From contig CAVPCT010000005.1 of assembly GCA_963702475.1 (NCBI GenBank), positions 928,001 through 992,000 of the forward strand: a stretch of DNA of 64,000 nucleotides, read 5' to 3'. The position numbers were made by a program, and so were the translations under genes. This document shows positions 1 through 64,000 of this stretch, piece by piece (within the stretch, counting starts at the first letter, position 1; each line of letters opens with the position of its first letter). Source of the stretch: an uncultured Thermoleophilia bacterium. Lineage in GTDB: Bacteria > Actinomycetota > Thermoleophilia > UBA2241. Under the pieces are notes generated by a model. The model saw only the letters and a program-made list of their open reading frames with translations, did not search any database and was not told the origin of the DNA.

Positions 1-116
1 CCGGGGGCCGTGAACGTCGGGTCCGCGTCGTCCGGCAACGCAAGGGCATCGCAGGCGGCGTCCTGAGCAGGCTCAGAATCACCCCGGACTGCTGTAATCA
101 GGATGCCGGCGTGCGT

Positions 117-160
117 GATGTCACGAGGGACCGTCACGCTCGACGACCCCTCGTGACATC
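117..160 (-). terminator. Putative intrinsic terminator hairpin after the methyltransferase operon
   Basis: Perfect 13-bp inverted repeat GATGTCACGAGGG (117-129) / CCCTCGTGACATC (148-160) just downstream of the SDR stop; a second small hairpin lies at about 169-188. Confidence 0.55.
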
Positions 161-196
161 GTCCTCTATGGCCCGGTCCCTCGGGCCACCTCAGGC

Positions 197-967
197 CTAG
201 ACCATGGCGAGATTTGACTCTGGCAGCACCTGGCCGCCGTCGATCGTCAGCGTCTGCCCGGTCACGTAGCTGGCCTCGTCGGAGGCCAGGTAGAGCACTC
301 CGTTGGCGATGTCCTCTGGGTCCGCGAGCCGTCCCATCGGCGTCGCCTCCTCCATGCTCCTGATGTACTCCTCGCCGAGGCCCTTCATCCCGTCGGTCAT
401 GGTGTTACCGGGCAGCACTGCGTTGATTGTGATGTTGTCCCTCACTACCTCCAGCGCTGCGCTGCGCATGAACCCAAGCATCGCCGCCTTGCTCGCGCCG
501 TAGTGAGACCAGCCGGGAAAGCCCGTGTTCGGCCCGGTGATAGACGAGGTCAAGACGATACGCCCGTACTTCTGGCTGCGCATCTGCGGCAGGACCGCTT
601 TGACCATGTGCATGGTCCCCTTCATGTTGATGTCGAAGACCTTGTCCCACTTCTCGTCCGTCATATCCTCGAGGCGCGCGTCGGGGTAGACGCCGGCGTT
701 GCTGTACAGCACGTCGATCCGGCCAAAGCGCCGCACGGCCTCATCTGCAGCTGCCACGCACGCGTCGCCGTTCGTGACGTCTGTCTCGACGAAGACCGCG
801 TCCGCGCCCGCGTTCACGAGCTCCTCGACAGCCGCAGTTCCAGCGGCTGCATCACAATCGCACACAACGACCTTCGCACCCTCGCGGGCGAAGACGCGTG
901 CCGCCGCACGGCCGATGCCCATACCCGCGCCGGTGACGATGGCCACCTTCCCCTCGAGTCGTCCCAT
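197..967 (-). CDS. Short-chain dehydrogenase/reductase (FabG-like)
   Basis: TGAGMGIG Rossmann motif, SNAG, catalytic YGASK, C-terminal YVTGQTLTIDGG; ends in TAG. Confidence 0.93.
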   Translation of the reverse strand: MGRLEGKVAIVTGAGMGIGRAAARVFAREGAKVVVCDCDAAAGTAAVEELVNAGADAVFVETDVTNGDACVAAADEAVRRFGRIDVLYSNAGVYPDARLEDMTDEKWDKVFDINMKGTMHMVKAVLPQMRSQKYGRIVLTSSITGPNTGFPGWSHYGASKAAMLGFMRSAALEVVRDNITINAVLPGNTMTDGMKGLGEEYIRSMEEATPMGRLADPEDIANGVLYLASDEASYVTGQTLTIDGGQVLPESNLAMV

Positions 968-1019
968 TTGCCCACCTCCAGAGATCTCGCACTTGCCAGT
1001 GCCTCTCTTGGCCTGTCAG

Positions 1020-2516
1020 TCAGATGGTCTGCTCCAGCTTCTTGATCTCCTGTTTCCGCGCAGCACGCTCGCGGGGCAGCTTCGGGTAGCCACCCCACCC
1101 CGCCGGGATGATCCAGAGCTTGGAGAGAGCGTAGTAGAGGATGCAGCACAGCAGGAAGGTCGGCAGGCCGGCGCTCGTGTACTGGAAGAGCTCGCTGTAG
1201 CGCAGACTGATGGGGTCGAGCAACCAGTAGTAGAAGCCGAAACCCACTCCGACCGTTATCGGGAAGGCCGGGTTCACGCCCCTCCAGAAGTAGTACTTGC
1301 TGCTCTTCGAGTCGTCGAAGATGGCGCTCAGATCGAGGTGCTGCTTGCGCAGCAAGAAGTAGTCGACGAAGACGATAGCCATGAGCGGGGCGAGCAGGAT
1401 CGCCCAGATGGAGAGCACCTGCCCGAGTCGCGTGTAGATGACGTCCTGGAAGAGCATCGTGACCATCGTCGGCAAGAGCACGAGGAAGGTCGTCAGTCGC
1501 CAGCTCATCTTGCGACCGAACTTGAAGGTCTTCAGCGCCATCCCACCGGCGTAGCACATGAGTGCGCCCGAGGTGATGTTCGCGAAGACCATGAAGATCA
1601 ATCCGATGACGCCCCACGTCCTGCCGCCCACAGGGATGAGCCACTCGGTCGGGTCGAAGGTGCCCACCACGAGCGCCGTGAGGAAGCCGATCACGATCGC
1701 GATGCCCGCCGGGAATGCTTCTCCGATGACGAACCCGATCGCCACGCCCCTCTGCGTCTTGGTGATGCGCGCCATCGAGCCCATGATCCAGTACCAGGAG
1801 AAGGCGAAGCCGATCATCCATTCGATGGCGAAGGCGTAGTCCACGGTCTTCACGCCGAAGGGCCCTGTCGGCGGGGCGGCGGAGATCTTGCTCCAGCCGT
1901 AGTCCTTGAAGATGAAGTACAGCAGGATGGTCATCACGACGACGAGACCGGGTGCCACGACCCAGTTGAACCACTTGAGGTAGACGGGGCCGGCCGCGAC
2001 CACCCACCAGGTCACGAGCAGAGCGAGCAGAGCGAACAGTGCGGCGAGCCAGTAATCAGCCGTGTCGCTCAACGGCGTGTACGCTTCGATGATGTTGGTG
2101 ATCCCTTTGCCGAGCATGGGATAGATGATCGCGTTGTTGAGATAGACCATGACGAGGATCACGAAGACGCCCATCGCCGGCGCGCCATACCTTCCCATGC
2201 AAGTCCTGGCGTGCTGGCTGAGGTCTATCCCGTACTTCGCAGCCGGCAGTGGGCTGCCGAACAGCACGAGAGCGAAGCCGAGGAGCAGGGCGAAGAAGAT
2301 CACCGCGATCCCTGCCTTGGCGGGCAGGACGTACGCGATGTAGCCGCCCGTGATGAAGCACCACGTGGCGATAGCCAGCGCGGCGTTCACGACCGTGAAG
2401 TCCGCCGTCCCCCAGACTCTGTCGTGAGGAAGCGTCGGGATGATGCTGAAGTGGGCATCCGCCTCCACGACCCCTTCGGCGGTCGTCGCGTCCTGAGCCT
2501 TCGGTTCTTCTGTCAT
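1020..2516 (-). CDS. NCS1 family (cytosine/purine/hydantoin-type) permease
   Basis: 498 aa, about 12 hydrophobic helices, 'AIATWCFITGG', 'VDYFLLRKQHLDL', 'YYFWRGVNP'. Confidence 0.85.
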   Translation of the reverse strand: MTEEPKAQDATTAEGVVEADAHFSIIPTLPHDRVWGTADFTVVNAALAIATWCFITGGYIAYVLPAKAGIAVIFFALLLGFALVLFGSPLPAAKYGIDLSQHARTCMGRYGAPAMGVFVILVMVYLNNAIIYPMLGKGITNIIEAYTPLSDTADYWLAALFALLALLVTWWVVAAGPVYLKWFNWVVAPGLVVVMTILLYFIFKDYGWSKISAAPPTGPFGVKTVDYAFAIEWMIGFAFSWYWIMGSMARITKTQRGVAIGFVIGEAFPAGIAIVIGFLTALVVGTFDPTEWLIPVGGRTWGVIGLIFMVFANITSGALMCYAGGMALKTFKFGRKMSWRLTTFLVLLPTMVTMLFQDVIYTRLGQVLSIWAILLAPLMAIVFVDYFLLRKQHLDLSAIFDDSKSSKYYFWRGVNPAFPITVGVGFGFYYWLLDPISLRYSELFQYTSAGLPTFLLCCILYYALSKLWIIPAGWGGYPKLPRERAARKQEIKKLEQTI

Positions 2517-2571
2517 AGGAGTTCTCCTTAGGCGTCCGTGGACCGAGGAATCCGAACTGATCTCCGGTCGC

Positions 2572-2811
2572 TCAGAACTGATACCAGCCCCAGATGAGCA
2601 GCACGAGTGGGATCACCCCGCACAGGATCGACAGCCACACGTAGTCGAACACGCTCAAGGGCACGACGGATTTGTCCTGGTACCCTGGGGCGGTGAGGAT
2701 GTCCACTCTCTCTCGTATCTCACGCGCGAGCTTCGCTTCTTCGTCTTCCCGAGGGGCTACCGCGCTCGATCCGCTGACGACCTCGGGGGACTCTCCAGAC
2801 TGATCTGCCAT
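2572..2811 (-). CDS. Small single-TM membrane protein, probable partner of the NCS1 permease
   Basis: ATG at 2811 after a GAGGGGGAG RBS; acidic N-terminus and one C-terminal hydrophobic helix; directly upstream of the permease. Confidence 0.7.
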   Translation of the reverse strand: MADQSGESPEVVSGSSAVAPREDEEAKLAREIRERVDILTAPGYQDKSVVPLSVFDYVWLSILCGVIPLVLLIWGWYQF

Positions 2812-2869
2812 CTCCCCCTCCAAACGCTTCAAGTGACCGCCGTCCCCCTTGGGAGGCGGTACTCAATCG

Positions 2870-2914
2870 CGGGCCGGGAACGGCTCAAACGCGGACGGCG
2901 CTCTTCCCGGCCCG
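2870..2914 (-). terminator. Intra-operon stem-loop after the corrinoid protein gene
   Basis: 11-bp inverted repeat CGGGCCGGGAA / TTCCCGGCCCG with a 23-nt loop. Confidence 0.35.
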
Positions 2915-2926
2915 AGTCACGTGTGT

Positions 2927-3554
2927 CTAGCCCATGAGCTCCTTGCACTTCTCGACGCCGAGGGAGGCGTTGGCCCCGTAGGCGTCGGCGCCCACCTCGG
3001 CGGCCCACTCGGCCGAGACGGGGGCGCCGCCGACGATGACCTTGACCTTGTCGCGCAGGCCGGCGTCCTTGAGGGCCTGGATGGTCTCGGGCATCTTGGG
3101 GATGGTGGTGGTCGAGCAGGCCGCTCATGCCGAGGATGTCGGCGTCGTGCTCTTTGCAGGCGGCGACCATGTCGGCGGGGGTGATGCCCTTGCCGAGGTT
3201 GATGACCTCGAAGCCGGCGCCGCTGAGCAGCATGGCGACGAGGTTCTTGCCGATGTCGTGCATGTCGCCCTCGACGGTGGCGATGACGACCGTGCCGAGG
3301 GAGCCGCCGCCCTCACCGAGAAGCGGCTTGATGATGTCGAGGCAGCCCTGCATGGTGCGGGCGCTGAGCAGCACCTCGGGGATGAACTTGTCGCCGCTCT
3401 TCATCTGCGCGCCGACGATGTCCATGCCGGGAAGCAGGGCGTTGTCGAGGATATCGCGGGCGCAGGCGCCGCCGTCCACGAGCGCCTGGGTGGCGGCCGT
3501 GGCGGCGTCGTTGCCGTCGATGATCATCTGCTTGAGGGACTCGAAGTCTGGCAC
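2927..3554 (-). CDS. mttC: Methyltransferase cognate corrinoid protein (MttC-like); one frameshift near 3114
   Basis: GTG at 3554 after AGAAAGGAG; B12 cap (FIPEVLLSA) and EGDMHDIGKNLV motif; the alternative frame continues TTTIPKM...KVKVIVGGAPVSAEWAAEVGADAYG to TAG at 2927. Confidence 0.9.
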
Positions 3555-3596
3555 GGGGCTCCTTTCTGTACACGATCGATCCGGCAAGCTCGCGTC

Positions 3597-5068
3597 TCAC
3601 CCACCCGCATGCTTGGCGTCGGCTGCCGAGACGATCTCGGTGAGCTTCGCGGACACCTCCTCCGGAAGCGGCTCGACCTCAGTCTCGGCGAGGATGCGCC
3701 GCGCCTCGGCGCAGACCCGCGTGTACATGTCCGTGGAGCCCGCCATCGCCCACTCCTCCCGCGAGTGGCGGTCCATGAGGAGCGGGGCGCTCAGCTGTGG
3801 AGCAGTTCCTGAGCGTGCTGGCCGACGAGATGTACTCCGCCTCCGGTCCGAACGCGACGATCTCCTCGATCATCATCGTGTCGTCGTTGGTCGGAATACC
3901 CCCGACGATCTGGCGGATCATGGTGATGAACTCGTTGTCCGCGACGAGCACCCCCATGTCCACTCCGATCCCCGCCTCGATCAACCCGGGCCCATAGATG
4001 TAGCTGGCACCTGCCAGCGCCGGGATGAGCCCCGTGAGCGTGTGCTCGTGACCGCACTGGAGATCACCGAGTTTCGAGTCGCCCTACAAGCCCGCCGCCC
4101 AGGACGGGACCTTCAGGCGCCGCCCGAACTGCGCCGTCGCCGCCATGACGAGAGCCATCTCGGGGCCGCCGACCTGCGCAAGTCCCGTGCGCATGTCGAA
4201 GCCGCACGTCGACTGCCCGACGAGCGCGGGGCAGCCCGGCTCGCAAGCCTGGACGAGCACGAGACCGGCGAGCTCCTCGGCGATGCCGATCACCATCGTG
4301 CCGGCGATCGTCGAGGGCATCGTGGCACCGACCATGCCCATCGAGACGATGATCGTGGGGATGCGAGCGCGCGCCGAGGGGATCACGTAGTCGGTGCAAG
4401 ACTTGTTGAAATGCAGCGGCGCCACCGGCGAGCCCGCGATCAGGGTGTTGGGCTTCTCGGCGAGCTCGTCACGGCCGCCGGCGACGGCGGCAGCCAGCTC
4501 GATGACGGCGTCGGTCTCATGGCGCGACATGAGGGCAATGAGGACCGGCTTCGTCGAGTTGCGCAGTGCCGCCTCCATGCCGTGGATGCTGGCGGTCTCG
4601 ATGGGCACATCCCGCGGCGTGACGGCCATCGTGTTGGTGTCGTACTCGGGGAGGAACTCGGTAAGGTGGCAGATGTCGCCGGCGTCCTTCTTCGTCGTCG
4701 GCCGCAGCTCGCCACTCTCGAGGTCGTAGGTCATGACGCCCTCGAGGAAAGGCGTGAAGGACGGCCTGCCGGCCTCAAGGATGAGATCGTACTTCGAATC
4801 GCGGCCATAGACGCGGACGCGCTCGGGCGTGAGGCTGAGCGCGTGCTCAACGAGTCTCCGGCTGGATCCTCACGATGTGCGACTCGCGATCGACCTTGCA
4901 GCCTGCGTCGGCGTAGATGTCGATGGCTTCGTCTGCTTGCACCTTGATGCCCGTTCTCTCCAGGACCTCAAGGGCTCCGAGGTAGATGTCCTCGACCTCG
5001 TCGTCGGTGAGCGGGTTGAGACCCATTCCGGCGTTGCGATCTCGACCAGCGTGGGGTAGCCGCCTCAT
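3597..5068 (-). CDS. mttB: Trimethylamine methyltransferase family protein (MttB) with in-frame amber codon (putative pyrrolysine) at 4084-4086; frameshifts near 4858 and 3797
   Basis: Joined frames give about 490 aa: N-terminus MRRLPHAG...LNPLTDDEVEDIYLGALEVLERTG; core SPVAPLHF, MGMVGATMPSTIAGTMV, GGPEMAL; then VPSWAAGL-TAG-GDSKLGDLQCGHEHTLTGLIPALAGASYIYGPGLIE; C-terminus EARRILAETEVEPLPEEV. Confidence 0.9.
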
Positions 5069-5439
5069 AGGCCCTCACACATCCCTTCTCTGCCGCGCAC
5101 GGGCGGGGCCTAACGAGCTGCGAGCCGCAGCCAAAGGCTCTCCGAGAGCCGGCAGACGTCAGTGGACACAACTCCCTCGCGCCGACGCTTCGCTCATCAC
5201 CCCCTCACCCCTCGCAATCGGCGGTTTCGAACGAGAGTTCTACATCGACAACAATAGACACGCCGCTTCTGGGGTGTCAACGTAGGGCTTCAATGGTGAC
5301 TGCTATGCTGGCAAAGGGCGCATTCACAGCACTCGAAAACAAGCGCACCTCTTGCATCACCGGCAATCTGTAGCAGTACTGTATCCGAATGCTTGTTCTA
5401 CGTTTCTCAATCTCGTCGACGAACGTGTAGGCTTCGAAC

Positions 5440-6066
5440 ATGAGCGGGAGACCAGGGAACAAGGGCCGCCGCGGGGGGCAGGACTGAGCCGCCGCAACGA
5501 GGATCCTCGAGGCCTCCAGGAAGTTGCTCGTGGAGCACGGCTGGAAGGGCTTGACCATCTCCGCGATCTGCCGGGAGGCAGGTGTGTACCGCGCGGCGAT
5601 CAACTACCACTTCGGAGGCAAAGAGGGTCTCGCTGCCGTCCTTCTCGAGCGTCTCGTCCACGACGCAGCATTTGGCATGATGACGACGGTTCGTGGCCTC
5701 CTTCCGAGCGACCTCAGGGTCAGAGAGACGGTCAGGGGCTTCGACATGCTGGGCGGCGTCGACCTGCAGGTCGCCTTTTTCGAAGCCTTCACGCACCTCC
5801 TGCGAGACCCCGAGCTTCGCAAGCACCTCGAGCACCTCTACCAGGACGCGAACACCATCGCCGCCGTGGCGATGAGTGGAGGCGACCCGGACAGGGTCGG
5901 CGACCTCTACCGATATGCCGTCATGGTGGTAGCTTTCGCCGATGGGCTGATCATCCAGCAGCTGATCAGCCCGGAAAGAGACTTCGAGCCCACCATCGAA
6001 GCATTCTCGGCGATGCTGACGCCCACAATCGACGCGCTGGTCAACGAGAAGCCGGTGGAGTCTTGA
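5440..6066 (+). CDS. TetR/AcrR family regulator divergent from the mttB operon (N-terminus disturbed by a TGA at 5485-5487, probably indel-related)
   Basis: HTH RILEASRKLLVEHGWKGLTISAICREAGVYRAAINYHFGGKE; similar to the TetR at 56446. Confidence 0.85.
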
Positions 6067-7214
6067 CCGAGCACTTCTCCCCCACGAGCCGCCACGAATG
6101 GGGAAGGAGTGGGCGCCCTGTCTGAGCGACCGCCGCGCGGCACGCGGGCAGCGCGCCAAACCCGCCCAGATCGTGCCCCTGATCGCTAGGCACGAGCCCG
6201 AGGAGAGGCACAAGGCCGCGTAGCCGTTCTCAGGGCCGCGGGAGGCAATGCCGCGAGCGAGATTCGGCGCCACAGTGCCGGATCCTTCTGAATAGCGTGC
6301 GTGCCCGGGCTTCGTGTGGGCCCGTGGAGAGGATGAGATCGCGCGACGACCTCTGTGCCAACGACAAGCGCCGCGCTCCCCCACGACGAGGCTTGGAGGG
6401 TCACAATGGCGACAGCACTGCCTCAGCGCCAGACCGCGAGCAAACGGGGCCGTCTCGCATGGGCTGGCTCTGGCACTAACCCGGGCTGCGGCATTCGAAT
6501 CCGTCGTCTCTCACGCCGGTCTCGGTCGGAGCACATTCTTCGTGCTCAGGCTCTGACGCAGCACTATGGCGTGCAGACAATACTCCAACGATCGGCACTC
6601 TCAAAGGACGCGACGATGCTGGTCCACGAGGAGCAGCGCGAAGTAGGCCCGGGCAAGGCGGGCCCTCGGCAGATTCGGCGCCCGCCTCTGCCCCGTACGG
6701 CGGCGGGGGATTCACCCGCCGTGATGCAGCCAGCCCGCTCGGGCCAGAACAGCCGGCGCCACACCTCGATCCAACTACTGCCCCCGCAGCTCCTACGCTT
6801 CTCGACGTCGTGACCTGTTCTTGCTGAGACGAGGCATGTGTCAGCAGGCTCTGCTCTCAGATCACCAGAGACCTCTACGTGCCAGACACTTGCACGCCCT
6901 GTCGCCAGTCTGGCTAGCCTGAGCCGCAATGAGATCTCGGACTTGTGCAGGACCTTCTCATGGAAGGCCGTCGCGCTGCCGCTGACGGGAATGATTCATG
7001 CATCTCCAGTGCACCTCCGTGACAGTCCCTCCCGGCACGCGTCTCGATGCGCTCGCGGAGACGAGAGCGGCGATGGGGCCCGAGCATCCACCCCGACGGC
7101 AGTGGGCCGCGCTGGCTGGCGCAACGGGGTCAAGCGCGATGGTCCGGCGCGGGGGCGAGTGCCCTGTCCGCCCCGCATGCCTCACCACAGGCGAGAAGGC
7201 AGAGGTGAAGCAGA

Positions 7215-7436
7215 GTGCTGAGTGACGGCCCCGATACCCTCAACAGCCGCTGCCACCACAGGTGCGTCGACTGCGGCACCATCTTCCTGACCATCATCGA
7301 CCGCCTGCTCCCGCGCCCCCGCGAGGAACAGGACGAGACGCCCCTCTGCCCGCGCTGCTGCCGGCGCCGCCTCGAGGTCGAGCTCCTGGTGCTCTCCGAG
7401 CAGCTGCCCAGGCCGGCCGGCGGCGACGTGCTGTGA
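7215..7436 (+). CDS. Small putative zinc-ribbon protein, phage-like
   Basis: CVDC...CPRC pairs, AGAGGTG RBS, adjacent to a terminase remnant. Confidence 0.45.
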   Translation: MLSDGPDTLNSRCHHRCVDCGTIFLTIIDRLLPRPREEQDETPLCPRCCRRRLEVELLVLSEQLPRPAGGDVL

Positions 7437-7586
7437 GCACGCTGGGTAGGCGGCGACGCCGCGGCATACCGTCGGCTCCCAGGAGGCAGGTCAAGCAGGC
7501 AGCGAGAGCAACAGGCGGCCCGGGGTACGTGCCCCGGGCCGCCTGTGAGGGCCACCGTCGCCCGGCTCTCTGGGCTCAGCCGGCCC

Positions 7587-7800
7587 TCAGCCCTGGTGAC
7601 TCGTGGCGACGGGCAGCTCACGCTCCCTGATCAGCACCTCGGTGAGGCCCCAGACCAGCGCGTCGGCGCGGTCGGGGGAGCCCTGCGTCGCACGGTCCAT
7701 GTCGGGGGTGAAGGCGCACATCTGGTCCTCGAGGGAGGGGAAGCAGCCCACGTGGTGGACCTTGCCTTGCGCGTAGAGCGTAGAGGGCGGCGACCGGTCT
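7587..7800 (-). pseudogene. Phage terminase large subunit C-terminal remnant
   Basis: PVAALY/AQGKVHHVGCFPSLEDQMCAF...SPDRADALVWGLTEV matches the terminase RNase H-like C-terminal signature; frame broken by a 7-bp duplication CGTAGAG at 7772-7785; no ATPase domain. Confidence 0.75.
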
Positions 7801-7940
7801 CGATCACCTTGTAGACGAACTCGACGTAGAGCCGCGCCATGACGATGAAGGCGTGGCGGTTGCCGCCATCGACGCCTCACGCTGCGGAGGCGGCGGGCGT
7901 GACGGCCCGCCCCCCGCTACCCCTTCTCTCCGCCTCCTCA

Positions 7941-8252
7941 CTACTCCGTGTGTCGAGGCCAGTGGGGCGTCTTGCGCGTGGCCGTCGGCACCTCCGCAGG
8001 CGCCGCGGGCGGCGTTTCACCGGCCAGGATGGCCCGGATGACCGGCGACCTGTTCCTCGGCACATCGGCCGTCACCGCTGACGCCGCGCCCGCGGTCGTC
8101 ACCGCGGCCGCCGACGTGGTCTGAGACTGCGTCTCCCAGGGCTGGTCGACCAGGACCAGCACGACGACCGCGACGGCGGCAGCGACCAGGAGGACGGCGA
8201 TCGTTCGCCACGGCACCTGCACGTGCGGCCTGTGAGTGATGGTGACGCTCAT
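7941..8252 (-). CDS. Small membrane-anchored hypothetical protein
   Basis: GGAGGG RBS, N-terminal TM helix, Thr/Ala/Pro-rich tail. Confidence 0.65.
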   Translation of the reverse strand: MSVTITHRPHVQVPWRTIAVLLVAAAVAVVVLVLVDQPWETQSQTTSAAAVTTAGAASAVTADVPRNRSPVIRAILAGETPPAAPAEVPTATRKTPHWPRHTE

Positions 8253-8375
8253 GATCCCTCCGATCTCCGCTTGTCCTCGATCTGAAGGTAGGCCTCACGG
8301 GGACGCTGCACATCGGCCGAAACGGATTAATCGTCAAACGGGTAGCGTGCGGCGAGGGTGCCGAATGAGACGATG

Positions 8376-10706
8376 TCAGCGATTCAGGAGGCCGAGCTCG
8401 CGCGCCCGCTCGACGGCTTCCTCCCGCGTGGTCGCCTCGAGCTTGCGGTAGATCGCCCGCAGGTGCGCCTTGACGGTGCCCTGCGAAAGGCAGAGGCGGT
8501 CGGCGAGGCTGGCCACGGTCAGATGCGTCGGCAGAAGCTCGAGGACGCGGTGTTCGGCGGGTGTGATGGGCTCCGCCATCACCCGCCGCTCCAGCGCGTC
8601 CTTCAGCTGCCTCGCCCTTCGCCCGAACATCCCCGCGTCGGGCCACTCGGCGAGCACCTCGAGGGCGCGGTCGCACCAGCCGCGCGCCGGCACCAGCTCG
8701 CCGTGCTCGAGCGCGACTTCGCCGAGCACGACGTAGGACACCAGCAGGATACTGGGGGGGGTTCTCACCATGTCCTTCAAGTAGTCGTCGATGACCTGCA
8801 CGAATCCCATCGTTTCCGGATCGCCCCGATGGGACAGGAGACGAAGGTGCGCGAGGAGCAGGGGCATGTAGATGCTGTGGTGCATCGTCACGTCCAGCCC
8901 CATGCGCGGACAGAGACGCTCGGCCTCCGCCACCAGCTCCTCGGCCTCGTCCCAGCGGCTGGCGTCGGCGGCGATGTGCGCAAGCTGCGCGGGGGTCCCG
9001 GCGTTCCACTCGAGCTCCAGGGCCATCCCGGCGAAGGTCGTCCTGCGTGAAAGCTCGCGCCACATCCGCTCGGCCGGCTCCGGTCGCCCAGAGAGGTAGT
9101 GACACCAGGCGAGACTGTCCACGGCCACGTCATGCCAGTCGCCCGGCCTTGTCTCGAGGCGCACGGCCTCCTCGAGGCAGCGACGCATCTCCCCCAACCC
9201 CTTCGTGCCGTGGTCACTGATCAGGATGAGCCAAGACGAGCGCAGTGAGGCCGCACCAGTAGATGAGGGACCGTCCTCGAAGTCCAGCTCCGCCGTGAGT
9301 CGCCACCAGCGACGTTCCTCCTCGCGCGTCTCGGCCACGCTTGCGTAGACCCAGCCGGCGGCGATGGCGAGTGCGGGGTACGCGAGCAACTCCTCCTCCG
9401 CGTACAGCTTCACGAGGCGGCGCGCGCTCTCGGAGAGGTTGTTGTTCAGCATGCTGTCGGCGGTGGTTTCCGTGAGACCCACGGTGGCCGCAACGTCGCC
9501 GGCGGCAAGGTAGTGACGGATGGCCGGCACGGGCTCGTCGTGAGCCTCGTACCACGCGGCCGCCCGACGGTGCAGCTGCGCCGGCCGCTCCGGTTCGCCG
9601 CGCTCGAGCCGGCTGCGAAGCAGGTCGGCGAACAGGTGGTGGTAGCGGTAGCGCTCGTCGCGGTCGTCGAGCGCGCTGACGAAGAGGTTCTCGCGCGCGA
9701 GGCGCGTAAGGACGGCGCCGGAGTCGTCGCGGCCAGTCACGGCCGCACACAGCGGCGCCGTCAGCTCGTCGAGGATCGACGTCTCGAGCAGGAAGCGCTG
9801 CAGGTCGGCGGGCTGGCGCTCGAGCACCTCGCCGAGGAGGTAGTCGGCGATGGCGCGCTGGTCGCCGCGCACCCCGGGCAGCCACTCGTCGGGCGACCGG
9901 CCGTGCGCCGTCTGCGACGCCAAGTAAAGGCCGGTCGCCCAGCCCTCCGTGGCCTCGAACAGCGCGGCGACCGTGTCGGGCGCACACGTGGGCTTGGCGC
10001 CGCCCTCCTCCGCCCCGTGCAAGGCCAGGAGCGCCCGCGCTTCGTCGCGGTCGAAGGCGAGGTCCCCGAAACGCAGCTCCAGCAGCTCGCCGCCCGCCCT
10101 CATCCTGCCGAGCGGCAGCGGCGGGTCGCGCCGTCCCGCCACGACCACCTGCGCGCCCTCGGGCAGGTTCTCGAGCGCGAGCTCGACGTGCGCCCATGCC
10201 TGCGCGTTCTGCACCAGCTGGGCGTCGTCCACCACGAGCACGAAGGGCCGCGCTCCGGCCACCGCCGTCGCGAGTCCGGGCAGGACCCGTTCGACCAGCG
10301 GAGGGTTGCGCAGCTGCAACAGCTGGATGATCTCGGGATCGATGCCGAGCACCTGGTCCAGCGCGACCACCAGGCAGCGCAGCAGCACGAGGGGGTCGTT
10401 GTCGTTGCCGTCGAGCCGCAACCAAGCAGACGGCCGGCTCTCGGCGCGCAGCCACTGCGTCAGCGTCACCGTCTTGCCCGAGCCGGCCGGCGCCGACACC
10501 AGCACCAGCGGCTCGCTCGACTTCAGCAGCTTCCTGACCAGCGCATCGCGCTGCACCAGCTCGACGTGCGGTCGCGGCGGGCGCAGCTTCGAGGGGAGGC
10601 AGTGGAGCCCAGGGGCCGCCGCGGCGGCGCGGCACGCCGTCGACGGCGTGCGAGGACGCCGCCCAGGCTTTGCCCCAGCTGCTTCGTCACCAGCCTGCGT
10701 GACCAT
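8376..10706 (-). CDS. MalT-like ATP-dependent LuxR family regulator (start approximate)
   Basis: APAGSGKT Walker A, WLRLDGNDNDP, TEGWATGL, RYHHLFADLL, C-terminal LuxR HTH. Confidence 0.9.
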   Translation of the reverse strand: MVTQAGDEAAGAKPGRRPRTPSTACRAAAAAPGLHCLPSKLRPPRPHVELVQRDALVRKLLKSSEPLVLVSAPAGSGKTVTLTQWLRAESRPSAWLRLDGNDNDPLVLLRCLVVALDQVLGIDPEIIQLLQLRNPPLVERVLPGLATAVAGARPFVLVVDDAQLVQNAQAWAHVELALENLPEGAQVVVAGRRDPPLPLGRMRAGGELLELRFGDLAFDRDEARALLALHGAEEGGAKPTCAPDTVAALFEATEGWATGLYLASQTAHGRSPDEWLPGVRGDQRAIADYLLGEVLERQPADLQRFLLETSILDELTAPLCAAVTGRDDSGAVLTRLARENLFVSALDDRDERYRYHHLFADLLRSRLERGEPERPAQLHRRAAAWYEAHDEPVPAIRHYLAAGDVAATVGLTETTADSMLNNNLSESARRLVKLYAEEELLAYPALAIAAGWVYASVAETREEERRWWRLTAELDFEDGPSSTGAASLRSSWLILISDHGTKGLGEMRRCLEEAVRLETRPGDWHDVAVDSLAWCHYLSGRPEPAERMWRELSRRTTFAGMALELEWNAGTPAQLAHIAADASRWDEAEELVAEAERLCPRMGLDVTMHHSIYMPLLLAHLRLLSHRGDPETMGFVQVIDDYLKDMVRTPPSILLVSYVVLGEVALEHGELVPARGWCDRALEVLAEWPDAGMFGRRARQLKDALERRVMAEPITPAEHRVLELLPTHLTVASLADRLCLSQGTVKAHLRAIYRKLEATTREEAVERARELGLLNR

Positions 10707-10908
10707 CGCCCCCAGAGCGGTCGCGGCCGTGCCCACCAAGACTAGCCAGCGGACCGGACGATGAACAGGCGCTGCCGTTGCAGGCATGCAACCGCGCTGA
10801 GGCGGAGTACGAGTTCGTCACCGCTCCCGGCGTGTCGGCCGTCTTGCCGATTCGGAAGGCATGCTGCCGGACGCCCCAGCACGAAAGCGCCCCGCGCAGC
10901 ATGAAGGG

Positions 10909-10955
10909 TGGTGCCGCCGGGCTGGATCGAACAGCCGACACCAGGTTCAGGAAAC
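10909..10955 (-). repeat. att-like copy of the 3' half of tRNA-Arg(CCT)
   Basis: Near-identical to 27302-27348 from the anticodon loop to CCA, with 2 mismatches; no 5' half. Confidence 0.85.
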
Positions 10956-11136
10956 ACCAGTCGGCCGTGACGGGCAGCGCTCAGGCAGGTGGAACTGCGC
11001 TGCACAGGCCAAGGTTCTGCGGGGGCACAGTGCCGGGTCGTACGCAAGAGTGGTGGGCTGTGACGAGGCGTCCCGTCGGCATTGCGCCGGCAGCGGATGG
11101 CGCCACGTGCGATGGCAGCGCGCCAAGACTTTCGCC

Positions 11137-13020
11137 TCACATCTCGGAGGTCATCATTGGGGCCGCCGCCTGTCCACTCGCCCCACCCGCGGCCTTCACC
11201 TCGAGCGAGAGGCGCTCCTCCAGCGCGGTGAGCAGCTCCACGGCCTCCGCGCTGAGGCCCGGCTGCGTCGCGCGCCCGTGTATGACGGCGAGCAGGTCGT
11301 TGAGGGCGGCCAGGCGGTCCGTGCTCCCCGGTGTCCGCAGGGCGAAGGCGACGATGCCGTCGAGCACGCGAGGCTGGACACGGTCCGGCCTGAGGGTGGC
11401 GAGGACGCCGGCGCGCTCGAGCAGGTCCCGTGTGTCTGGGCGCAGGCCGCACAGCCACAGTTCGATGCCGTCGCCGGCGAGACGCTGCCGCAGGTCGTCC
11501 AGGGCGTCGGCCACGGGCACATCGGCTTCCGGCGTCAGCCCCAGGTCGAGCAGGACGACCGACGGGCGCGGGTCGGCCCCCGCGACGGCCTCGACGATCT
11601 CGTCGCGCACCGCAGCGACGTTGGCGAAGAAGAGCATCTCGTCGGGACGCACGATGAGCAGGCCCGCGATCGCCGCCTCCGGTGCCGTGCGCAGATCGAC
11701 CGGCTCGAGGCCGCCGCGGGCCCGGCCGAGGAAGGTGAGGCGCGGCTGGCTCGATCGCCAGACCAGCATCAGCAGCGAGACGACGACGGCGATCGCCAGC
11801 GCCGGCAGGGTCGGCATCACGAGCACGCCGGCGAGGGCGATGAGCGCCAGCCAGAAGTCGGTCCGCCGCAGCCGCCACAACTGCCGCATCTTGCCGACCT
11901 TCATCATCCCCGCCACGGCGACGATGACGATAGCGCCGAGCGTCGCCTCGGGGAGTGGTTCGAACAGCGGCGTCAGGAACAGGGCCACCAGGGCGGTCGC
12001 CGCCGCGGCCGTGACCAGCGAGGCGGGCGTCTTGGCTCCCGCGCGATCGTTGGCGGCCGATTTGGAGAGCGACGAGCCGATCGGGAAGCCGGAGAAGAGG
12101 CCGGCGCCCGTGTTGGCGGCGCCGAGAGCGATCAGCTCCCGGTTCGGGTCGACCTTGCCGCCGTGCAGGCGCGCGAACTCGTTGGCCGGCCCGATCGCCT
12201 CCGCGAACGCGACCAGGGCGATCCCCAGCGCCCCGCCGAGCAGCTGGGGCACGGCATCCAGGCCGACGCCCGGCAGCGAGGGGCCGGCGAGGCCGGCGGG
12301 CAGCGGGCCGACCACCGTGACGCCGTGCGCCTCGAGGCCGACCGCGACCGAGACGGCGATCGAGCCGAGGAGGACGAGCAGCGCCGCCGGGAGCTTGGGC
12401 AGCCGCCGCTCGAGCACGATCATGGCCAAGATGCAGGCCGTGCCCACCGCCAGCGTCAGCAGGTCCGTTTCCTTGACGTGCGGCAGCATGTCCCGGATCA
12501 GAGCGATCGCGGTATCGCCATGGGCCTCGATGCCGAGGATCTTGGGGATCTGCTTGATGGTGATCAGCAAGGCGAGCCCGAACACGAAGCCGACGAGCAC
12601 CGACTGCGAGAAGAACTGGGCGATGCGCCCGAGCCTGAGGACCCCGAACGCGATCGAGACGAGGCCGGCCAGCACCGCCAGAGCGGCGGTGAGGGCGACG
12701 TACTCGGCGCTGCCGGCGGTCGCGAGCTCCGAGATCGTCGCGGCCGACATGATCGCGACGGCCGAGGAGACCGCGACCACCAGCTGGCGCGAGCTGCCCA
12801 GCACCGCGTAGGCGAGCAGCCCGATCGGCGCCGCGTAGAACGCGTACTCCGGGGGGACGCCGGCCAGCTGCGCGTACGCCATGCCCTCCGGGACGAGGAT
12901 ACCGCACACGGTGAGCCCGGCGATGACATCGAAGCGCAGCCAGCTGCGCTTGTAGCCGGGCACCCACTGGAGGATCGGCCAGGTATGCCCCGTCGCTCGC
13001 CGAGCTGAAGGCTCTGTCAT
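11137..13020 (-). CDS. SulP family anion transporter with STAS domain
   Basis: DVIAGLTV, PEGMAYAQLAGVPP, NRELIALGAAN, C-terminal LFFANV STAS. Confidence 0.92.
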   Translation of the reverse strand: MTEPSARRATGHTWPILQWVPGYKRSWLRFDVIAGLTVCGILVPEGMAYAQLAGVPPEYAFYAAPIGLLAYAVLGSSRQLVVAVSSAVAIMSAATISELATAGSAEYVALTAALAVLAGLVSIAFGVLRLGRIAQFFSQSVLVGFVFGLALLITIKQIPKILGIEAHGDTAIALIRDMLPHVKETDLLTLAVGTACILAMIVLERRLPKLPAALLVLLGSIAVSVAVGLEAHGVTVVGPLPAGLAGPSLPGVGLDAVPQLLGGALGIALVAFAEAIGPANEFARLHGGKVDPNRELIALGAANTGAGLFSGFPIGSSLSKSAANDRAGAKTPASLVTAAAATALVALFLTPLFEPLPEATLGAIVIVAVAGMMKVGKMRQLWRLRRTDFWLALIALAGVLVMPTLPALAIAVVVSLLMLVWRSSQPRLTFLGRARGGLEPVDLRTAPEAAIAGLLIVRPDEMLFFANVAAVRDEIVEAVAGADPRPSVVLLDLGLTPEADVPVADALDDLRQRLAGDGIELWLCGLRPDTRDLLERAGVLATLRPDRVQPRVLDGIVAFALRTPGSTDRLAALNDLLAVIHGRATQPGLSAEAVELLTALEERLSLEVKAAGGASGQAAAPMMTSEM

Positions 13021-13107
13021 CGTCGTCCCCGATCGCCCGCCGGGCTCCCGGCGCATCCTCGTCTCAGAGTGACACGATATCGCTGTCCTCGCATGTGCGA
13101 CGTCCGG

Positions 13108-13870
13108 TCACTCGACATTGACCTTGGGCAGGATCCGCTTGAGGAATCCCGGGAGCCACGAGTCGGCCTTGCCGCCCGCGACCTTCATCACGGCAGGCAC
13201 GATGAGCAGCCGGGTGAGCGTGGCGTCCAGCACGACCGCGACCGCCAGCGCGAAGCCGAACTCCTTGAGCTCGAGCACGTCAGCGACGATGAAGCAGCCG
13301 AACACCGCGGCCATGATCGCTGCCGCCGCAGTGATCACCCGGGCAGTGTGCACGACGCCCGCCCCCACCGACTGGTCCTTGTCGCCCGTCGTCAGCCACC
13401 CCTCCTGCATACGCCCGACGAGGAACACCTCGTAGTCCATCGAGAGCCCGAACAGCACCGCGAACACCATGATCGGCAGGAAGGTCCGCACGAACCCCAC
13501 GCTGGTGAAGCCGAGCACGCTCTCGAGGTGGCCGTCGGCGAACACCCACGCCGTCAGACCGAAGGCAGCGAACGTCGCCAACAGTCTCATGAGCACGGCC
13601 TTCACCGGGATCAGCAGGCTGCGGAACACGAGCAGCAGGTAGCAGAACGACAGCACCAGGACGATGGTCATGACCAGGGGCAGCTTGCTCAGCGTCTCGT
13701 TGCCCAGGTCGTCGCCGTTCAGGCCCATCGTGGCGTAGGCCGCCGTCTTGTCCTTGGAGATCTGGTTCTCCGTTCCAACGTCGAGCGGACTGACCACGGA
13801 CACGACCCAAGTCTTCTTCTTGACGGCCTTGACGAGACGGTCGATGGCATCCGCGTACTCGCAGTGCCGC
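13108..13870 (-). pseudogene. MMPL/RND transporter C-terminal fragment
   Basis: FRSLLIPVKAV, FGLSMDYEVFL, TARVITAAAAIM, DATLTRLLIVPA; only about 250 aa of a protein normally about 700 aa. Confidence 0.8.
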
Positions 13871-14022
13871 CCGGTCCTTGCGGCGTGGGTGAAACGCCCC
13901 CGGCCATCGTTCCCCTCCCCTACGCGATCCTCCAGTGGCTGGCGCACGAACGGCTCCTCCGGCTGCCCTGTCGAGACAGCGGTTCTCGCCCTTCAGGGCG
14001 CAACTGCGCGAGCTCCGTTCTG

Positions 14023-14637
14023 TCACTCACGAAAGGCCAGCCTCGCGACGTCGCGCAGGACCTCGACCATGGCCGCCTCGACGCGCTCGTCGGGCTCGGT
14101 GTCCAGGCCGACGCCGTGCCGGATGTACCGGCCGAGCAGCGCATAACCCGCGGTGGCTGAGCTGAGGCAGGCGACGATGATGCGAGGGTCGTGCCGCCCA
14201 CCTACGGCACCGCTCTCGAGCTCCGAGCGAAACCGCTCCAGCAGCCCGGTCATTGCCGGGCTCGTGGCCGGCACCCCGTCGAAGACACCGTCCAGTGTCG
14301 CGCGCGCGAGGGCGGCGATGAACTCGCGCTCCTGAAGCGCGGCGTGGACGACGACTGCCGCTCCCTCGACCACGTCGGGCATCTCCTCCACGGCGGCGGC
14401 CATATGGCGTTGCGCCCGTTCCATGGCGGCACGCATCAGGTCGTGCTTCGAGCCGAAGTAGCGGTGGACGAAGGTCGGGTTCACATCGGCCCTGGCGGCG
14501 ATGTCGCGCACCGTGACGCGGCCGGACGGGCGCTCGGCGAAGAGCGCCGCCGCCGCGTCGATCAGGGCCTGGCTGACATCCTCGCGCGACCGCCGCGGTC
14601 GTCTGCGGCGGGCGGCCGCGTCCTCTCCTGGCTCCAT
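14023..14637 (-). CDS. TetR family regulator
   Basis: ALIDAAAALFAER...VTVRDIAARADVNPTFVHRYFGSK; divergent from the HAD-sulfatase operon. Confidence 0.88.
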   Translation of the reverse strand: MEPGEDAAARRRRPRRSREDVSQALIDAAAALFAERPSGRVTVRDIAARADVNPTFVHRYFGSKHDLMRAAMERAQRHMAAAVEEMPDVVEGAAVVVHAALQEREFIAALARATLDGVFDGVPATSPAMTGLLERFRSELESGAVGGRHDPRIIVACLSSATAGYALLGRYIRHGVGLDTEPDERVEAAMVEVLRDVARLAFRE

Positions 14638-14751
14638 CGTCTGCTCCGGTTCCGTCAGGTCGGCAGAAACGAAACGCCCGTCAACGTTGGCATGGTACCA
14701 CCGTACGGCATAATGTAGTCGTTCGTGTACTTCGGCCGACGCGAGGACGCC

Positions 14752-15630
14752 ATGAGAGACGAGGCAACGCTCCCCAGCTGGAACGACGGACCCGCAAGGG
14801 CGGCCATCCTCGAGTTCGTCCGCTCGGTGACGGCACCCGGAGATTCGTTCGTACCTGTGGCCGAGCGGATCGCCGCCTTCGACAACGACGGCACGCTCTG
14901 GTGTGAGAAGCCCATGTACGTCCAGGCCGATTTCGTCTCTCGTCGCTGGAAGGCAATGGTCAGGGAGGATCCACGACGAGCCGCGGAGCAGCCATTCAAG
15001 GCCCTCATCGAGGGCGACGCCGAATGGCTCGCGGACGTCTACGCACACGCGCCGGAGCTGATCAAGGGCGTCGCCGAGGCCTACGAGGGCATCACCACGG
15101 AGGCCTTCGAGGCGGCGGCACGGGAGTTCTTCGCGTCCGCCACACATCCGACCCTCGGCGTCCCGTACGTCGACGTCACGTACCGGCCGATGCGCGAGCT
15201 GATCGAGTACCTGGAAAGGAATGGCTTTCGCGTCTACATCTGCTCAGCGGGCGGCCGCGACTTCGTGCGCGCCGTGAGCGAGCAGATCTACGGCCTGCCT
15301 CGGGACCGCGTGATCGGCTCGGCGGCGGCCCTGGAGTACCGCGACGGCGACCTCTACCGCACGGCGGAAGTCGAGCAGCCCATCGACGACGGGCCGGGGA
15401 AGCCCATCCACATCTGGACCCGCACCGGCCGCAAGCCGCTGCTCGCCGGCGGCAACGCCGACGGGGACGTCCCGATGCTGCAGGCCGCGCGCTTCGCGCT
15501 CCTCGTTCACCACGACGACGACGCGCGAGAGTTCGCCTACGACCAGGGAGCCGAACAGGCGCTGGCCGCAGCCGATGCCGGCGGCTGGACCGTGGTGAGC
15601 ATGAAGGAGGACTTCAGGACGGTGTTCTGA
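14752..15630 (+). CDS. HAD superfamily hydrolase
   Basis: AAFDNDGTLWCEKP motif I and GNADGDVPML motif. Confidence 0.88.
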   Translation: MRDEATLPSWNDGPARAAILEFVRSVTAPGDSFVPVAERIAAFDNDGTLWCEKPMYVQADFVSRRWKAMVREDPRRAAEQPFKALIEGDAEWLADVYAHAPELIKGVAEAYEGITTEAFEAAAREFFASATHPTLGVPYVDVTYRPMRELIEYLERNGFRVYICSAGGRDFVRAVSEQIYGLPRDRVIGSAAALEYRDGDLYRTAEVEQPIDDGPGKPIHIWTRTGRKPLLAGGNADGDVPMLQAARFALLVHHDDDAREFAYDQGAEQALAAADAGGWTVVSMKEDFRTVF

Positions 15631-15677
15631 TCGGGCGAGCGGCGGGTGCAGTCGGAGAGCGAGACGGGAGGGGAGAG

Positions 15678-16781
15678 ATGAACGCCATGGGGGATCACGT
15701 TGATCCAGTCCGATTGGCCGCCGGCCCTGAGGACTACGCGCGCTTCGGGCTCAAGAAGGGAGAGATCGAACCGTGGGAGGACGGTCTTCGCTTGGACCCG
15801 GGCGCGCCCAACATCGAGTGGTGGTACTTCGACTCGCTGCTGGACGACGGCGCCAAGTTGTCGGTCATCCACTGCACGAAGGACGCGTCCCGGCCCCATC
15901 AGCCCCTCGAGCCTCTCATCGAGATCGATCTGGATCTGCCGGACGGGAGGCGGATGTCCAAGTACGGCCGGTTCAAGGCCCATGACTTCGCCGCCTCCAG
16001 GGACGGCTGCGACGTGCACATCGGCGACCACCACTTCACCGGCGACCTGCGCGAGTACCACATCACGGGAGCGGCCGAGGATCTCTCGGCCGAGGTCCGG
16101 CTCGAGTCCATCACGGAGCCCTGGCGGCCCGAGACGGGACACCTTGTCTTCGGGCCCGACGGCGAGACCATCTTCGCCTGGGCGCCCTTCGTGCCCATGG
16201 GCAGGGTGACCGCCACCTACCGCATCGGCACCGAGGTCCACGAGACCACCGGGATGGGCTACCACGACCACAACTGGATGAACCAGAGCATGGCGCACCT
16301 GGTCGACCACTGGTACTGGGGACGCGGGCAAGTGGGCCCCTACTCGTACGTCACGGCCTACATCACGGCGGCGAAGAAGTACGGCTACGCGGAGTTCCCC
16401 TACTACATGCTCGCCCGGGACGGCAAGGTCGTCGCCGACGACGGCGCCAAGGTGACGTTCAGCAAGAGCGGGAGCGAGACGGACGCCCACACCGGCAAGC
16501 CGGTGCCCGACTCGATGTGCTTCGAGTACCGCGACGGGGATACCCGCTTCGTGCTGACGTACTCGCGCGAGCACACCCTCGTCAGCCAGACCCTCGTCGA
16601 CTTCGCGGCGGGCGCGCAGAAGATCATCGCCGAGATCATCAGGTATCCGGGCGGCTACCTTCGCTTCTCAGGGCCGGTCGTCCTCGAGCGCTACGAGGGC
16701 GGCGAGGTCGCCGAGCGCTACGAAGAGCACGGCTCCTTCGAGGAGTGCTACTGGCAGCGCACGATCCACGGCGACCGGTGA
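15678..16781 (+). CDS. Lipocalin-like AttH/CrtC (hydratase/cyclase-like) family protein
   Basis: WEDGLR, EWWYFD, GYHDHNW, WYWGR motifs; paralog at 19254. Confidence 0.75.
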   Translation: MNAMGDHVDPVRLAAGPEDYARFGLKKGEIEPWEDGLRLDPGAPNIEWWYFDSLLDDGAKLSVIHCTKDASRPHQPLEPLIEIDLDLPDGRRMSKYGRFKAHDFAASRDGCDVHIGDHHFTGDLREYHITGAAEDLSAEVRLESITEPWRPETGHLVFGPDGETIFAWAPFVPMGRVTATYRIGTEVHETTGMGYHDHNWMNQSMAHLVDHWYWGRGQVGPYSYVTAYITAAKKYGYAEFPYYMLARDGKVVADDGAKVTFSKSGSETDAHTGKPVPDSMCFEYRDGDTRFVLTYSREHTLVSQTLVDFAAGAQKIIAEIIRYPGGYLRFSGPVVLERYEGGEVAERYEEHGSFEECYWQRTIHGDR

Positions 16782-16830
16782 GGTGCGCTCCTGTGGACGC
16801 ACACGCAGACGAACTGAAGGGGTGAGGAGG

Positions 16831-19188
16831 ATGCGGGAGCCATTCAAAGGGGTCATCAACGTCGACATCCGCGACTCGACGCCGGACTGGGCGCCGTTCG
16901 AGCCGCCCAGGGCGCCGGACGGCGCCCCCAACGTCGTCTACATCGTGCTCGACGACGTCGGCTTCTCGGCGATGAGCTGCTACGGGGGGCCGATCGAGAC
17001 GCCCAACATCGACCGCATCGCCGCCGAGGGCGTGCGCTACACGCAGTGGCACACGACCGCCCTCTGCTCCCCGACGCGATCCTGCCTGCTCACCGGCCGC
17101 AACCACACCCGCAACAGCATGGCCTGCATCACCGAGGGCGCGATCGGGTTCCCGAACGGGAGCGGCACCGTCCCGCCCGAGAACGGCATGCTCTCCGAGA
17201 TCCTCGGCGAACTGGGCTGGAACACCTACATGGTCGGCAAGTGGCACCTCTGCCCGACCGACGAGATGAACCTGGCCGCGCCGCGGCGCAACTGGCCGAG
17301 CGGCCGCGGCTTCGAGCGCTGGTACGGGTTCCTGGGGGCGGAGACCAACCAGTGGTATCCCGAGCTGGTCTACGACAACCACCCCGTCGACCAGCCCAGG
17401 TCGCCGGAAGAGGGTTACCACCTCACCGAGGACATCACCGACAAGGCGCTCGAGTTCATCAAGGACGCCCACGCGATCGCGCCCGACAAGCCGTTCTTCC
17501 TGTACTACGCACCGGGGGCGTGTCACGCGCCGCATCACGCGCCCAAAGAGTGGATCGCCAAGTTCAAGGGGCGCTTCGACGCGGGGTATGAGGCGATGCG
17601 GGTCGAGACGCTCGCCCGGCAGAAGGAGATGGGCCTCGTCCCGCCCGCTACCGAGCTGCCGCCGGTGAATCCCATCGGCACGGCGGCGACGCGCACGGGG
17701 CCGAAGGGGCAGCCCTTCCCGGCACTGGACTTCACCAAGCCGTGGGACTCGTTGTCCGATGAAGAGAAGCGGCTCTTCGCGCGGATGGCCGAGGTCTACG
17801 CCGGCTTCCTCGCGCACACCGACCACCACATCGGAAGGCTGCTCGACTACCTCGACGAGGCCGAGCTGCGCGAGAACACCCTGGTCATCCTGGTCTCCGA
17901 CAACGGCGCCAGCGGCGAAGGCGGTCCCGTCGGCTCGGTGAACGAGAACCTGTTCGTGAACGGCATGCCCGACGATCTCCAGGCCAACCTCGCGCTGCTC
18001 GACGAACTCGGCGGCGTCAAGACCTACAACCACTACCCGACCGGCTGGGCGATGGCCTTCAACACGCCGTTCAAGATGTGGAAGCGCTACAACTTCAACG
18101 GCGGCACCTCCGACCCATGCGTCATCTCGTGGCCGACGGGGACGAACGCCAGGGGCGAGCTCAGGGAGCAGTACCACCACGCGATCGACATCGTCCCGAC
18201 GATCCTCGACTGCCTCGGCGTAGAGGCTCCCGAGACCATCAAGGGGAACGTCCAGAGCGACTTCGACGGCGTCAGCATGCGGTACAGCTTCGACGACGCT
18301 GCGGCCCAGGGGACGCGCACGACGCAGTTCTACTCGATGCTCGGCCAGCGCGCGGTCTGGCACGACGGGTGGAAGGCCGTCACCACCCATCCGCCGCTCA
18401 GCGGGTGGAGCGACTTCAACGACGACGCCTGGGAGCTCTACCACACCGCCGTCGACCGTGCGGAGCTGCACGACCTGGCCGCAGAGATGCCCGACAAGGT
18501 GCGCGAGCTCGTGAACCTCTGGTTCGCCGAGGCCGGCAGGAACGCGGCGTTCCCACTCGACGACCGCCTGGTGCTCGAGATCGGCCTCGCAGAGCGGCCG
18601 CAGCTCTCCGCGCCACGCGACAAGTACGTCTACTATCCGGGCATCGCGGACGTCCCCGAGAGCCAGTCCGTCAACATCCGCAACCGCTCCTACTCTCTCG
18701 GCGCGCTGGTCGACATCCCGGCGCCGGGCGCCGAGGGAGTGCTGTTCGCCCACGGCGCACGCTTCGGCGGGCACGCCCTCTACGTCAAAGACGACAAGCT
18801 GCACTACGTCTACAGCTTCGTGGGAGTGACGGAGCAGAAGATCGATGGGACGGAAGATGTCCCGACCGGCGAGAACCTGCTCCTGGCCGCCACCTTCGAG
18901 AAGGACGGGGAGGACCCGCCGGGCGTCGCCACGGGCATGCTGTCCCTCTACCACGGCGACAAGAAGGTGGGTGAGGGGCGGATCAAGACCCAGCCCGGGC
19001 AGTTCTCATTGGGTGGCGAAGGGCTGTGCGTGGGGCGCGACAGCGGCGCCCCGGTCACCGACGACTATCCCGGCGAGGCCCCGTACCGGTTCACCGGCGG
19101 CACCATCAAGCAGGTGAGGGTCAACGTGAGCGGCGAGCCCTATCTGAACCTGGAGCGCGAGGCAGTAGCGATGCTCATGCGGGAGTGA
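16831..19188 (+). CDS. Arylsulfatase (Cys-type, about 785 aa)
   Basis: PNVVYIVLDDVG, CSPTR formylglycine motif, GKWHL, SDNGAS. Confidence 0.95.
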   Translation: MREPFKGVINVDIRDSTPDWAPFEPPRAPDGAPNVVYIVLDDVGFSAMSCYGGPIETPNIDRIAAEGVRYTQWHTTALCSPTRSCLLTGRNHTRNSMACITEGAIGFPNGSGTVPPENGMLSEILGELGWNTYMVGKWHLCPTDEMNLAAPRRNWPSGRGFERWYGFLGAETNQWYPELVYDNHPVDQPRSPEEGYHLTEDITDKALEFIKDAHAIAPDKPFFLYYAPGACHAPHHAPKEWIAKFKGRFDAGYEAMRVETLARQKEMGLVPPATELPPVNPIGTAATRTGPKGQPFPALDFTKPWDSLSDEEKRLFARMAEVYAGFLAHTDHHIGRLLDYLDEAELRENTLVILVSDNGASGEGGPVGSVNENLFVNGMPDDLQANLALLDELGGVKTYNHYPTGWAMAFNTPFKMWKRYNFNGGTSDPCVISWPTGTNARGELREQYHHAIDIVPTILDCLGVEAPETIKGNVQSDFDGVSMRYSFDDAAAQGTRTTQFYSMLGQRAVWHDGWKAVTTHPPLSGWSDFNDDAWELYHTAVDRAELHDLAAEMPDKVRELVNLWFAEAGRNAAFPLDDRLVLEIGLAERPQLSAPRDKYVYYPGIADVPESQSVNIRNRSYSLGALVDIPAPGAEGVLFAHGARFGGHALYVKDDKLHYVYSFVGVTEQKIDGTEDVPTGENLLLAATFEKDGEDPPGVATGMLSLYHGDKKVGEGRIKTQPGQFSLGGEGLCVGRDSGAPVTDDYPGEAPYRFTGGTIKQVRVNVSGEPYLNLEREAVAMLMRE

Positions 19189-19253
19189 AGGCAGGTCTGC
19201 CCCAGACTGCTGATTCGGGACTGAGCAAGGGAGCACGAGAAGGAGGGATCCCC

Positions 19254-20368
19254 ATGACCGCCCATCCGGCACGCCAGGCCGACAGGCCCGAGGACTACGC
19301 ACGCCTCAATCTCGAGAGACGCCTCATCAAGCCGTGGGAAGACGGCATCCGCATCGACACCGCCGCGCCCAACCTGGAGTGGTGGTACATCGATGCGGAC
19401 CTGGACGACGGCACCGGGCTGTGCATGATCTTCGCGACGAAGGACGGCACCCGGCCTCACCAGCCTCTGGGGCCGCAGATCGAGATCGACGTCACCCTGC
19501 CCGACGGTACGCGCATGGTGCGGTCCTGGTATCCCAAGATCGAGGAGTTCAGCGCGTCCAAGGACGGCTGCGACGTCCGCATGGGCGACTGCCGCTTCAC
19601 CGGCGACCTGCACGAGTACCGGGTCACGGGGCACGCCGAGGAGCTCTCGGCCGACATCCGGCTCGAGGGGATCACGGAGCCGTGGCGCCCGGAGAGCGGC
19701 CTTCTGCTCTTCGGGCCCAACGACGAGCACTTCTTCGGCTGGACGCCGTTCGTGCCCTTCGGCAAGGTGACGGCCACGTACAAGATCGGCGACGAGGTCC
19801 ACGAGGCCACCGGCAGGGGCTATCACGACCACAACTGGACGAACACCGATCTCGGCCACCTGATCGACCACTGGTGGTGGGCAAGGGGAGAGGTCGGTCC
19901 GTACACGTTCCTCGCGGCACACATCGTGGCCACGAAAAGTACGGCTACACCCCGTTCCACTGGTTCATGCTGGCGCGCGACGGCAAGGTGATCGCGGACG
20001 ACGGGTCCAAGATGTCCTTCACGACGCACGGAGCCGAGATCAACGAGAAGACCGGCAAGCCCGAGCCGGATGCTGTCTCCTTCGACTACCAGGACGGCGG
20101 CACGCGCTACGAGCTGACCATGACGCGCCAGAAGACGCTCGTAGCCTACACGTGGATCGACTTTGCCAAGGGACTGCAGAAGGAGCTGCTGAAGCTGATC
20201 CGCTACCCAGGCGGCTACATGCGCTTCCTGGCGGCCACGGACCTGAAGTGCTACCAGGACGGCGAGCTCGTGGAGCAGTACGAGAAGACGGGAGCGTTCG
20301 AGCAGATCTTCTACCAGCGCAAGATCCACGAGGAGTCGCTGGAGCGCGACCTGGCCGAGAAGCACTAG
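19254..20368 (+). CDS. Second lipocalin-like AttH/CrtC family protein; frameshift near 19935
   Basis: Aligns end to end with 15678-16781 when frames are joined at the run in ACGAAAAGTAC (ATKKYG expected). Confidence 0.75.
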
Positions 20369-20375
20369 GAAGGAG

Positions 20376-20421
20376 TGGTGCCCCCGGCTGGAATCGAACC
20401 AGCGACACCAGGTTCAGTAAA
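20376..20421 (-). repeat. att-like 3' half of tRNA-Arg with a variant T-arm
   Basis: Reverse complement AACCTGGTGTCGCTGGTTCGATTCCAGCCGGGGGCACCA; T-stem GCTGG/CCAGC fully paired but different from the tRNA's GGCTG/CAGCC. Confidence 0.85.
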
Positions 20422-21011
20422 CGCCAGTGGCCCGTCCGCCGGGTGAGCGACTGTGCGCGAAAGTGCTGCACAATCCAGGTTTCTGGCCACGCTCGGTGAC
20501 GTGTCGTATTCAGGCGTGACGCGCCATGCTGAGGCGTCTTGTCGGCACCATGTCGGCGGATCTGGCGCAGTCCACTGGCGGCGAAGGACAGCCAGCGCGG
20601 GGAATCACGCTTCGGCCGGTCGGTGGTCTCCTCGAGCCGGATCTCCCAGATCCGCATCTGCGGCTCCAGTTCCTCCTCGGTGAAGGAGTTGACCACGTTG
20701 GCAGCGTGCCGCCTCACGTCGACCCAGGTACGGTTGATGACGTTCGACCACGCCGCGCGACTCGATGCAGTCGATCAGCCGGGCGTGGTCTGGAGTCGGC
20801 CATATGTGGCTGGAACGGGCCGCTTCGCCGACGCTCTACCGACTCACCAGCGCCGGCCGCTGGCCGCGCCGACCATCATCCTCGATACCATCCAGGCACC
20901 TTCCCGGACGATGGTCGCCGCACCAGGCCGGTTCCACGTACTCGTTGACGGGGTTTCGTCCTAGCTGCTTCACCCAAGACACGCCCCTGGCCTCGTGTGG
21001 CGCGCGCGAGG

Positions 21012-21428
21012 TCAGTGGACCGTGAAGTGGACGGTCTTGCTCCAGGGGCCGTTGCCGGCGGCGTTGCTGGCCCGGACCTTCCAGCTGTCATCGTCGTACT
21101 TGGTCAGCTCCGAAGTGCCGGGAAAGCGACACGAATGCACGCTCGAGCCCGACGGGAGCGTCACGGTCGTGGTGAGCGCCAACTGGCCGTTCACGTAGAT
21201 GCGCACTTCGTAGCCGGTGACGCCCTTGACCCTGCTCCACGTGAAGGTCGGTTGGGTGTCAGTGATGGTGCCCTTGGGTGCCTTGGCAACGGGTCTCCCC
21301 GGCTTGGCGGTCTTGCCTAGGCTCTCGTGGCCAGCGGCCGAGGAACCGGCGAGCGGCACGGCGACCGGGAGCGCGAGGACGCATAACAGGGCGAGGGCGA
21401 GGGCGAACGCGAGAAATGCCTTCTTCAT
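21012..21428 (-). CDS. Secreted fibronectin type III-like protein
   Basis: Signal peptide MKKAFLAFAL; PTFTWSRVKGVTGYEVRI...WKVRASNAAGNGPWS. Confidence 0.75.
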   Translation of the reverse strand: MKKAFLAFALALALLCVLALPVAVPLAGSSAAGHESLGKTAKPGRPVAKAPKGTITDTQPTFTWSRVKGVTGYEVRIYVNGQLALTTTVTLPSGSSVHSCRFPGTSELTKYDDDSWKVRASNAAGNGPWSKTVHFTVH

Positions 21429-21844
21429 GGCGCGAGTCCTTTCGTGAACTGCGGGCAGGGCGGTCGCCACGCTGCAGTCCGCAGGCGCCGCCAGGTCGAT
21501 TGCGCCATAGCCCCCCCTCGCAAACCTCCCCGCGCCCGACCTCATGATGCGCGAAGACCGGCCTTGCGGGCCGGTCTCACCAGTGGCTCCCCGCCGGACT
21601 GCGGTGGCCGCAGTGCTACGTCCGGCGGATCATGGCCTCCCGTGTGAAGCGATGCTTCTGTCAGGAGTGTCGTATGGGCTAGGTCTACGCCTCGACGACA
21701 GTCGGTTCAAGCGTTTGGCGCCGCACGCAGCTTCGGAGATGACCGGCTTGGTTCCCAATAGTCTCCTCCGGGGTTCCTCGTTCCTGACGATAGCGCCCCG
21801 ACGACAGCGAGTGACCTATCAGGTATCCACGCCCAGACGGCCAG

Positions 21845-22306
21845 TCACGCGCACAGGTCTCGATGACCTGGCAGTGCACCTGCAGGTGCCGACCGCACGT
21901 CGACGTCGACACGATACGCCTGGCGCTCCTGCAGCCCCGAAGTTCCCTGCTGCAGGCGCCAGAGCAGCCCTGGGTTCGCGACCACGCGCTCGCACAACTC
22001 AGGCGCGCCGAGGAGTCCCGCGTCGAGTGTCCCCGCGTCCAATGCGCGCAAGTGGTCCCGGCAGGTAGCCACTGCTGCCGGCGACGCGCTCCTAGTAGCG
22101 ACCCGAGGGGTACATGCTCACGCGCTCCCCGGAGCCAAGTAGGGTGGGACGATCAGGTTCCAGCGCGCCACGAGGCGCCCGCCTGGGCGTCGCTCCGCGA
22201 GATAGACACGGTGGGGCGGCCGACGCTGCAGGAGAGCGCGCAGGAGCGGCGCCTCGAGGTCGAAGAGGCCGGAGCGCTCGAGGATGAAGTCCCCCAGTGG
22301 CAGCAT
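21845..22306 (-). pseudogene. Possible remnant of a type IV toxin-antitoxin pair (AbiEi C-terminus, then degraded AbiEii start)
   Basis: LGDFILE...GGRLVARWNLIVP resembles AbiEi C-termini; the downstream piece only weakly resembles an AbiEii N-terminus. Confidence 0.4.
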
Positions 22307-22401
22307 GCCGTCGCCTCCTCAAGCCACACACACGTGGTGTGCCAACGAAGGAGCGCAGGTGGCTGACGTCGTTACCCGCTGTAGGCCTGGCCTGCTCCCC
22401 G

Positions 22402-23625
22402 TCAGGGCAGTTGCGCCAGCCGGACGGCCAAGGACGGCCCGTGGGCGGGTAGCCCCAGCTTCCGCCGCAGGTTCGTCCTGTGGAACGCCACTGTACTCTG
22501 CGCGATGAAGAGCGCCTCGGCGATCTCGGCAGAGCTCTTGCCCGCCCTGATGAGGTTGGCGATCTCGCGCTCCCTGAGCGTGAGCTGCGCGCCGGCCAAG
22601 GCGTCGAGCGACTGGGCGAAGGGGTGCACGAGCTCTCTCAGGTTGCGGATCGCGGCATCCGCATAGATCGCCTCGGGGGTCGCAGCGAGCTGCCGGCGCA
22701 GCCGCTCGAGGAGCGGCACGATCATCGCCTCTGCGTTCGTCACGATGGTCTGCTCGAGCTCATCGCGGTCACGGTTGCGCTGGTCGAGAATGACGCGCAG
22801 CGCCGTGTTGGCGTCCTCCAGCGCGGCGGCCTGGCGGCTCAACGACTCCCCCGAGGCCTCGAGTGCCCGCTGCAGGTTCTTGTGCTCGGTGATGTCGGTG
22901 CCGAGCGCGAAGCAGGTGCGCTCGCCCTCGTAGAGGAAGGGCAGAAGCGTCACCGTCAACGCCTTGGGCGCGCCGCCGACCGACAACTCCAGGTCGAAGC
23001 TCGTCGCCGACCCGATGCTCGCCAGCGCCGTACCGACGGCGGCCGCTGCCTCCTTGCCCCAGCGCCCGGCGACGTTCTTCCGGAGCAGCGCGGCGCGGCT
23101 CACGGCGAGGAACTTCAGACCGGCACGGTTGGCATCCAGGAAGCGGCCGTCCTCGGCGATCTGGTAGGCCGGGTTGACGGCCTGCGCGAAGAGCGTCTGG
23201 TAGAGCTCGCTCGCTCGGCGCTGCACCTTCTCTGCCTCGCGCTCGCGGGTGACGTCGCGGATGGCACCGATCATGTGCGTCGAGCGCCCCTCTTCGTCAG
23301 TCAGGATGACGCCGCGGTCATGGACGAGGATGTGAGTGCCGTCGCCGCGCAGCATGCGGTACTCGCCCTCGTAGACGCCGCCCCTGGCCACCGCGCGCTG
23401 ATTGTTGCGGAGCGTTTCAGCGCGATCCTCGGGGTGCACGCGCCCGCGCCAGCCGTCGAAGGTCCTCGGCAGCAGGCCGGGCCTGAGCCGCAGCAGGGCG
23501 TCCATCTGACCCGACATCTCCATGGAGCCGGTCTGGATGTGCCAGTCGTAGTAGGCGTCAAAGACGGCATCCACGAAGGCTCGCAGGCGCGCGTCACTCG
23601 GCGCCGGCGTTGAGGCTTCGACCAT
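22402..23625 (-). CDS. Two-PAS-domain LuxR family regulator
   Basis: RVHPEDR / GAIRDVT PAS, second PAS ending GTDITE, LTLREREIANLI...HRTNLRRKLG HTH. Confidence 0.9.
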   Translation of the reverse strand: MVEASTPAPSDARLRAFVDAVFDAYYDWHIQTGSMEMSGQMDALLRLRPGLLPRTFDGWRGRVHPEDRAETLRNNQRAVARGGVYEGEYRMLRGDGTHILVHDRGVILTDEEGRSTHMIGAIRDVTREREAEKVQRRASELYQTLFAQAVNPAYQIAEDGRFLDANRAGLKFLAVSRAALLRKNVAGRWGKEAAAAVGTALASIGSATSFDLELSVGGAPKALTVTLLPFLYEGERTCFALGTDITEHKNLQRALEASGESLSRQAAALEDANTALRVILDQRNRDRDELEQTIVTNAEAMIVPLLERLRRQLAATPEAIYADAAIRNLRELVHPFAQSLDALAGAQLTLREREIANLIRAGKSSAEIAEALFIAQSTVAFHRTNLRRKLGLPAHGPSLAVRLAQLP

Positions 23626-23770
23626 GGTGACCTCCTACGGTGCCGTCTGCGGGTGCCCTGAGACCTGTCATCAGTGACAGGTTCTACCTCATACTCCCCC
23701 CACATACTACTCCCACTACGACGCGCGCGCCGTGGCTAGACTCGCAGCAGTACCGTACCGAGGAGGAGCC

Positions 23771-24034
23771 ATGAGCCCTGCTATGACACTCGACGACGTG
23801 CTCCATGCCGACCGGCCTGCCTGCACAGAGGATCTGCTGTACCGGTATGAGCCGCGCAACCGCCAGTTTATGAGAGCCTGCACGATCCGCTTCGCGCCGG
23901 CATGGCTGGCGGTCCCGGCGCCCGCTCAGAAGGGTCTCGTGTGGCATCATGACGACGGCTGCCAATGCCGCTGGTGCGCGGCGAGGACAGAGGCCGCCCC
24001 CGTGGCCCAAGAGCGCATCGCCGTCGCCTGCTGA
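23771..24034 (+). CDS. Small Cys/His-containing hypothetical protein
   Basis: AGGAGG RBS; HHDDGCQCRWC; divergent from the PAS-LuxR gene. Confidence 0.6.
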   Translation: MSPAMTLDDVLHADRPACTEDLLYRYEPRNRQFMRACTIRFAPAWLAVPAPAQKGLVWHHDDGCQCRWCAARTEAAPVAQERIAVAC

Positions 24035-24752
24035 GGACGAAGCAGCATCTGTTCGCGGGTCCAGCACCAGCGTCGACCTTGCACGAACGCTCTCAGGCCC
24101 TCTCCGAGGGCCGTGTCTGCCCCTGTCGCACCCTGACGCTCGACCGCAGGCATGGCCCCGGACGTGGGCCTCGCCAGAGAGTGCAGGGAACCTCTCCTTC
24201 AAGTCGTCCTGTGGCATGCCCCCGCCCTCGATCTTCTCCCTGGGATTCAGCAGTCCGCGTGAGACGCCCGGTGCAGCTGTCTACTTCTGGATAGGACCCT
24301 ACTACCAGGTTCTGAGGAGCGGCATCAGTGGTCTGCGGACGGCCCTGCCTCCGCGTCGACACGCTGCCGCCGTGGTGCGTCTGGCTGATCGTCTCGGGCG
24401 TCGTGGGCATCGCGTCCTCCCTGCTCCCTACTACCAGCATCATCGCTCTGGATGCGCCCATAGCAACTTCTTTCGCTGTGGCACGTGGGCCTGAAGTCAC
24501 AGGTCTGGACAACTTGTAGCCCCGCCCTTCTGCCTGCACCCAGCGATCGCGCCGACGGCAGACCGACGTGGTCGCTAGAGGCGGTGGCCGCTCTCGCCAA
24601 GGAAGGGCCTGAGTCTCGCCTTGCCTCTTGCCGTCGTGAGTACGGCCGGCGGGCGAGGCGAGGCGGCGCTCGGGCGGGGCGGCACATGACCGGGGAGCTA
24701 CCCGCGTCGGGCCCGCGCCCTGCGCACTATCGCCGCGCCCTCGGGCCCGGCG

Positions 24753-26693
<1,941 letters not shown>

Positions 26694-26866
26694 GTCATAC
26701 CTTCAGTGTTCGATGCGGCTGCGTTGGCAGCGGTCCCCCGTGTGTACCCTGATGAGGGCAAGCAGCCACGGAGATCTCAAGTGAGAGGTCAGGGCCCTCT
26801 GACCCAGAGTACTCCTTTCGCCACACGTGAGTTCGGCGCCCTGGCGGTTGGCGGGCGAAGAGCGCT

Positions 26867-27076
26867 CTAGGAGGTCGCCGGAGCGCTCGAAGGTCTGCGC
26901 CGTCCCGGACCCGCACCCGAAGACCCCTCGGCGGTCAGGTAGTAGTGCGAGTCTCCTCCTCTCGCCCGTCCCTCCACGACGAGGTCCGTGAGATCCTGCG
27001 TCGAAGGCATGCCGGCAGCAAGCGAGACGCCGGCGCCGAAGAGGAAGCCCACGCGCGGAGCAGTACGACGATTCAT
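26867..27076 (-). pseudogene. SIR2-like domain N-terminal fragment
   Basis: VGFLFGAGVSLAAGMPSTQDLT is the sirtuin-fold GAGxS motif; ends after 69 codons. Confidence 0.65.
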
Positions 27077-27301
27077 CCACTCCCCCCGGGGCTGATGGGT
27101 CTTGTCCCGCTCACAGACAGGCCAACCTCTGTGGCGTAAGAACGCCATGTCAGCCTAGCACCGTGGCCGCGACCGCCCGGTGACGCGAGGTGTCGTACTG
27201 TGCCGCCGCGTCTCGTCAGGAACACACCGGCGATCTTGGCCGGGCGGACAAGTACGCTGCCGAACGCCACAGCGCGAAACGGCCGCGTGCAGCACGAAGA
27301 G

Positions 27302-27377
27302 TGGTGCCCCCGGGCTGGATCGAACAGCCGACACCAGGTTTAGGAAACCTGTGCTCTATCCACTGAGCTACGAGGGC
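27302..27377 (-). tRNA. tRNA-Arg(CCT)
   Basis: GCCCTCGTAGCTCAGTGGATAGAGCACAGGTTTCCTAAACCTGGTGTCGGCTGTTCGATCCAGCCCGGGGGCACCA: 76 nt cloverleaf, anticodon CCT, encoded CCA. Confidence 0.97.
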
Positions 27378-27420
27378 AAAGTGCCGATTTGCAGGTACTT
27401 TGTGTTCCTGCGGCTGGGCA

Positions 27421-27429
27421 AGGATACCA
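27421..27429 (-). promoter_or_regulatory. Extended -10 promoter of the tRNA gene
   Basis: TGGTATCCT (TGn plus TAnnnT) about 45 nt upstream of the tRNA 5' end. Confidence 0.5.
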
Positions 27430-27550
27430 CGAGTTGCCAAGAAGTTGCTAAACCTGCAGGAAACGTGCGCGGCCCGCCCTCAGGGCGGCACGTTTCTGTG
27501 GCAGACGCGCCGGGTAGGACGGTGACGCTTGCAACTGTTTCGACAGTGCA

Positions 27551-27598
27551 AACCGCCGCGCCAAGGCGCATCTGAACCGCCGCGCCAAGGCGCATCTG
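27551..27598. repeat. Perfect 24-bp tandem duplication
   Basis: AACCGCCGCGCCAAGGCGCATCTG twice (27551-27574, 27575-27598). Confidence 0.9.
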
Positions 27599-27623
27599 TC
27601 AAGATCACACAGCGGACGGCCAC

Positions 27624-28442
27624 ATGAGAATCCAGCCCAGACCCGCCATCGCCTGGGCCATCGGCATCGGCTGCGCACTGCTCTTCCTCGGCCTCGAGGC
27701 GATCGTGGGGATCGACTACGACACGATCGGGACCACGACCGACACCATCGTCAAGGGGATCGTCATTCCTCTGGTCGTGGGCTCCATCGTCCTCATCATC
27801 GTCACGACGTGGCTCGGCTGGTGGCGTCCCGTCTTGCATGAGCTGCCGGAGGGCCCCCCACGGCCGCCGCGCTGGCTGCTTGCCGTGCCCGTCCTCGTCT
27901 TGATCGCCGTCCTGCTCGGCATCGACTACGGCAACCTCGGCAACATGGGCGCCGCCATGATCCTCTGGCTGGCCCTCGGCACGGCGCTCGTCGGCTTCAG
28001 CGAGGAGATCACCTACCGCGGCCTCGCCCTCGTCGGCTTCCGCGGCGCCTACAGCGAGGTCAAGGTCTGGCTCTTCACCTCGCTCCTCTTCGGCCTCCTG
28101 CACGGCGTGAACCTCATCCTCGGTCAGGGCGCGGTGCCCACCGCCCGCCAGTTCATCTTTGCCTTCGTCCTCGGCAGCGTCTTCTACGCCATCCGCCGCA
28201 TCAGCGGCACGATCGTCGTCGTCATGGTCCTCCACGCGCTCTGGGACTTCGGCTCCTTCACCCACGTGGCCGGCAAGGCCACTGGCGCTGCGGCGGTCCA
28301 GACGGACATCGCCACCGCCGGAGCCGGTCTGCTGCAGTCGCTGCTCGTGCTGACCGCGATCATCCTCGTCATCATCGGGGCGAAGAAGATCCTCAAGCCC
28401 AGGGCGACCGTGCAGGCGCCCGCCGAGCCGCAGAGCGCGTGA
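27624..28442 (+). CDS. CPBP (CAAX/Abi) family intramembrane metalloprotease
   Basis: EEITYRG, FGLLH and LHALWD motifs; multi-TM. Confidence 0.9.
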   Translation: MRIQPRPAIAWAIGIGCALLFLGLEAIVGIDYDTIGTTTDTIVKGIVIPLVVGSIVLIIVTTWLGWWRPVLHELPEGPPRPPRWLLAVPVLVLIAVLLGIDYGNLGNMGAAMILWLALGTALVGFSEEITYRGLALVGFRGAYSEVKVWLFTSLLFGLLHGVNLILGQGAVPTARQFIFAFVLGSVFYAIRRISGTIVVVMVLHALWDFGSFTHVAGKATGAAAVQTDIATAGAGLLQSLLVLTAIILVIIGAKKILKPRATVQAPAEPQSA

Positions 28443-28479
28443 CGCGCTCGTCCTTCGACAACTGAGCAAGGAGACGACC

Positions 28480-28806
28480 ATGATCGTCACGACCACCTCC
28501 ACCGTAGAGGGCCGGCCCATCGCCGAGTACAAGGGCATCGTCAGCGGGACGGCGATCCATGGGGTCAACGTGGGCAAGGATTTCAAGGCTTTCGGCCGCA
28601 ACCTCGTCGGCGGTCGCGCCGGCGCCTACGAGGACGAGATCGGCAAGGCCCAGAGCGAGGCCATGGCGGAGATGCAGAAGGCCGCCGAGGACCTGGGCGC
28701 CAACGCGATCGTCGGCGTCTCCCTCGATATCGAAGGCGTGGGCACCAACACCTCGATGCTGCTCGTCACCGTGTCGGGCACGGCCGTCGTGGTCGCACCG
28801 GGCTGA
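28480..28806 (+). CDS. ybjQ: YbjQ/UPF0145 family protein
   Basis: MIVTTT..VEGRPI..Y.GIVSG, GGRAGAYE, LGANAIVGV, SGTAV. Confidence 0.9.
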   Translation: MIVTTTSTVEGRPIAEYKGIVSGTAIHGVNVGKDFKAFGRNLVGGRAGAYEDEIGKAQSEAMAEMQKAAEDLGANAIVGVSLDIEGVGTNTSMLLVTVSGTAVVVAPG

Positions 28807-28878
28807 CCCAGCGCCTCGCTAGCCGCGACGGTTGGCGAGCGGGCGGGCATGCGCGCCGCGCCGCCGGCCCTCTCAAGA

Positions 28879-28960
28879 ATCGCGGGAGGGCTCGCGAGCG
28901 ACGGTCCCGAGCAACGCGAGGAACAGCGGGCGCATTGACCACCACGTCCCGCGAGCCCGT
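28879..28960. repeat. 82-bp direct repeat, copy 1
   Basis: 74/82 identical to 30320-30401 by manual alignment. Confidence 0.88.
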
Positions 28961-29225
28961 CCTGCGGTTGGCCGGAGGGAGTCCTTGCCGACCACATCGA
29001 AGTACACCCGGCGGTCGAGAAGCTGCTGGCCCAGCCCTTCACCGCGCACCAGCGGCTCAGCTGACCTGGCCGATCACCTCGATCTCCGCTCTGACCGACT
29101 GAGCGGACTCGGGGAGACGCTCCGGGCCTGAGACAGCCGCCGGACGAACGGCCGACCCGGCGGGAGCCGGCAGAGCGAGTATCGCGCACCGCGCCGCGAC
29201 CGTCGGGTCGCTGCGCGTCGCCGGG

Positions 29226-29708
29226 TCACCCCCGGGCGACCTGGTCGAGCAGCTCCGCGAAATCGCTCAGCTCGGTCCGCAGCATGCTCGAGGTCGCGGG
29301 GAGATCGTCGACCAGCTCACCGACACGTCGCCGGTCGAGGACGTAGGCGTACACGTTGCGGACCACGTGGCGGAAGCCGCGGTATCGGTCGAGTTCTTGG
29401 GCGAGCTGTTCCGAGACCACGGCCGGGCGCACATCGGGCAGCGCGAATGTCATCTGCCGCAAGAGCTCCTGATGCCAGGCTGAGCCCGTCGGCACAGACT
29501 CGTCGATGCGCTCCGCCACGGTCAGGAACACGCGCTCCAGACCCGCGTAGAACCCATGCAGGTTCAGCGCCGCAGCATCGACGTTGTAGCCGCCGGGGCT
29601 TGCCGCCGCATCTGTCCAGGCGCCGGCCACCCGATCGGCGACCTTCTGCAGGGCTTCCAGCTCTCGCCGGATCACCCCGGCCACGGTCAGATAGTCGCCT
29701 CTACTCAC
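29226..29708 (-). CDS. HEPN-domain (HepT-like) ribonuclease toxin
   Basis: LHGFYAGLERVF, WHQELL, YRGFRHVVRNVY; overlaps the upstream MNT gene. Confidence 0.8.
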   Translation of the reverse strand: MSRGDYLTVAGVIRRELEALQKVADRVAGAWTDAAASPGGYNVDAAALNLHGFYAGLERVFLTVAERIDESVPTGSAWHQELLRQMTFALPDVRPAVVSEQLAQELDRYRGFRHVVRNVYAYVLDRRRVGELVDDLPATSSMLRTELSDFAELLDQVARG

Positions 29709-30079
29709 AGGGAGGCCCCCGTCTTGAGGATGGCTTCACGCAGGCCGTCCGGGCCTGCGTCGAGGTCCACCAGGTCGAACTCGAACTCGGTGAAGAGCGC
29801 GAGCAGGCGACCGAGGGCGGCGAAGTGCTCTTGCGGCCGCAGTCCCTGGGCGGCAAGGTCGATGTCGGAGCGCTCGCTGAAGTGCGTGCCTTCGGCCAGC
29901 GATCCGAACACGAGCACGCGCGACGCCCCGTACTGGGAGCGAAGAAGGTCGGCGGCCTCGCGGGCCACCGCCCAAGCCCGTTCGCGACGCTCAGCTCGGC
30001 GCCCGGCGGCCTCGGCTTCGCGGCGCCGCATGGTCCGCCGGTACGTCTCCAGCTGGTCGGCTGTCACGCTCAACGACAT
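29705..30079 (-). CDS. Minimal nucleotidyltransferase (MNT) antitoxin
   Basis: VLVFGSLAEG...SDIDL and FDLVDL motifs; 124 aa. Confidence 0.88.
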   Translation of the reverse strand: MSLSVTADQLETYRRTMRRREAEAAGRRAERRERAWAVAREAADLLRSQYGASRVLVFGSLAEGTHFSERSDIDLAAQGLRPQEHFAALGRLLALFTEFEFDLVDLDAGPDGLREAILKTGASL

Positions 30080-30319
30080 GCGTCGCAGTATACCGCCGTG
30101 CAGCCGCGGTACGTCGCCGTCCGCGCCCCAGGCAGGGTCGGCGCGGAGACCGCTCTGGCGGCCCGGTGCAGCGGCGGCCGGCTCGAGGCAGCCGCGGCGA
30201 CTCGTAGGACGACGCCCTCGCCGAGAGCGTGAGAGGGCTCTGCAAGCCGAAGTGATCCGCCACGAGGGAACGTGGAAGGGTCCTGGAGACGTCGAGTGCG
30301 CCACTTCGGAGTGTCCGGC

Positions 30320-30401
30320 ATCGCGGGAGGGCTCGCGAGCGACGGCCTCCAGCAGCGCGAGGAAGAGCAGGCGCATCGACCACCGCGTCCCGCGAGCCCG
30401 T
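30320..30401. repeat. 82-bp direct repeat, copy 2
   Basis: Matches 28879-28960. Confidence 0.88.
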
Positions 30402-31159
30402 TACGGCCTCCCCGAGCCGGCGAGGTGCCCAGGGGGAAGGACTTCCCCCGTCGGCCGTCGCCCCGTGAGGTGCGTCACGAGGATGTACACACTCACGAGG
30501 AGCACCCATGCCGGGAAGATCAGGATGACCCAGGAGGCCTGCGTCACGACGAAGAGGAGGAGGAGCGCTACCACGAGCGTGAGCAGCGCCATCCACCGGG
30601 GCATCACACCGGTGCGCAGCCAGAGCGTCGCCTGAGAGATCAAGAAGACGGCGGCCATCCTCAGGGCGTAGACGGTGAAGATCTGCGCCACGATCTCGCG
30701 GGCGTACAGGTAGGTGCTGCTGGCCACGAATGCCGACGGCGACTTGGCATAGGCGGCGGCGATGGCGGCCGCGGACGCGGCGGCGGCGAAGACCATCGCC
30801 AGGAAGAGCAGCCCGCTACCGAGAAAGACGGTCGAGAAGAACTGGTCCTCGAAACGTCCCAGGCGCTCCCGCGCCACGGCGATGAACCAGAGGAAGAAGA
30901 GCCCCGCGAAGGGCACGAGGGCGATGGCAAAGCGGAACGCGCCCGAGCTCAGCTCGAGCCACGCGCCCGAGTCGTCAGTCACGGCGGTCATCGTGCCGGA
31001 GATGATCGTCACGCTGACGCTGAAGAGCACGGCGAAGAGGATGCCCGCGACGGCGCCGGCGATCGGCGTCGCGGCCCGGCGCTCGACCTCGGCGGTGACC
31101 TCGGCGGAAGCAGCCTCGGTCGGTCGGCCAGCGCCGCCGCGACTCGATGTCCCGCTCAT
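30401..31159 (-). CDS. Multi-pass membrane protein of unknown function
   Basis: ATG after AGGAGGAG; LVPFAGLFFLWFIAVARERLGRFEDQFFSTVFLGSGLLF; its fusion to SulP in the ORF track is due to a frameshift. Confidence 0.75.
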   Translation of the reverse strand: MSGTSSRGGAGRPTEAASAEVTAEVERRAATPIAGAVAGILFAVLFSVSVTIISGTMTAVTDDSGAWLELSSGAFRFAIALVPFAGLFFLWFIAVARERLGRFEDQFFSTVFLGSGLLFLAMVFAAAASAAAIAAAYAKSPSAFVASSTYLYAREIVAQIFTVYALRMAAVFLISQATLWLRTGVMPRWMALLTLVVALLLLFVVTQASWVILIFPAWVLLVSVYILVTHLTGRRPTGEVLPPGHLAGSGRP

Positions 31160-32932
31160 GTCTCCTCCTTGCCCTGCGCGGCACCGTCGCCCGCATGGCG
31201 TTCTCGCCACTCGAGCGCGGCCGCGTAGGCCGCAGAGCTGGACTCGCCGACGAGCTCCGCCTCCGGGAAGATGGCGATCGCGGACGAGTCCGCCGCTTCG
31301 GCGCGCCTGAACTGCGCGAGCAGGTCGGGGGTCACCCCGCTGAGGAAGAGACGGCCGCCGACGTCCTCGAGCTGCCGCGCGTACACGCGTGAGGATCTTG
31401 AACGAGGTGACGCCGAGCGCCGTACGACCGCGCAGGCGAAGCACGACGACCGGGGCGGCTGCGCCCTGCGGGTCGGGCAAGCGTGCAGCCAGGGTGCGCG
31501 CGCCCGCGTAGTACAGGCTTCCATAGACGTCGAGCAGGATGGCCTCGCGGCCCAGAAGCGTCGCCGGAGCCGGCCGCTCGGCGAAGCGACCGTCGGGGAG
31601 CAGGGCAAGCTCGACGACCCTGAGATCGAGGGCCTCTCGGTTGAGCTGCAGAAGCAGCGACAGCGCTACGCCGATGCCGACGGCGGCGGCGATCGGCAGG
31701 AAGAGCGTCGCGAGGAAGGTGGTCACCATGGCGACCACGGAGCTCGCGCCGGTGCGCATCACCATCCGGATCTCGTCGACCTTGACGGAGCTCACCGCGG
31801 CGAAGATGAGGATCGCAGCCAGCGTCGGCATCGCGACCCTGCCGACGAAGCCCGAGAACACCGAGAGGATGGCGAGCATCCAGAGGCCCGAGAAGATCGA
31901 CGCCCAGCGGGTGTGCGCCCCGGCGGCGACGTTGAGCGCCGTCTGCCCCACCGAGCCGCCGACGGGCTGCCCGCGAAACAGGCCGGCGGCGATGTTGGCG
32001 ATGCCCTGCGCCCGAAAGTCGGCGTTGGCGTCCGAAGCAGCCCCGTCGGGGTTGGGCGCCGCCTCGGCCACGCCGGCTCCCTGGACCAGCACGATCACGG
32101 CGATCACGACCGCGCCCGTCAGCACCGGGACGGAGAAGAGCATGTGCAGCGGCGGCAGCTGCGGCAGCGGGATGCCCGTGGGGATCTCGCCGACGTCGGA
32201 CACCGTTGTCACGCTCGGCAACGCCAGGGCGAGCAGGCTGGGCACGGCCAGCGCGACCACCGAGGCGTAGGACGAGAGCCGCGTCCGCATGAGCACGAGC
32301 AGCAGGGCGAACGTCGCTGCGCCGACGAGCAGCGAGGCCGGGTCGATGCGGCCGGGGTGCAGGGCGACGTCGAGGGCGCGCGTCAGCGCGACGCCGCCGT
32401 TGGCCTCGGCTCCCGTCAGGTCGCCGATCTGGCTGAGGACGATGTTGGCGGCGACCCCGGTGAGGAAGCCCAGCATGACGGAGAGCGAGACGAAGCGCGT
32501 GTAGCGGCCCAGCCGGAGCAGGCCGGCGACCACCATGACGACGCCGGCGAGCAGCGTCAGCAGGATGAGCGCCTCGGTGCGCGCGGCCGGGTCGAAGCCC
32601 GCCAGCGCCGAGCCGGCGGCCAACGCCGCGGCGCTCGTCGTCGTGATGACCATGAGGCGGGTGCTCGAGGTCAGCCCGCCGAAGATCGGCCCGGCGAAGC
32701 TGGCGTAGAGGCCGTGGATGGGGTTGACGCCGACGAGTACGGACGCCGCCATGCCGTCCGGCACGCTGCCGACAGCGCCGGGGATGCCCGCTACCGCATC
32801 GCGCCCGAGGTCACCGCGCGAGACGGCCAGGGAGCGGAGCCAGGTGCGCAGGGCGACTCTCACTCGCGTGGGCGCACCGGTCGGTGCGATAACTCCCTCA
32901 GCATCGTTCGACCTCGGTCCGTGCCGTCTCAC
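31156..32932 (-). CDS. SulP family transporter with STAS domain; frameshift near 31385; start uncertain
   Basis: VPDGMAASVLVGVNPIHGLYAS, PVGGSVGQTALN; STAS continues in another frame (YARQLEDVGGRLFLSGV) to 31156. Confidence 0.85.
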
Positions 32933-32941
32933 CGGCCGCTC

Positions 32942-33805
32942 CTACACTCCCTCGACAGGCGCAGGCCGCTCTCTGCCCATGCGCCTCGCGACCGGGAGGA
33001 GCACCAGGAGCAGCACGATCGCGGCGACCAGTACGTAGGGGAGAGTCATCGTCCCGGCGAAGTTCTGCGATGCCACGACGATCGCGGCGGACACGTTGCG
33101 CTGTGCCGTGCCGAGCGTCATGACGCTGCGGGCGCCGCGATCGCGCCCACCCAGGAGCGCGCCGATGAGCAGCGCGCCCCCGATGAGGAGGAGCAGGGCC
33201 AGGAACCCGTAGGACCCGACGAGGTCGATGATGTTGGAGACGTTCAACCCCAGGCCCAGCACCAGAAGGGCGAGCATCGCGATGCTGGAGACCTTGTTCA
33301 TCACGGACGCCCACCGCTCCCCCGCCTCCGTCCAGTTCGATCTGATGAGCAGGCCGACGGCGAGCGGGACCAGCATCAGGGCGACCAGGGACTTGAGGAT
33401 GTCCCAGGCGCTCACGCTCACGCCCTGCAGCAGGAGCGGCAGCACCAGCGGCAGGTAGATCACGGTCGTCACCATGAGCAGGATCATCAGCCCGACGGCG
33501 TAGGCGACGTCGCCCTTGGCGCCTTGTACCAGCTTGGGCAGGAAGGGGGCGCCGGCGCTCGCCGCCAGGATCAGCAGCCCGGTCTCGAGCGGCTGGTCCA
33601 ATGGCAGGACGAGCGTGATGAGCCAGGCCAGCAGCGGGACCAGCACGAAGTTGGCCGCCAGCGCGACCACGACCCTGCCAGGCTTCTTGAGCGGCCGCAG
33701 GATCTGCGTGACCGTCAGGCTCATGCCCATGCCCAGCATGCTGCTGGTCACGAACAGCACCCCGGAGATGGTCGCCAGCGCGGTGAAGAGCTCATTGACA
33801 CTCAT
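32942..33805 (-). CDS. Bile acid:sodium symporter (BASS) family transporter
   Basis: LAANFVLVP, GAPFLPKL, GTAQRNVSAA; multi-TM. Confidence 0.85.
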   Translation of the reverse strand: MSVNELFTALATISGVLFVTSSMLGMGMSLTVTQILRPLKKPGRVVVALAANFVLVPLLAWLITLVLPLDQPLETGLLILAASAGAPFLPKLVQGAKGDVAYAVGLMILLMVTTVIYLPLVLPLLLQGVSVSAWDILKSLVALMLVPLAVGLLIRSNWTEAGERWASVMNKVSSIAMLALLVLGLGLNVSNIIDLVGSYGFLALLLLIGGALLIGALLGGRDRGARSVMTLGTAQRNVSAAIVVASQNFAGTMTLPYVLVAAIVLLLVLLPVARRMGRERPAPVEGV

Positions 33806-33868
33806 GGCCGAGAGCCCTCGGTCATCGAGCGAGGTCCTGAGCCGGCGTCACGAACGCGGGCAGCTCCG

Positions 33869-36222
33869 TCACTGGCGCGCCATCAGCATGCGCAGCGTCG
33901 CTTCGTCGTCCTCGATCAGGTCGCCACTCACGTCCACGACGACCTTGTGCAGCTTCCGGTGAAGATGGCGGGCGGAGCGTAGTCCGGTGTGACCGGCGCC
34001 CCCAGGGCCCGGCCGCAGGTCACGCCGCCGGTGATGCCGAGGGCCAGCGGCGTGGTCGTGGGCACCTCTGCGGCGGCCACCAGCGCGCCGTCGACGTAGA
34101 GCTGCGCAGTGCCGCCGGCGCCCTTGCCCACGCCGATGTCGGGCGGCGAGGTGACCTCGAACTCGAAGCGCAGCTCGTGTTCGCCCGCCGGCACGGGCTC
34201 GGGCGACTCGACGTAGTAGCGGGCGCGGTCGACGTAGTTGTGGCACCACTTGAGCTTGCCGTCCTTCAGATAGAAGGCGTAGCCGCTGTCCATACCTCCG
34301 TGCGCCAGCAGTACACCGTCGGCGCCGCCCTCCGGGATCTCGGCGAAGGCGGTGATGCTGTGGGCGCGGTTCAGGACCTTCGCCGCCGCATTGCCCGCGA
34401 CCATCTGCGTGCCCGGGTAATACGTGAAGCTGCTTCGGTCGGCGGCGATGACCGGCCGTTCCTCGAGCAGGCGCTGCACGCCGCGGCCATCCACCGGCAG
34501 GACGTTGTACTTGCCGGCTTCCACGTACCACTGGCCGATCAGCTCGATCAGCTTGTCGCGGTGCTCGGCGGCGATGTCGTGGTTCTCGGCGAAGTCCTCG
34601 GCCACGTGGTAGAGCTCCCAGTGGTGCGCGTCAAGCTCGGTGAGCGTGTCGTGGGAGAGAGGCGCGCCGAACGGCGGACCGGCCTCGGCGAACGACGGAC
34701 CGGGCCAGGGGCAGACCGCCCGCCACCCGTCCTGGTAGATCGAGCGGTGGCCCAGCATCTCGAAGTACTGCGTGTGGTGCCGGGTCGGCGCATCGGCCGC
34801 GTCGAAGGTGTGCGCGAAGCTCACGCCCTCGATCGGCGACTGCGTGACACCCTCGATGCTCGGTGGCGGCTCGAGGCCGAGGGCCTCGAGCACCGTCGGC
34901 ACCATGTCGATCGCGTGGGCGTACTGGGCGCGCACGTCGCCGCGGGCGGCGATCGCCGCCGGCCAGCTCACGATGAACGGGTCGCTGATGCCGCCGCGGT
35001 AGGTCTCGCGCTTCCAGCGCCGGAATGGCGTGTCTCCCGCCCAGGTCCAGCCCCAGGCGTAGTGGTTGAACGTCGTCGGCGAGCCGAGCTCGTCGATGCG
35101 CGCCAGGTTCTCTTCCAGCGACTCGGGCACGTTGTTGAAGAACTGGGTCTCGTTGACGGAGCCCGTGGGGCCACCCTCCGATGAAGCGCCGTTGTCGGAG
35201 ATCACCATGACGAGCGTGTTGTCGAGCTCGCCGAGCGAACGCAGGAACTCGAGCACCCGTCCGATGTGGTGGTCGGTGTGGGTCATGAAGCCGGCGAAGA
35301 CCTCCATCATGCGCGCGTACAGGCGGCGCTCGTCGGCGCCGAGCGACTCCCACTCCTGCACGTCCGGGTCGTGGCGCGAGAGCTCGGCCTCCTGCGGCAC
35401 GATGCCGAGCTCCTTCTGGCGCGCGAAGACGCGCTCGCGGTAGGCGTCCCAGCCGTCGTCGAACTTGCCGGCATACCTGTCCGCCCACTCCTTGGGGACG
35501 TGGTGGGGAGCATGCTGGGCGCCGAGACAGTAGTAGAGGAAGAAGGGCTTGTTCGGAGCCACCTGCTTGGTGTCGGCGATGAACGAGATCGCCCGGTCGG
35601 CGAGATCCTCGTTCAGCGTGTAGCCCTCCTCGGGTGTCTTCGGCGGCTCGACCTGATGGTTGTCGTACACCAGCTCGGGATAGTACTGGTGCGTCTCGCC
35701 GCCCAGGAACCCGTAGAAGCGCTCGAAGCCGCGTCCCAGCGGCCAGCGGTCGTAGGGGCCGGCGGCCGAGATCTGATCGGCCGCGGTCAGATGCCACTTG
35801 CCGACCGCGTAGGTGTTGTAGCCGTGCTGCAGCAGCATCTCCGAGAGGAACCCGTTCTCGTGCGGGACGTAGCCGTTGTAGCCCGGGTAGCCGGTCGAGC
35901 CCTCGGTGATGCAGGCCATGCTGTTGGAGTGATGGTTGCGACCAGTCAGGATGCAGGTCCGGGTCGGCGAACAGAGCGCCGTGGTGTGCATGTTGGCGTA
36001 GGTCAGGCCGTTCGCGGCCAGCGCGTCGAGGTTCGGTGTCTCGATGGGGCTGCCGAAACAGCCGATCTGGCCGTAGCCGGTATCGTCGAGCACGATGAAG
36101 AGCACGTTCGGCGCACCCTCCCGTGCCCGCAACGGCTGCGGCCAGGCGGGTTCGCTCACGTCGAACGTCCGGCCCACGACGCCGGGGAACGCCGTGCCGG
36201 GCGCGTACTCGTTGAGAGCCAT
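33869..36222 (-). CDS. Arylsulfatase, paralog of 16831-19188; frameshift near 33955
   Basis: PNVLFIVLDDTG, CSPTR, GKWHL; the C-terminus VVVDVSGDLIEDDEATLRMLMARQ in the next frame matches the paralog end. Confidence 0.93.
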
Positions 36223-36414
36223 GGACTCCTCCTTCAGGTGGACGGCGCGGCGCCACGACCATTCCGGCGCGGCGAGCTTCAGCGAATCGTCAGAGTGAAG
36301 CAGGTTCCTGTTAGCAGTCCGTTAACCAAGCCTGCCACGTTGGGCCGAAAGCGGACCCGACGAGGGGCCACGGGCCTGCAGCGGCAGCGGGCCGACACCG
36401 ACTCGGGTCCATGG

Positions 36415-37510
36415 TCACGGACCCTGAAAGGCCCCGACCAGCGCAACGACGACGCCGACCGCTCCGGCAAGGAGCAGGCCGCTCACGACCCCGCGCCGGA
36501 GAACGAAGAGCCAGAGCATCGCCCCGAAGAGCACCGGCACCTGCCACAGGTGCTGCAGGGAGAGGCCGAGGGGGATCGCCGATCCCGCGATGGCCCCGAT
36601 GACGGCTATCCCCGCCCCGGTGAGAAACGACTGGACCGCAGCGCTCGCCCGGATCTGGTCGAACCGCGGCCCACCGGCCAGGACAAGGAAGAACGAAGGA
36701 GCGAACGCGACCGCCGCCGCCAGCAGGGCGCCGCCGACGCCGCTCGCGGCGTAGCCGACCACCAGCCACGGTCTGGACGACCGGTCCCGGGGTGACCTGG
36801 CCGAGCGCGACGGCATTGAGGAACTGTGCGCCGGTCATCCAGTGGTAGGTGACCACGGCATCGTGCTGCATGAGCGGGACGATGACGAATCCGCCGCCGT
36901 AAGAGAGGGCGCCGACCTTGAAGGCGACCCAGGCGACGGCACCGAGACCGCCAACCACGCCGGCCTGCGCGACGAGCGCCGGGATGAGGGCGCGCGTCGA
37001 GCTCCCTCCCAGACCCGGACCGGCCCGACCGGCGGACCGCTATCTCGGTCACGCCGCAGGCGAGGAGCAGGAGCACGAGGTATGGGCCGACTGTGGCCGC
37101 GGCAACGCCTCCGACCAGGGCGTAGGCGGCCCAGCGGACCTTCTCGGCCCTGCGGCCGCCGATGCGTCTCCAGCTGGCGGGGACCAGCCCCGCCGCCGCG
37201 CCCAGGGCGACCGCAGGCACGGCGGCGCCGGCGCCGGCGGCCGCGCCGAGCACCCAGGCCGGCGGGCTGCCGGCGAGACAGAGGACCGACAGCGCGATGA
37301 TGAGCACCAGCCCGGGCACGATGAAGCAGACGCCGCCGCGGACAGCACCAACCGCCCCCCGCAGCCTCCAGGCGCAGAAGATGGCCAGCTGGGTGGAGGC
37401 AGGTCCCGGCAGCAGGTTGGTGGCCGCGATGCCGTCCTCGAACTCCTTGGCTCCCATCCAGCGGCGCTCCTCGACGCAGAGGCGACGCAGCAGGGCGATG
37501 TGCGGGCGTC
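36415..37510 (-). pseudogene. chrA: Chromate efflux transporter ChrA with several frameshifts and a lost N-terminal GFGG motif
   Basis: HIALLRRLCVEERRW, LLPGPASTQ, ALSYGGGFVIVP, GQVTPGPV spread over three frames. Confidence 0.75.
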
Positions 37511-37976
37511 GCACGCGGCGGCGACCGACGATCGGTGTGTTCCTCTCCGCGCGCCGCGGAAAGTACGCTTCGCGAGAGGACGGCGAGGCTCCGGGCGGCG
37601 AGCGAGACGACGCTGCCTGGCGTGGGCCGCGCGTCCTCGGCAGCCATCTCCTCGAGACGGCCGGGCGCGGAGAGGGGGCCGGCGATCGCCAGCCGCGCAG
37701 CTCGTGGCAGAGTGCGCATCGCCGGGTCAGCTTCCAGCTCGCCTCGTAGGCGACGCCACCGCTCCCCGGCAAGCTGCCAGGAAGTTGCTGGCCTTTCAGG
37801 GAACCACAGGGCGAGCAAGCTCCGGGCACCCGCGGACTGTCGCCAAACGACTCCGAACCACCATCGCAGTCCCCCGATCGGCACGCGCCAGGCTGCCAGG
37901 AGTTGCCGGTACGTAGCCAGATCCGCGGGAAGACTGGCAGTGCGGTAGTCCGTAGAAGCATGGAGAGGAGAGCGCC

Positions 37977-38321
37977 ATGAGCAACGAACAGCCGGCGCCT
38001 GAGACAAGAGGTGTCACGGTGGAGTTGCTTGCAGCTGTCGACCTTGGCCCTGAGATCGAGGGCATGGCGGGACGCCAGCTTCGAACGCGCATGGTGACCA
38101 TCGAGCCTGGCGGCGTCTTCGGCCCGATCCACGACCACAAAGGCAGACCGGGCACCGTCTACGTACTGCAAGGAACGATCACCGACCATCGCGATGGAGT
38201 CGCTACGGACTATGGGCCGGGAGTGGGCTGGCCCGAGGACAGCAACACCACGCACTGGCTCGAGAACAGAGGGACGATCGCGGCGGTGGAGATCTCGGTC
38301 GACATAGTCAGGGATGAGTAG
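37977..38321 (+). CDS. Cupin domain protein
   Basis: IEPGG..IHDH..RPG..YVLQG..THWLEN; GAGGAG RBS. Confidence 0.85.
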   Translation: MSNEQPAPETRGVTVELLAAVDLGPEIEGMAGRQLRTRMVTIEPGGVFGPIHDHKGRPGTVYVLQGTITDHRDGVATDYGPGVGWPEDSNTTHWLENRGTIAAVEISVDIVRDE

Positions 38322-38422
38322 GCGGTGGCCCAACCCCGCGCCGGCTCCGGCAGCCATGGAGTAGGCTCCCGGCGCCGGCGCGCAGGCTTTGCGCGGGGCG
38401 TCGACTGGAGGAGTCGGATCCG

Positions 38423-39271
38423 ATGGGGGTCAGGACGATCGTGGCGGGGGACGTCCGTCTCGCGAGTGAGGCGTTCGGCGAGTCCTCCGACCCGACCATC
38501 CTGCTCATCATGGGCGCCATGGCGTCGTCTGTCTGGTGGCCCGTCGACTTCTGCCGGGAGCTGGCGGCGCGGGGGCGCCACGTGATCCGCTACGACCATC
38601 GCGACACCGGCGCATCGACGAGCTACGCCCCGGGCACGATCCACTACTCGGTCGATGACCTGGCCGACGACGCGCTGGCCGTGCTCGACAGCTACGGCGT
38701 CGCCCGTGCCCACCTCGTCGGCATGTCCCTGGGCGGATTGCTGGCCCAGCTCGTGGCGCTCAAACACCCGGAGCGCGTGATCACCCTGACGCTCGTCAGC
38801 TCGGAGCGCCTCGCCGAGACCGACCCCGACTTGCCGCAGATGTCGCCGAAGATCCCCGCCTACCACGCCGCGGCGACGTCGCTCGACTGGAGCGACCGCC
38901 AGGCGGTCCTCGACTACCAGGTGGGCGCATGGCGGCTCCTGTCGGGCTCCGCACACGAGTTCGACGAAGCACACATCCGCGCCCTGGCGGCGGCCGACTA
39001 CGACCGCACACCCGACCCCCTCACGCAGTTCAACCACGCTCTCCTCAGCGGCGGCGAGCGGTGGTACGGCCGCCTCTTCGACATCACGCAGCCGGCACTC
39101 GTCATCCACGGCACGGAGGACCCGGTCCTGTCCTACGCCCACGCCCTGGCGCTCGAGCGCGACCTGCCCGACGCAACGTCGCTCACGCTGACCGGTTCCG
39201 GGCACGAACTCCATCCGGCCGACTGGCCCGTCATCATCGAGGCCATCGCCGCACACACTGGCAGACGCTGA
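38423..39271 (+). CDS. Alpha/beta fold hydrolase
   Basis: YDHRDTG, GMSLGG nucleophile elbow, HGTEDP, GHE. Confidence 0.9.
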   Translation: MGVRTIVAGDVRLASEAFGESSDPTILLIMGAMASSVWWPVDFCRELAARGRHVIRYDHRDTGASTSYAPGTIHYSVDDLADDALAVLDSYGVARAHLVGMSLGGLLAQLVALKHPERVITLTLVSSERLAETDPDLPQMSPKIPAYHAAATSLDWSDRQAVLDYQVGAWRLLSGSAHEFDEAHIRALAAADYDRTPDPLTQFNHALLSGGERWYGRLFDITQPALVIHGTEDPVLSYAHALALERDLPDATSLTLTGSGHELHPADWPVIIEAIAAHTGRR

Positions 39272-39535
39272 CGTAGACCGCGAGGCAGCGCTCGACGATC
39301 TCCTCGCTGGGGCCGGGGCGGCGCTAGCCACTCCTGACTGCGACCCGGAAGTGCGGGCTGACCAGGGCCGTGTCGAGCCGCCGAGCGGCGGGCGCGACCC
39401 GCAGAGGGCTCTGCATAGCTAGCTTTTCCATAAAGTGACTTTATGATTGAGATACTCTATGGAAGGGAACATCAGGGACGGTCTAGTCATGGACCACGCC
39501 GGCCGAGGCCGGAGACTCTCAAGGAGGAAGCGACG

Positions 39536-40177
39536 ATGCGCTCCACATCCCTGCCCTTCGAAGTTCCGCTCAGGAAGCACCTCGCCGTGGCCAGCATCGC
39601 CCTGATGCTGACCATCGCGAGCCTGTTTCTGCTGGCCGTACCTTCAGCCCAAGCCGCGACCCTGCGTCTCGACGGCGTGCGCACCACGCTGACCACCGAT
39701 CCCGCCACCACCTCGGCGCTCTTCGGCGCCGGCATCATCCCACTGCCCGTGGCGCCGACCCCGATCGTCCCCACGGCGGACGCCGCCCGGTATACCTTCC
39801 CCGTGACCGGCGGCGCCGTCGACAGCAAGACCCTCGCCGGCTCCATCCTTCACTCCGGCGGCCTGCTGCTCGCCCAGCGTGACGGCATGGGCTGGAAGGC
39901 CCTGAGCCTCACCAAGTTCACCATCCGCATCAACGACAACCCCGGTCTCACCGCGATCGTGAACGGCGGCGACCGCGTCCGCATAGCAGATCTCGATCTC
40001 AGCAGCGCCAAGATCGACCGTTACACGCGGCACGGCCGCGCCTTCGTCAGCATCGGCAACGTTGGCGTCACGCTCAACGCAACGGCCATGGGCGCGATCA
40101 ACAGCACCTTCGGCACCGCGCTGCCCGACGAGGTCAAGCTCGGGACCGCAAAGGTGCTTGCCCGGGTGGCCCACTGA
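39536..40177 (+). CDS. Secreted beta-rich hypothetical protein (possibly HtaA-like)
   Basis: AAGGAGG RBS, signal peptide ending AQA, FPVTGG...HSGG motif. Confidence 0.65.
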   Translation: MRSTSLPFEVPLRKHLAVASIALMLTIASLFLLAVPSAQAATLRLDGVRTTLTTDPATTSALFGAGIIPLPVAPTPIVPTADAARYTFPVTGGAVDSKTLAGSILHSGGLLLAQRDGMGWKALSLTKFTIRINDNPGLTAIVNGGDRVRIADLDLSSAKIDRYTRHGRAFVSIGNVGVTLNATAMGAINSTFGTALPDEVKLGTAKVLARVAH

Positions 40178-40508
40178 CCTGACCGAGCGCTACACGTACT
40201 CCTCGGCTTGAGCCGGGCACCCGACCGACGAACCGGGCGGGTAGGGCAGCGGCGAGGCGGGCCACCACGGTGGCCCGCCTCGCCGCCATCATTTCGCAGC
40301 CCAAACGCTGACAGTGGCCCAGGCTGGCCAGGACCGGCTTGGGCCTGGAGGGTCACCGCCGGCCCACGGTCGACCCCTCGACGGTGGCTCTCACAGACTG
40401 CCTATCCGACTCCCCCAGCCTTGGTGCTATCGTCTTGGGCAGAAGCAGACAGCTGCGCCTGTGCGGAAGCGCAGGCTGCAGACTCCTTGTTCGGCAGAAC
40501 AGAGCTAG

Positions 40509-40850
40509 ATGAAGCGACGCGGTCTTAGACTCCTGATCGCCCTCGGGGTCGGCGGGGGGCTCGTCGGCCTGGCGGCCGTGCTCGTCCGGGTCACCCGTGT
40601 CCACGACTTCTACGCCGTGTGTCTCGTGATCGGCCTGATCGCCATCGGCCTCGCGGTTGCGGCTCTGGTCTCTCCCAACGTGCTCATGCAACGCGCGACT
40701 GGAGACCCGTACTTCGGCGAGAGCTACACGCCCCCCGACGACGTCAGCTTCTCGGAGGCTGAATATCGCTGGGTCGGCTGGTACTCCCTCTACCTGGTAC
40801 TGGCGGCTGTGCCGTGCCTTCTCACGGCGCTGATCCACTACTGGACATAG
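40509..40850 (+). CDS. Small membrane protein
   Basis: Three hydrophobic segments, GC-rich third codon positions. Confidence 0.6.
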   Translation: MKRRGLRLLIALGVGGGLVGLAAVLVRVTRVHDFYAVCLVIGLIAIGLAVAALVSPNVLMQRATGDPYFGESYTPPDDVSFSEAEYRWVGWYSLYLVLAAVPCLLTALIHYWT

Positions 40851-40943
40851 CGTCGACACGGCGGGTCTGCCGAACAAGCGCGTCTTGGTGTCGCTCTGTC
40901 TCTCGTGGGACCCAGAGGCCGGCAAAAGCTGGCCGGCCGCAGC

Positions 40944-41125
40944 CTGCGCTTCGACGCCGCCGCGGAGCGTGAGCTGAACGAGGCCGTCGACTTCTGCGAT
41001 CTCGAGAGTCCCGGCCTCGGCGATGTCTTCCTTGCAGAGGTCGAGCACGCGCTCACCACGGTCGAGGCGTTCCCCGAGGCGGCTGAGCCGCTCCGCGACG
41101 GGGTGCGCCGGCGCGTCCTGCCATG
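40944..41125 (+). pseudogene. RelE/ParE family toxin N-terminal fragment
   Basis: LRFDAAAERELNEAVDF...PGLGDVFLAEVEHAL...FPE...VRRRVL; second half and antitoxin absent. Confidence 0.65.
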
Positions 41126-41177
41126 CCCGCCTTCTCAAGAAGGGTCGACACGGGACACGACACAACGCCGGCGCCCC

Positions 41178-41429
41178 TCAGGATGAGTGCAGGCGGCGGC
41201 GCCGATCGGGGTGTTGGCCACACCACTCATTGAACCTCGTGACGGCGAAGAGGTGTCCTATCTCGTGACCGCCCTGGAGCGGTATCGGCGGTGACTGACG
41301 GCACTCGCCCATGGTGCTCTGTTCGCGCTTCGGGTCCATGCCCTTGGAGCCCACCTCCTTCAGCCCGTACTCGACGTCGTCGGGGAGGCGCGCCCACCAA
41401 GGGCACGTCTCGCAGGTCGCTTCATTCAT
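41178..41429 (-). CDS. Small four-Cys protein, phage-like
   Basis: CETCPWW...GECRQSPP...WCGQH pattern. Confidence 0.55.
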   Translation of the reverse strand: MNEATCETCPWWARLPDDVEYGLKEVGSKGMDPKREQSTMGECRQSPPIPLQGGHEIGHLFAVTRFNEWCGQHPDRRRRLHSS

Positions 41430-41763
41430 CTCGTCGCTCCCCGTTGCGGTCTCCAGGAAGCCCACCGGGACGCGATCCACGCGATCGACCCGGTGCGACC
41501 ACCATGGTTCCTCGTGCGTTGCATTGGCTCAGACTACTCTCCGGGAGCGAGCGCGCACCAGTCAGTGTCGATGCACCCCCGCCGACGCATCCTTCGGCGC
41601 GACCCGTTGAGCGCCGTGTCGTGCGGCCGGCGCGGACGGTCGGGCGTGACACGCGGCTCGACCGGGCGCGCTTCAGTCGGCTGCGCCTCTGTTGGCGCCC
41701 GGTCAGCCTGCTTCCGGGGGTGCGTAGTGGTCATGAAGCATCGCGATAGGAGTACATGACCGC

Positions 41764-41830
41764 TGGGTGGACCGCATCGTGGGCCTCGACGGGGTACGGG
41801 CCGAGATCGCGATGCTGCAGACCCCGGACG
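41764..41830 (+). pseudogene. VOC/glyoxalase family internal fragment
   Basis: WVDRIVGLDGVRAEIAMLQTPDG. Confidence 0.5.
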
Positions 41831-41834
41831 GCCG

Positions 41835-42021
41835 AGATGCCTCGCCTGCGCAGCCCGTTGAGGTAGCCCACCTGCCAGGCGATGAAGAGAATGCCGCCGC
41901 CGAGAACGAGAGCTCTGTCGTTGCCCGCGCCGGGCCCCGCACCATGATCGACCGGCCTCGCGAGCCCGTCTGACGTCCCCTTGCCGTACCGTCCGGCAGC
42001 CTCGGACCCCAACACGATCAT
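41835..42021 (-). pseudogene. Patatin-like phospholipase N-terminal fragment
   Basis: RALVLGGG.LFIAWQVGYLNGL; truncated before the GxSxG motif. Confidence 0.55.
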
Positions 42022-42242
42022 GTCGGCCTCCCCCTCGACGCGCCTCGGCTCGGGTGAGCCGCGCGTGAGTGCTACCTGCCCGGAGGACCGACGCCAGGCG
42101 TCGGCGGCCGTTCGTGCCTCCGCGGCGACAGTCCTTGCTTGCAGGCGACTCCCCTGGCCGCCGAACACCGGGGGATGGCCCTCCGAGGTAAACGGGTAGC
42201 CTGCGGACAGCAGACCCACCGACCACACTCCGGGAGAGCACC

Positions 42243-44225
42243 ATGAGCGAACCACCGCGTGCGATCGACACCGCGCTCTTCGACGCGGACACCGCCGCGT
42301 CCGACGACTTCTACCGTCATGTGAACGGCGGCTGGATCGACGTCAACCCCGTCCCGCCGGAGTACGGCTCCTGGGGCGCCGGTCAGATCGTCCACGCCCG
42401 TAACCAGGAGGTGCTGCAACAGCTGCTGAAGGACGCGGCGGCGCGCACGGAGCCCCGCGACTCGGCCGGCCAGATGGTGGGCGACTACTTCGCCGCCGCC
42501 ATGGACGAGGCGGCGATCGCCGCCGCCGGGGTGGAGCCGCTGGCGCCGTACCTGGCGCGCATCGACCGCGCCTCGTCCGTCGCCGACGTGCGCGACATCC
42601 TGCGCGACCTGCAGCGCTGCGGGGTGGACCCGCTCCACTCGCTGGGCATCGCGCCCGACTTCGAGGATCCGGGCGCGTACCTCGTCTACGTCGGCCAGGG
42701 CGGTCTGGGTCTCCCCGAGCGCGACTACTACACGCGCGACGACGAGCAGTCGGCCAAGCTTCGCGAGCAGTACGTCGCCCACGTGGCCAGGCAGCTGGGC
42801 AGCCTCGGCGACACCGGCGCGCACACGCACGACACCGGCGTGCGCGCGCACGAGGCCGCCGCGCGCATCCTCGCCTTCGAGACGCGCCTGGCCGAAGCGT
42901 CGTACACCGCCGCACAGCTGCGCGACGTGCAGCTCACCCTGAACCGGTACGACGTGGCCGCGCTGGACGAGCTCATGCCGGCCTTCGGCCTGCGCGGGTA
43001 CGTCGTGGACCTCGGCGTCACGTCGGACACGGTCAGCGTGGACAACCCGGGCTTCTTCCGGGCCCTCGACGCCACCCTCACCGAGACGCCGATCGAGACG
43101 CTGAGGGACTACCTCCGCTGGCACGTGATCAGGGCGTCCGCGCCGGCCCTCGCGCCCACGTTCGAAGACGAGGCGTTCGACTTCTACGGCCGCACGCTCG
43201 GCGGGCAGAAGGAGATGCAGCCCCGCTGGAAGCGCGTGCTCAACGCCGCCTCCGTGGACGTCGGCGAGCTGGTGGCGCAGCTGTACGTCAAGGCCGCGTT
43301 CTCGGAGGAGGCCAAGAAGCGCTGCGAGGAGATGGTCGACCACCTGCTGTCGGCGATGGGGCAGGCGATCCGGAGCGCCGGGTGGATGACGGAGACCACC
43401 CGGGCGGAGGCTCTCCGCAAGCTCGAGGGCTTCACCTACAAGATCGGCTTTCCGGACGAGTGGCGCGATTACACCGGTCTCGTCATCGAGCGGGCGACCT
43501 ACGTCGAGAACCGCATGCGCTGTGCGTCGTTCGAGTTCGCCCGGCAGATGGGCCGGCTCGGCGAACCGGTCGACAGGGGCGAGTGGGCCATGCCCGCCCA
43601 CGTGGTGAACGCCTACTACCACCCGCTGCTGAACGAGATCGTCTTCCCCGCCGGCATCCTGCAGCCGCCGTTCTTCTCCACGGACGCCGACGACGCCGTG
43701 AACTACGGCGCCATCGGCGCGGTCATCGGGCACGAGATCACGCATGGGTTCGACGACCAGGGCAGCCACTTCGATGCGCGCGGCCAGCTGCGCGATTGGT
43801 GGACCGAGGAGGATCGCAGCGAGTTCATGCGGCGCGCGCAGGTGCTCGTGGACCAGTTCGACGAGTACGCCGTCTTCGACGGCCTGCACGTGAACGGCCG
43901 CCTCACGCTGGGCGAGAACATCGCCGACTTCGGCGGCCTGAAGATCGCCTACGCCGCCCTGCGCGAGGCGCTCGCCGGCAGAGACACCGCGCCCATCGAC
44001 GGCTTCAGCCCCGAGCAGCGTTTCTTCCTCTCGTGGGCGACGGTGTGGCGCACGAGCTACACGGACGAGTACCTGCGGCTGATCGTCACCACGGACCCGC
44101 ACTCGCCGGCCCGGGCGCGCGTGAACGGTCCGCTGGCCAACCTCCCGGCGTTCGCCGCGGCGTTCGCGATCGCCCACGGGTCGCCCATGGTGCGCGGCGA
44201 GGAGGAGCGCGCGCTCATCTGGTGA
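42243..44225 (+). CDS. pepO: M13 family metalloendopeptidase (PepO/neprilysin-like)
   Basis: DDFYRHVNG, VNAYY, HEITH zinc motif, GENIAD. Confidence 0.95.
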   Translation: MSEPPRAIDTALFDADTAASDDFYRHVNGGWIDVNPVPPEYGSWGAGQIVHARNQEVLQQLLKDAAARTEPRDSAGQMVGDYFAAAMDEAAIAAAGVEPLAPYLARIDRASSVADVRDILRDLQRCGVDPLHSLGIAPDFEDPGAYLVYVGQGGLGLPERDYYTRDDEQSAKLREQYVAHVARQLGSLGDTGAHTHDTGVRAHEAAARILAFETRLAEASYTAAQLRDVQLTLNRYDVAALDELMPAFGLRGYVVDLGVTSDTVSVDNPGFFRALDATLTETPIETLRDYLRWHVIRASAPALAPTFEDEAFDFYGRTLGGQKEMQPRWKRVLNAASVDVGELVAQLYVKAAFSEEAKKRCEEMVDHLLSAMGQAIRSAGWMTETTRAEALRKLEGFTYKIGFPDEWRDYTGLVIERATYVENRMRCASFEFARQMGRLGEPVDRGEWAMPAHVVNAYYHPLLNEIVFPAGILQPPFFSTDADDAVNYGAIGAVIGHEITHGFDDQGSHFDARGQLRDWWTEEDRSEFMRRAQVLVDQFDEYAVFDGLHVNGRLTLGENIADFGGLKIAYAALREALAGRDTAPIDGFSPEQRFFLSWATVWRTSYTDEYLRLIVTTDPHSPARARVNGPLANLPAFAAAFAIAHGSPMVRGEEERALIW

Positions 44226-44286
44226 ACGCCGGCGTCACGTCCACGCCGGGTGGCTCACGGACCTCGAAGCCAGAAAGGAGGCATGC

Positions 44287-45438
44287 TTGCCGTACGGATA
44301 CGCCTTCGCTGTGCTCATCGTCGCGTGGGTCACCGCATGGGCGGTCGCACCCCACCGTCCGCGGGGGCCTCGCCCCTTCGCGCCGAGCTTCTGGTTCAGC
44401 GTCGCAGTCAACGAGCTGCCCTTCCTGGCCATCGCGTGGCTGGTCGTGAACACGCTGACGGCCGCAGTCGACGGGTCGCTCGATTCGCCGGGTGGGTACG
44501 CGGTCGTCGGTGTGGCAGCACTCACTTGTGGTGGATTGGCCGTGATCGCGCGGCGAGGTTGGAACGCGGGAGCCGAGGTGCCGCGAGCGCTGCACGACCA
44601 GGGCATCGCACCGCCGGATCCGATCCGGGACAGCGCCGGACGCCCGTCGCTGGTCCGCCTGATCGTGTGGCCGTTCAGCGTCCGGCCGCGCGGCGTGCGT
44701 CGAGTCAGGAACATCGACTACGGCGAGCACAGCCCGGCGACCCGGCTGGATCTCTACCTCCCCAAGCCCCGGGCGGGCCCGGCCCCGGTGCTCGTCTACT
44801 TCCACGGAGGGGGGTTCTACGGTGGGAGCAAGTCCTGGGGGGCCAGGCCGCTGTTCTATCGACTCGCGGCATCCGGGTGGGTCTGTGCCAGTGCGGACTA
44901 CCGGCTCGCGCCGCGAGCGTCGTATGCCGACGCGCTGGCCGACGCACGCCAAGCTGTCGAGTGGGTCCGTCAGCACGCCGCCGAGCACGGAGCCGATCCT
45001 GAGCGCATGTTCCTCGCGGGCAGCTCCGCCGGTGCTCATCTGGCGTCGGTCCTGGCGCTGGTCGGCCACGACTCGACGACCACCGGGCGGCCGACGCCGG
45101 ACGTGCGCGGCGTGGTGACGCTCTACGGGTACTACGGGCGGGTCAGCAATCCGCACGGCCCGAGCTCGCCCTTCGATCTGATCGGGCCGCAGGCACCGCC
45201 GTTTCTCGTCGTGCACGGCGACAACGACTCATTGATCCCGGTCGAGACGGCTCGTGACTTTGCGCGGCGGCTCGCGGCCGCGTCCGCCGGACCCACGGCG
45301 TTCGTGGAGCTCGGCGGCGCGGAGCACTCCTTCGGCCTGTTCGACTCGATCCGGTTCCGCGCCGTGATCGACGGGGTCGAGGCGTTCTTACGCACTATCG
45401 ACCACGACGCACGACACGACCGCCGCACTGACGACTGA
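44287..45438 (+). CDS. Membrane-anchored alpha/beta hydrolase (esterase/lipase)
   Basis: N-terminal TMs, HGGG, GSSAG, HGDND. Confidence 0.85.
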   Translation: MPYGYAFAVLIVAWVTAWAVAPHRPRGPRPFAPSFWFSVAVNELPFLAIAWLVVNTLTAAVDGSLDSPGGYAVVGVAALTCGGLAVIARRGWNAGAEVPRALHDQGIAPPDPIRDSAGRPSLVRLIVWPFSVRPRGVRRVRNIDYGEHSPATRLDLYLPKPRAGPAPVLVYFHGGGFYGGSKSWGARPLFYRLAASGWVCASADYRLAPRASYADALADARQAVEWVRQHAAEHGADPERMFLAGSSAGAHLASVLALVGHDSTTTGRPTPDVRGVVTLYGYYGRVSNPHGPSSPFDLIGPQAPPFLVVHGDNDSLIPVETARDFARRLAAASAGPTAFVELGGAEHSFGLFDSIRFRAVIDGVEAFLRTIDHDARHDRRTDD

Positions 45439-45499
45439 CGGATGGCGCAGCGCGCCCGGGCGGCGACTTCATCCGTGCTGTCGGCACCAGCCCCCGCCG

Positions 45500-46093
45500 T
45501 CAGCGCCCGAGCTGACTCCCCCCATCGCCGCCGCCGTCTCCACGTACAGGGATCAGGATCTCGTTGCGTCGCAGGAACCAGGGGGTGAACGGCGGGTTGT
45601 AGCGAGCCCAGACCGGGTCGCCGGCGATGAGCAGTCCTCTGCTGCGCACCCACGATTCCAGCTTCATCTTGTGAGTGAGGTAGCTGCTCTCGGTCCAGAG
45701 GCCGGAGTACCGCATCGCGGCCATCTGCCGAGCTGGGACCTGTCGCACTGTGACCTGCGGATCCGCAGGCTCGGGAAGAGTCTCCAGAGCATAGGAGGCC
45801 GGCATCGTGAAACTGACGACCCACCTGTCTTGAGCGGGTTGCTGCCCCACCGGGGCCGTCATCGCGATCTTCTCGCCCGTCGGCTCCTGGGAGACCGGCG
45901 CCGTCATCGCCACCTTGTGCCGCGACCGGTTGCCGCCTGAGATATACCGAAAGAGCCGGCTGAATGCCTGGTTGCCGGCCCGTTCGAAGGACCCGGCGAC
46001 GACGGTCTCGGCTACGACATGGGGAGCGTAGTCGCGGATCTCGAACTCGCCGTCCCTGTGCACCACGGTGTAGGTTGCCTCTTCGATCGCCAC
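45500..46093 (-). CDS. SOUL heme-binding family protein
   Basis: FEIRDY, AFSRLFRYISGGN, AMTAPV twice, ARYNPPFTPWFLRRNEI. Confidence 0.9.
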   Translation of the reverse strand: MAIEEATYTVVHRDGEFEIRDYAPHVVAETVVAGSFERAGNQAFSRLFRYISGGNRSRHKVAMTAPVSQEPTGEKIAMTAPVGQQPAQDRWVVSFTMPASYALETLPEPADPQVTVRQVPARQMAAMRYSGLWTESSYLTHKMKLESWVRSRGLLIAGDPVWARYNPPFTPWFLRRNEILIPVRGDGGGDGGSQLGR

Positions 46094-46237
46094 GCGCGAG
46101 TCCTACCCAGCGGCTGCGGGAACCAGTCGTCAGGCGACGCGGGGAGGCCGCAGGACTGCGGGTCCGTGGGCGCCTTGCCCGACCGACGGGCCGAGGCCTG
46201 ACGAGCCCCCGTCCGGCGGTGGCGCAGGAGGCCGGCG

Positions 46238-46774
46238 TCAGACGACAGGCGCCGGCTCTGGAGTCGACTCGGCAAGCTCTGGACGGTCCGCGCGGATGCT
46301 GCCCAGCACATCATCCAGAAAGGCAACGGCCTCGACCTCGCCGAGATCGCGAGAGTACATGAACTCGCTGGAGAGGATCCGTTTGGCCTGGGTGAACACC
46401 TGCTTCTCGCCGACGGGAAGATCCTTGGCGGCGTTGCGGATGGCGAGGTTGCGCACCACTTCGGCGACCTCGAAGATGTCGCCGGTCTTGAGCTTGTCGC
46501 GGTTGTGCCGGTAGCGATGGCTCCAGCCCTTGGGCATGGCGGTGGGCTCGCCGCGCAGCACCTCGAGCACCTCGTCGACGACGTCGGCCGCGACGACCCT
46601 GCGCAGACCCGCGCGATCGGCGTTCTCCACGGGCACCATGACGGTCATGCTGTTGTGAAGGATCTGGATCGTGAGGTAGTCGCGCTGCCTGCCGAGGACC
46701 TCTTTGGGCTCGATCCTCGTGATCTTGCCGGCACCGTGATGCGGGCAGACGACCTTGTCCCCTACTGAATACAT
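46238..46774 (-). CDS. carD: CarD family transcriptional regulator
   Basis: VGDKVVCPHHGAG, WSHRYRHNRDKLKTGDIFEVAEVVRNL. Confidence 0.9.
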   Translation of the reverse strand: MYSVGDKVVCPHHGAGKITRIEPKEVLGRQRDYLTIQILHNSMTVMVPVENADRAGLRRVVAADVVDEVLEVLRGEPTAMPKGWSHRYRHNRDKLKTGDIFEVAEVVRNLAIRNAAKDLPVGEKQVFTQAKRILSSEFMYSRDLGEVEAVAFLDDVLGSIRADRPELAESTPEPAPVV

Positions 46775-46981
46775 CGTCTCAACTCCCTTGCTGCCTGCTG
46801 GGCGCCCTAGGCTCGGCCTGCGATGGCACGCCCTCATGACAGAGGGAGGCGACGACCCCCCGCACGCGGTGTGGTGAAGGGCACGTGCGACGGTCTTCTG
46901 TGTGTCATTGTAGTGGAAACGTGCGCGTGATGCATGCTGAGCCGACGCTCGGGCGGCCGTCGGCGACGGAGCCCGGCCGCG

Positions 46982-47830
46982 CTACCGCGCCCCGCCAGGT
47001 CCGCCGGCGTCGCGCGGCCGGCTCGCCTCCAAGGCCCCCACGAAGGCCACAAGGTCGGCGGCGACGCGCGCTGCGTCTTCCCAGTAGAAGGCATGGCCGC
47101 CGCCCTCGTAGACCAGAAGCCGTGCACCTCGGATGCCCCTCGCGAGGGCTTCTTGCTCGCTTCGCGGCAGGATGGCGTCCCGGTCGCCCCAGACCACCAG
47201 CGTCGGCGCAGTGATGTCCCCGACCTGGAACGAGAGATCGTCCTCGAGTAAGGCCGCCATCGTCGCCTTCCACACGAACGCCGGCGCCTTCAGGCTCTCT
47301 TGGACCAAGGCCTCGACCTCGGCCTCCGGCAAGGGCCGCACGACGATCGACGCGATGAAGTCGCGCACGAAGCCGGGGTCGATGGGATCCTCCAGCAGCG
47401 AGAGCGTCGAGTCCCACGCCTCGCGCACGGCGGGCTTGTCGCTCAGCCTCAGAGGTGAGCCGAGGAGCACGAGGCCGAGGATGCGCTCGGGGCGATCAAG
47501 GGCAAGCCGCAAGGCGACCTGCCCGCCGCTGGAGGCCCCGACGACGACGGCCGCCTCGATGCGCAGGGCGTCCATGGCCTCCGCGAGGTCAGCGGCGAAG
47601 TCGGCCGACCGATAGCCGGACTCCGGGCGGCTGGCGTCGCCGTGACCGCGCAGCGTGGGGGCGACGGCGTGGACGGAGTCGGGCAGGTGCGCGAGCAGCG
47701 CCTCAAAGGCGCGCCCCGAGTCGCCCACGGCGTGCACGAGCAGGACCGTGCGCGCCGTCGGATCGCCCTGCTCGATGTAGGGCATCCGCACCCCGTTGGC
47801 CAACTCGACCGCGGCCAAGGTGCGCCTCAT
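46982..47830 (-). CDS. Alpha/beta fold hydrolase
   Basis: LRGHGD, GASSGG, WGDRD, GH. Confidence 0.85.
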   Translation of the reverse strand: MRRTLAAVELANGVRMPYIEQGDPTARTVLLVHAVGDSGRAFEALLAHLPDSVHAVAPTLRGHGDASRPESGYRSADFAADLAEAMDALRIEAAVVVGASSGGQVALRLALDRPERILGLVLLGSPLRLSDKPAVREAWDSTLSLLEDPIDPGFVRDFIASIVVRPLPEAEVEALVQESLKAPAFVWKATMAALLEDDLSFQVGDITAPTLVVWGDRDAILPRSEQEALARGIRGARLLVYEGGGHAFYWEDAARVAADLVAFVGALEASRPRDAGGPGGAR

Positions 47831-48132
47831 GGTGACCGCCTCGCTCGACACGGACGTATAGACGCTGTCCAGTCTTCCCCGCTCGGCCCTGAAGCCTGCA
47901 TGCCTGAAGCAGGTCCTGGAGCGAACGGCGGGGGGCATCGTGATCTCTCCGGCTCCGGCGGCGTCCCCCCGCAGGGGCAGGCCGCCGGCGCCCGCGTCCC
48001 TCGCACGGTCGAGCCCAGGTTCCCCCCGCCGGGAGACGACCGGCGGCCGGGGCGGCCGTAGACTCCCCCCAGGTCGACGCCTGCGCGCGGGACGCTGGAG
48101 CGACATGACGGCGAATGCATCGGGGAGGCACC

Positions 48133-49105
48133 GTGAAGGCGGCAGTGCACACTGACTACGGCTCACCAGAGGTCCTGAAGACTCGAGGACGTCGACACGC
48201 CGGTCGTCAAGGACGACGAGGTGCTCGTGCGCGTGCGCGCCGCCGCCGTGAACCCTCCCGACTGGGCCGGCGTCCACGGCGTGCCGTACATCGTCCGCCT
48301 GGCCTTCGGGCTGCGCCGGCCGAAGCTCTGCATCCGCGGCACCGACATGGCGGGGGTCGTCGCTGCCGTGGGCACGAACGTGACGAGTCTGAGCGTCGGG
48401 GACGAGGTCTTCGGCCGCGGCGTCGGCACGTTCGCCGAGTACGCCGTGGCTCCGGAGGAACTCCTCGCACCCAAGCCGGCCGGCATCACGTTCGAGCAGG
48501 CGGCGGGCGTTCCGATGTCCGGTCTCACCGCCCTCCAGGCGCTGCGTGATTCGGGCGGCATCCGGCCGGGGCAGAAGGTCCTGATCGTCGGCGCAGGAGG
48601 AGGGGTCGGCACCTTCGCGGTGCAGATCGCCAAGTCGTTCGGCGCCGAGGTGACCGGCGTGTGCAGCGCGTCGAAGCTGGATCTCGTGCGGGCGATCGGC
48701 GCCGACCACGTCATCGACTACGCGGTGGAGGACTTCACCACAGGCGAGAAGCGCTTCGACCTCGTGCTCGACAACGTGCTGCAGCACTCGCTGTCCGAGC
48801 TTCTGCGCGTGCTGAACCGGGGCGGGACGCTCGTGCCCAACGGCGGCCAGTTCCACAAGCGCTGGTTCGCCAGTACCGGGGTCCTCCTCATCAAGGCGCC
48901 GCTGCTCTCGCTGGTCGTGCCGCAGCGGATCCGCGTCTGCCACGAGCACCCGGGGCAGAGCGACCTGCTGGTCCTGAAGGAGCTCGTGGAATCCGGCAAG
49001 CTGACGCCGGTCGTCGGCAGGGAGTACCCCTTGAGCCGGGTCCGCGCGGCGATCTCCTCCTTCGGGGAGGGGCACGCCGAGGGCAAGATCGTCATCACCA
49101 TGTGA
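48133..49105 (+). CDS. NAD(P)-dependent medium-chain (quinone oxidoreductase-like) dehydrogenase; frameshift near 48185
   Basis: GTG-KAAVHTDYGSPEVL, VLVRVRAAAVNP, GAGGGVG, GHAEGKIVI. Confidence 0.85.
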
Positions 49106-49130
49106 GACGGGGCATCCTTCCCCGCGTGTG

Positions 49131-49630
49131 TCAGTCGCTCGCGCCCTGGACCGACCTGTCCCCTTGCGTGAGATGAGCGATGAGGATGTACACGCTCACC
49201 ATCAAGACCCAGGCCGGGAGGATCATCACGACCCAGATAGACTGCGACACGACGAACAGCAGGACCAGGGCGACACCGTAGGTCGGCAGTGCCATCCGCC
49301 GAGGCATCACGCTGGTGCGTAGCCACAGCGTAGCCTGGGAGATCAGGAAGTCCGCCGCCATCCGCAGCGCGTGGGCACGGCGATGAACCACAGGAAGAAC
49401 AGCCCGGCGAACGGTATGAGGGCGATCGCGAACTTGAAGCGCCCCGCGCCGGTGTCGAGCCATGCGCCGGATCTCGCGTAGCACCTCTTGGATCGCCGCG
49501 TCGAGCTCCGCGTCCGGCATGCCGTCGAGGCCGCTGCGACCACGACCCTGGGATCGTGGCGACCGGCCGGCGTGGTGCGGAGCTCCGCCTCTCTACGCTC
49601 CACGAGCGCCTTGCTGACCAGCTCGCGCGA
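49131..49630 (-). pseudogene. Mosaic remnant: internally deleted copy of the 30401 membrane protein fused to a piece resembling the 14023 TetR C-terminus
   Basis: FAIALIPFAGLFFLWFIAV and ALRMAA.FLISQATLWLRT match 30401-31159; GRHDPRVVVA...AAIQEVLRE matches GRHDPRIIVA...AAMVEVLRD. Confidence 0.7.
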
Positions 49631-49725
49631 GCGTCGCTCGCGGCGCAGTCCTCCGCCGGGTACGCCGCCCCGCGCGGCCCGGCACCTGCCCGCGAGCCAT
49701 CGCGTCGCCCGTCCTGGGCGCCGCT

Positions 49726-51215
<1,490 letters not shown>

Positions 51216-51290
51216 GACGGACCTCTCTTCGGTCGACAGCAGTGCACCGACCCGGCGCGCGCCTGAGTCACGCCGACTGTATAGAGGTGA

Positions 51291-51710
51291 TCAGCGGGCC
51301 ACAATGCCACAGCAGCGCTTGTACTTCCTGCCGCTGCCGCGGGGCACGGGTCGTTGCGGCCGGTCGTGCGGGCCTCCGCGGCGAGGATCGCCATGACCTC
51401 GCGCGCCTCGCCGCCGCGGGAGAGCACGTCGGCCGGGCGCATGCGCCGCTCGGTGTGCACGAAGGACTCCTTGAGCCCACCGCACAGCCAGTTCAGCCCG
51501 GGCTCGCCACCGGGCGTCACCAGGATGCGGTTCTCGGGGCACTCGCCGTGGCAGGCGAAGAGGAACTCGCAGGCGCGACAGAACGCCGGCAGCGTGTCCT
51601 GCTTGGCCCGCCCGAAGGCGCGCTGCCGCTCGGAGCGCACCAGCTCGCCGACCGACCGGGCTGCGGGCGTGGAGTCGATCATCTGGGAGGCATGGGGCTC
51701 AGCAGACATC
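51291..51710 (-). pseudogene. Anaerobic sulfatase maturase C-terminal remnant (SPASM end plus SEC-C)
   Basis: FGRAKQDTLPAFCRACEFLFACHGECPENR...GLNWLC, GRNDPCP..SGRKYKRCCG; no radical SAM core upstream. Confidence 0.78.
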
Positions 51711-51805
51711 GTCCGGCGCACATCGACTGGGCGGACGGCTGAGGAAGCCCCGAGCGCTATCGACGCCCCGGAGAGCTCGAAGTGCGCCGGCATCCGGCGG
51801 CTCCT

Positions 51806-52855
51806 TCAGCGCGCCGCCGGCGGGAAGATCGCCTCGTTCTCGTCCAGGTCCCCGTCCACCTTCGGCGCGCCAGACACCACGAGCACCGCGCCGGCGAACG
51901 TGATCAGCACGCCGGCGACGAGCTGGACGGTCGGGTGCAACCCGGTGAGGACGATGGAGAAGACGATCGCCCACACGGCGTAGAGCGAGTTGATCGGCAT
52001 GGCGCGGCTGGCGCCCACGAGGTGGTTGGCGGCGTAGTACGTGAGGTAGGAGGCGGCGCCGGCTACGGCGGCGCCCAGGACGAGCCACAGGCTGGTGCTC
52101 CGGAACGCGGCGGCGAAGACGCCGAGACCGCCGGCCAGCGGCAGCACGACGACGAGGTAGATCACAGCCGAGGTCGCCATGCGCAGCGTGCCGGCCACCA
52201 CCGGTTCCACGGCCTTCATCGCATGGATGGCCAGGACCCCCTCGACCCCCCAACCCACGGTGGCGACGGCGGCGAGGCCGATGCCGAGGTAGAAGTGCGG
52301 CATGTCACCGGCGGGGGGCGTGTACGTGGCGATCACGGCGCCCGTGACGGTCACGGCGATGCCCAGCCAGCCGCGACGCGAGACGTGCTCGCGCAGGAAG
52401 ATACGGGAGAGGACTGCGCCGACGGCGGGATACGTGGCGCTGAGCGCCAGGGCGTACGCCGCGCCCGCGTACTTGATGCCGAACAGATAGCCCGACATGG
52501 CGATCGGGCCGCCGATGACGGCGGCGGCGCAGAGGATCAGCCCCTGTCTGGTGGCGAGGCTGCGCGGCAGCTGGCGCAAGCGCCCGGTGGCCGCGTTGAA
52601 GGCCACCATCCAGCCGGTCGCGAGGACGTCGTGCAGGGCGGCCGCGGCGAGAGGAGCGACCAGCGCGGCCGCGCCCAGGAACGGCGCCATCGCGAGAGCC
52701 ACACCGAGCACGACGCCGTCGGCTCCCCAGCACACGCCCGAGAGCAGCGCCCAGGCGAGGCCCGAGCGGCGATAGGTGTGCGGCACCGCCGTCGAGGTCG
52801 CGCCGGCGGGCGAGGCGGCGCCCGCGGGCGACTCCGCCTGGTCGACGACGGACAT
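51806..52855 (-). CDS. DMT/EamA transporter resembling the choline permease LicB
   Basis: LLSGVCWG, AALHD, GGPIAM, SATYPA, GWGVEGVL, SYLTYY, INSLYAVW parallel the recalled LicB motifs; start overlaps the activase stop (TGATG). Confidence 0.78.
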   Translation of the reverse strand: MSVVDQAESPAGAASPAGATSTAVPHTYRRSGLAWALLSGVCWGADGVVLGVALAMAPFLGAAALVAPLAAAALHDVLATGWMVAFNAATGRLRQLPRSLATRQGLILCAAAVIGGPIAMSGYLFGIKYAGAAYALALSATYPAVGAVLSRIFLREHVSRRGWLGIAVTVTGAVIATYTPPAGDMPHFYLGIGLAAVATVGWGVEGVLAIHAMKAVEPVVAGTLRMATSAVIYLVVVLPLAGGLGVFAAAFRSTSLWLVLGAAVAGAASYLTYYAANHLVGASRAMPINSLYAVWAIVFSIVLTGLHPTVQLVAGVLITFAGAVLVVSGAPKVDGDLDENEAIFPPAAR

Positions 52856-53904
52856 CACCCGAGCCCCTGTACGGCGCGGCACTCGACGCCGGCGGCGCGG
52901 CGGGTCACGTCCGCCGCCACGGCGGCGAGCCGTTCGGGCTCAGGGCGCTCCAGCGCCGGCGGCGCCAGGTCCAGGGCGGCGTACTTGTGCGCGCCGAGCG
53001 CGTGGCAGGGCAGCAGGTCGACGCGGCGGATGCGCGGGTGGCCGGCGACGAACGCCGCGAGCGCCTCCAAGCTGTCGCGGTCGTCGTTCGCCCCCGGGAC
53101 CACGGGTACGCGGACCGTCACGTCGGCGCCAGTCTCAAGCAGCCTCTCGAGGTTCTCGATGATCGACTCGTTGCCCAGGCCGGTCAGCTCCTCGTGCCTC
53201 TTCGAGTCGAGCGCTTTGAGGTCGTAGAGGAAGAGGTCGGTGAGCTGCGCCGCCTCGCGCAGGTCGTCCCAGCGCGCCTGCCCGCAGGTCTCCACGGCGG
53301 TGTGGTAGCCCCAGCGGCGGCAGCGCCGCAGGCACTCGAGCAGGAAGGCGGGCTGCGCGAGCGGCTCCCCGCCGGAGAAGGTGACGCCCCCGCCGGACCG
53401 CCGGAAGAAGGGGGCGTCACGCCGGACCTCGGCCATGAGCCCATCGGCGGTCACCTCGCGGCCCATGAGGCGCCGCGCCCCGCGCGAGCACGCGGCGGCG
53501 CACACGCCGCAGGCGGCGCACAGTCGGCGGTCGGTGCGCACGCGGCCTTCGTCCGTGCGCACGGCGCCGCGTGGGCAGGCCTCGACGCAGCGGCCGCAGC
53601 CGGCGCAGAGGCTCTCGAACCAGGCGATCTGCGGACCCGGCTGCTGCGACTCCGGGTTGGCGCACCAGACGCAGTGGAGCGGGCAGCCCTTGAAGAACAC
53701 GACGGTGCGGATGCCGGGGCCGTCGTGCAGCGAGAACCGCTGCACGTCGAAGACCCGGCCGCGCGTTCCCGGCGCGGCCGCATCCGCCGCGCCGGCGTCC
53801 GCCGCGCGGGACTCGGCCGCGCCCGTCACACCCGGGTCTTCCACGCGCGACCTCCCGTCGATTCCCGCCGCAGGCTCGGAGTGGAGCGGTGGCCCGAAAG
53901 GCAC
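52855..53904 (-). CDS. Glycyl radical enzyme activating protein (radical SAM with ferredoxin insert); start uncertain
   Basis: HDGPGIRTVVFFKGCPLHCVWCANPE, two CxxCxxCxxxC motifs, GGGVTFSGGEP. Confidence 0.93.
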   Translation of the reverse strand: MPFGPPLHSEPAAGIDGRSRVEDPGVTGAAESRAADAGAADAAAPGTRGRVFDVQRFSLHDGPGIRTVVFFKGCPLHCVWCANPESQQPGPQIAWFESLCAGCGRCVEACPRGAVRTDEGRVRTDRRLCAACGVCAAACSRGARRLMGREVTADGLMAEVRRDAPFFRRSGGGVTFSGGEPLAQPAFLLECLRRCRRWGYHTAVETCGQARWDDLREAAQLTDLFLYDLKALDSKRHEELTGLGNESIIENLERLLETGADVTVRVPVVPGANDDRDSLEALAAFVAGHPRIRRVDLLPCHALGAHKYAALDLAPPALERPEPERLAAVAADVTRRAAGVECRAVQGLG

Positions 53905-53911
53905 ACCGCTC

Positions 53912-56324
53912 TCACAGCGCGGCGTTCGCCGTGCGCGAGATGATGTCGTTCTGGATGTCCTCGTGCAGTTCGACGAAGAACGCGGAGTAGCCGGCGACGC
54001 GCACCAGCAGCGAGCGGTACTCGTCGGGCTCGGCCTGCGCGCAGCGCAGCGTCTCCTCCTTCACCACGTTGAACTGGATGTGGTAGATGGGCAGGTCGAG
54101 GAAGCCGCGCAGGTAGGCGGCGAAGCGCTGCAGGCCCTCGTCACCGGCGACGACCTGCGGCTCGAACTTGACGTTGAGCAGCGTGCCGCCGTCGAGGTCC
54201 TCGTGCTGGAACTTGCCGACCGAGCGCAGCACGGCCGTCGGCCCGAGCCGGTCCGTCCCCTGGTTCGGCGAGACGCCGTCCGCCAGGGGCCTGCCGGCCT
54301 TGCGGCCGCTGGGCAGCGCCGCGACCGTGAGGCCCTGCGGCACGTTGGAGGAGACCGGGTACCACGACGGCATCATCGTGCCGCCGGTGAGCGTCGCGTA
54401 CTTGTCGTGCTCGGTCACGACGAGGTGCGCGAAGTGGCGCACGTACCGGTCCACCTCGTCGTCGTCGTTGCCGTACTTGGGCGCCGCGAGGCAGAGGTCG
54501 CGCACCTCCTCGTAGCCCTCGAAGTCGGCGCGCAGCGCCTCCCGCAGCTCGTCCATCGAGAGGCGCTGCTCGTCGTACACGAGCTTCTTGACGGCAGCCA
54601 GCGAGTTGACCCCGTCGGCGAGGCCGATGCCGAGCGTGCCCGGGCCGCGCTTGTAGCGGGCGCCGCCGCGCAGCAGATCGGCGCCGTTGTCGATGCAGTC
54701 GAGCATCAGCGCCGACGCCAGCGGGCACGGCAGCAGCTCGCGGTGCAGCGCCTCGGTCACGTGCCCCTGGATGGCGATGTGGCGGAGCTGCTCGGCGAGC
54801 TGCGCCATCACCGCGGCCTCGAACTCCTCGAAGGCGGCGAGCTCGTTCGGGTCGCCGGTCTCGAGGCCCAGCTTGCGCCCACTCAGCAGGTGTTCGCCGT
54901 TGAACAGCGCGAACTCGACCGCCGAGCCGAAGTTGTAGTGCCCGTAGTCGCTCCACTGGTGCAGCTTGCCGGGCAGGTTGGGCTCGACGCAGCCGACGAG
55001 ACACCAGTCACGCGCCTCCTCGGTGGTCACGCCCTTGCGCAGAAGCGCCTTGATCCCGACCTCGTCGTTGTGGATGGCCGGGAAGCCGGTGCCCAGGCGC
55101 GAGAGCTCGCAGACCTTGAGCAGGAACTCCTCCGGGCAGTTGCGGTGCAGGCGCACGGCCAGCGAGGGCTGGTTGAGGCGCACGTCCATCGACGCCTGAA
55201 GCATCATGTACGAGACGTCGTTGGTGGCGTCCTCGCCGTTCGCCTTCACCCCGCCCGCGGTCACGTTCTGGAACGCCGTGTAGCCGGCGAAGTACTGCGA
55301 ACAGTTGGTGTTGAGGATCCAGCACTGCTCGGCCAGCTTGACCCACAGACACTCGAGCAGCTCCTGCGCGTGGTCGTGCGTGAGCCGGCCGGCGGCCACA
55401 TCGGCTGTGTAGTACGGCTCGAGGTACTGGTCCATGCGGTTGGGCGAGTACGACGGCGCGTTCAGCTCCATCATCAGGCTCATCTGCGCGAACCAGACCA
55501 GCTGCAACGCCTCGTGGAAGGTGCGCGGCGGCTCCTCGGCGATCCACTCGCAGGCCGCCGCGACCCGCTCGAGCTCGGCGGCGCGCTCCGGCGGCGACAT
55601 CGCCGCCAGCTCCCGCGCCGCCGCCGCGTGCCGCCGCGCCAGGATGCCCATCGCCTCGCAGCTGATGACGACGGCCTCGAGGAAGTAGCGCTTGTCGTCG
55701 CTCGCCGGGTCGGCGACGTCGAGCGCCGCCAGCCGCTCTTCGGCCCAGCGGCGCACCCCGCCCCACCCCTTCGGCAGCAGGATCTCGCCGTAGCCGAGGG
55801 CGATCTCTCCCGGGCCCGACTCGGTCTTGATCTCGACGTCGATCACGCCGGTCTCGTAGCCGAGCGCCCGCGTGTCGGCCGGCACGCGCTTCAGCCAGTG
55901 CTCGATGACCGTCTTGCCCTTCCAGTACGGGTGGACGCTTCTCGCGGAAGAGCGCCTTCTGCTCCTCGTCCACGAGGTACGGGTCCTGCGGCCGGTCGCT
56001 CAGCGTGTCGAGCTCCTTGGCGAACCAGTAGTTGGACATCTCCGGCCCGAGGACGCCGGTGCGCGGTCTGCGCCCGGCGTTACCCACGATGAGCTCGTCG
56101 TCCTGGATGAGGATGGTCTTGGTCTCGCAGGTGCGCTTCAGGCCTTTGGCCCTGCGGACGACCATGGGTTCGCCCTCGGTCTCCTGGAAGACCTCGGTGT
56201 AGGCGAGCGCGCGCTCGATGCACACTGACGGCATGTGCGTGAAGTACTGCGTGCGCAGGCGCGCGATGCGCGGGGACAGGCCCTCGTCCGCCCGCGCGCC
56301 GGCCTCCTGAAGCATGGTCGCCAT
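53912..56324 (-). CDS. Glycyl radical enzyme, eliminase type, CutC-related (about 803 aa); frameshift near 55938
   Basis: IQDDELIVG, PPRTFHEALQ, catalytic GCVEP, glycyl motif LLVRVAGYSAFF. Confidence 0.93.
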
Positions 56325-56357
56325 GTCCCCACCTTTCCGGAGCGCGTCCGTCCCACG

Positions 56358-56405
56358 ACTCACCCGACCGGGTGAGTATAGCAGCGACTCACCCGAACGG
56401 GTAAG
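56358..56405. promoter_or_regulatory. Two palindromic TetR operator candidates
   Basis: ACTCACCCG-AC-CGGGTGAGT (56358-56377) and ACTCACCCGAACGGGTAAG (56387-56405) between the divergent genes. Confidence 0.8.
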
Positions 56406-56445
56406 CTTCTGCGCGTATCGTGACCCGGACCTCAGGAGTGGCGAG

Positions 56446-57129
56446 GTGGCGAGAGCAGCCCCGGTCGACGCGAAACCTCAGACTCGCGACGCCCGCGCGC
56501 CCGCACAGCAGCAGGCGGCGCGTGTCCCGGCGTCGCGCCGGCTCCACCCCACCGCAAAGCGGATCCTCGCCGCCGCCAAGCGCCTCCTCACCGAGCGCGG
56601 CTACCGGGGTCTGACGCTGCAGGCGATCGCGACCGAGTCGGGCGTCAACAAGGCAGGGGTCTGGTACTACTTCGGCGGCAAGGAGCAGCTCGTGCTCGCG
56701 CTGCTGGAGGAGGTCGCCGTCACCGAGTCGCACCACTTCGGCATCCGGCCGGCGGCGTACGCGACGCTGGACGAGCGGGTCGACCTCATCGTGGGCAGCG
56801 CGCAGCGGGTGAAGGACCGGGTGGAGCGCTACGCCGCCTTCTACGAGCTCCTGCCCGAGGCCTCCCGCGACGCCCAGCTTCGCGAGCACCTGATGACGTA
56901 CTACCAGGGCTGGTACGCCTGGGCGGGCGAGGTGCTCACTCCCCCGGGCGCGGACGGCGCCGTACGCACCGGGACACCGACGACGGTGGGCCAGTTCGCC
57001 TCGATCCTGCTCGACGGCATCTTCATGCAGATGGTCGTCGCCGCTCCCGGCTTCGACCTCGAGGCGGCGCTGCAGGACGCGCGCCGCACGCTCAGGCACC
57101 TGCTCGACCCCGAGCCGGCGGCGACGTGA
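56446..57129 (+). CDS. TetR family regulator of the glycyl radical operon
   Basis: RILAAAKRLLTERGYRGLTLQAIATESGVNKAGVWYYFGGKE. Confidence 0.88.
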   Translation: MARAAPVDAKPQTRDARAPAQQQAARVPASRRLHPTAKRILAAAKRLLTERGYRGLTLQAIATESGVNKAGVWYYFGGKEQLVLALLEEVAVTESHHFGIRPAAYATLDERVDLIVGSAQRVKDRVERYAAFYELLPEASRDAQLREHLMTYYQGWYAWAGEVLTPPGADGAVRTGTPTTVGQFASILLDGIFMQMVVAAPGFDLEAALQDARRTLRHLLDPEPAAT

Positions 57130-57535
57130 GGGCGACGCCGCCGGGGGCCGCAGGCCGGGGCGGCGCCGCGGGGCAGAGAGACTGGGGCAAGTACGGGCTG
57201 GGCGCCGCGGCCGCCGGCTGGGTCGTCGCCTTCCTCCCCGCGGTCGTGCCGGCGGCCATCGCGCTGTGGTGCGCCGGGTTCGTCCCGAGCCTCGTCGGCC
57301 GGCGACGCGCGCGGCGCCTACGGCCTCGCCGGTCTGGTCCTCGCCTCACTTGGCCTCGTCTGGGTCGTCGCCGGCATCGCCCTCGGGCTCCTGTTCTTCC
57401 AGGTGTGAGCGTGGCCAACGGTGCGTGTGTTGCCGCATGTTCTGAGTGGGGTAGCCCTCTCAACATAAGCGGCACGGGCCGGCTCGAGCGTTGGGGCTCG
57501 AGCAGCGACCTGGCCTATGAATACAGGAGGGCATC

Positions 57536-58282
57536 ATGAGCTTCACCAGAAAGGTCTCCCTGATCACGGGCGTGGCCTTCCTCATCACCTTCGCCGCCTC
57601 GATCCCGGCGGTGTTCTACTTCTACGCACCGGTGCTGGACAACGCCGACTACATCCTCGGCGCCGGCGCCGACACGCGGATCGGATGGGGCGCGGTCCTC
57701 GAGGTCATCCTCGTGGTCGCCAACATCGCCACCGCCGTGGCGCTGTACCCGGTCGTCAAGCGGCAGAACGAGGGCCTCGCCCTCGGCTACGTGGCGGCTC
57801 GTACCTTCGAGTCCACCATGATCGCCGTCGGCATCATCGCCACGCTTGCCGTGGTGACGCTCCGGCAGGAAGTTGCGGGAGCCGTCGACGCCGCCGCTTC
57901 CGTCGCTCTTGGGCAGTCGCTCGTCGCGGTCCACGACTGGACGTTCCTGCTCGGACCGGGCATGGTGGGCATCTGGAACGGCCTGCTGCTGGGCTATCTG
58001 ATGTACCGCTCCGAGCTCGTGCCGAAGGGCATGGCCGTGCTAGGGATGGTTGCCGGCACCCTGCTGATCGCTTCGGCGATTCCGATCCTGCTAGGTGTGT
58101 ACGAAGCAGGGTCCGCGCCGCAGGTCATCGCGACGGCCCCGGAATTCGTCTGGGAACTGTTCCTGGGCATCTACCTCACGTTCAAAGGGTTCAGGGCGGC
58201 CGGTCTGCGCAAGCTCGGGTTCGAGACGGGCGAGTCCGCCTCCGCGGCCGCTTCCGTGAGCGAGCTGCGGCCGGCGGCGTGA
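57536..58282 (+). CDS. DUF4386-like membrane protein
   Basis: AVALYPVVKRQNEGLALGYV, YRSELVP; AGGAGG RBS. Confidence 0.75.
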   Translation: MSFTRKVSLITGVAFLITFAASIPAVFYFYAPVLDNADYILGAGADTRIGWGAVLEVILVVANIATAVALYPVVKRQNEGLALGYVAARTFESTMIAVGIIATLAVVTLRQEVAGAVDAAASVALGQSLVAVHDWTFLLGPGMVGIWNGLLLGYLMYRSELVPKGMAVLGMVAGTLLIASAIPILLGVYEAGSAPQVIATAPEFVWELFLGIYLTFKGFRAAGLRKLGFETGESASAAASVSELRPAA

Positions 58283-58444
58283 TGAGCGCCGCGCCTCAAG
58301 CCAAGCGGACACGAGCCTTGTCCGCCGCCTGACAAGCGGCCACTACGAGGCAGCCGGGGCCGAGGGCGACTGGGCGGCGTCCAGCACCCTCGGCCCCGGC
58401 CCACGGCACGGGCACACCGACCCTCAAGCTGGAGGGATCAGGAC

Positions 58445-59386
58445 ATGCGCGCGGTCATATGCAGAGAATACGGTCCTCCGGAGGTCCTGGAGCTCCAACA
58501 GGTAGCGAAACCTGTTCCGAAGGATCACGACGTGCTGATCAAGGTGCATGCGACGACGGCGCACCGTGGGGACGTGAGGATCCGAAGCTTCGATGTGCCT
58601 CGGGGACAACGGCTCGCGGCGCGACTGGTCCTTGGCTTCGCTCGCCCGAAGAACCCGATTCTCGGGATGGAGCTGGCCGGAGAGGTCGAGGCGGTCGGCA
58701 GGGACGTGACCCTCTTCAAGCCGGGCGACGAGGTCTTCGCCTTCACCGGTTGGGGCCTCGGTGCCTATGCCGAGTACGTCTGCTTGCCGGAGAAGCCGAG
58801 AAGGTCGGTCACGAAGGACGGGATGCTGGCGACCAAACCGGCCGGCATGACCTTCGAGGAAGCCGCCGCCGGCGCGGCGACCGGAGGAGTCACGGCCTTG
58901 CGTGTCCTCAGAAAGGCGAGCATCGCAAGCGGGCAGAAGGTCCTGATCTACGGTGCCTCTGGAAGCGTCGGCACCTACGCGATGCAACTTGCCAAGTCAT
59001 TCGGGGCGGAGGTCACGGGGGTCTGCAGTACCGCCAATCTGGATCTGGTGAGATCCCTCGGGGCCGACAGGGTGATCGACTACACGCGGCAGGACTTCAC
59101 CGAGGGCGGCGAGACCTACGACGTCGTCTTCGATGCCGTCGACAAGCTCGAGCCCTCCCGGGCCAGGAGCCCCCTGAAGAAGACGGGCGTCTACCTGAAC
59201 GTCAACAGGGACTCAGGTTCTGGAGCCGGGAGTCCCGAGGATCTTGTCTTCCTCAAGGAGCTCATCGAGAGCGGGCAGGTCCGGGCGGTCATCGACAGGC
59301 GCTACCCGCTGGAGGAGATCGTCGAGGCCCACACGTACGTCGAGAAGGGGCACAAGAAGGGACACGTGGTCGTCGCCGTGGCGTAG
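58445..59386 (+). CDS. NAD(P)-dependent medium-chain dehydrogenase, paralog of 48133
   Basis: [22 protein letters not shown]. Confidence 0.9.
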
Positions 59387-59429
59387 CGTGCCGCTCGCGT
59401 GCTGATCTGGCACACGTTGCCGTTGTGCG

Positions 59430-59588
59430 CCCACCCGGCGTGCCCGGACGGTTAGGACTGACCCACTTCCGCTCCTCGGCCACCCCCGGGTCGGCGTGGA
59501 TGACGGCGCGGAGTCTGACGAAGAGCTCACCGCGCCAGTCCGGGATGGCGGCGATCAGGTCGTCGATGAGCTGGCCTGAAGTCGGCAT
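59430..59588 (-). pseudogene. DUF1801 family N-terminal fragment
   Basis: IDDLIAAIPDWRGE..RLRAVI.ADPGVAEERKW. Confidence 0.55.
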
Positions 59589-59627
59589 AGCGCCTCCGGA
59601 CGTCTGCCGTCGGCGGCCGGGAACGGA

Positions 59628-59664
59628 AGGGGCCGGGCCGGCAGGTTCCTCCGGCCCGGCCCCT
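59628..59664 (-). terminator. GC-rich hairpin downstream of the 59681-59992 gene
   Basis: 14-bp inverted repeat AGGGGCCGGGCCGG / CCGGCCCGGCCCCT. Confidence 0.6.
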
Positions 59665-59680
59665 CGCCGCTCGGGCGGTC

Positions 59681-59992
59681 TCAGGCGGCGCGGCGGGTCG
59701 CCTCGCCGCCGAACGCCTTCTGCTCCACCACCTCGGTGATGCGGTGCCCGGTGTTCGACACGAGCCGGCTACCACCGCCCTTCCAGAGCTCCTCGAGCCG
59801 GGCCGCGAAGGCCTCGGCCTCGGCCAGGCTGTCGAACTCGAGCTCGCCGATCACGGTGCTCTCGTCGTCCGTAGGACGCTCGATGCTGTAGCGGCGCACG
59901 CCGGATGCCTCGCGACCGAGCGGGTCGCTGTCGAACGTCTTCTTCCACTCCGCATAGTCGGAGACCGTGTGCCAGATGTTCAGGACGTACAT
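59681..59992 (-). CDS. Small dimeric alpha/beta-barrel-like protein
   Basis: HTVSDYAEWKKTFDSDP.GR..SGVRRY..LEFDSLAEAEAF; AGAGGT RBS. Confidence 0.7.
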   Translation of the reverse strand: MYVLNIWHTVSDYAEWKKTFDSDPLGREASGVRRYSIERPTDDESTVIGELEFDSLAEAEAFAARLEELWKGGGSRLVSNTGHRITEVVEQKAFGGEATRRAA

Positions 59993-60096
59993 GACGGTAC
60001 CTCTCGTCCGTGATACTCAGGATGCCCGTGTATTCCCTCTGCAGCGCACTCGTCACGTGTTGTGCACGGCTGCGACGGCCGGCCGCTGAGGGGCAT

Positions 60097-60747
60097 TCAG
60101 TCCAGCGACCAGGTCGCCTGCCACGCGCCGACCGGCAGAAGGACCTCGGTCGGCGCGAACCCCTGCTCGGCACGCAGCGTGAGCCATCCGGTCGAGCTCC
60201 TGCCGGCCCGGGAGGGGTCCGGCCCGCCGGCCGCGCCGAGGCCGGCGACCCCGCTCTCGGTGCGCGCACCGTCGCTGAGCTGGAGGAACTGATAGGCGAC
60301 GGGGTTCTGCGCCGTGGCCTCGTCCAGGCTCGTGAGCCGGACCTTGACGCCGTACTTCCACTCGTAGGGACCGTAGCCGTCGCCGAACTCGTTGGGGGCA
60401 TCGTCGTCAGGTGTCCGGACGCGCTTCACCGCCAGGACCGTGACGAGCTCGCCGTGGGCCTCGCCGGAGGCCTGGTCGTGCCAGTCCACACGCACGGTGT
60501 CCCCGAGCCGGCCGCTCCACGAGGGGCCCTCGCGGTCGGAGATGGCGGCCGCGACCGCCGGCGAGGCGCTCTCCGTCGCGGCAGGCGGCGACGCGTCGGC
60601 CGCCGGGCTCGTCGGCAGGCCTGCGGTCGGCGCGGACGCCGGCGACGCCGCGCGGCCCCCGCAGCCGGCCAGCATCGCGGCAGCCATGAGCACGAGCACG
60701 AAGTGCGCGGTGGTCCGCTTCAGGATCGCCTCCTTCTCCGCAGGCAC
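60097..60747 (-). CDS. Putative lipoprotein
   Basis: Lipobox LAGC, Pro/Ala/Ser linker, beta-rich domain. Confidence 0.7.
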   Translation of the reverse strand: MPAEKEAILKRTTAHFVLVLMAAAMLAGCGGRAASPASAPTAGLPTSPAADASPPAATESASPAVAAAISDREGPSWSGRLGDTVRVDWHDQASGEAHGELVTVLAVKRVRTPDDDAPNEFGDGYGPYEWKYGVKVRLTSLDEATAQNPVAYQFLQLSDGARTESGVAGLGAAGGPDPSRAGRSSTGWLTLRAEQGFAPTEVLLPVGAWQATWSLD

Positions 60748-60987
60748 GATAGCACCTGACCGCCGCGCCGGTACGCGGATCGAACAGGCACGAGAACCAC
60801 CTCAGAGGTAGGCCGCACCGCCCCTCGCGGGGTGCGGCGGCCGCGAAAGATGCCTCCGCCGCGCCACGGGATCGACCCCGGCGGGGCGACGACCCCGGCA
60901 GCGCGCCCGCGTAGGGTCCCGCCATGAGGTCGATCATGCCCGAGGAGCGCCGGGGGCGCCCCGCGGGCCGACGAGCGGGAGGGGACC

Positions 60988-61761
60988 ATGGACGCAGTCA
61001 CGACCACCGAGAGGGGTCGCAGGTGGAGGACGCAGGACGCACGCACGACGGCCGCCGGCGCAGCACCACGGTACAGAAGGGCGGCGATCATCGTGGGCGT
61101 GCTGTTCATCGTCGGAGACATCGCCGGCGTGCTGAGCCTCCTCGTGACGCGAGGTCTCTTCGACGGTCCGGACGTCCTCACCTCGATCGCGGCGGGCCAG
61201 GGCCGGCTCGCGCTGGGCGCGCTCCTCGTGCTGACCATGGGCCTGGCGCTGGCGATGGTGCCGGTCGTGATGTATCCGATCTTCAAGAAGTACAACGAGG
61301 TCCTGGCGCTCGGGACCGTCGTCTTCCGGGGCGCGCTCGAGGCCGTCGCCTACATGGCCACCGCGGGAGTCTGGCTTGCGCTCCTGGAGCTCAGTCGCGG
61401 GCGCGCCACGGCAGCGTCTGCCGGCGCTTCCCACATCGAGACCCTGAGCGAGCTGCTCGTGACCGCACAAGGGTCGGTCACCGTCTGGCTGACCTCCATC
61501 GCCTTCAGTCTCGGCGCCCTGATGTTCTACTACCTCTTCTACCGCTCGAGGCTCATCCCCCGCTGGTTGTCGGTCTGGGGTCTCGTCGGCGCCGCGCTGT
61601 ACCTGGCGACGCCGCTGCTGGACATGTCCGGGCACGGCTTCGGGCTGCTGATGGCCCCGCTGGCGGTGGCCGAGATCGTCCTGGCGGTGTGGCTGATCGT
61701 CAGAGGGATGGACGCGCCGGGGGCGCAAGAGACCGGCGCCCGGGCGAGCGCGGCCGCCTGA
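60988..61761 (+). CDS. DUF4386-like membrane protein
   Basis: MYPIFKKYNEVLALG, YRSRLIPRWLSVWGL. Confidence 0.78.
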   Translation: MDAVTTTERGRRWRTQDARTTAAGAAPRYRRAAIIVGVLFIVGDIAGVLSLLVTRGLFDGPDVLTSIAAGQGRLALGALLVLTMGLALAMVPVVMYPIFKKYNEVLALGTVVFRGALEAVAYMATAGVWLALLELSRGRATAASAGASHIETLSELLVTAQGSVTVWLTSIAFSLGALMFYYLFYRSRLIPRWLSVWGLVGAALYLATPLLDMSGHGFGLLMAPLAVAEIVLAVWLIVRGMDAPGAQETGARASAAA

Positions 61762-61811
61762 CTCGCTGAGGGTGGCCGAGGCCATGGCTGCCACGGCACC
61801 TCACGCGGCCG

Positions 61812-62483
61812 TCACTCCGCGGCGAGAGTCCTCTCCAGTCCGTCGAGGATCAGGTCGAGGCCGAAGCCGAACGCCGCATCCTCGTCGAAGGGCCTCTCCG
61901 CGTACTCCGCCGCGACGCACGCCAGGGACGGATACGCGCCGGGCGGGATGGACTCCAGCGTCTCCCGCGCCTGCTCGCCGGTGTCCGCATCATCGCCCGG
62001 CGACAGATCGGAGTGCTGCTGCTCGAAGCCGTGGATGTAGCTGTCGAGCGCGAAGAACGCGTGTGCGGCGATCCGTGGTGAGAACCCCGCCCGAAGCAGC
62101 GTGTGAAGGACGCGATCCGCGTAGCACAGACCGTTGGGACCACTGCTCTCCCGGGAGTCGATAAGGCCGGCTGCCCAGCGATGACGCGCGAAGACAGCCC
62201 GGGCGGAGACGGCCCGGCGCCGCATCGCCTGCTTCCAGTCGGCGCCGTCGGACGGCACGTCGATCTCGGCCACCACGAGATCCGCCATGCCGTCGAGCAG
62301 ATCACCTCTGCCCGACACGTGGTTGTAGAGTGACGCCGCCTCGACGCCAAGCCTCCTGCCGAGCTCGCGCATGGTGACCGCATCGATCCCCCGCTCGTCC
62401 GCGAGGTCCATGGCCGCACGCACGATGCGGTCCCGGTCGAGGCGGCGGCGCGGCTCGCGCGCACCTGTCTGCCCAGCGCTCAC
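61812..62483 (-). CDS. TetR family regulator (TetR_C-type ligand domain)
   Basis: LDRDRIVRAAMDLADERG..VTMRELGRRLGVEAASLYNHV, FGFGLDLILDGLE. Confidence 0.9.
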   Translation of the reverse strand: MSAGQTGAREPRRRLDRDRIVRAAMDLADERGIDAVTMRELGRRLGVEAASLYNHVSGRGDLLDGMADLVVAEIDVPSDGADWKQAMRRRAVSARAVFARHRWAAGLIDSRESSGPNGLCYADRVLHTLLRAGFSPRIAAHAFFALDSYIHGFEQQHSDLSPGDDADTGEQARETLESIPPGAYPSLACVAAEYAERPFDEDAAFGFGLDLILDGLERTLAAE

Positions 62484-62531
62484 GACACCTCCTTCGACCG
62501 TCCTCGCCGCGCAACTTGGCCGGCACGTCCC

Positions 62532-62587
62532 TTGACATACTAACACTGTTAGTTCAAGGTGGGCTCACGTTAACTAACAGTGTTAGT
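62532..62587. promoter_or_regulatory. TTGACA -35 box and two TetR operator palindromes
   Basis: TTGACA 62532-62537; ACTAACACTGTTAGT 62539-62553; ACTAACAGTGTTAGT 62573-62587. Confidence 0.8.
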
Positions 62588-62605
62588 AGAAAGGAGCGGG
62601 TCTGC

Positions 62606-63037
62606 ATGACCACCAGAGACACAGACAGGGACAGGAGGACGCGGCTCTCGCTGCTGTGGGTCTTCGTGATGCTGAACATGCTGCTGGCGGACATCCTGTC
62701 CTTCATGAACGCGGGGTCCCTGGAGCAACTCCTGGCCGGGAAGGCCGGGGAGATCACGATCACCCCGGGCTTCCTCCTTCTGGCCGCGGTCCTCACCGAG
62801 ATCCCGATCGCCATGGTGGTGCTCTCGCTGGTGCTGCCGCAGCGCGCGGCCCGCTGGGCCAACCTGCTGGCCGGTGCGTTCACGATCGCCTACGTGTGGG
62901 GTCTGGGCTCCAGCGCGCCGCACTACGTCTTCATCGCCGCAGTCGAGACGCTCGGCTGCCTCCTCATCGTGTGGTCGGCGTGGACGTGGCAGCGAGCCGA
63001 TGCGCGGATGCCGGCCCGCGATCTCGTGACGGAGTAG
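62606..63037 (+). CDS. DUF6326-like small membrane protein
   Basis: LSLLWVFVMLNMLLADILSF, EIPIAMVVLSLVL, RWAN. Confidence 0.72.
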   Translation: MTTRDTDRDRRTRLSLLWVFVMLNMLLADILSFMNAGSLEQLLAGKAGEITITPGFLLLAAVLTEIPIAMVVLSLVLPQRAARWANLLAGAFTIAYVWGLGSSAPHYVFIAAVETLGCLLIVWSAWTWQRADARMPARDLVTE

Positions 63038-63041
63038 GGGC

Positions 63042-63082
63042 CGCCGCCCCGGCCGGGCCACGGGCGGCCGGCCGGGGCGGCG
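63042..63082. terminator. Hairpin between convergent genes
   Basis: 15-bp inverted repeat CGCCGCCCCGGCCGG / CCGGCCGGGGCGGCG. Confidence 0.6.
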
Positions 63083-63117
63083 AGAGGCCGGCCGGCTCCC
63101 GTGGTGGACGCGCCGGC

Positions 63118-63792
63118 CTACGCCATTCGATCCAGCAGCCTCTCCAACCCGTCGAGGATCAGGTCGAGCCCGAACTCGAAGTCGGCGCCCTCGTCGTAGC
63201 CGGCGCCGACGGCGTGGTCGACCGCCTCCCTGAGGTAGGGGTACTCGCCGGCGGGCAGCGCCTGCAAGAAGGCCTCCGCCATCTCCTCGGCACCGGCGTC
63301 GCCCCCGGCGGTCATGTTGAGCTGCTGCCGCCCGAAGCCGTAGATGAAGCTGTCGAGCACCGAGAATGCCCTGAGAGCCGTCTCGAGCGGGAACCCCGCG
63401 CGCCGCAGCGTCCCGATCACCCAGTCGAGATAGCGCAGCCGCGCCGGTCCGCTGCTCTCCCGTGAGTCGACAAGGGCGCTTGCCCAAGGGTGCCGGGAGA
63501 ACGTCCCCCGGGCCGAGAGCGCCCTCTGGCGCATGGCCTCCCTCCAGTCGGCCGCGTGCTCGGGCAGGTCGATCTCGCCGACCACGAGGTCGACCATGCC
63601 GTCGAGCAGGTCGTCCTTGTTGGCCACGTGGTTGTACAGCGACATCGCCTCGACCCCGAGTCTCACCCCGAGCTCGCGCATGGTGAGGGACTCGAGGCCG
63701 CGTGCGTCGGCGAGCGCGACGGCGGCGTGCAGCACCCTCTCCCGGTTGAGGGGAGTCCGGGCGTCGGGATCCGGCGTTCTGCGTGCCTGCAT
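63118..63792 (-). CDS. TetR family regulator, close paralog of 61812-62483
   Basis: LNRERVLHAAVALAD..LTMRELGVRLGVEAMSLYNHV, DSRESSGP. Confidence 0.9.
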   Translation of the reverse strand: MQARRTPDPDARTPLNRERVLHAAVALADARGLESLTMRELGVRLGVEAMSLYNHVANKDDLLDGMVDLVVGEIDLPEHAADWREAMRQRALSARGTFSRHPWASALVDSRESSGPARLRYLDWVIGTLRRAGFPLETALRAFSVLDSFIYGFGRQQLNMTAGGDAGAEEMAEAFLQALPAGEYPYLREAVDHAVGAGYDEGADFEFGLDLILDGLERLLDRMA

Positions 63793-63816
63793 CGCGTCCT
63801 CCTCGGAAGGAATCAC

Positions 63817-63859
63817 TTGACAGCTTACACCGTAAGTACGAAACTTACGTCGTAAGTTT
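63817..63859. promoter_or_regulatory. TTGACA -35 box and two TetR operator palindromes
   Basis: TTGACA 63817-63822; CTTACACCGTAAG 63824-63836; AAACTTACGTCGTAAGTTT 63841-63859. Confidence 0.8.
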
Positions 63860-63912
63860 ACGGCGCATCGCTCAGGGCGAACAGCGCGAGATGCTTCGAC
63901 AGGAGGGCCAAG

Positions 63913-64000
63913 ATGAAGACACCGGACGGTGGCAGTGAGCGGCGACAGAAGGTGGGAGGCTGGGCAGCGCTCTACCTCGCGATCGCCTACGTGGCGGCGA
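63913..64000 (+). CDS. Start of a membrane protein (possibly DUF4386-like), cut by the window edge
   Basis: AGGAGG RBS, MKT...QKVGGWAALYLAIAY. Confidence 0.55.
   Translation, partial: MKTPDGGSERRQKVGGWAALYLAIAYVAA

Follow-up and report, generated by a model that had tools for sequence, protein, structure and literature searches.

Glycyl radical enzymes (GREs) are oxygen-sensitive radical enzymes. The locus at positions 51806 to 57129 of the window (the whole stretch of 64,000 nucleotides that was analysed) raises the question of which compound is processed by a GRE encoded in one operon with a transporter resembling the choline permease LicB. The host is a soil actinobacterium, predicted to live on methylated amines, and metagenome runs with near-identical DNA are labelled as sediment, wetland, soil and wastewater.

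Operon organization and the interrupted reading frame

The minus strand carries, one after another, genes for the GRE, the cognate activase and a DMT transporter, in line with the operon described in the first-pass annotation. The PFL2-family GRE (56324..53912, minus strand; PF02901 and PF01228; TIGR01774 627 bits in the C-terminal part and 117 bits in the N-terminal part) occupies two frames. Its N-terminal 129 codons (P0002; 55938..56324, minus strand) start at ATG 56324 and cover TIGR01774 profile positions 3-114 with 117 bits, while the C-terminal 674 codons and the TGA stop (P0001; 53912..55936, minus strand) include the GCVEP and RVAGYSAF motifs and match PF02901 with 594 bits and PF01228 with 104 bits. 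Direct reading of the sequence and its translations shows that the frame is shifted by one extra base at 55937 (minus strand), where an indel near 55938 had been suspected. The radical SAM activating enzyme (ORF 52855..53904, minus strand; TIGR02494 347 bits, cut-off 174) has a likely GTG start at 53844 behind GGGAGG. No specific activase equivalog attains its cut-off with this protein. An activase ortholog lies downstream of the GRE in all 11 loci having that DNA. The ATG of the LicB-like DMT (EamA) transporter (51806..52855, minus strand, 349 aa) shares one base with the activase TGA. As proposed earlier, microcompartment genes are absent: a search of the entire genome (4.3 Mb, 93.8% complete) gave no BMC shell gene (PF00936). 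Of the anaerobic sulfatase maturase next to the operon only a C-terminal remnant persists, and the sulfatase is split.

The frameshift may reflect either the assembly or the biology of the operon. In each of 10 related loci, the N- and C-terminal parts of the GRE form one continuous reading frame. Nine contigs from four public runs (three studies) span the site, eight of them without base 55937 and one without base 55940, so that the extra base at 55937 is retained by none. The listed pieces spanning the site differ elsewhere at 2-25 positions, and the exact strain is present in none of the four runs (best word share 0.42). Because the frame is intact in every one of the ten orthologous loci and each of the nine contigs lacks a base, the extra base is probably an assembly error. 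We regard it as improbable that the GRE of this genome is a real pseudogene in a decaying operon, with functional orthologs elsewhere. Such decay would agree with the frameshift in the assembly, with the reduced sulfatase maturase and split sulfatase next to it, and with the accessory nature of the gene, which is present in 6 of the 36 other genomes of the same genus that were searched. It is opposed by the nine site-spanning contigs and by the third codon positions of the C-part ORF (53912..55885), which are 97% G+C, like those of neighbouring genes. In addition, several other genes in this 9-contig assembly are split by single frame changes, a pattern that fits consensus indel errors.

Transporter and shared regulator

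The likeness of the transporter to LicB, noted in the first-pass annotation, was borne out: LicB (7B0K) is the only PDB match below E = 0.001, with E = 1.5e-30 over the full length. All seven choline-coordinating LicB residues listed in PMC8890701 (W17, Y109, W167, Y233, Y236, N252 and Y255), together with E170, are aligned identically, and at each of these eight sites between 73 and 90 out of 91 homologs agree with LicB. EamA proteins of the LicB-like type are, however, also relatives of the putative trimethylamine permease MttP (PMC12155760), which makes the amine product another conceivable cargo. Among 11 related loci, just three have a DMT gene downstream of the activase; L002 retains a remnant of 39 residues, and no DMT match was obtained in four GRE-bearing genomes of the same genus (G161, G186, G241 and G266).

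Divergently from the GRE runs a TetR-family repressor gene on the plus strand (ORF open from 56314 to 57129; 56446..57129 from the likely GTG start at 56446), preceded by AGGAG at 56434-56438. The protein matches PF00440 with 58 bits and PF13977, a BetI-type C-terminal domain, with 36.6 bits (cut-off 27). Only this broad C-terminal Pfam domain passes; as the score on the BetI equivalog TIGR03384 is 45 bits, far short of the 201 required, we do not consider the protein to be BetI. The two operators postulated beforehand were recovered as copies of a 16-bp palindrome, TCACCCGnnCGGGTGA, each contained in one of two 21-nt direct repeats upstream of the GRE. Palindrome 1 (TCACCCGACCGGGTGA, 56360..56375) is proximal to the GRE and is the sole perfect copy in the whole genome, and palindrome 2 (TCACCCGAACGGGTAA, 56389..56404) starts 29 nt after it. 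Repeat and shuffle tests back their operator-like character, with 4 strand-matches against 0.06 expected and none of 100 shuffles reaching 4. Between the palindromes, on the GRE strand, is a TATACT hexamer (56380-56375), the putative promoter; a consensus scan returned no sigma-70 site.

This regulatory arrangement extends to other genomes. TetR orthologs (50-71% identity) are divergent and upstream of the GRE in all eight loci having that DNA, and the palindrome is kept upstream of GRE orthologs in L002-L006, L008, L009, L011 and L117. It also occurs between TetR and a DMT gene in L204, L207 and L210-L212. The orthologous TetR and operator accompany the DMT gene alone in five loci and the GRE-activase pair in eight related loci, from which it follows that transporter and enzyme answer to one regulator.

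Active site and relatives of the enzyme

An intact ortholog (L004) scores 759 bits on TIGR01774, above the cut-off of 678, which makes it a member of the PFL2/glycerol dehydratase subfamily. Identities of the GRE to characterized enzymes fall between 38 and 43%: HpyG 43%, HpzG 41%, CutC 41%, glycerol dehydratase (GD) 40% and 1,2-propanediol dehydratase (PD) 38-40%. HpyG (8ID1) gives the top single-stretch HMMER score, 598 bits. Superposition of a predicted structure (mean pLDDT 85.8), which had been suggested as a check, yielded TM 0.94-0.96 to CutC, HpyG, HpzG, GD and PD. A quick tree places the GRE clade as sister to the HpyG-like clade (SH-aLRT 97), inside a superclade with CutC and HpyG and apart from the GWHD group. 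The earlier label "CutC-related" is too narrow, given that HpyG has the higher score and identity (43% against 41%) and its clade is the sister. Identity as CutC itself was rejected: the window pieces reach 595 and 109 bits and the intact ortholog 747, against the TIGR04394 cut-off of 1050. Two CutC-type loci score 1639-1671 bits on the same model and contain the strings SYHALNGGGD and FFAGYQPF.

Both the glycyl radical motif RVAGYSAF and the CXE motif (GCVEP) are present. CXE is kept in all six C-O cleaving eliminases (PMC13450708, section 5.6.1), and its Glu has an equivalent role in CutC (section 5.6.2 of the same review). The motif strings on which the first reading relied (DVEIKTESGPGE, YFAGYTAF and CLVGCVEP...HQWSDYGH) match the window exactly, and the CutC strings that it gave for comparison were checked against an alignment of PDB CutC sequences. 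In the HMMER alignment to 5FAY, the predicted remodelling of the choline pocket is evident as Y208I, D216E, T502S and Y506H, to which T334P, M487V and L698Y can be added (residue lists in PMC12451663 and PMC13258700). The catalytic residues and the Phe are retained (C489, E491, F389 and F395 as in CutC), as are Q500 and W501. The six CutC specificity residues named in PMC13258700 (D216, Y208, T334, T502, Y506 and F395) are aligned with E, I, P, S, H and F, with one identity in six (F395).

At the beta-1 substrate site the enzyme has Glu, where CutC has Asp216 and HpyG has Glu; the substrates of both carry an N-methyl ammonium group (functions from PMC13450708). At this site HypD has His and IslA has Gln (PMC8473560), and the GD residue is His164 (PMC13450708). 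His is found at this position in GxGH loci as well. The Arg of HpyG at the position of CutC residue 208 is Ile here, and consequently no carboxylate clamp is visible.

The absence of the GWHD signature was also upheld, since QWSD aligns with it in the Cys-loop strand. GWHD was put forward in the first-pass annotation as a mark of glycerol and propanediol dehydratases, and the loci carrying it may encode such functions. A neutral diol or polyol dehydratase (acting on 1,2-propanediol, glycerol or a similar compound), with transporter and regulator unrelated to the substrate, would suit the fold and the identities, which are as near to GD (40%) and PD (38-40%) as to CutC, and also the aldehyde-oxidising enzymes near some relatives. 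It is hard to reconcile with Glu at beta-1 in place of the His of GD and the GxGH loci, with QWSD in the Cys-loop strand, with a TetR and operator common to the LicB-like transporter, and with a tree position in the CutC and HpyG superclade, away from the GWHD group. We hold this alternative to be very improbable.

The pocket is shared by more distant proteins. A signature of 14 positions, I/L-K-E-P-F/Y-F-V-C-E-x-S-H-Y-V, is almost identical in homologs of 48-65% identity with differing neighbours. In L122 an aldehyde dehydrogenase (aminobutyraldehyde-type) is directly upstream of the GRE relative and an amidase is also a neighbour, and in L119 a 59% homolog is accompanied by MttB, SBP_bac_5 and DAO. 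For this reason, the pocket alone is not specific for methylated ethanolamines. Groups that branch around the clades of CutC and HpyG alike have this signature. It may therefore be ancestral, and there may exist a large unnamed family of amino-alcohol lyases from which the specialised CutC and HpyG arose. No characterized GRE appears to have the same pocket, and the CXE and glycyl radical motifs sustain the initial view of an uncharacterized eliminase-type GRE.

The closest characterized relative by score, identity and tree, HpyG, is a dehydratase and not a C-N lyase. The enzyme could accordingly be a dehydratase of the HpyG/HypD kind, using an N-methylated hydroxy compound obtained by MttB- or MtmB-type demethylation of a betaine. 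In such a reaction hydrogen would be abstracted next to the nitrogen and the hydroxyl would leave, giving an iminium; if the compound were a tertiary amino alcohol, hydrolysis of the iminium would yield the aldehyde and amine expected from a lyase. Besides the best single-stretch score, the highest identity and the sister position, this proposal can draw on K209, E216, Y504 and V700 shared with HpyG, on the MttB genes flanking the 59% homolog in L119, and on the OYE-family reductase that follows the activase in L003. On the other side are the Ile in place of the HpyG Arg and the F, H and Y found where HpyG has S389, D506 and L698. The hydroxyl-binding residues Y236 and N252 of the LicB-like transporter do not point to a zwitterionic amino acid, and no conserved pyrroline-carboxylate reductase or proline-related gene was seen beside the orthologs. 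Overall, such a dehydratase appears unlikely.

Proposed substrate and comparison with known systems

A link to demethylation comes from L003, where operators lie ahead of the GRE and also ahead of a corrinoid protein accompanied by a non-Pyl MtmB homolog (6.6e-109). In L117 a fragment of an MtmB homolog, 57% identical, is located 9 kb from the GRE ortholog, and the MtmB link is thus seen in 2 of 13 ortholog loci. The host's own genome has no close copy of the L003 MtmB homolog (best identity 34%). MtqB, the one MtmB homolog of the non-Pyl type that has been characterized, removes methyl groups from choline and tetramethylammonium (PMC13044021). The host genome contains 75 MttB matches (15 with in-frame TAG), 16 MtbB matches (11 with TAG), five MtmB matches (one with TAG), PylD at 209 bits (cut-off 150) and 11 matches to aldehyde:ferredoxin oxidoreductase (AFOR), and the genome search returned no EutB match and no other GRE. 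AFOR genes are near the GRE in L006 and L117.

Considering these data together, we interpret the locus as a repressor-controlled catabolic module whose GRE is a lyase for an N-methylated ethanolamine, most likely dimethylethanolamine, and assign this reading a probability of about 0.4. The most likely reaction of the GRE would be the cleavage of an amino alcohol derived from choline, with acetaldehyde and a methylamine as products; both the substrate and the C-N cleavage are deduced from homology and context. N,N-Dimethylethanolamine, yielding dimethylamine, is the leading candidate and monomethylethanolamine the second. A choline-type substrate is favoured by the LicB-type residues, the shared TetR and operator, the methyltransferase link in L003, and the MttB, MtbB and PylD genes of the host. 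It is strengthened by the fact that TetR and operator are common to the transporter-only module and the L003 methyltransferase pair. The acidic beta-1 residue and the aldehyde-oxidising enzymes beside relatives also speak for the proposed lyase. Against it count the scarcity of DMT genes next to the orthologs, an MtmB link in 2 of 13 loci, the pocket signature shared with loci of other gene content, a dehydratase as nearest characterized relative, the kinship of the transporter to MttP and the frameshift in this assembly. Our literature search found no report of an N-methylated ethanolamine lyase.

In the proposed sequence of events, a presumed effector would free TetR from both palindromes, which overlap the presumed promoter region of the GRE, and the LicB-like DMT protein would act as importer of the compound. 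The activase would generate the glycyl radical on the glycine of RVAGYSAF, the Cys of GCVEP would abstract a hydrogen atom and the Glu of CXE would handle the hydroxyl, after which the C2 fragment would leave as acetaldehyde and the nitrogen as a methylamine. Dimethylethanolamine could come from choline via cobalamin-dependent demethylation, and the products may feed the pyrrolysine-type methylamine methyltransferases and the aldehyde:ferredoxin oxidoreductases of the host.

The same context could serve a second, divergent choline trimethylamine-lyase, which would convert choline to trimethylamine and acetaldehyde by CutC chemistry in a different pocket. The LicB-type aromatic box is fully retained in the transporter, and the known cargo of LicB is choline. 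The genome is devoid of a canonical CutC or other GRE, its many MttB genes with in-frame TAG could use trimethylamine, F389, F395, Q500, W501 and CXE are common with CutC, and Asp216 to Glu is a conservative change. Yet only one of the six CutC specificity residues is identical, and CutC-type loci strictly keep the pocket, the two that were scored having 1639-1671 bits compared with 747 for the intact ortholog. Direct cleavage of choline would moreover make the co-regulated quaternary-amine methyltransferase of L003 redundant. We judge a second choline lyase to be distinctly unlikely.

CutC is the sole known C-N cleaving GRE 1,2-eliminase (PMC13450708, June 2026). The present enzyme may, though with the odds against it, be the second, and the first GRE to cleave a choline that has lost some of its methyl groups (N,N-dimethyl- or N-methyl-ethanolamine). 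If so, soil and wetland Actinomycetota that use pyrrolysine would have a complete anaerobic pathway, from choline to dimethylethanolamine by an MtqB-like cobalamin enzyme and on to dimethylamine and acetaldehyde. Another C-N cleaving GRE with a different substrate would widen this chemistry and put current views of methyl-group recognition in the pocket to the test. Two described cobalamin-dependent choline routes either end at dimethylaminoethanol or have been traced only as far as the transfer of methyl groups (PMC12155760, PMC13044021); an enzyme consuming dimethylaminoethanol would close this gap in anaerobic choline turnover. Since Thermoleophilia hosts carry large sets of methylamine methyltransferases, the module is also relevant to the availability of methylamines as precursors of methane. 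The question is directly testable because the operator, TetR and the LicB-like transporter offer three independent handles for ligand screening.

Among known systems, CutC (5FAU, 5A0U; activase CutD) is comparable as a GRE eliminase with 41% identity, TM 0.96, an acidic residue at 216 and a likely substrate class of choline-type amino alcohols. It differs by the non-conservative Y208I, T334P and Y506H, the conservative D216E and T502S, and L698Y and M487V; moreover, the present enzyme is below the CutC equivalog cut-off, belongs to another clade and resides in a genome without microcompartment genes. The N-methyl-hydroxyproline dehydratases HpyG and HpzG share with the present enzyme the GRE 1,2-eliminase fold (TM 0.95-0.96), CXE, Glu at beta-1 and the sister-clade relationship, and the substrate of HpyG is an N-methylated amine (PMC13450708). 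Four pocket-aligned positions are nevertheless changed with respect to 8ID1 (Ile for Arg, Phe for Ser, His for Asp and Tyr for Leu), and the partners here are a LicB-like transporter and TetR, whereas those of HpyG belong to a hydroxyproline-betaine pathway. LicB, the proton-coupled choline importer of S. pneumoniae (7B0K, 7PAF), resembles the transporter in full-length homology, binding residues and E170, but functions in the lic operon for phosphocholine decoration, while the protein described here is found in a catabolic GRE operon or beside TetR. MtqB/MtqC of Methanococcoides methylutens may be a parallel to the corrinoid protein and non-Pyl MtmB homolog of L003, and the MthB choline demethylation operon of Eubacterium limosum includes an EamA transporter with best TCDB matches to MttP and LicB and releases dimethylaminoethanol (PMC12155760). 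The MtqB and MthB systems end at dimethylaminoethanol or with the methyl group on coenzyme M, and no GRE is described alongside, in contrast to the module presented here, in which a GRE would take up the pathway at that point.

Organization of the locus and the break in the enzyme gene

The glycyl radical enzyme gene (GRE, PFL2 family; 56324..53912) is followed on the same minus strand by its radical SAM activase (53904 or 53844..52855; TIGR02494, 347 bits, cut-off 174) and by an EamA/DMT transporter (DMT; 52855..51806), GRE and DMT being assigned by profile matches. The TGA of the activase and the ATG of the transporter overlap by one base, so at least these two genes look co-translated. On the plus strand lies a divergent gene of the TetR repressor family (ORF 56314..57129), with a likely GTG start at 56446 behind AGGAG; with this start, TetR and GRE begin 121 bp apart. 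The gap between them holds two 21-nt repeats, each with the 16-bp palindrome TCACCCGnnCGGGTGA (56360-56375 and 56389-56404). Strand-matches to the palindrome number four against 0.06 expected, a count reached by none of 100 shuffles. Consensus scans of 51000-57600, in a window of about 70% G+C, found neither a sigma-70 promoter nor an intrinsic terminator. Four one-mismatch sites in the host genome, three of them inside ORFs, were put down to chance and not counted as additions to the TetR regulon.

In the assembly, GRE is divided by a single extra base at 55937, which locates the indel that the first-pass annotation had placed near 55938. One frame runs to 55938 (P0002, the N-terminal part, 129 aa) and the other continues from 55936 (P0001, the C-terminal part, 674 aa). 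In each of the ten related loci with equivalents of both parts, these join directly in one frame, as a single ORF of 813-831 codons. Among contigs that cross the site in four public runs, drawn from three studies, eight are without exactly this base, one is without a base three positions off, and none keeps it. The listed crossing pieces carry 2 to 25 further differences, and the exact strain was not found in the public runs (best word share 0.42). The same kind of split affects other genes of the assembly, for example a sulfatase and an mttB that carries an in-frame TAG. The break at 55937 reads as a consensus error, and a real private mutation is judged quite improbable.

In the window, an MttB gene (P0226; 3627-5026, minus strand), with one in-frame TAG read through as pyrrolysine, is cut into three frames. 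At 49726-51793 (minus strand), a sulfatase is split in two, 50541-51215 corresponding to profile positions 1-138 and 49726-50664 to positions 144-300, while an anaerobic sulfatase maturase directly after the DMT gene is represented by its last ~75 residues only. The sulfatase and maturase breaks are either further assembly indels or the mark of a decaying sulfatase locus that the GRE cassette entered. The window also has two large sulfatases of ~800 aa and a pair of sulfate permeases of the SulP family (together at 11137-13056, 16783-19188, 30401-32932, and 33928-36222). The sulfatase and maturase neighbours were rejected as a clue to choline-O-sulfate because they are conserved beside no ortholog; this clue was also ruled out by the sulfatase scores, far below the choline-sulfatase cut-off.

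The host genome (4.3 Mb, 9 contigs, 93.8% complete) contains 75 MttB family matches (15 with an in-frame TAG), 16 MtbB matches (11 with TAG), five MtmB matches (one with TAG), PylD above its cut-off, and 11 AFOR matches. No match to EutB and no second GRE were found in it, nor was any BMC shell gene, extending to the whole genome the earlier remark that microcompartment genes are missing.

Relationship to characterised enzymes and the pocket

Identity of GRE with a characterised enzyme was rejected, since no solved GRE exceeds 43% identity and no NCBIfam equivalog was passed. An intact ortholog from another genome (locus L004) reaches 759 bits with the PFL2 subfamily model, above the cut-off of 678, and 747 bits with the NCBI CutC equivalog, below the cut-off of 1050. 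On the latter model, two CutC-type loci reach 1639 and 1671 bits and an HpyG-like locus 691. In a HMMER comparison with solved structures, the top single stretch is HpyG 8ID1 (598 bits), followed by CutC (545-556 bits), HpzG 8IOF (543), and glycerol dehydratase (533); identities are 43% with HpyG, 41% with both CutC and HpzG, 40% with glycerol dehydratase, and 38-40% with propanediol dehydratases. The AlphaFold model of GRE (mean pLDDT 85.8, pTM 0.87) fits CutC, HpyG, HpzG, and the glycerol and propanediol dehydratases equally well on superposition (TM 0.94-0.96). A neutral diol as the substrate is very improbable.

In a quick IQ-TREE tree (55 rows, LG+G4, SH-aLRT support only), sequences were labelled HpyG-like if their motifs were identical to the 8ID1 alignment and CutC according to their score on the CutC model. 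The GRE of the window falls inside an 18-row clade (support 100), whose sister is the HpyG-like clade (support 97). CutC is found in an adjoining group, and all of them belong to a 42-row superclade (support 98). The initial description of GRE as CutC-related holds as far as the common superclade and the 41% identity go, but HpyG is nearer by score, identity, and tree.

Twelve loci in eleven MAGs, titled Thermoleophilia or Actinomycetota bacterium, carry GREs 86-92% identical. The gene was found in 6 of the 36 other same-genus genomes searched; it is accessory and rare. One genome of a different genus within the family has a 51% homolog. Otherwise, no match in the 301-genome class sample exceeds 41% identity, and none of 400 Actinomycetota genomes sampled across the phylum has a close homolog, a single 39% match being all that was obtained at E 1e-150. 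No unknown neighbour gene conserved among the ortholog loci was found.

The pocket was read from the HMMER alignment to CutC 5FAY (chain index + 31 = residue number, checked at F208 and D216), using the residue list of PMC12451663 and residue roles taken from secondary sources. CutC Y208, H209, D216, T334, F389, F395, and M487 are I, K, E, P, F, F, and V in the window, and C489, E491, T502, Y506, L698, and I700 are C, E, S, H, Y, and V. The remodelled pocket of the first-pass annotation, whose motif strings are all present in the window, is therefore borne out: Y208, D216, T502, and Y506 read I, E, S, and H, with Cys/Glu and Phe kept. Choline specificity of CutC is set by D216, Y208, T334, T502, Y506, and F395 (PMC13258700), of which one is identical in the window and two are conservative. 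According to PMC8473560, a beta-1 site is common to eliminases (Asp216 in CutC, His160 in HypD, Gln193 in IslA). This site is Glu in the window and in HpyG, and His in GxGH loci; from two enzymes, CutC and HpyG, we infer that an acidic residue here accompanies N-methyl ammonium substrates. Position 208 is Arg in HpyG and Ile in the window.

The 14-position pocket signature is identical in 13 of 121 aligned homologs; many others, at an overall identity of only 48-65%, depart from it at one or two positions. Because its carriers occupy several branches of the tree, around both the CutC and the HpyG clades, the signature looks like an older state of the superclade, and CutC and HpyG would have diverged from it. 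A large nameless GRE set with 48-65% identity (P0014-P0122 and loci L094, L119, and L122) shows I/L-K-E-P-F/Y-F-V-C-E-x-S-H-Y-V. A CutC-like subclade (loci L020, L134, L139, L140, L142, and L146) is characterized by C/S-I-K-T/S-Q-N/S-GGGD and QWTSVGY, where typical CutC has SYH..NGGGD and QWTSTGY instead. L139 and L020 pass the CutC cut-off modestly (1127 and 1271 bits, compared with 1639-1671 for the two typical CutC scored), and this subclade may use a substrate other than choline.

The transporter and the shared operator

LicB of S. pneumoniae is the sole PDB match of DMT below E=0.001 (E 1.5e-30, full length), in agreement with the LicB-like character proposed earlier; database names for DMT are generic. 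In LicB, an aromatic box of W17, Y109, W167, Y233, and Y255 surrounds the trimethylammonium group, and Y236 and N252 are ligands to the hydroxyl end (PMC8890701). All seven residues, as well as E170, are identical in the alignment with DMT, and the LicB residue is kept at each of the eight sites in 73-90 of 91 DMT homologs. In the GRE of the window, the choline-type CutC pocket is altered, which argues against choline itself as the substrate and makes it a rather doubtful candidate. A methylamine stays an alternative as the putative cargo, because the EamA protein of the E. limosum choline demethylation operon resembles MttP as well as LicB, these being its best TCDB matches (PMC12155760).

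Among the new evidence, the regulatory link is the strongest. Upstream of GRE, the palindrome is conserved in all eight related loci with intergenic DNA, and it occurs once in L117. In five same-genus loci devoid of GRE (L204, L207, L210, L211, and L212), an orthologous TetR (53-69%) stands divergently beside DMT (72-83%), and the gap between them holds the same palindrome, in one copy in L204 and in two in the others. The module takes the forms TetR-operator-DMT, TetR-operator-GRE-activase, and TetR-operator-GRE-activase-DMT, the last being that of the window, L001, L004, and L023. As TetR and the palindrome occur with either DMT or GRE or with both, one regulator is predicted to serve the putative importer and GRE alike. 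The TetR-DMT pair of the five loci forms a putative uptake module of its own, apparently governed by a choline-type ligand.

In L003, one palindrome separates TetR from a gene for a corrinoid protein (TIGR02370-type). Next to that gene comes a non-Pyl MtmB homolog (PF05369, 6.6e-109) free of internal stops, and a second palindrome lies immediately ahead of GRE. An MtmB homolog fragment 57% identical to the L003 protein is located in L117, 9 kb upstream of an 85% GRE ortholog, and the MtmB matches of the host genome are just 28-34% identical to the L003 homolog. Among non-Pyl MtmB homologs, only MtqB has a known function, the demethylation of tetramethylammonium and of choline, with a higher specific activity on choline (PMC13044021).

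Other neighbours vary. The locus with the corrinoid and MtmB pair, L003, also has a flavin reductase of the Old Yellow Enzyme family straight after the activase (8132-9265); this reductase could reduce an enamine, iminium, or enal product. A ThiS-like gene, AFOR, and a NuoF-like gene lie just upstream of the GRE ortholog in L117, and AFOR is upstream of GRE in L006. On a metagenome contig of 46% G+C (L119:835-9889, 59% homolog), MttB, GRE, activase, and SBP_bac_5 stand in this order, followed on the opposite strand by a flavoprotein resembling sarcosine oxidase and then by another MttB; judging by these genes, this is a further GRE putatively tied to quaternary-amine demethylation. SBP_bac_5 after the activase (L006, L008, and L119) was rejected as a specific link, mutual identity being only 20%. 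In L122 (4235-13709), the genes run from an amidase through an aldehyde dehydrogenase passing the aminobutyraldehyde-dehydrogenase subfamily cut-off (664 vs 615 bits), the GRE (a 51% homolog), and the activase to an ABC transporter.

Candidate substrate and comparison with known eliminases

We suggest, with a probability of about 0.4, that GRE splits a choline-family amino alcohol, dimethylethanolamine being the first candidate. Such an amino alcohol would induce the operon, enter through DMT, and be split by GRE into acetaldehyde and a methylamine. Dimethylethanolamine is put first because the CutC pocket, strictly kept in CutC-type sequences, is altered in the window, and because the quaternary-amine methyltransferase of L003, under the same operator, would fit an action before GRE. 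Furthermore, four GRE-bearing relatives have no LicB-like match, which fits a substrate made in the cell.

Several observations speak against a methylated ethanolamine. Of 11 related loci, only 3 have DMT behind the activase, and the methyltransferase link was found in 2 of the 13 ortholog loci. Homologs with a nearly identical pocket have other neighbours (L122 and L119). In addition, the closest characterised enzyme is a dehydratase, which favours a dehydration, in the manner of HpyG, of some other N-methyl hydroxy compound, an unlikely reading that nevertheless keeps an appreciable chance. No published GRE for dimethyl- or methyl-ethanolamine was found in the literature searched, most subscription journals being outside its scope.

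The orthologs form a clade of GRE eliminases whose regulatory context is unusually informative and for which a choline-family amino alcohol is the candidate substrate class proposed from sequence. For a tertiary amine such as dimethylethanolamine, abstraction at the carbinol carbon, as in CutC, and abstraction next to the nitrogen, as in HypD and HpyG, would give the same products, and the sequence fits both.
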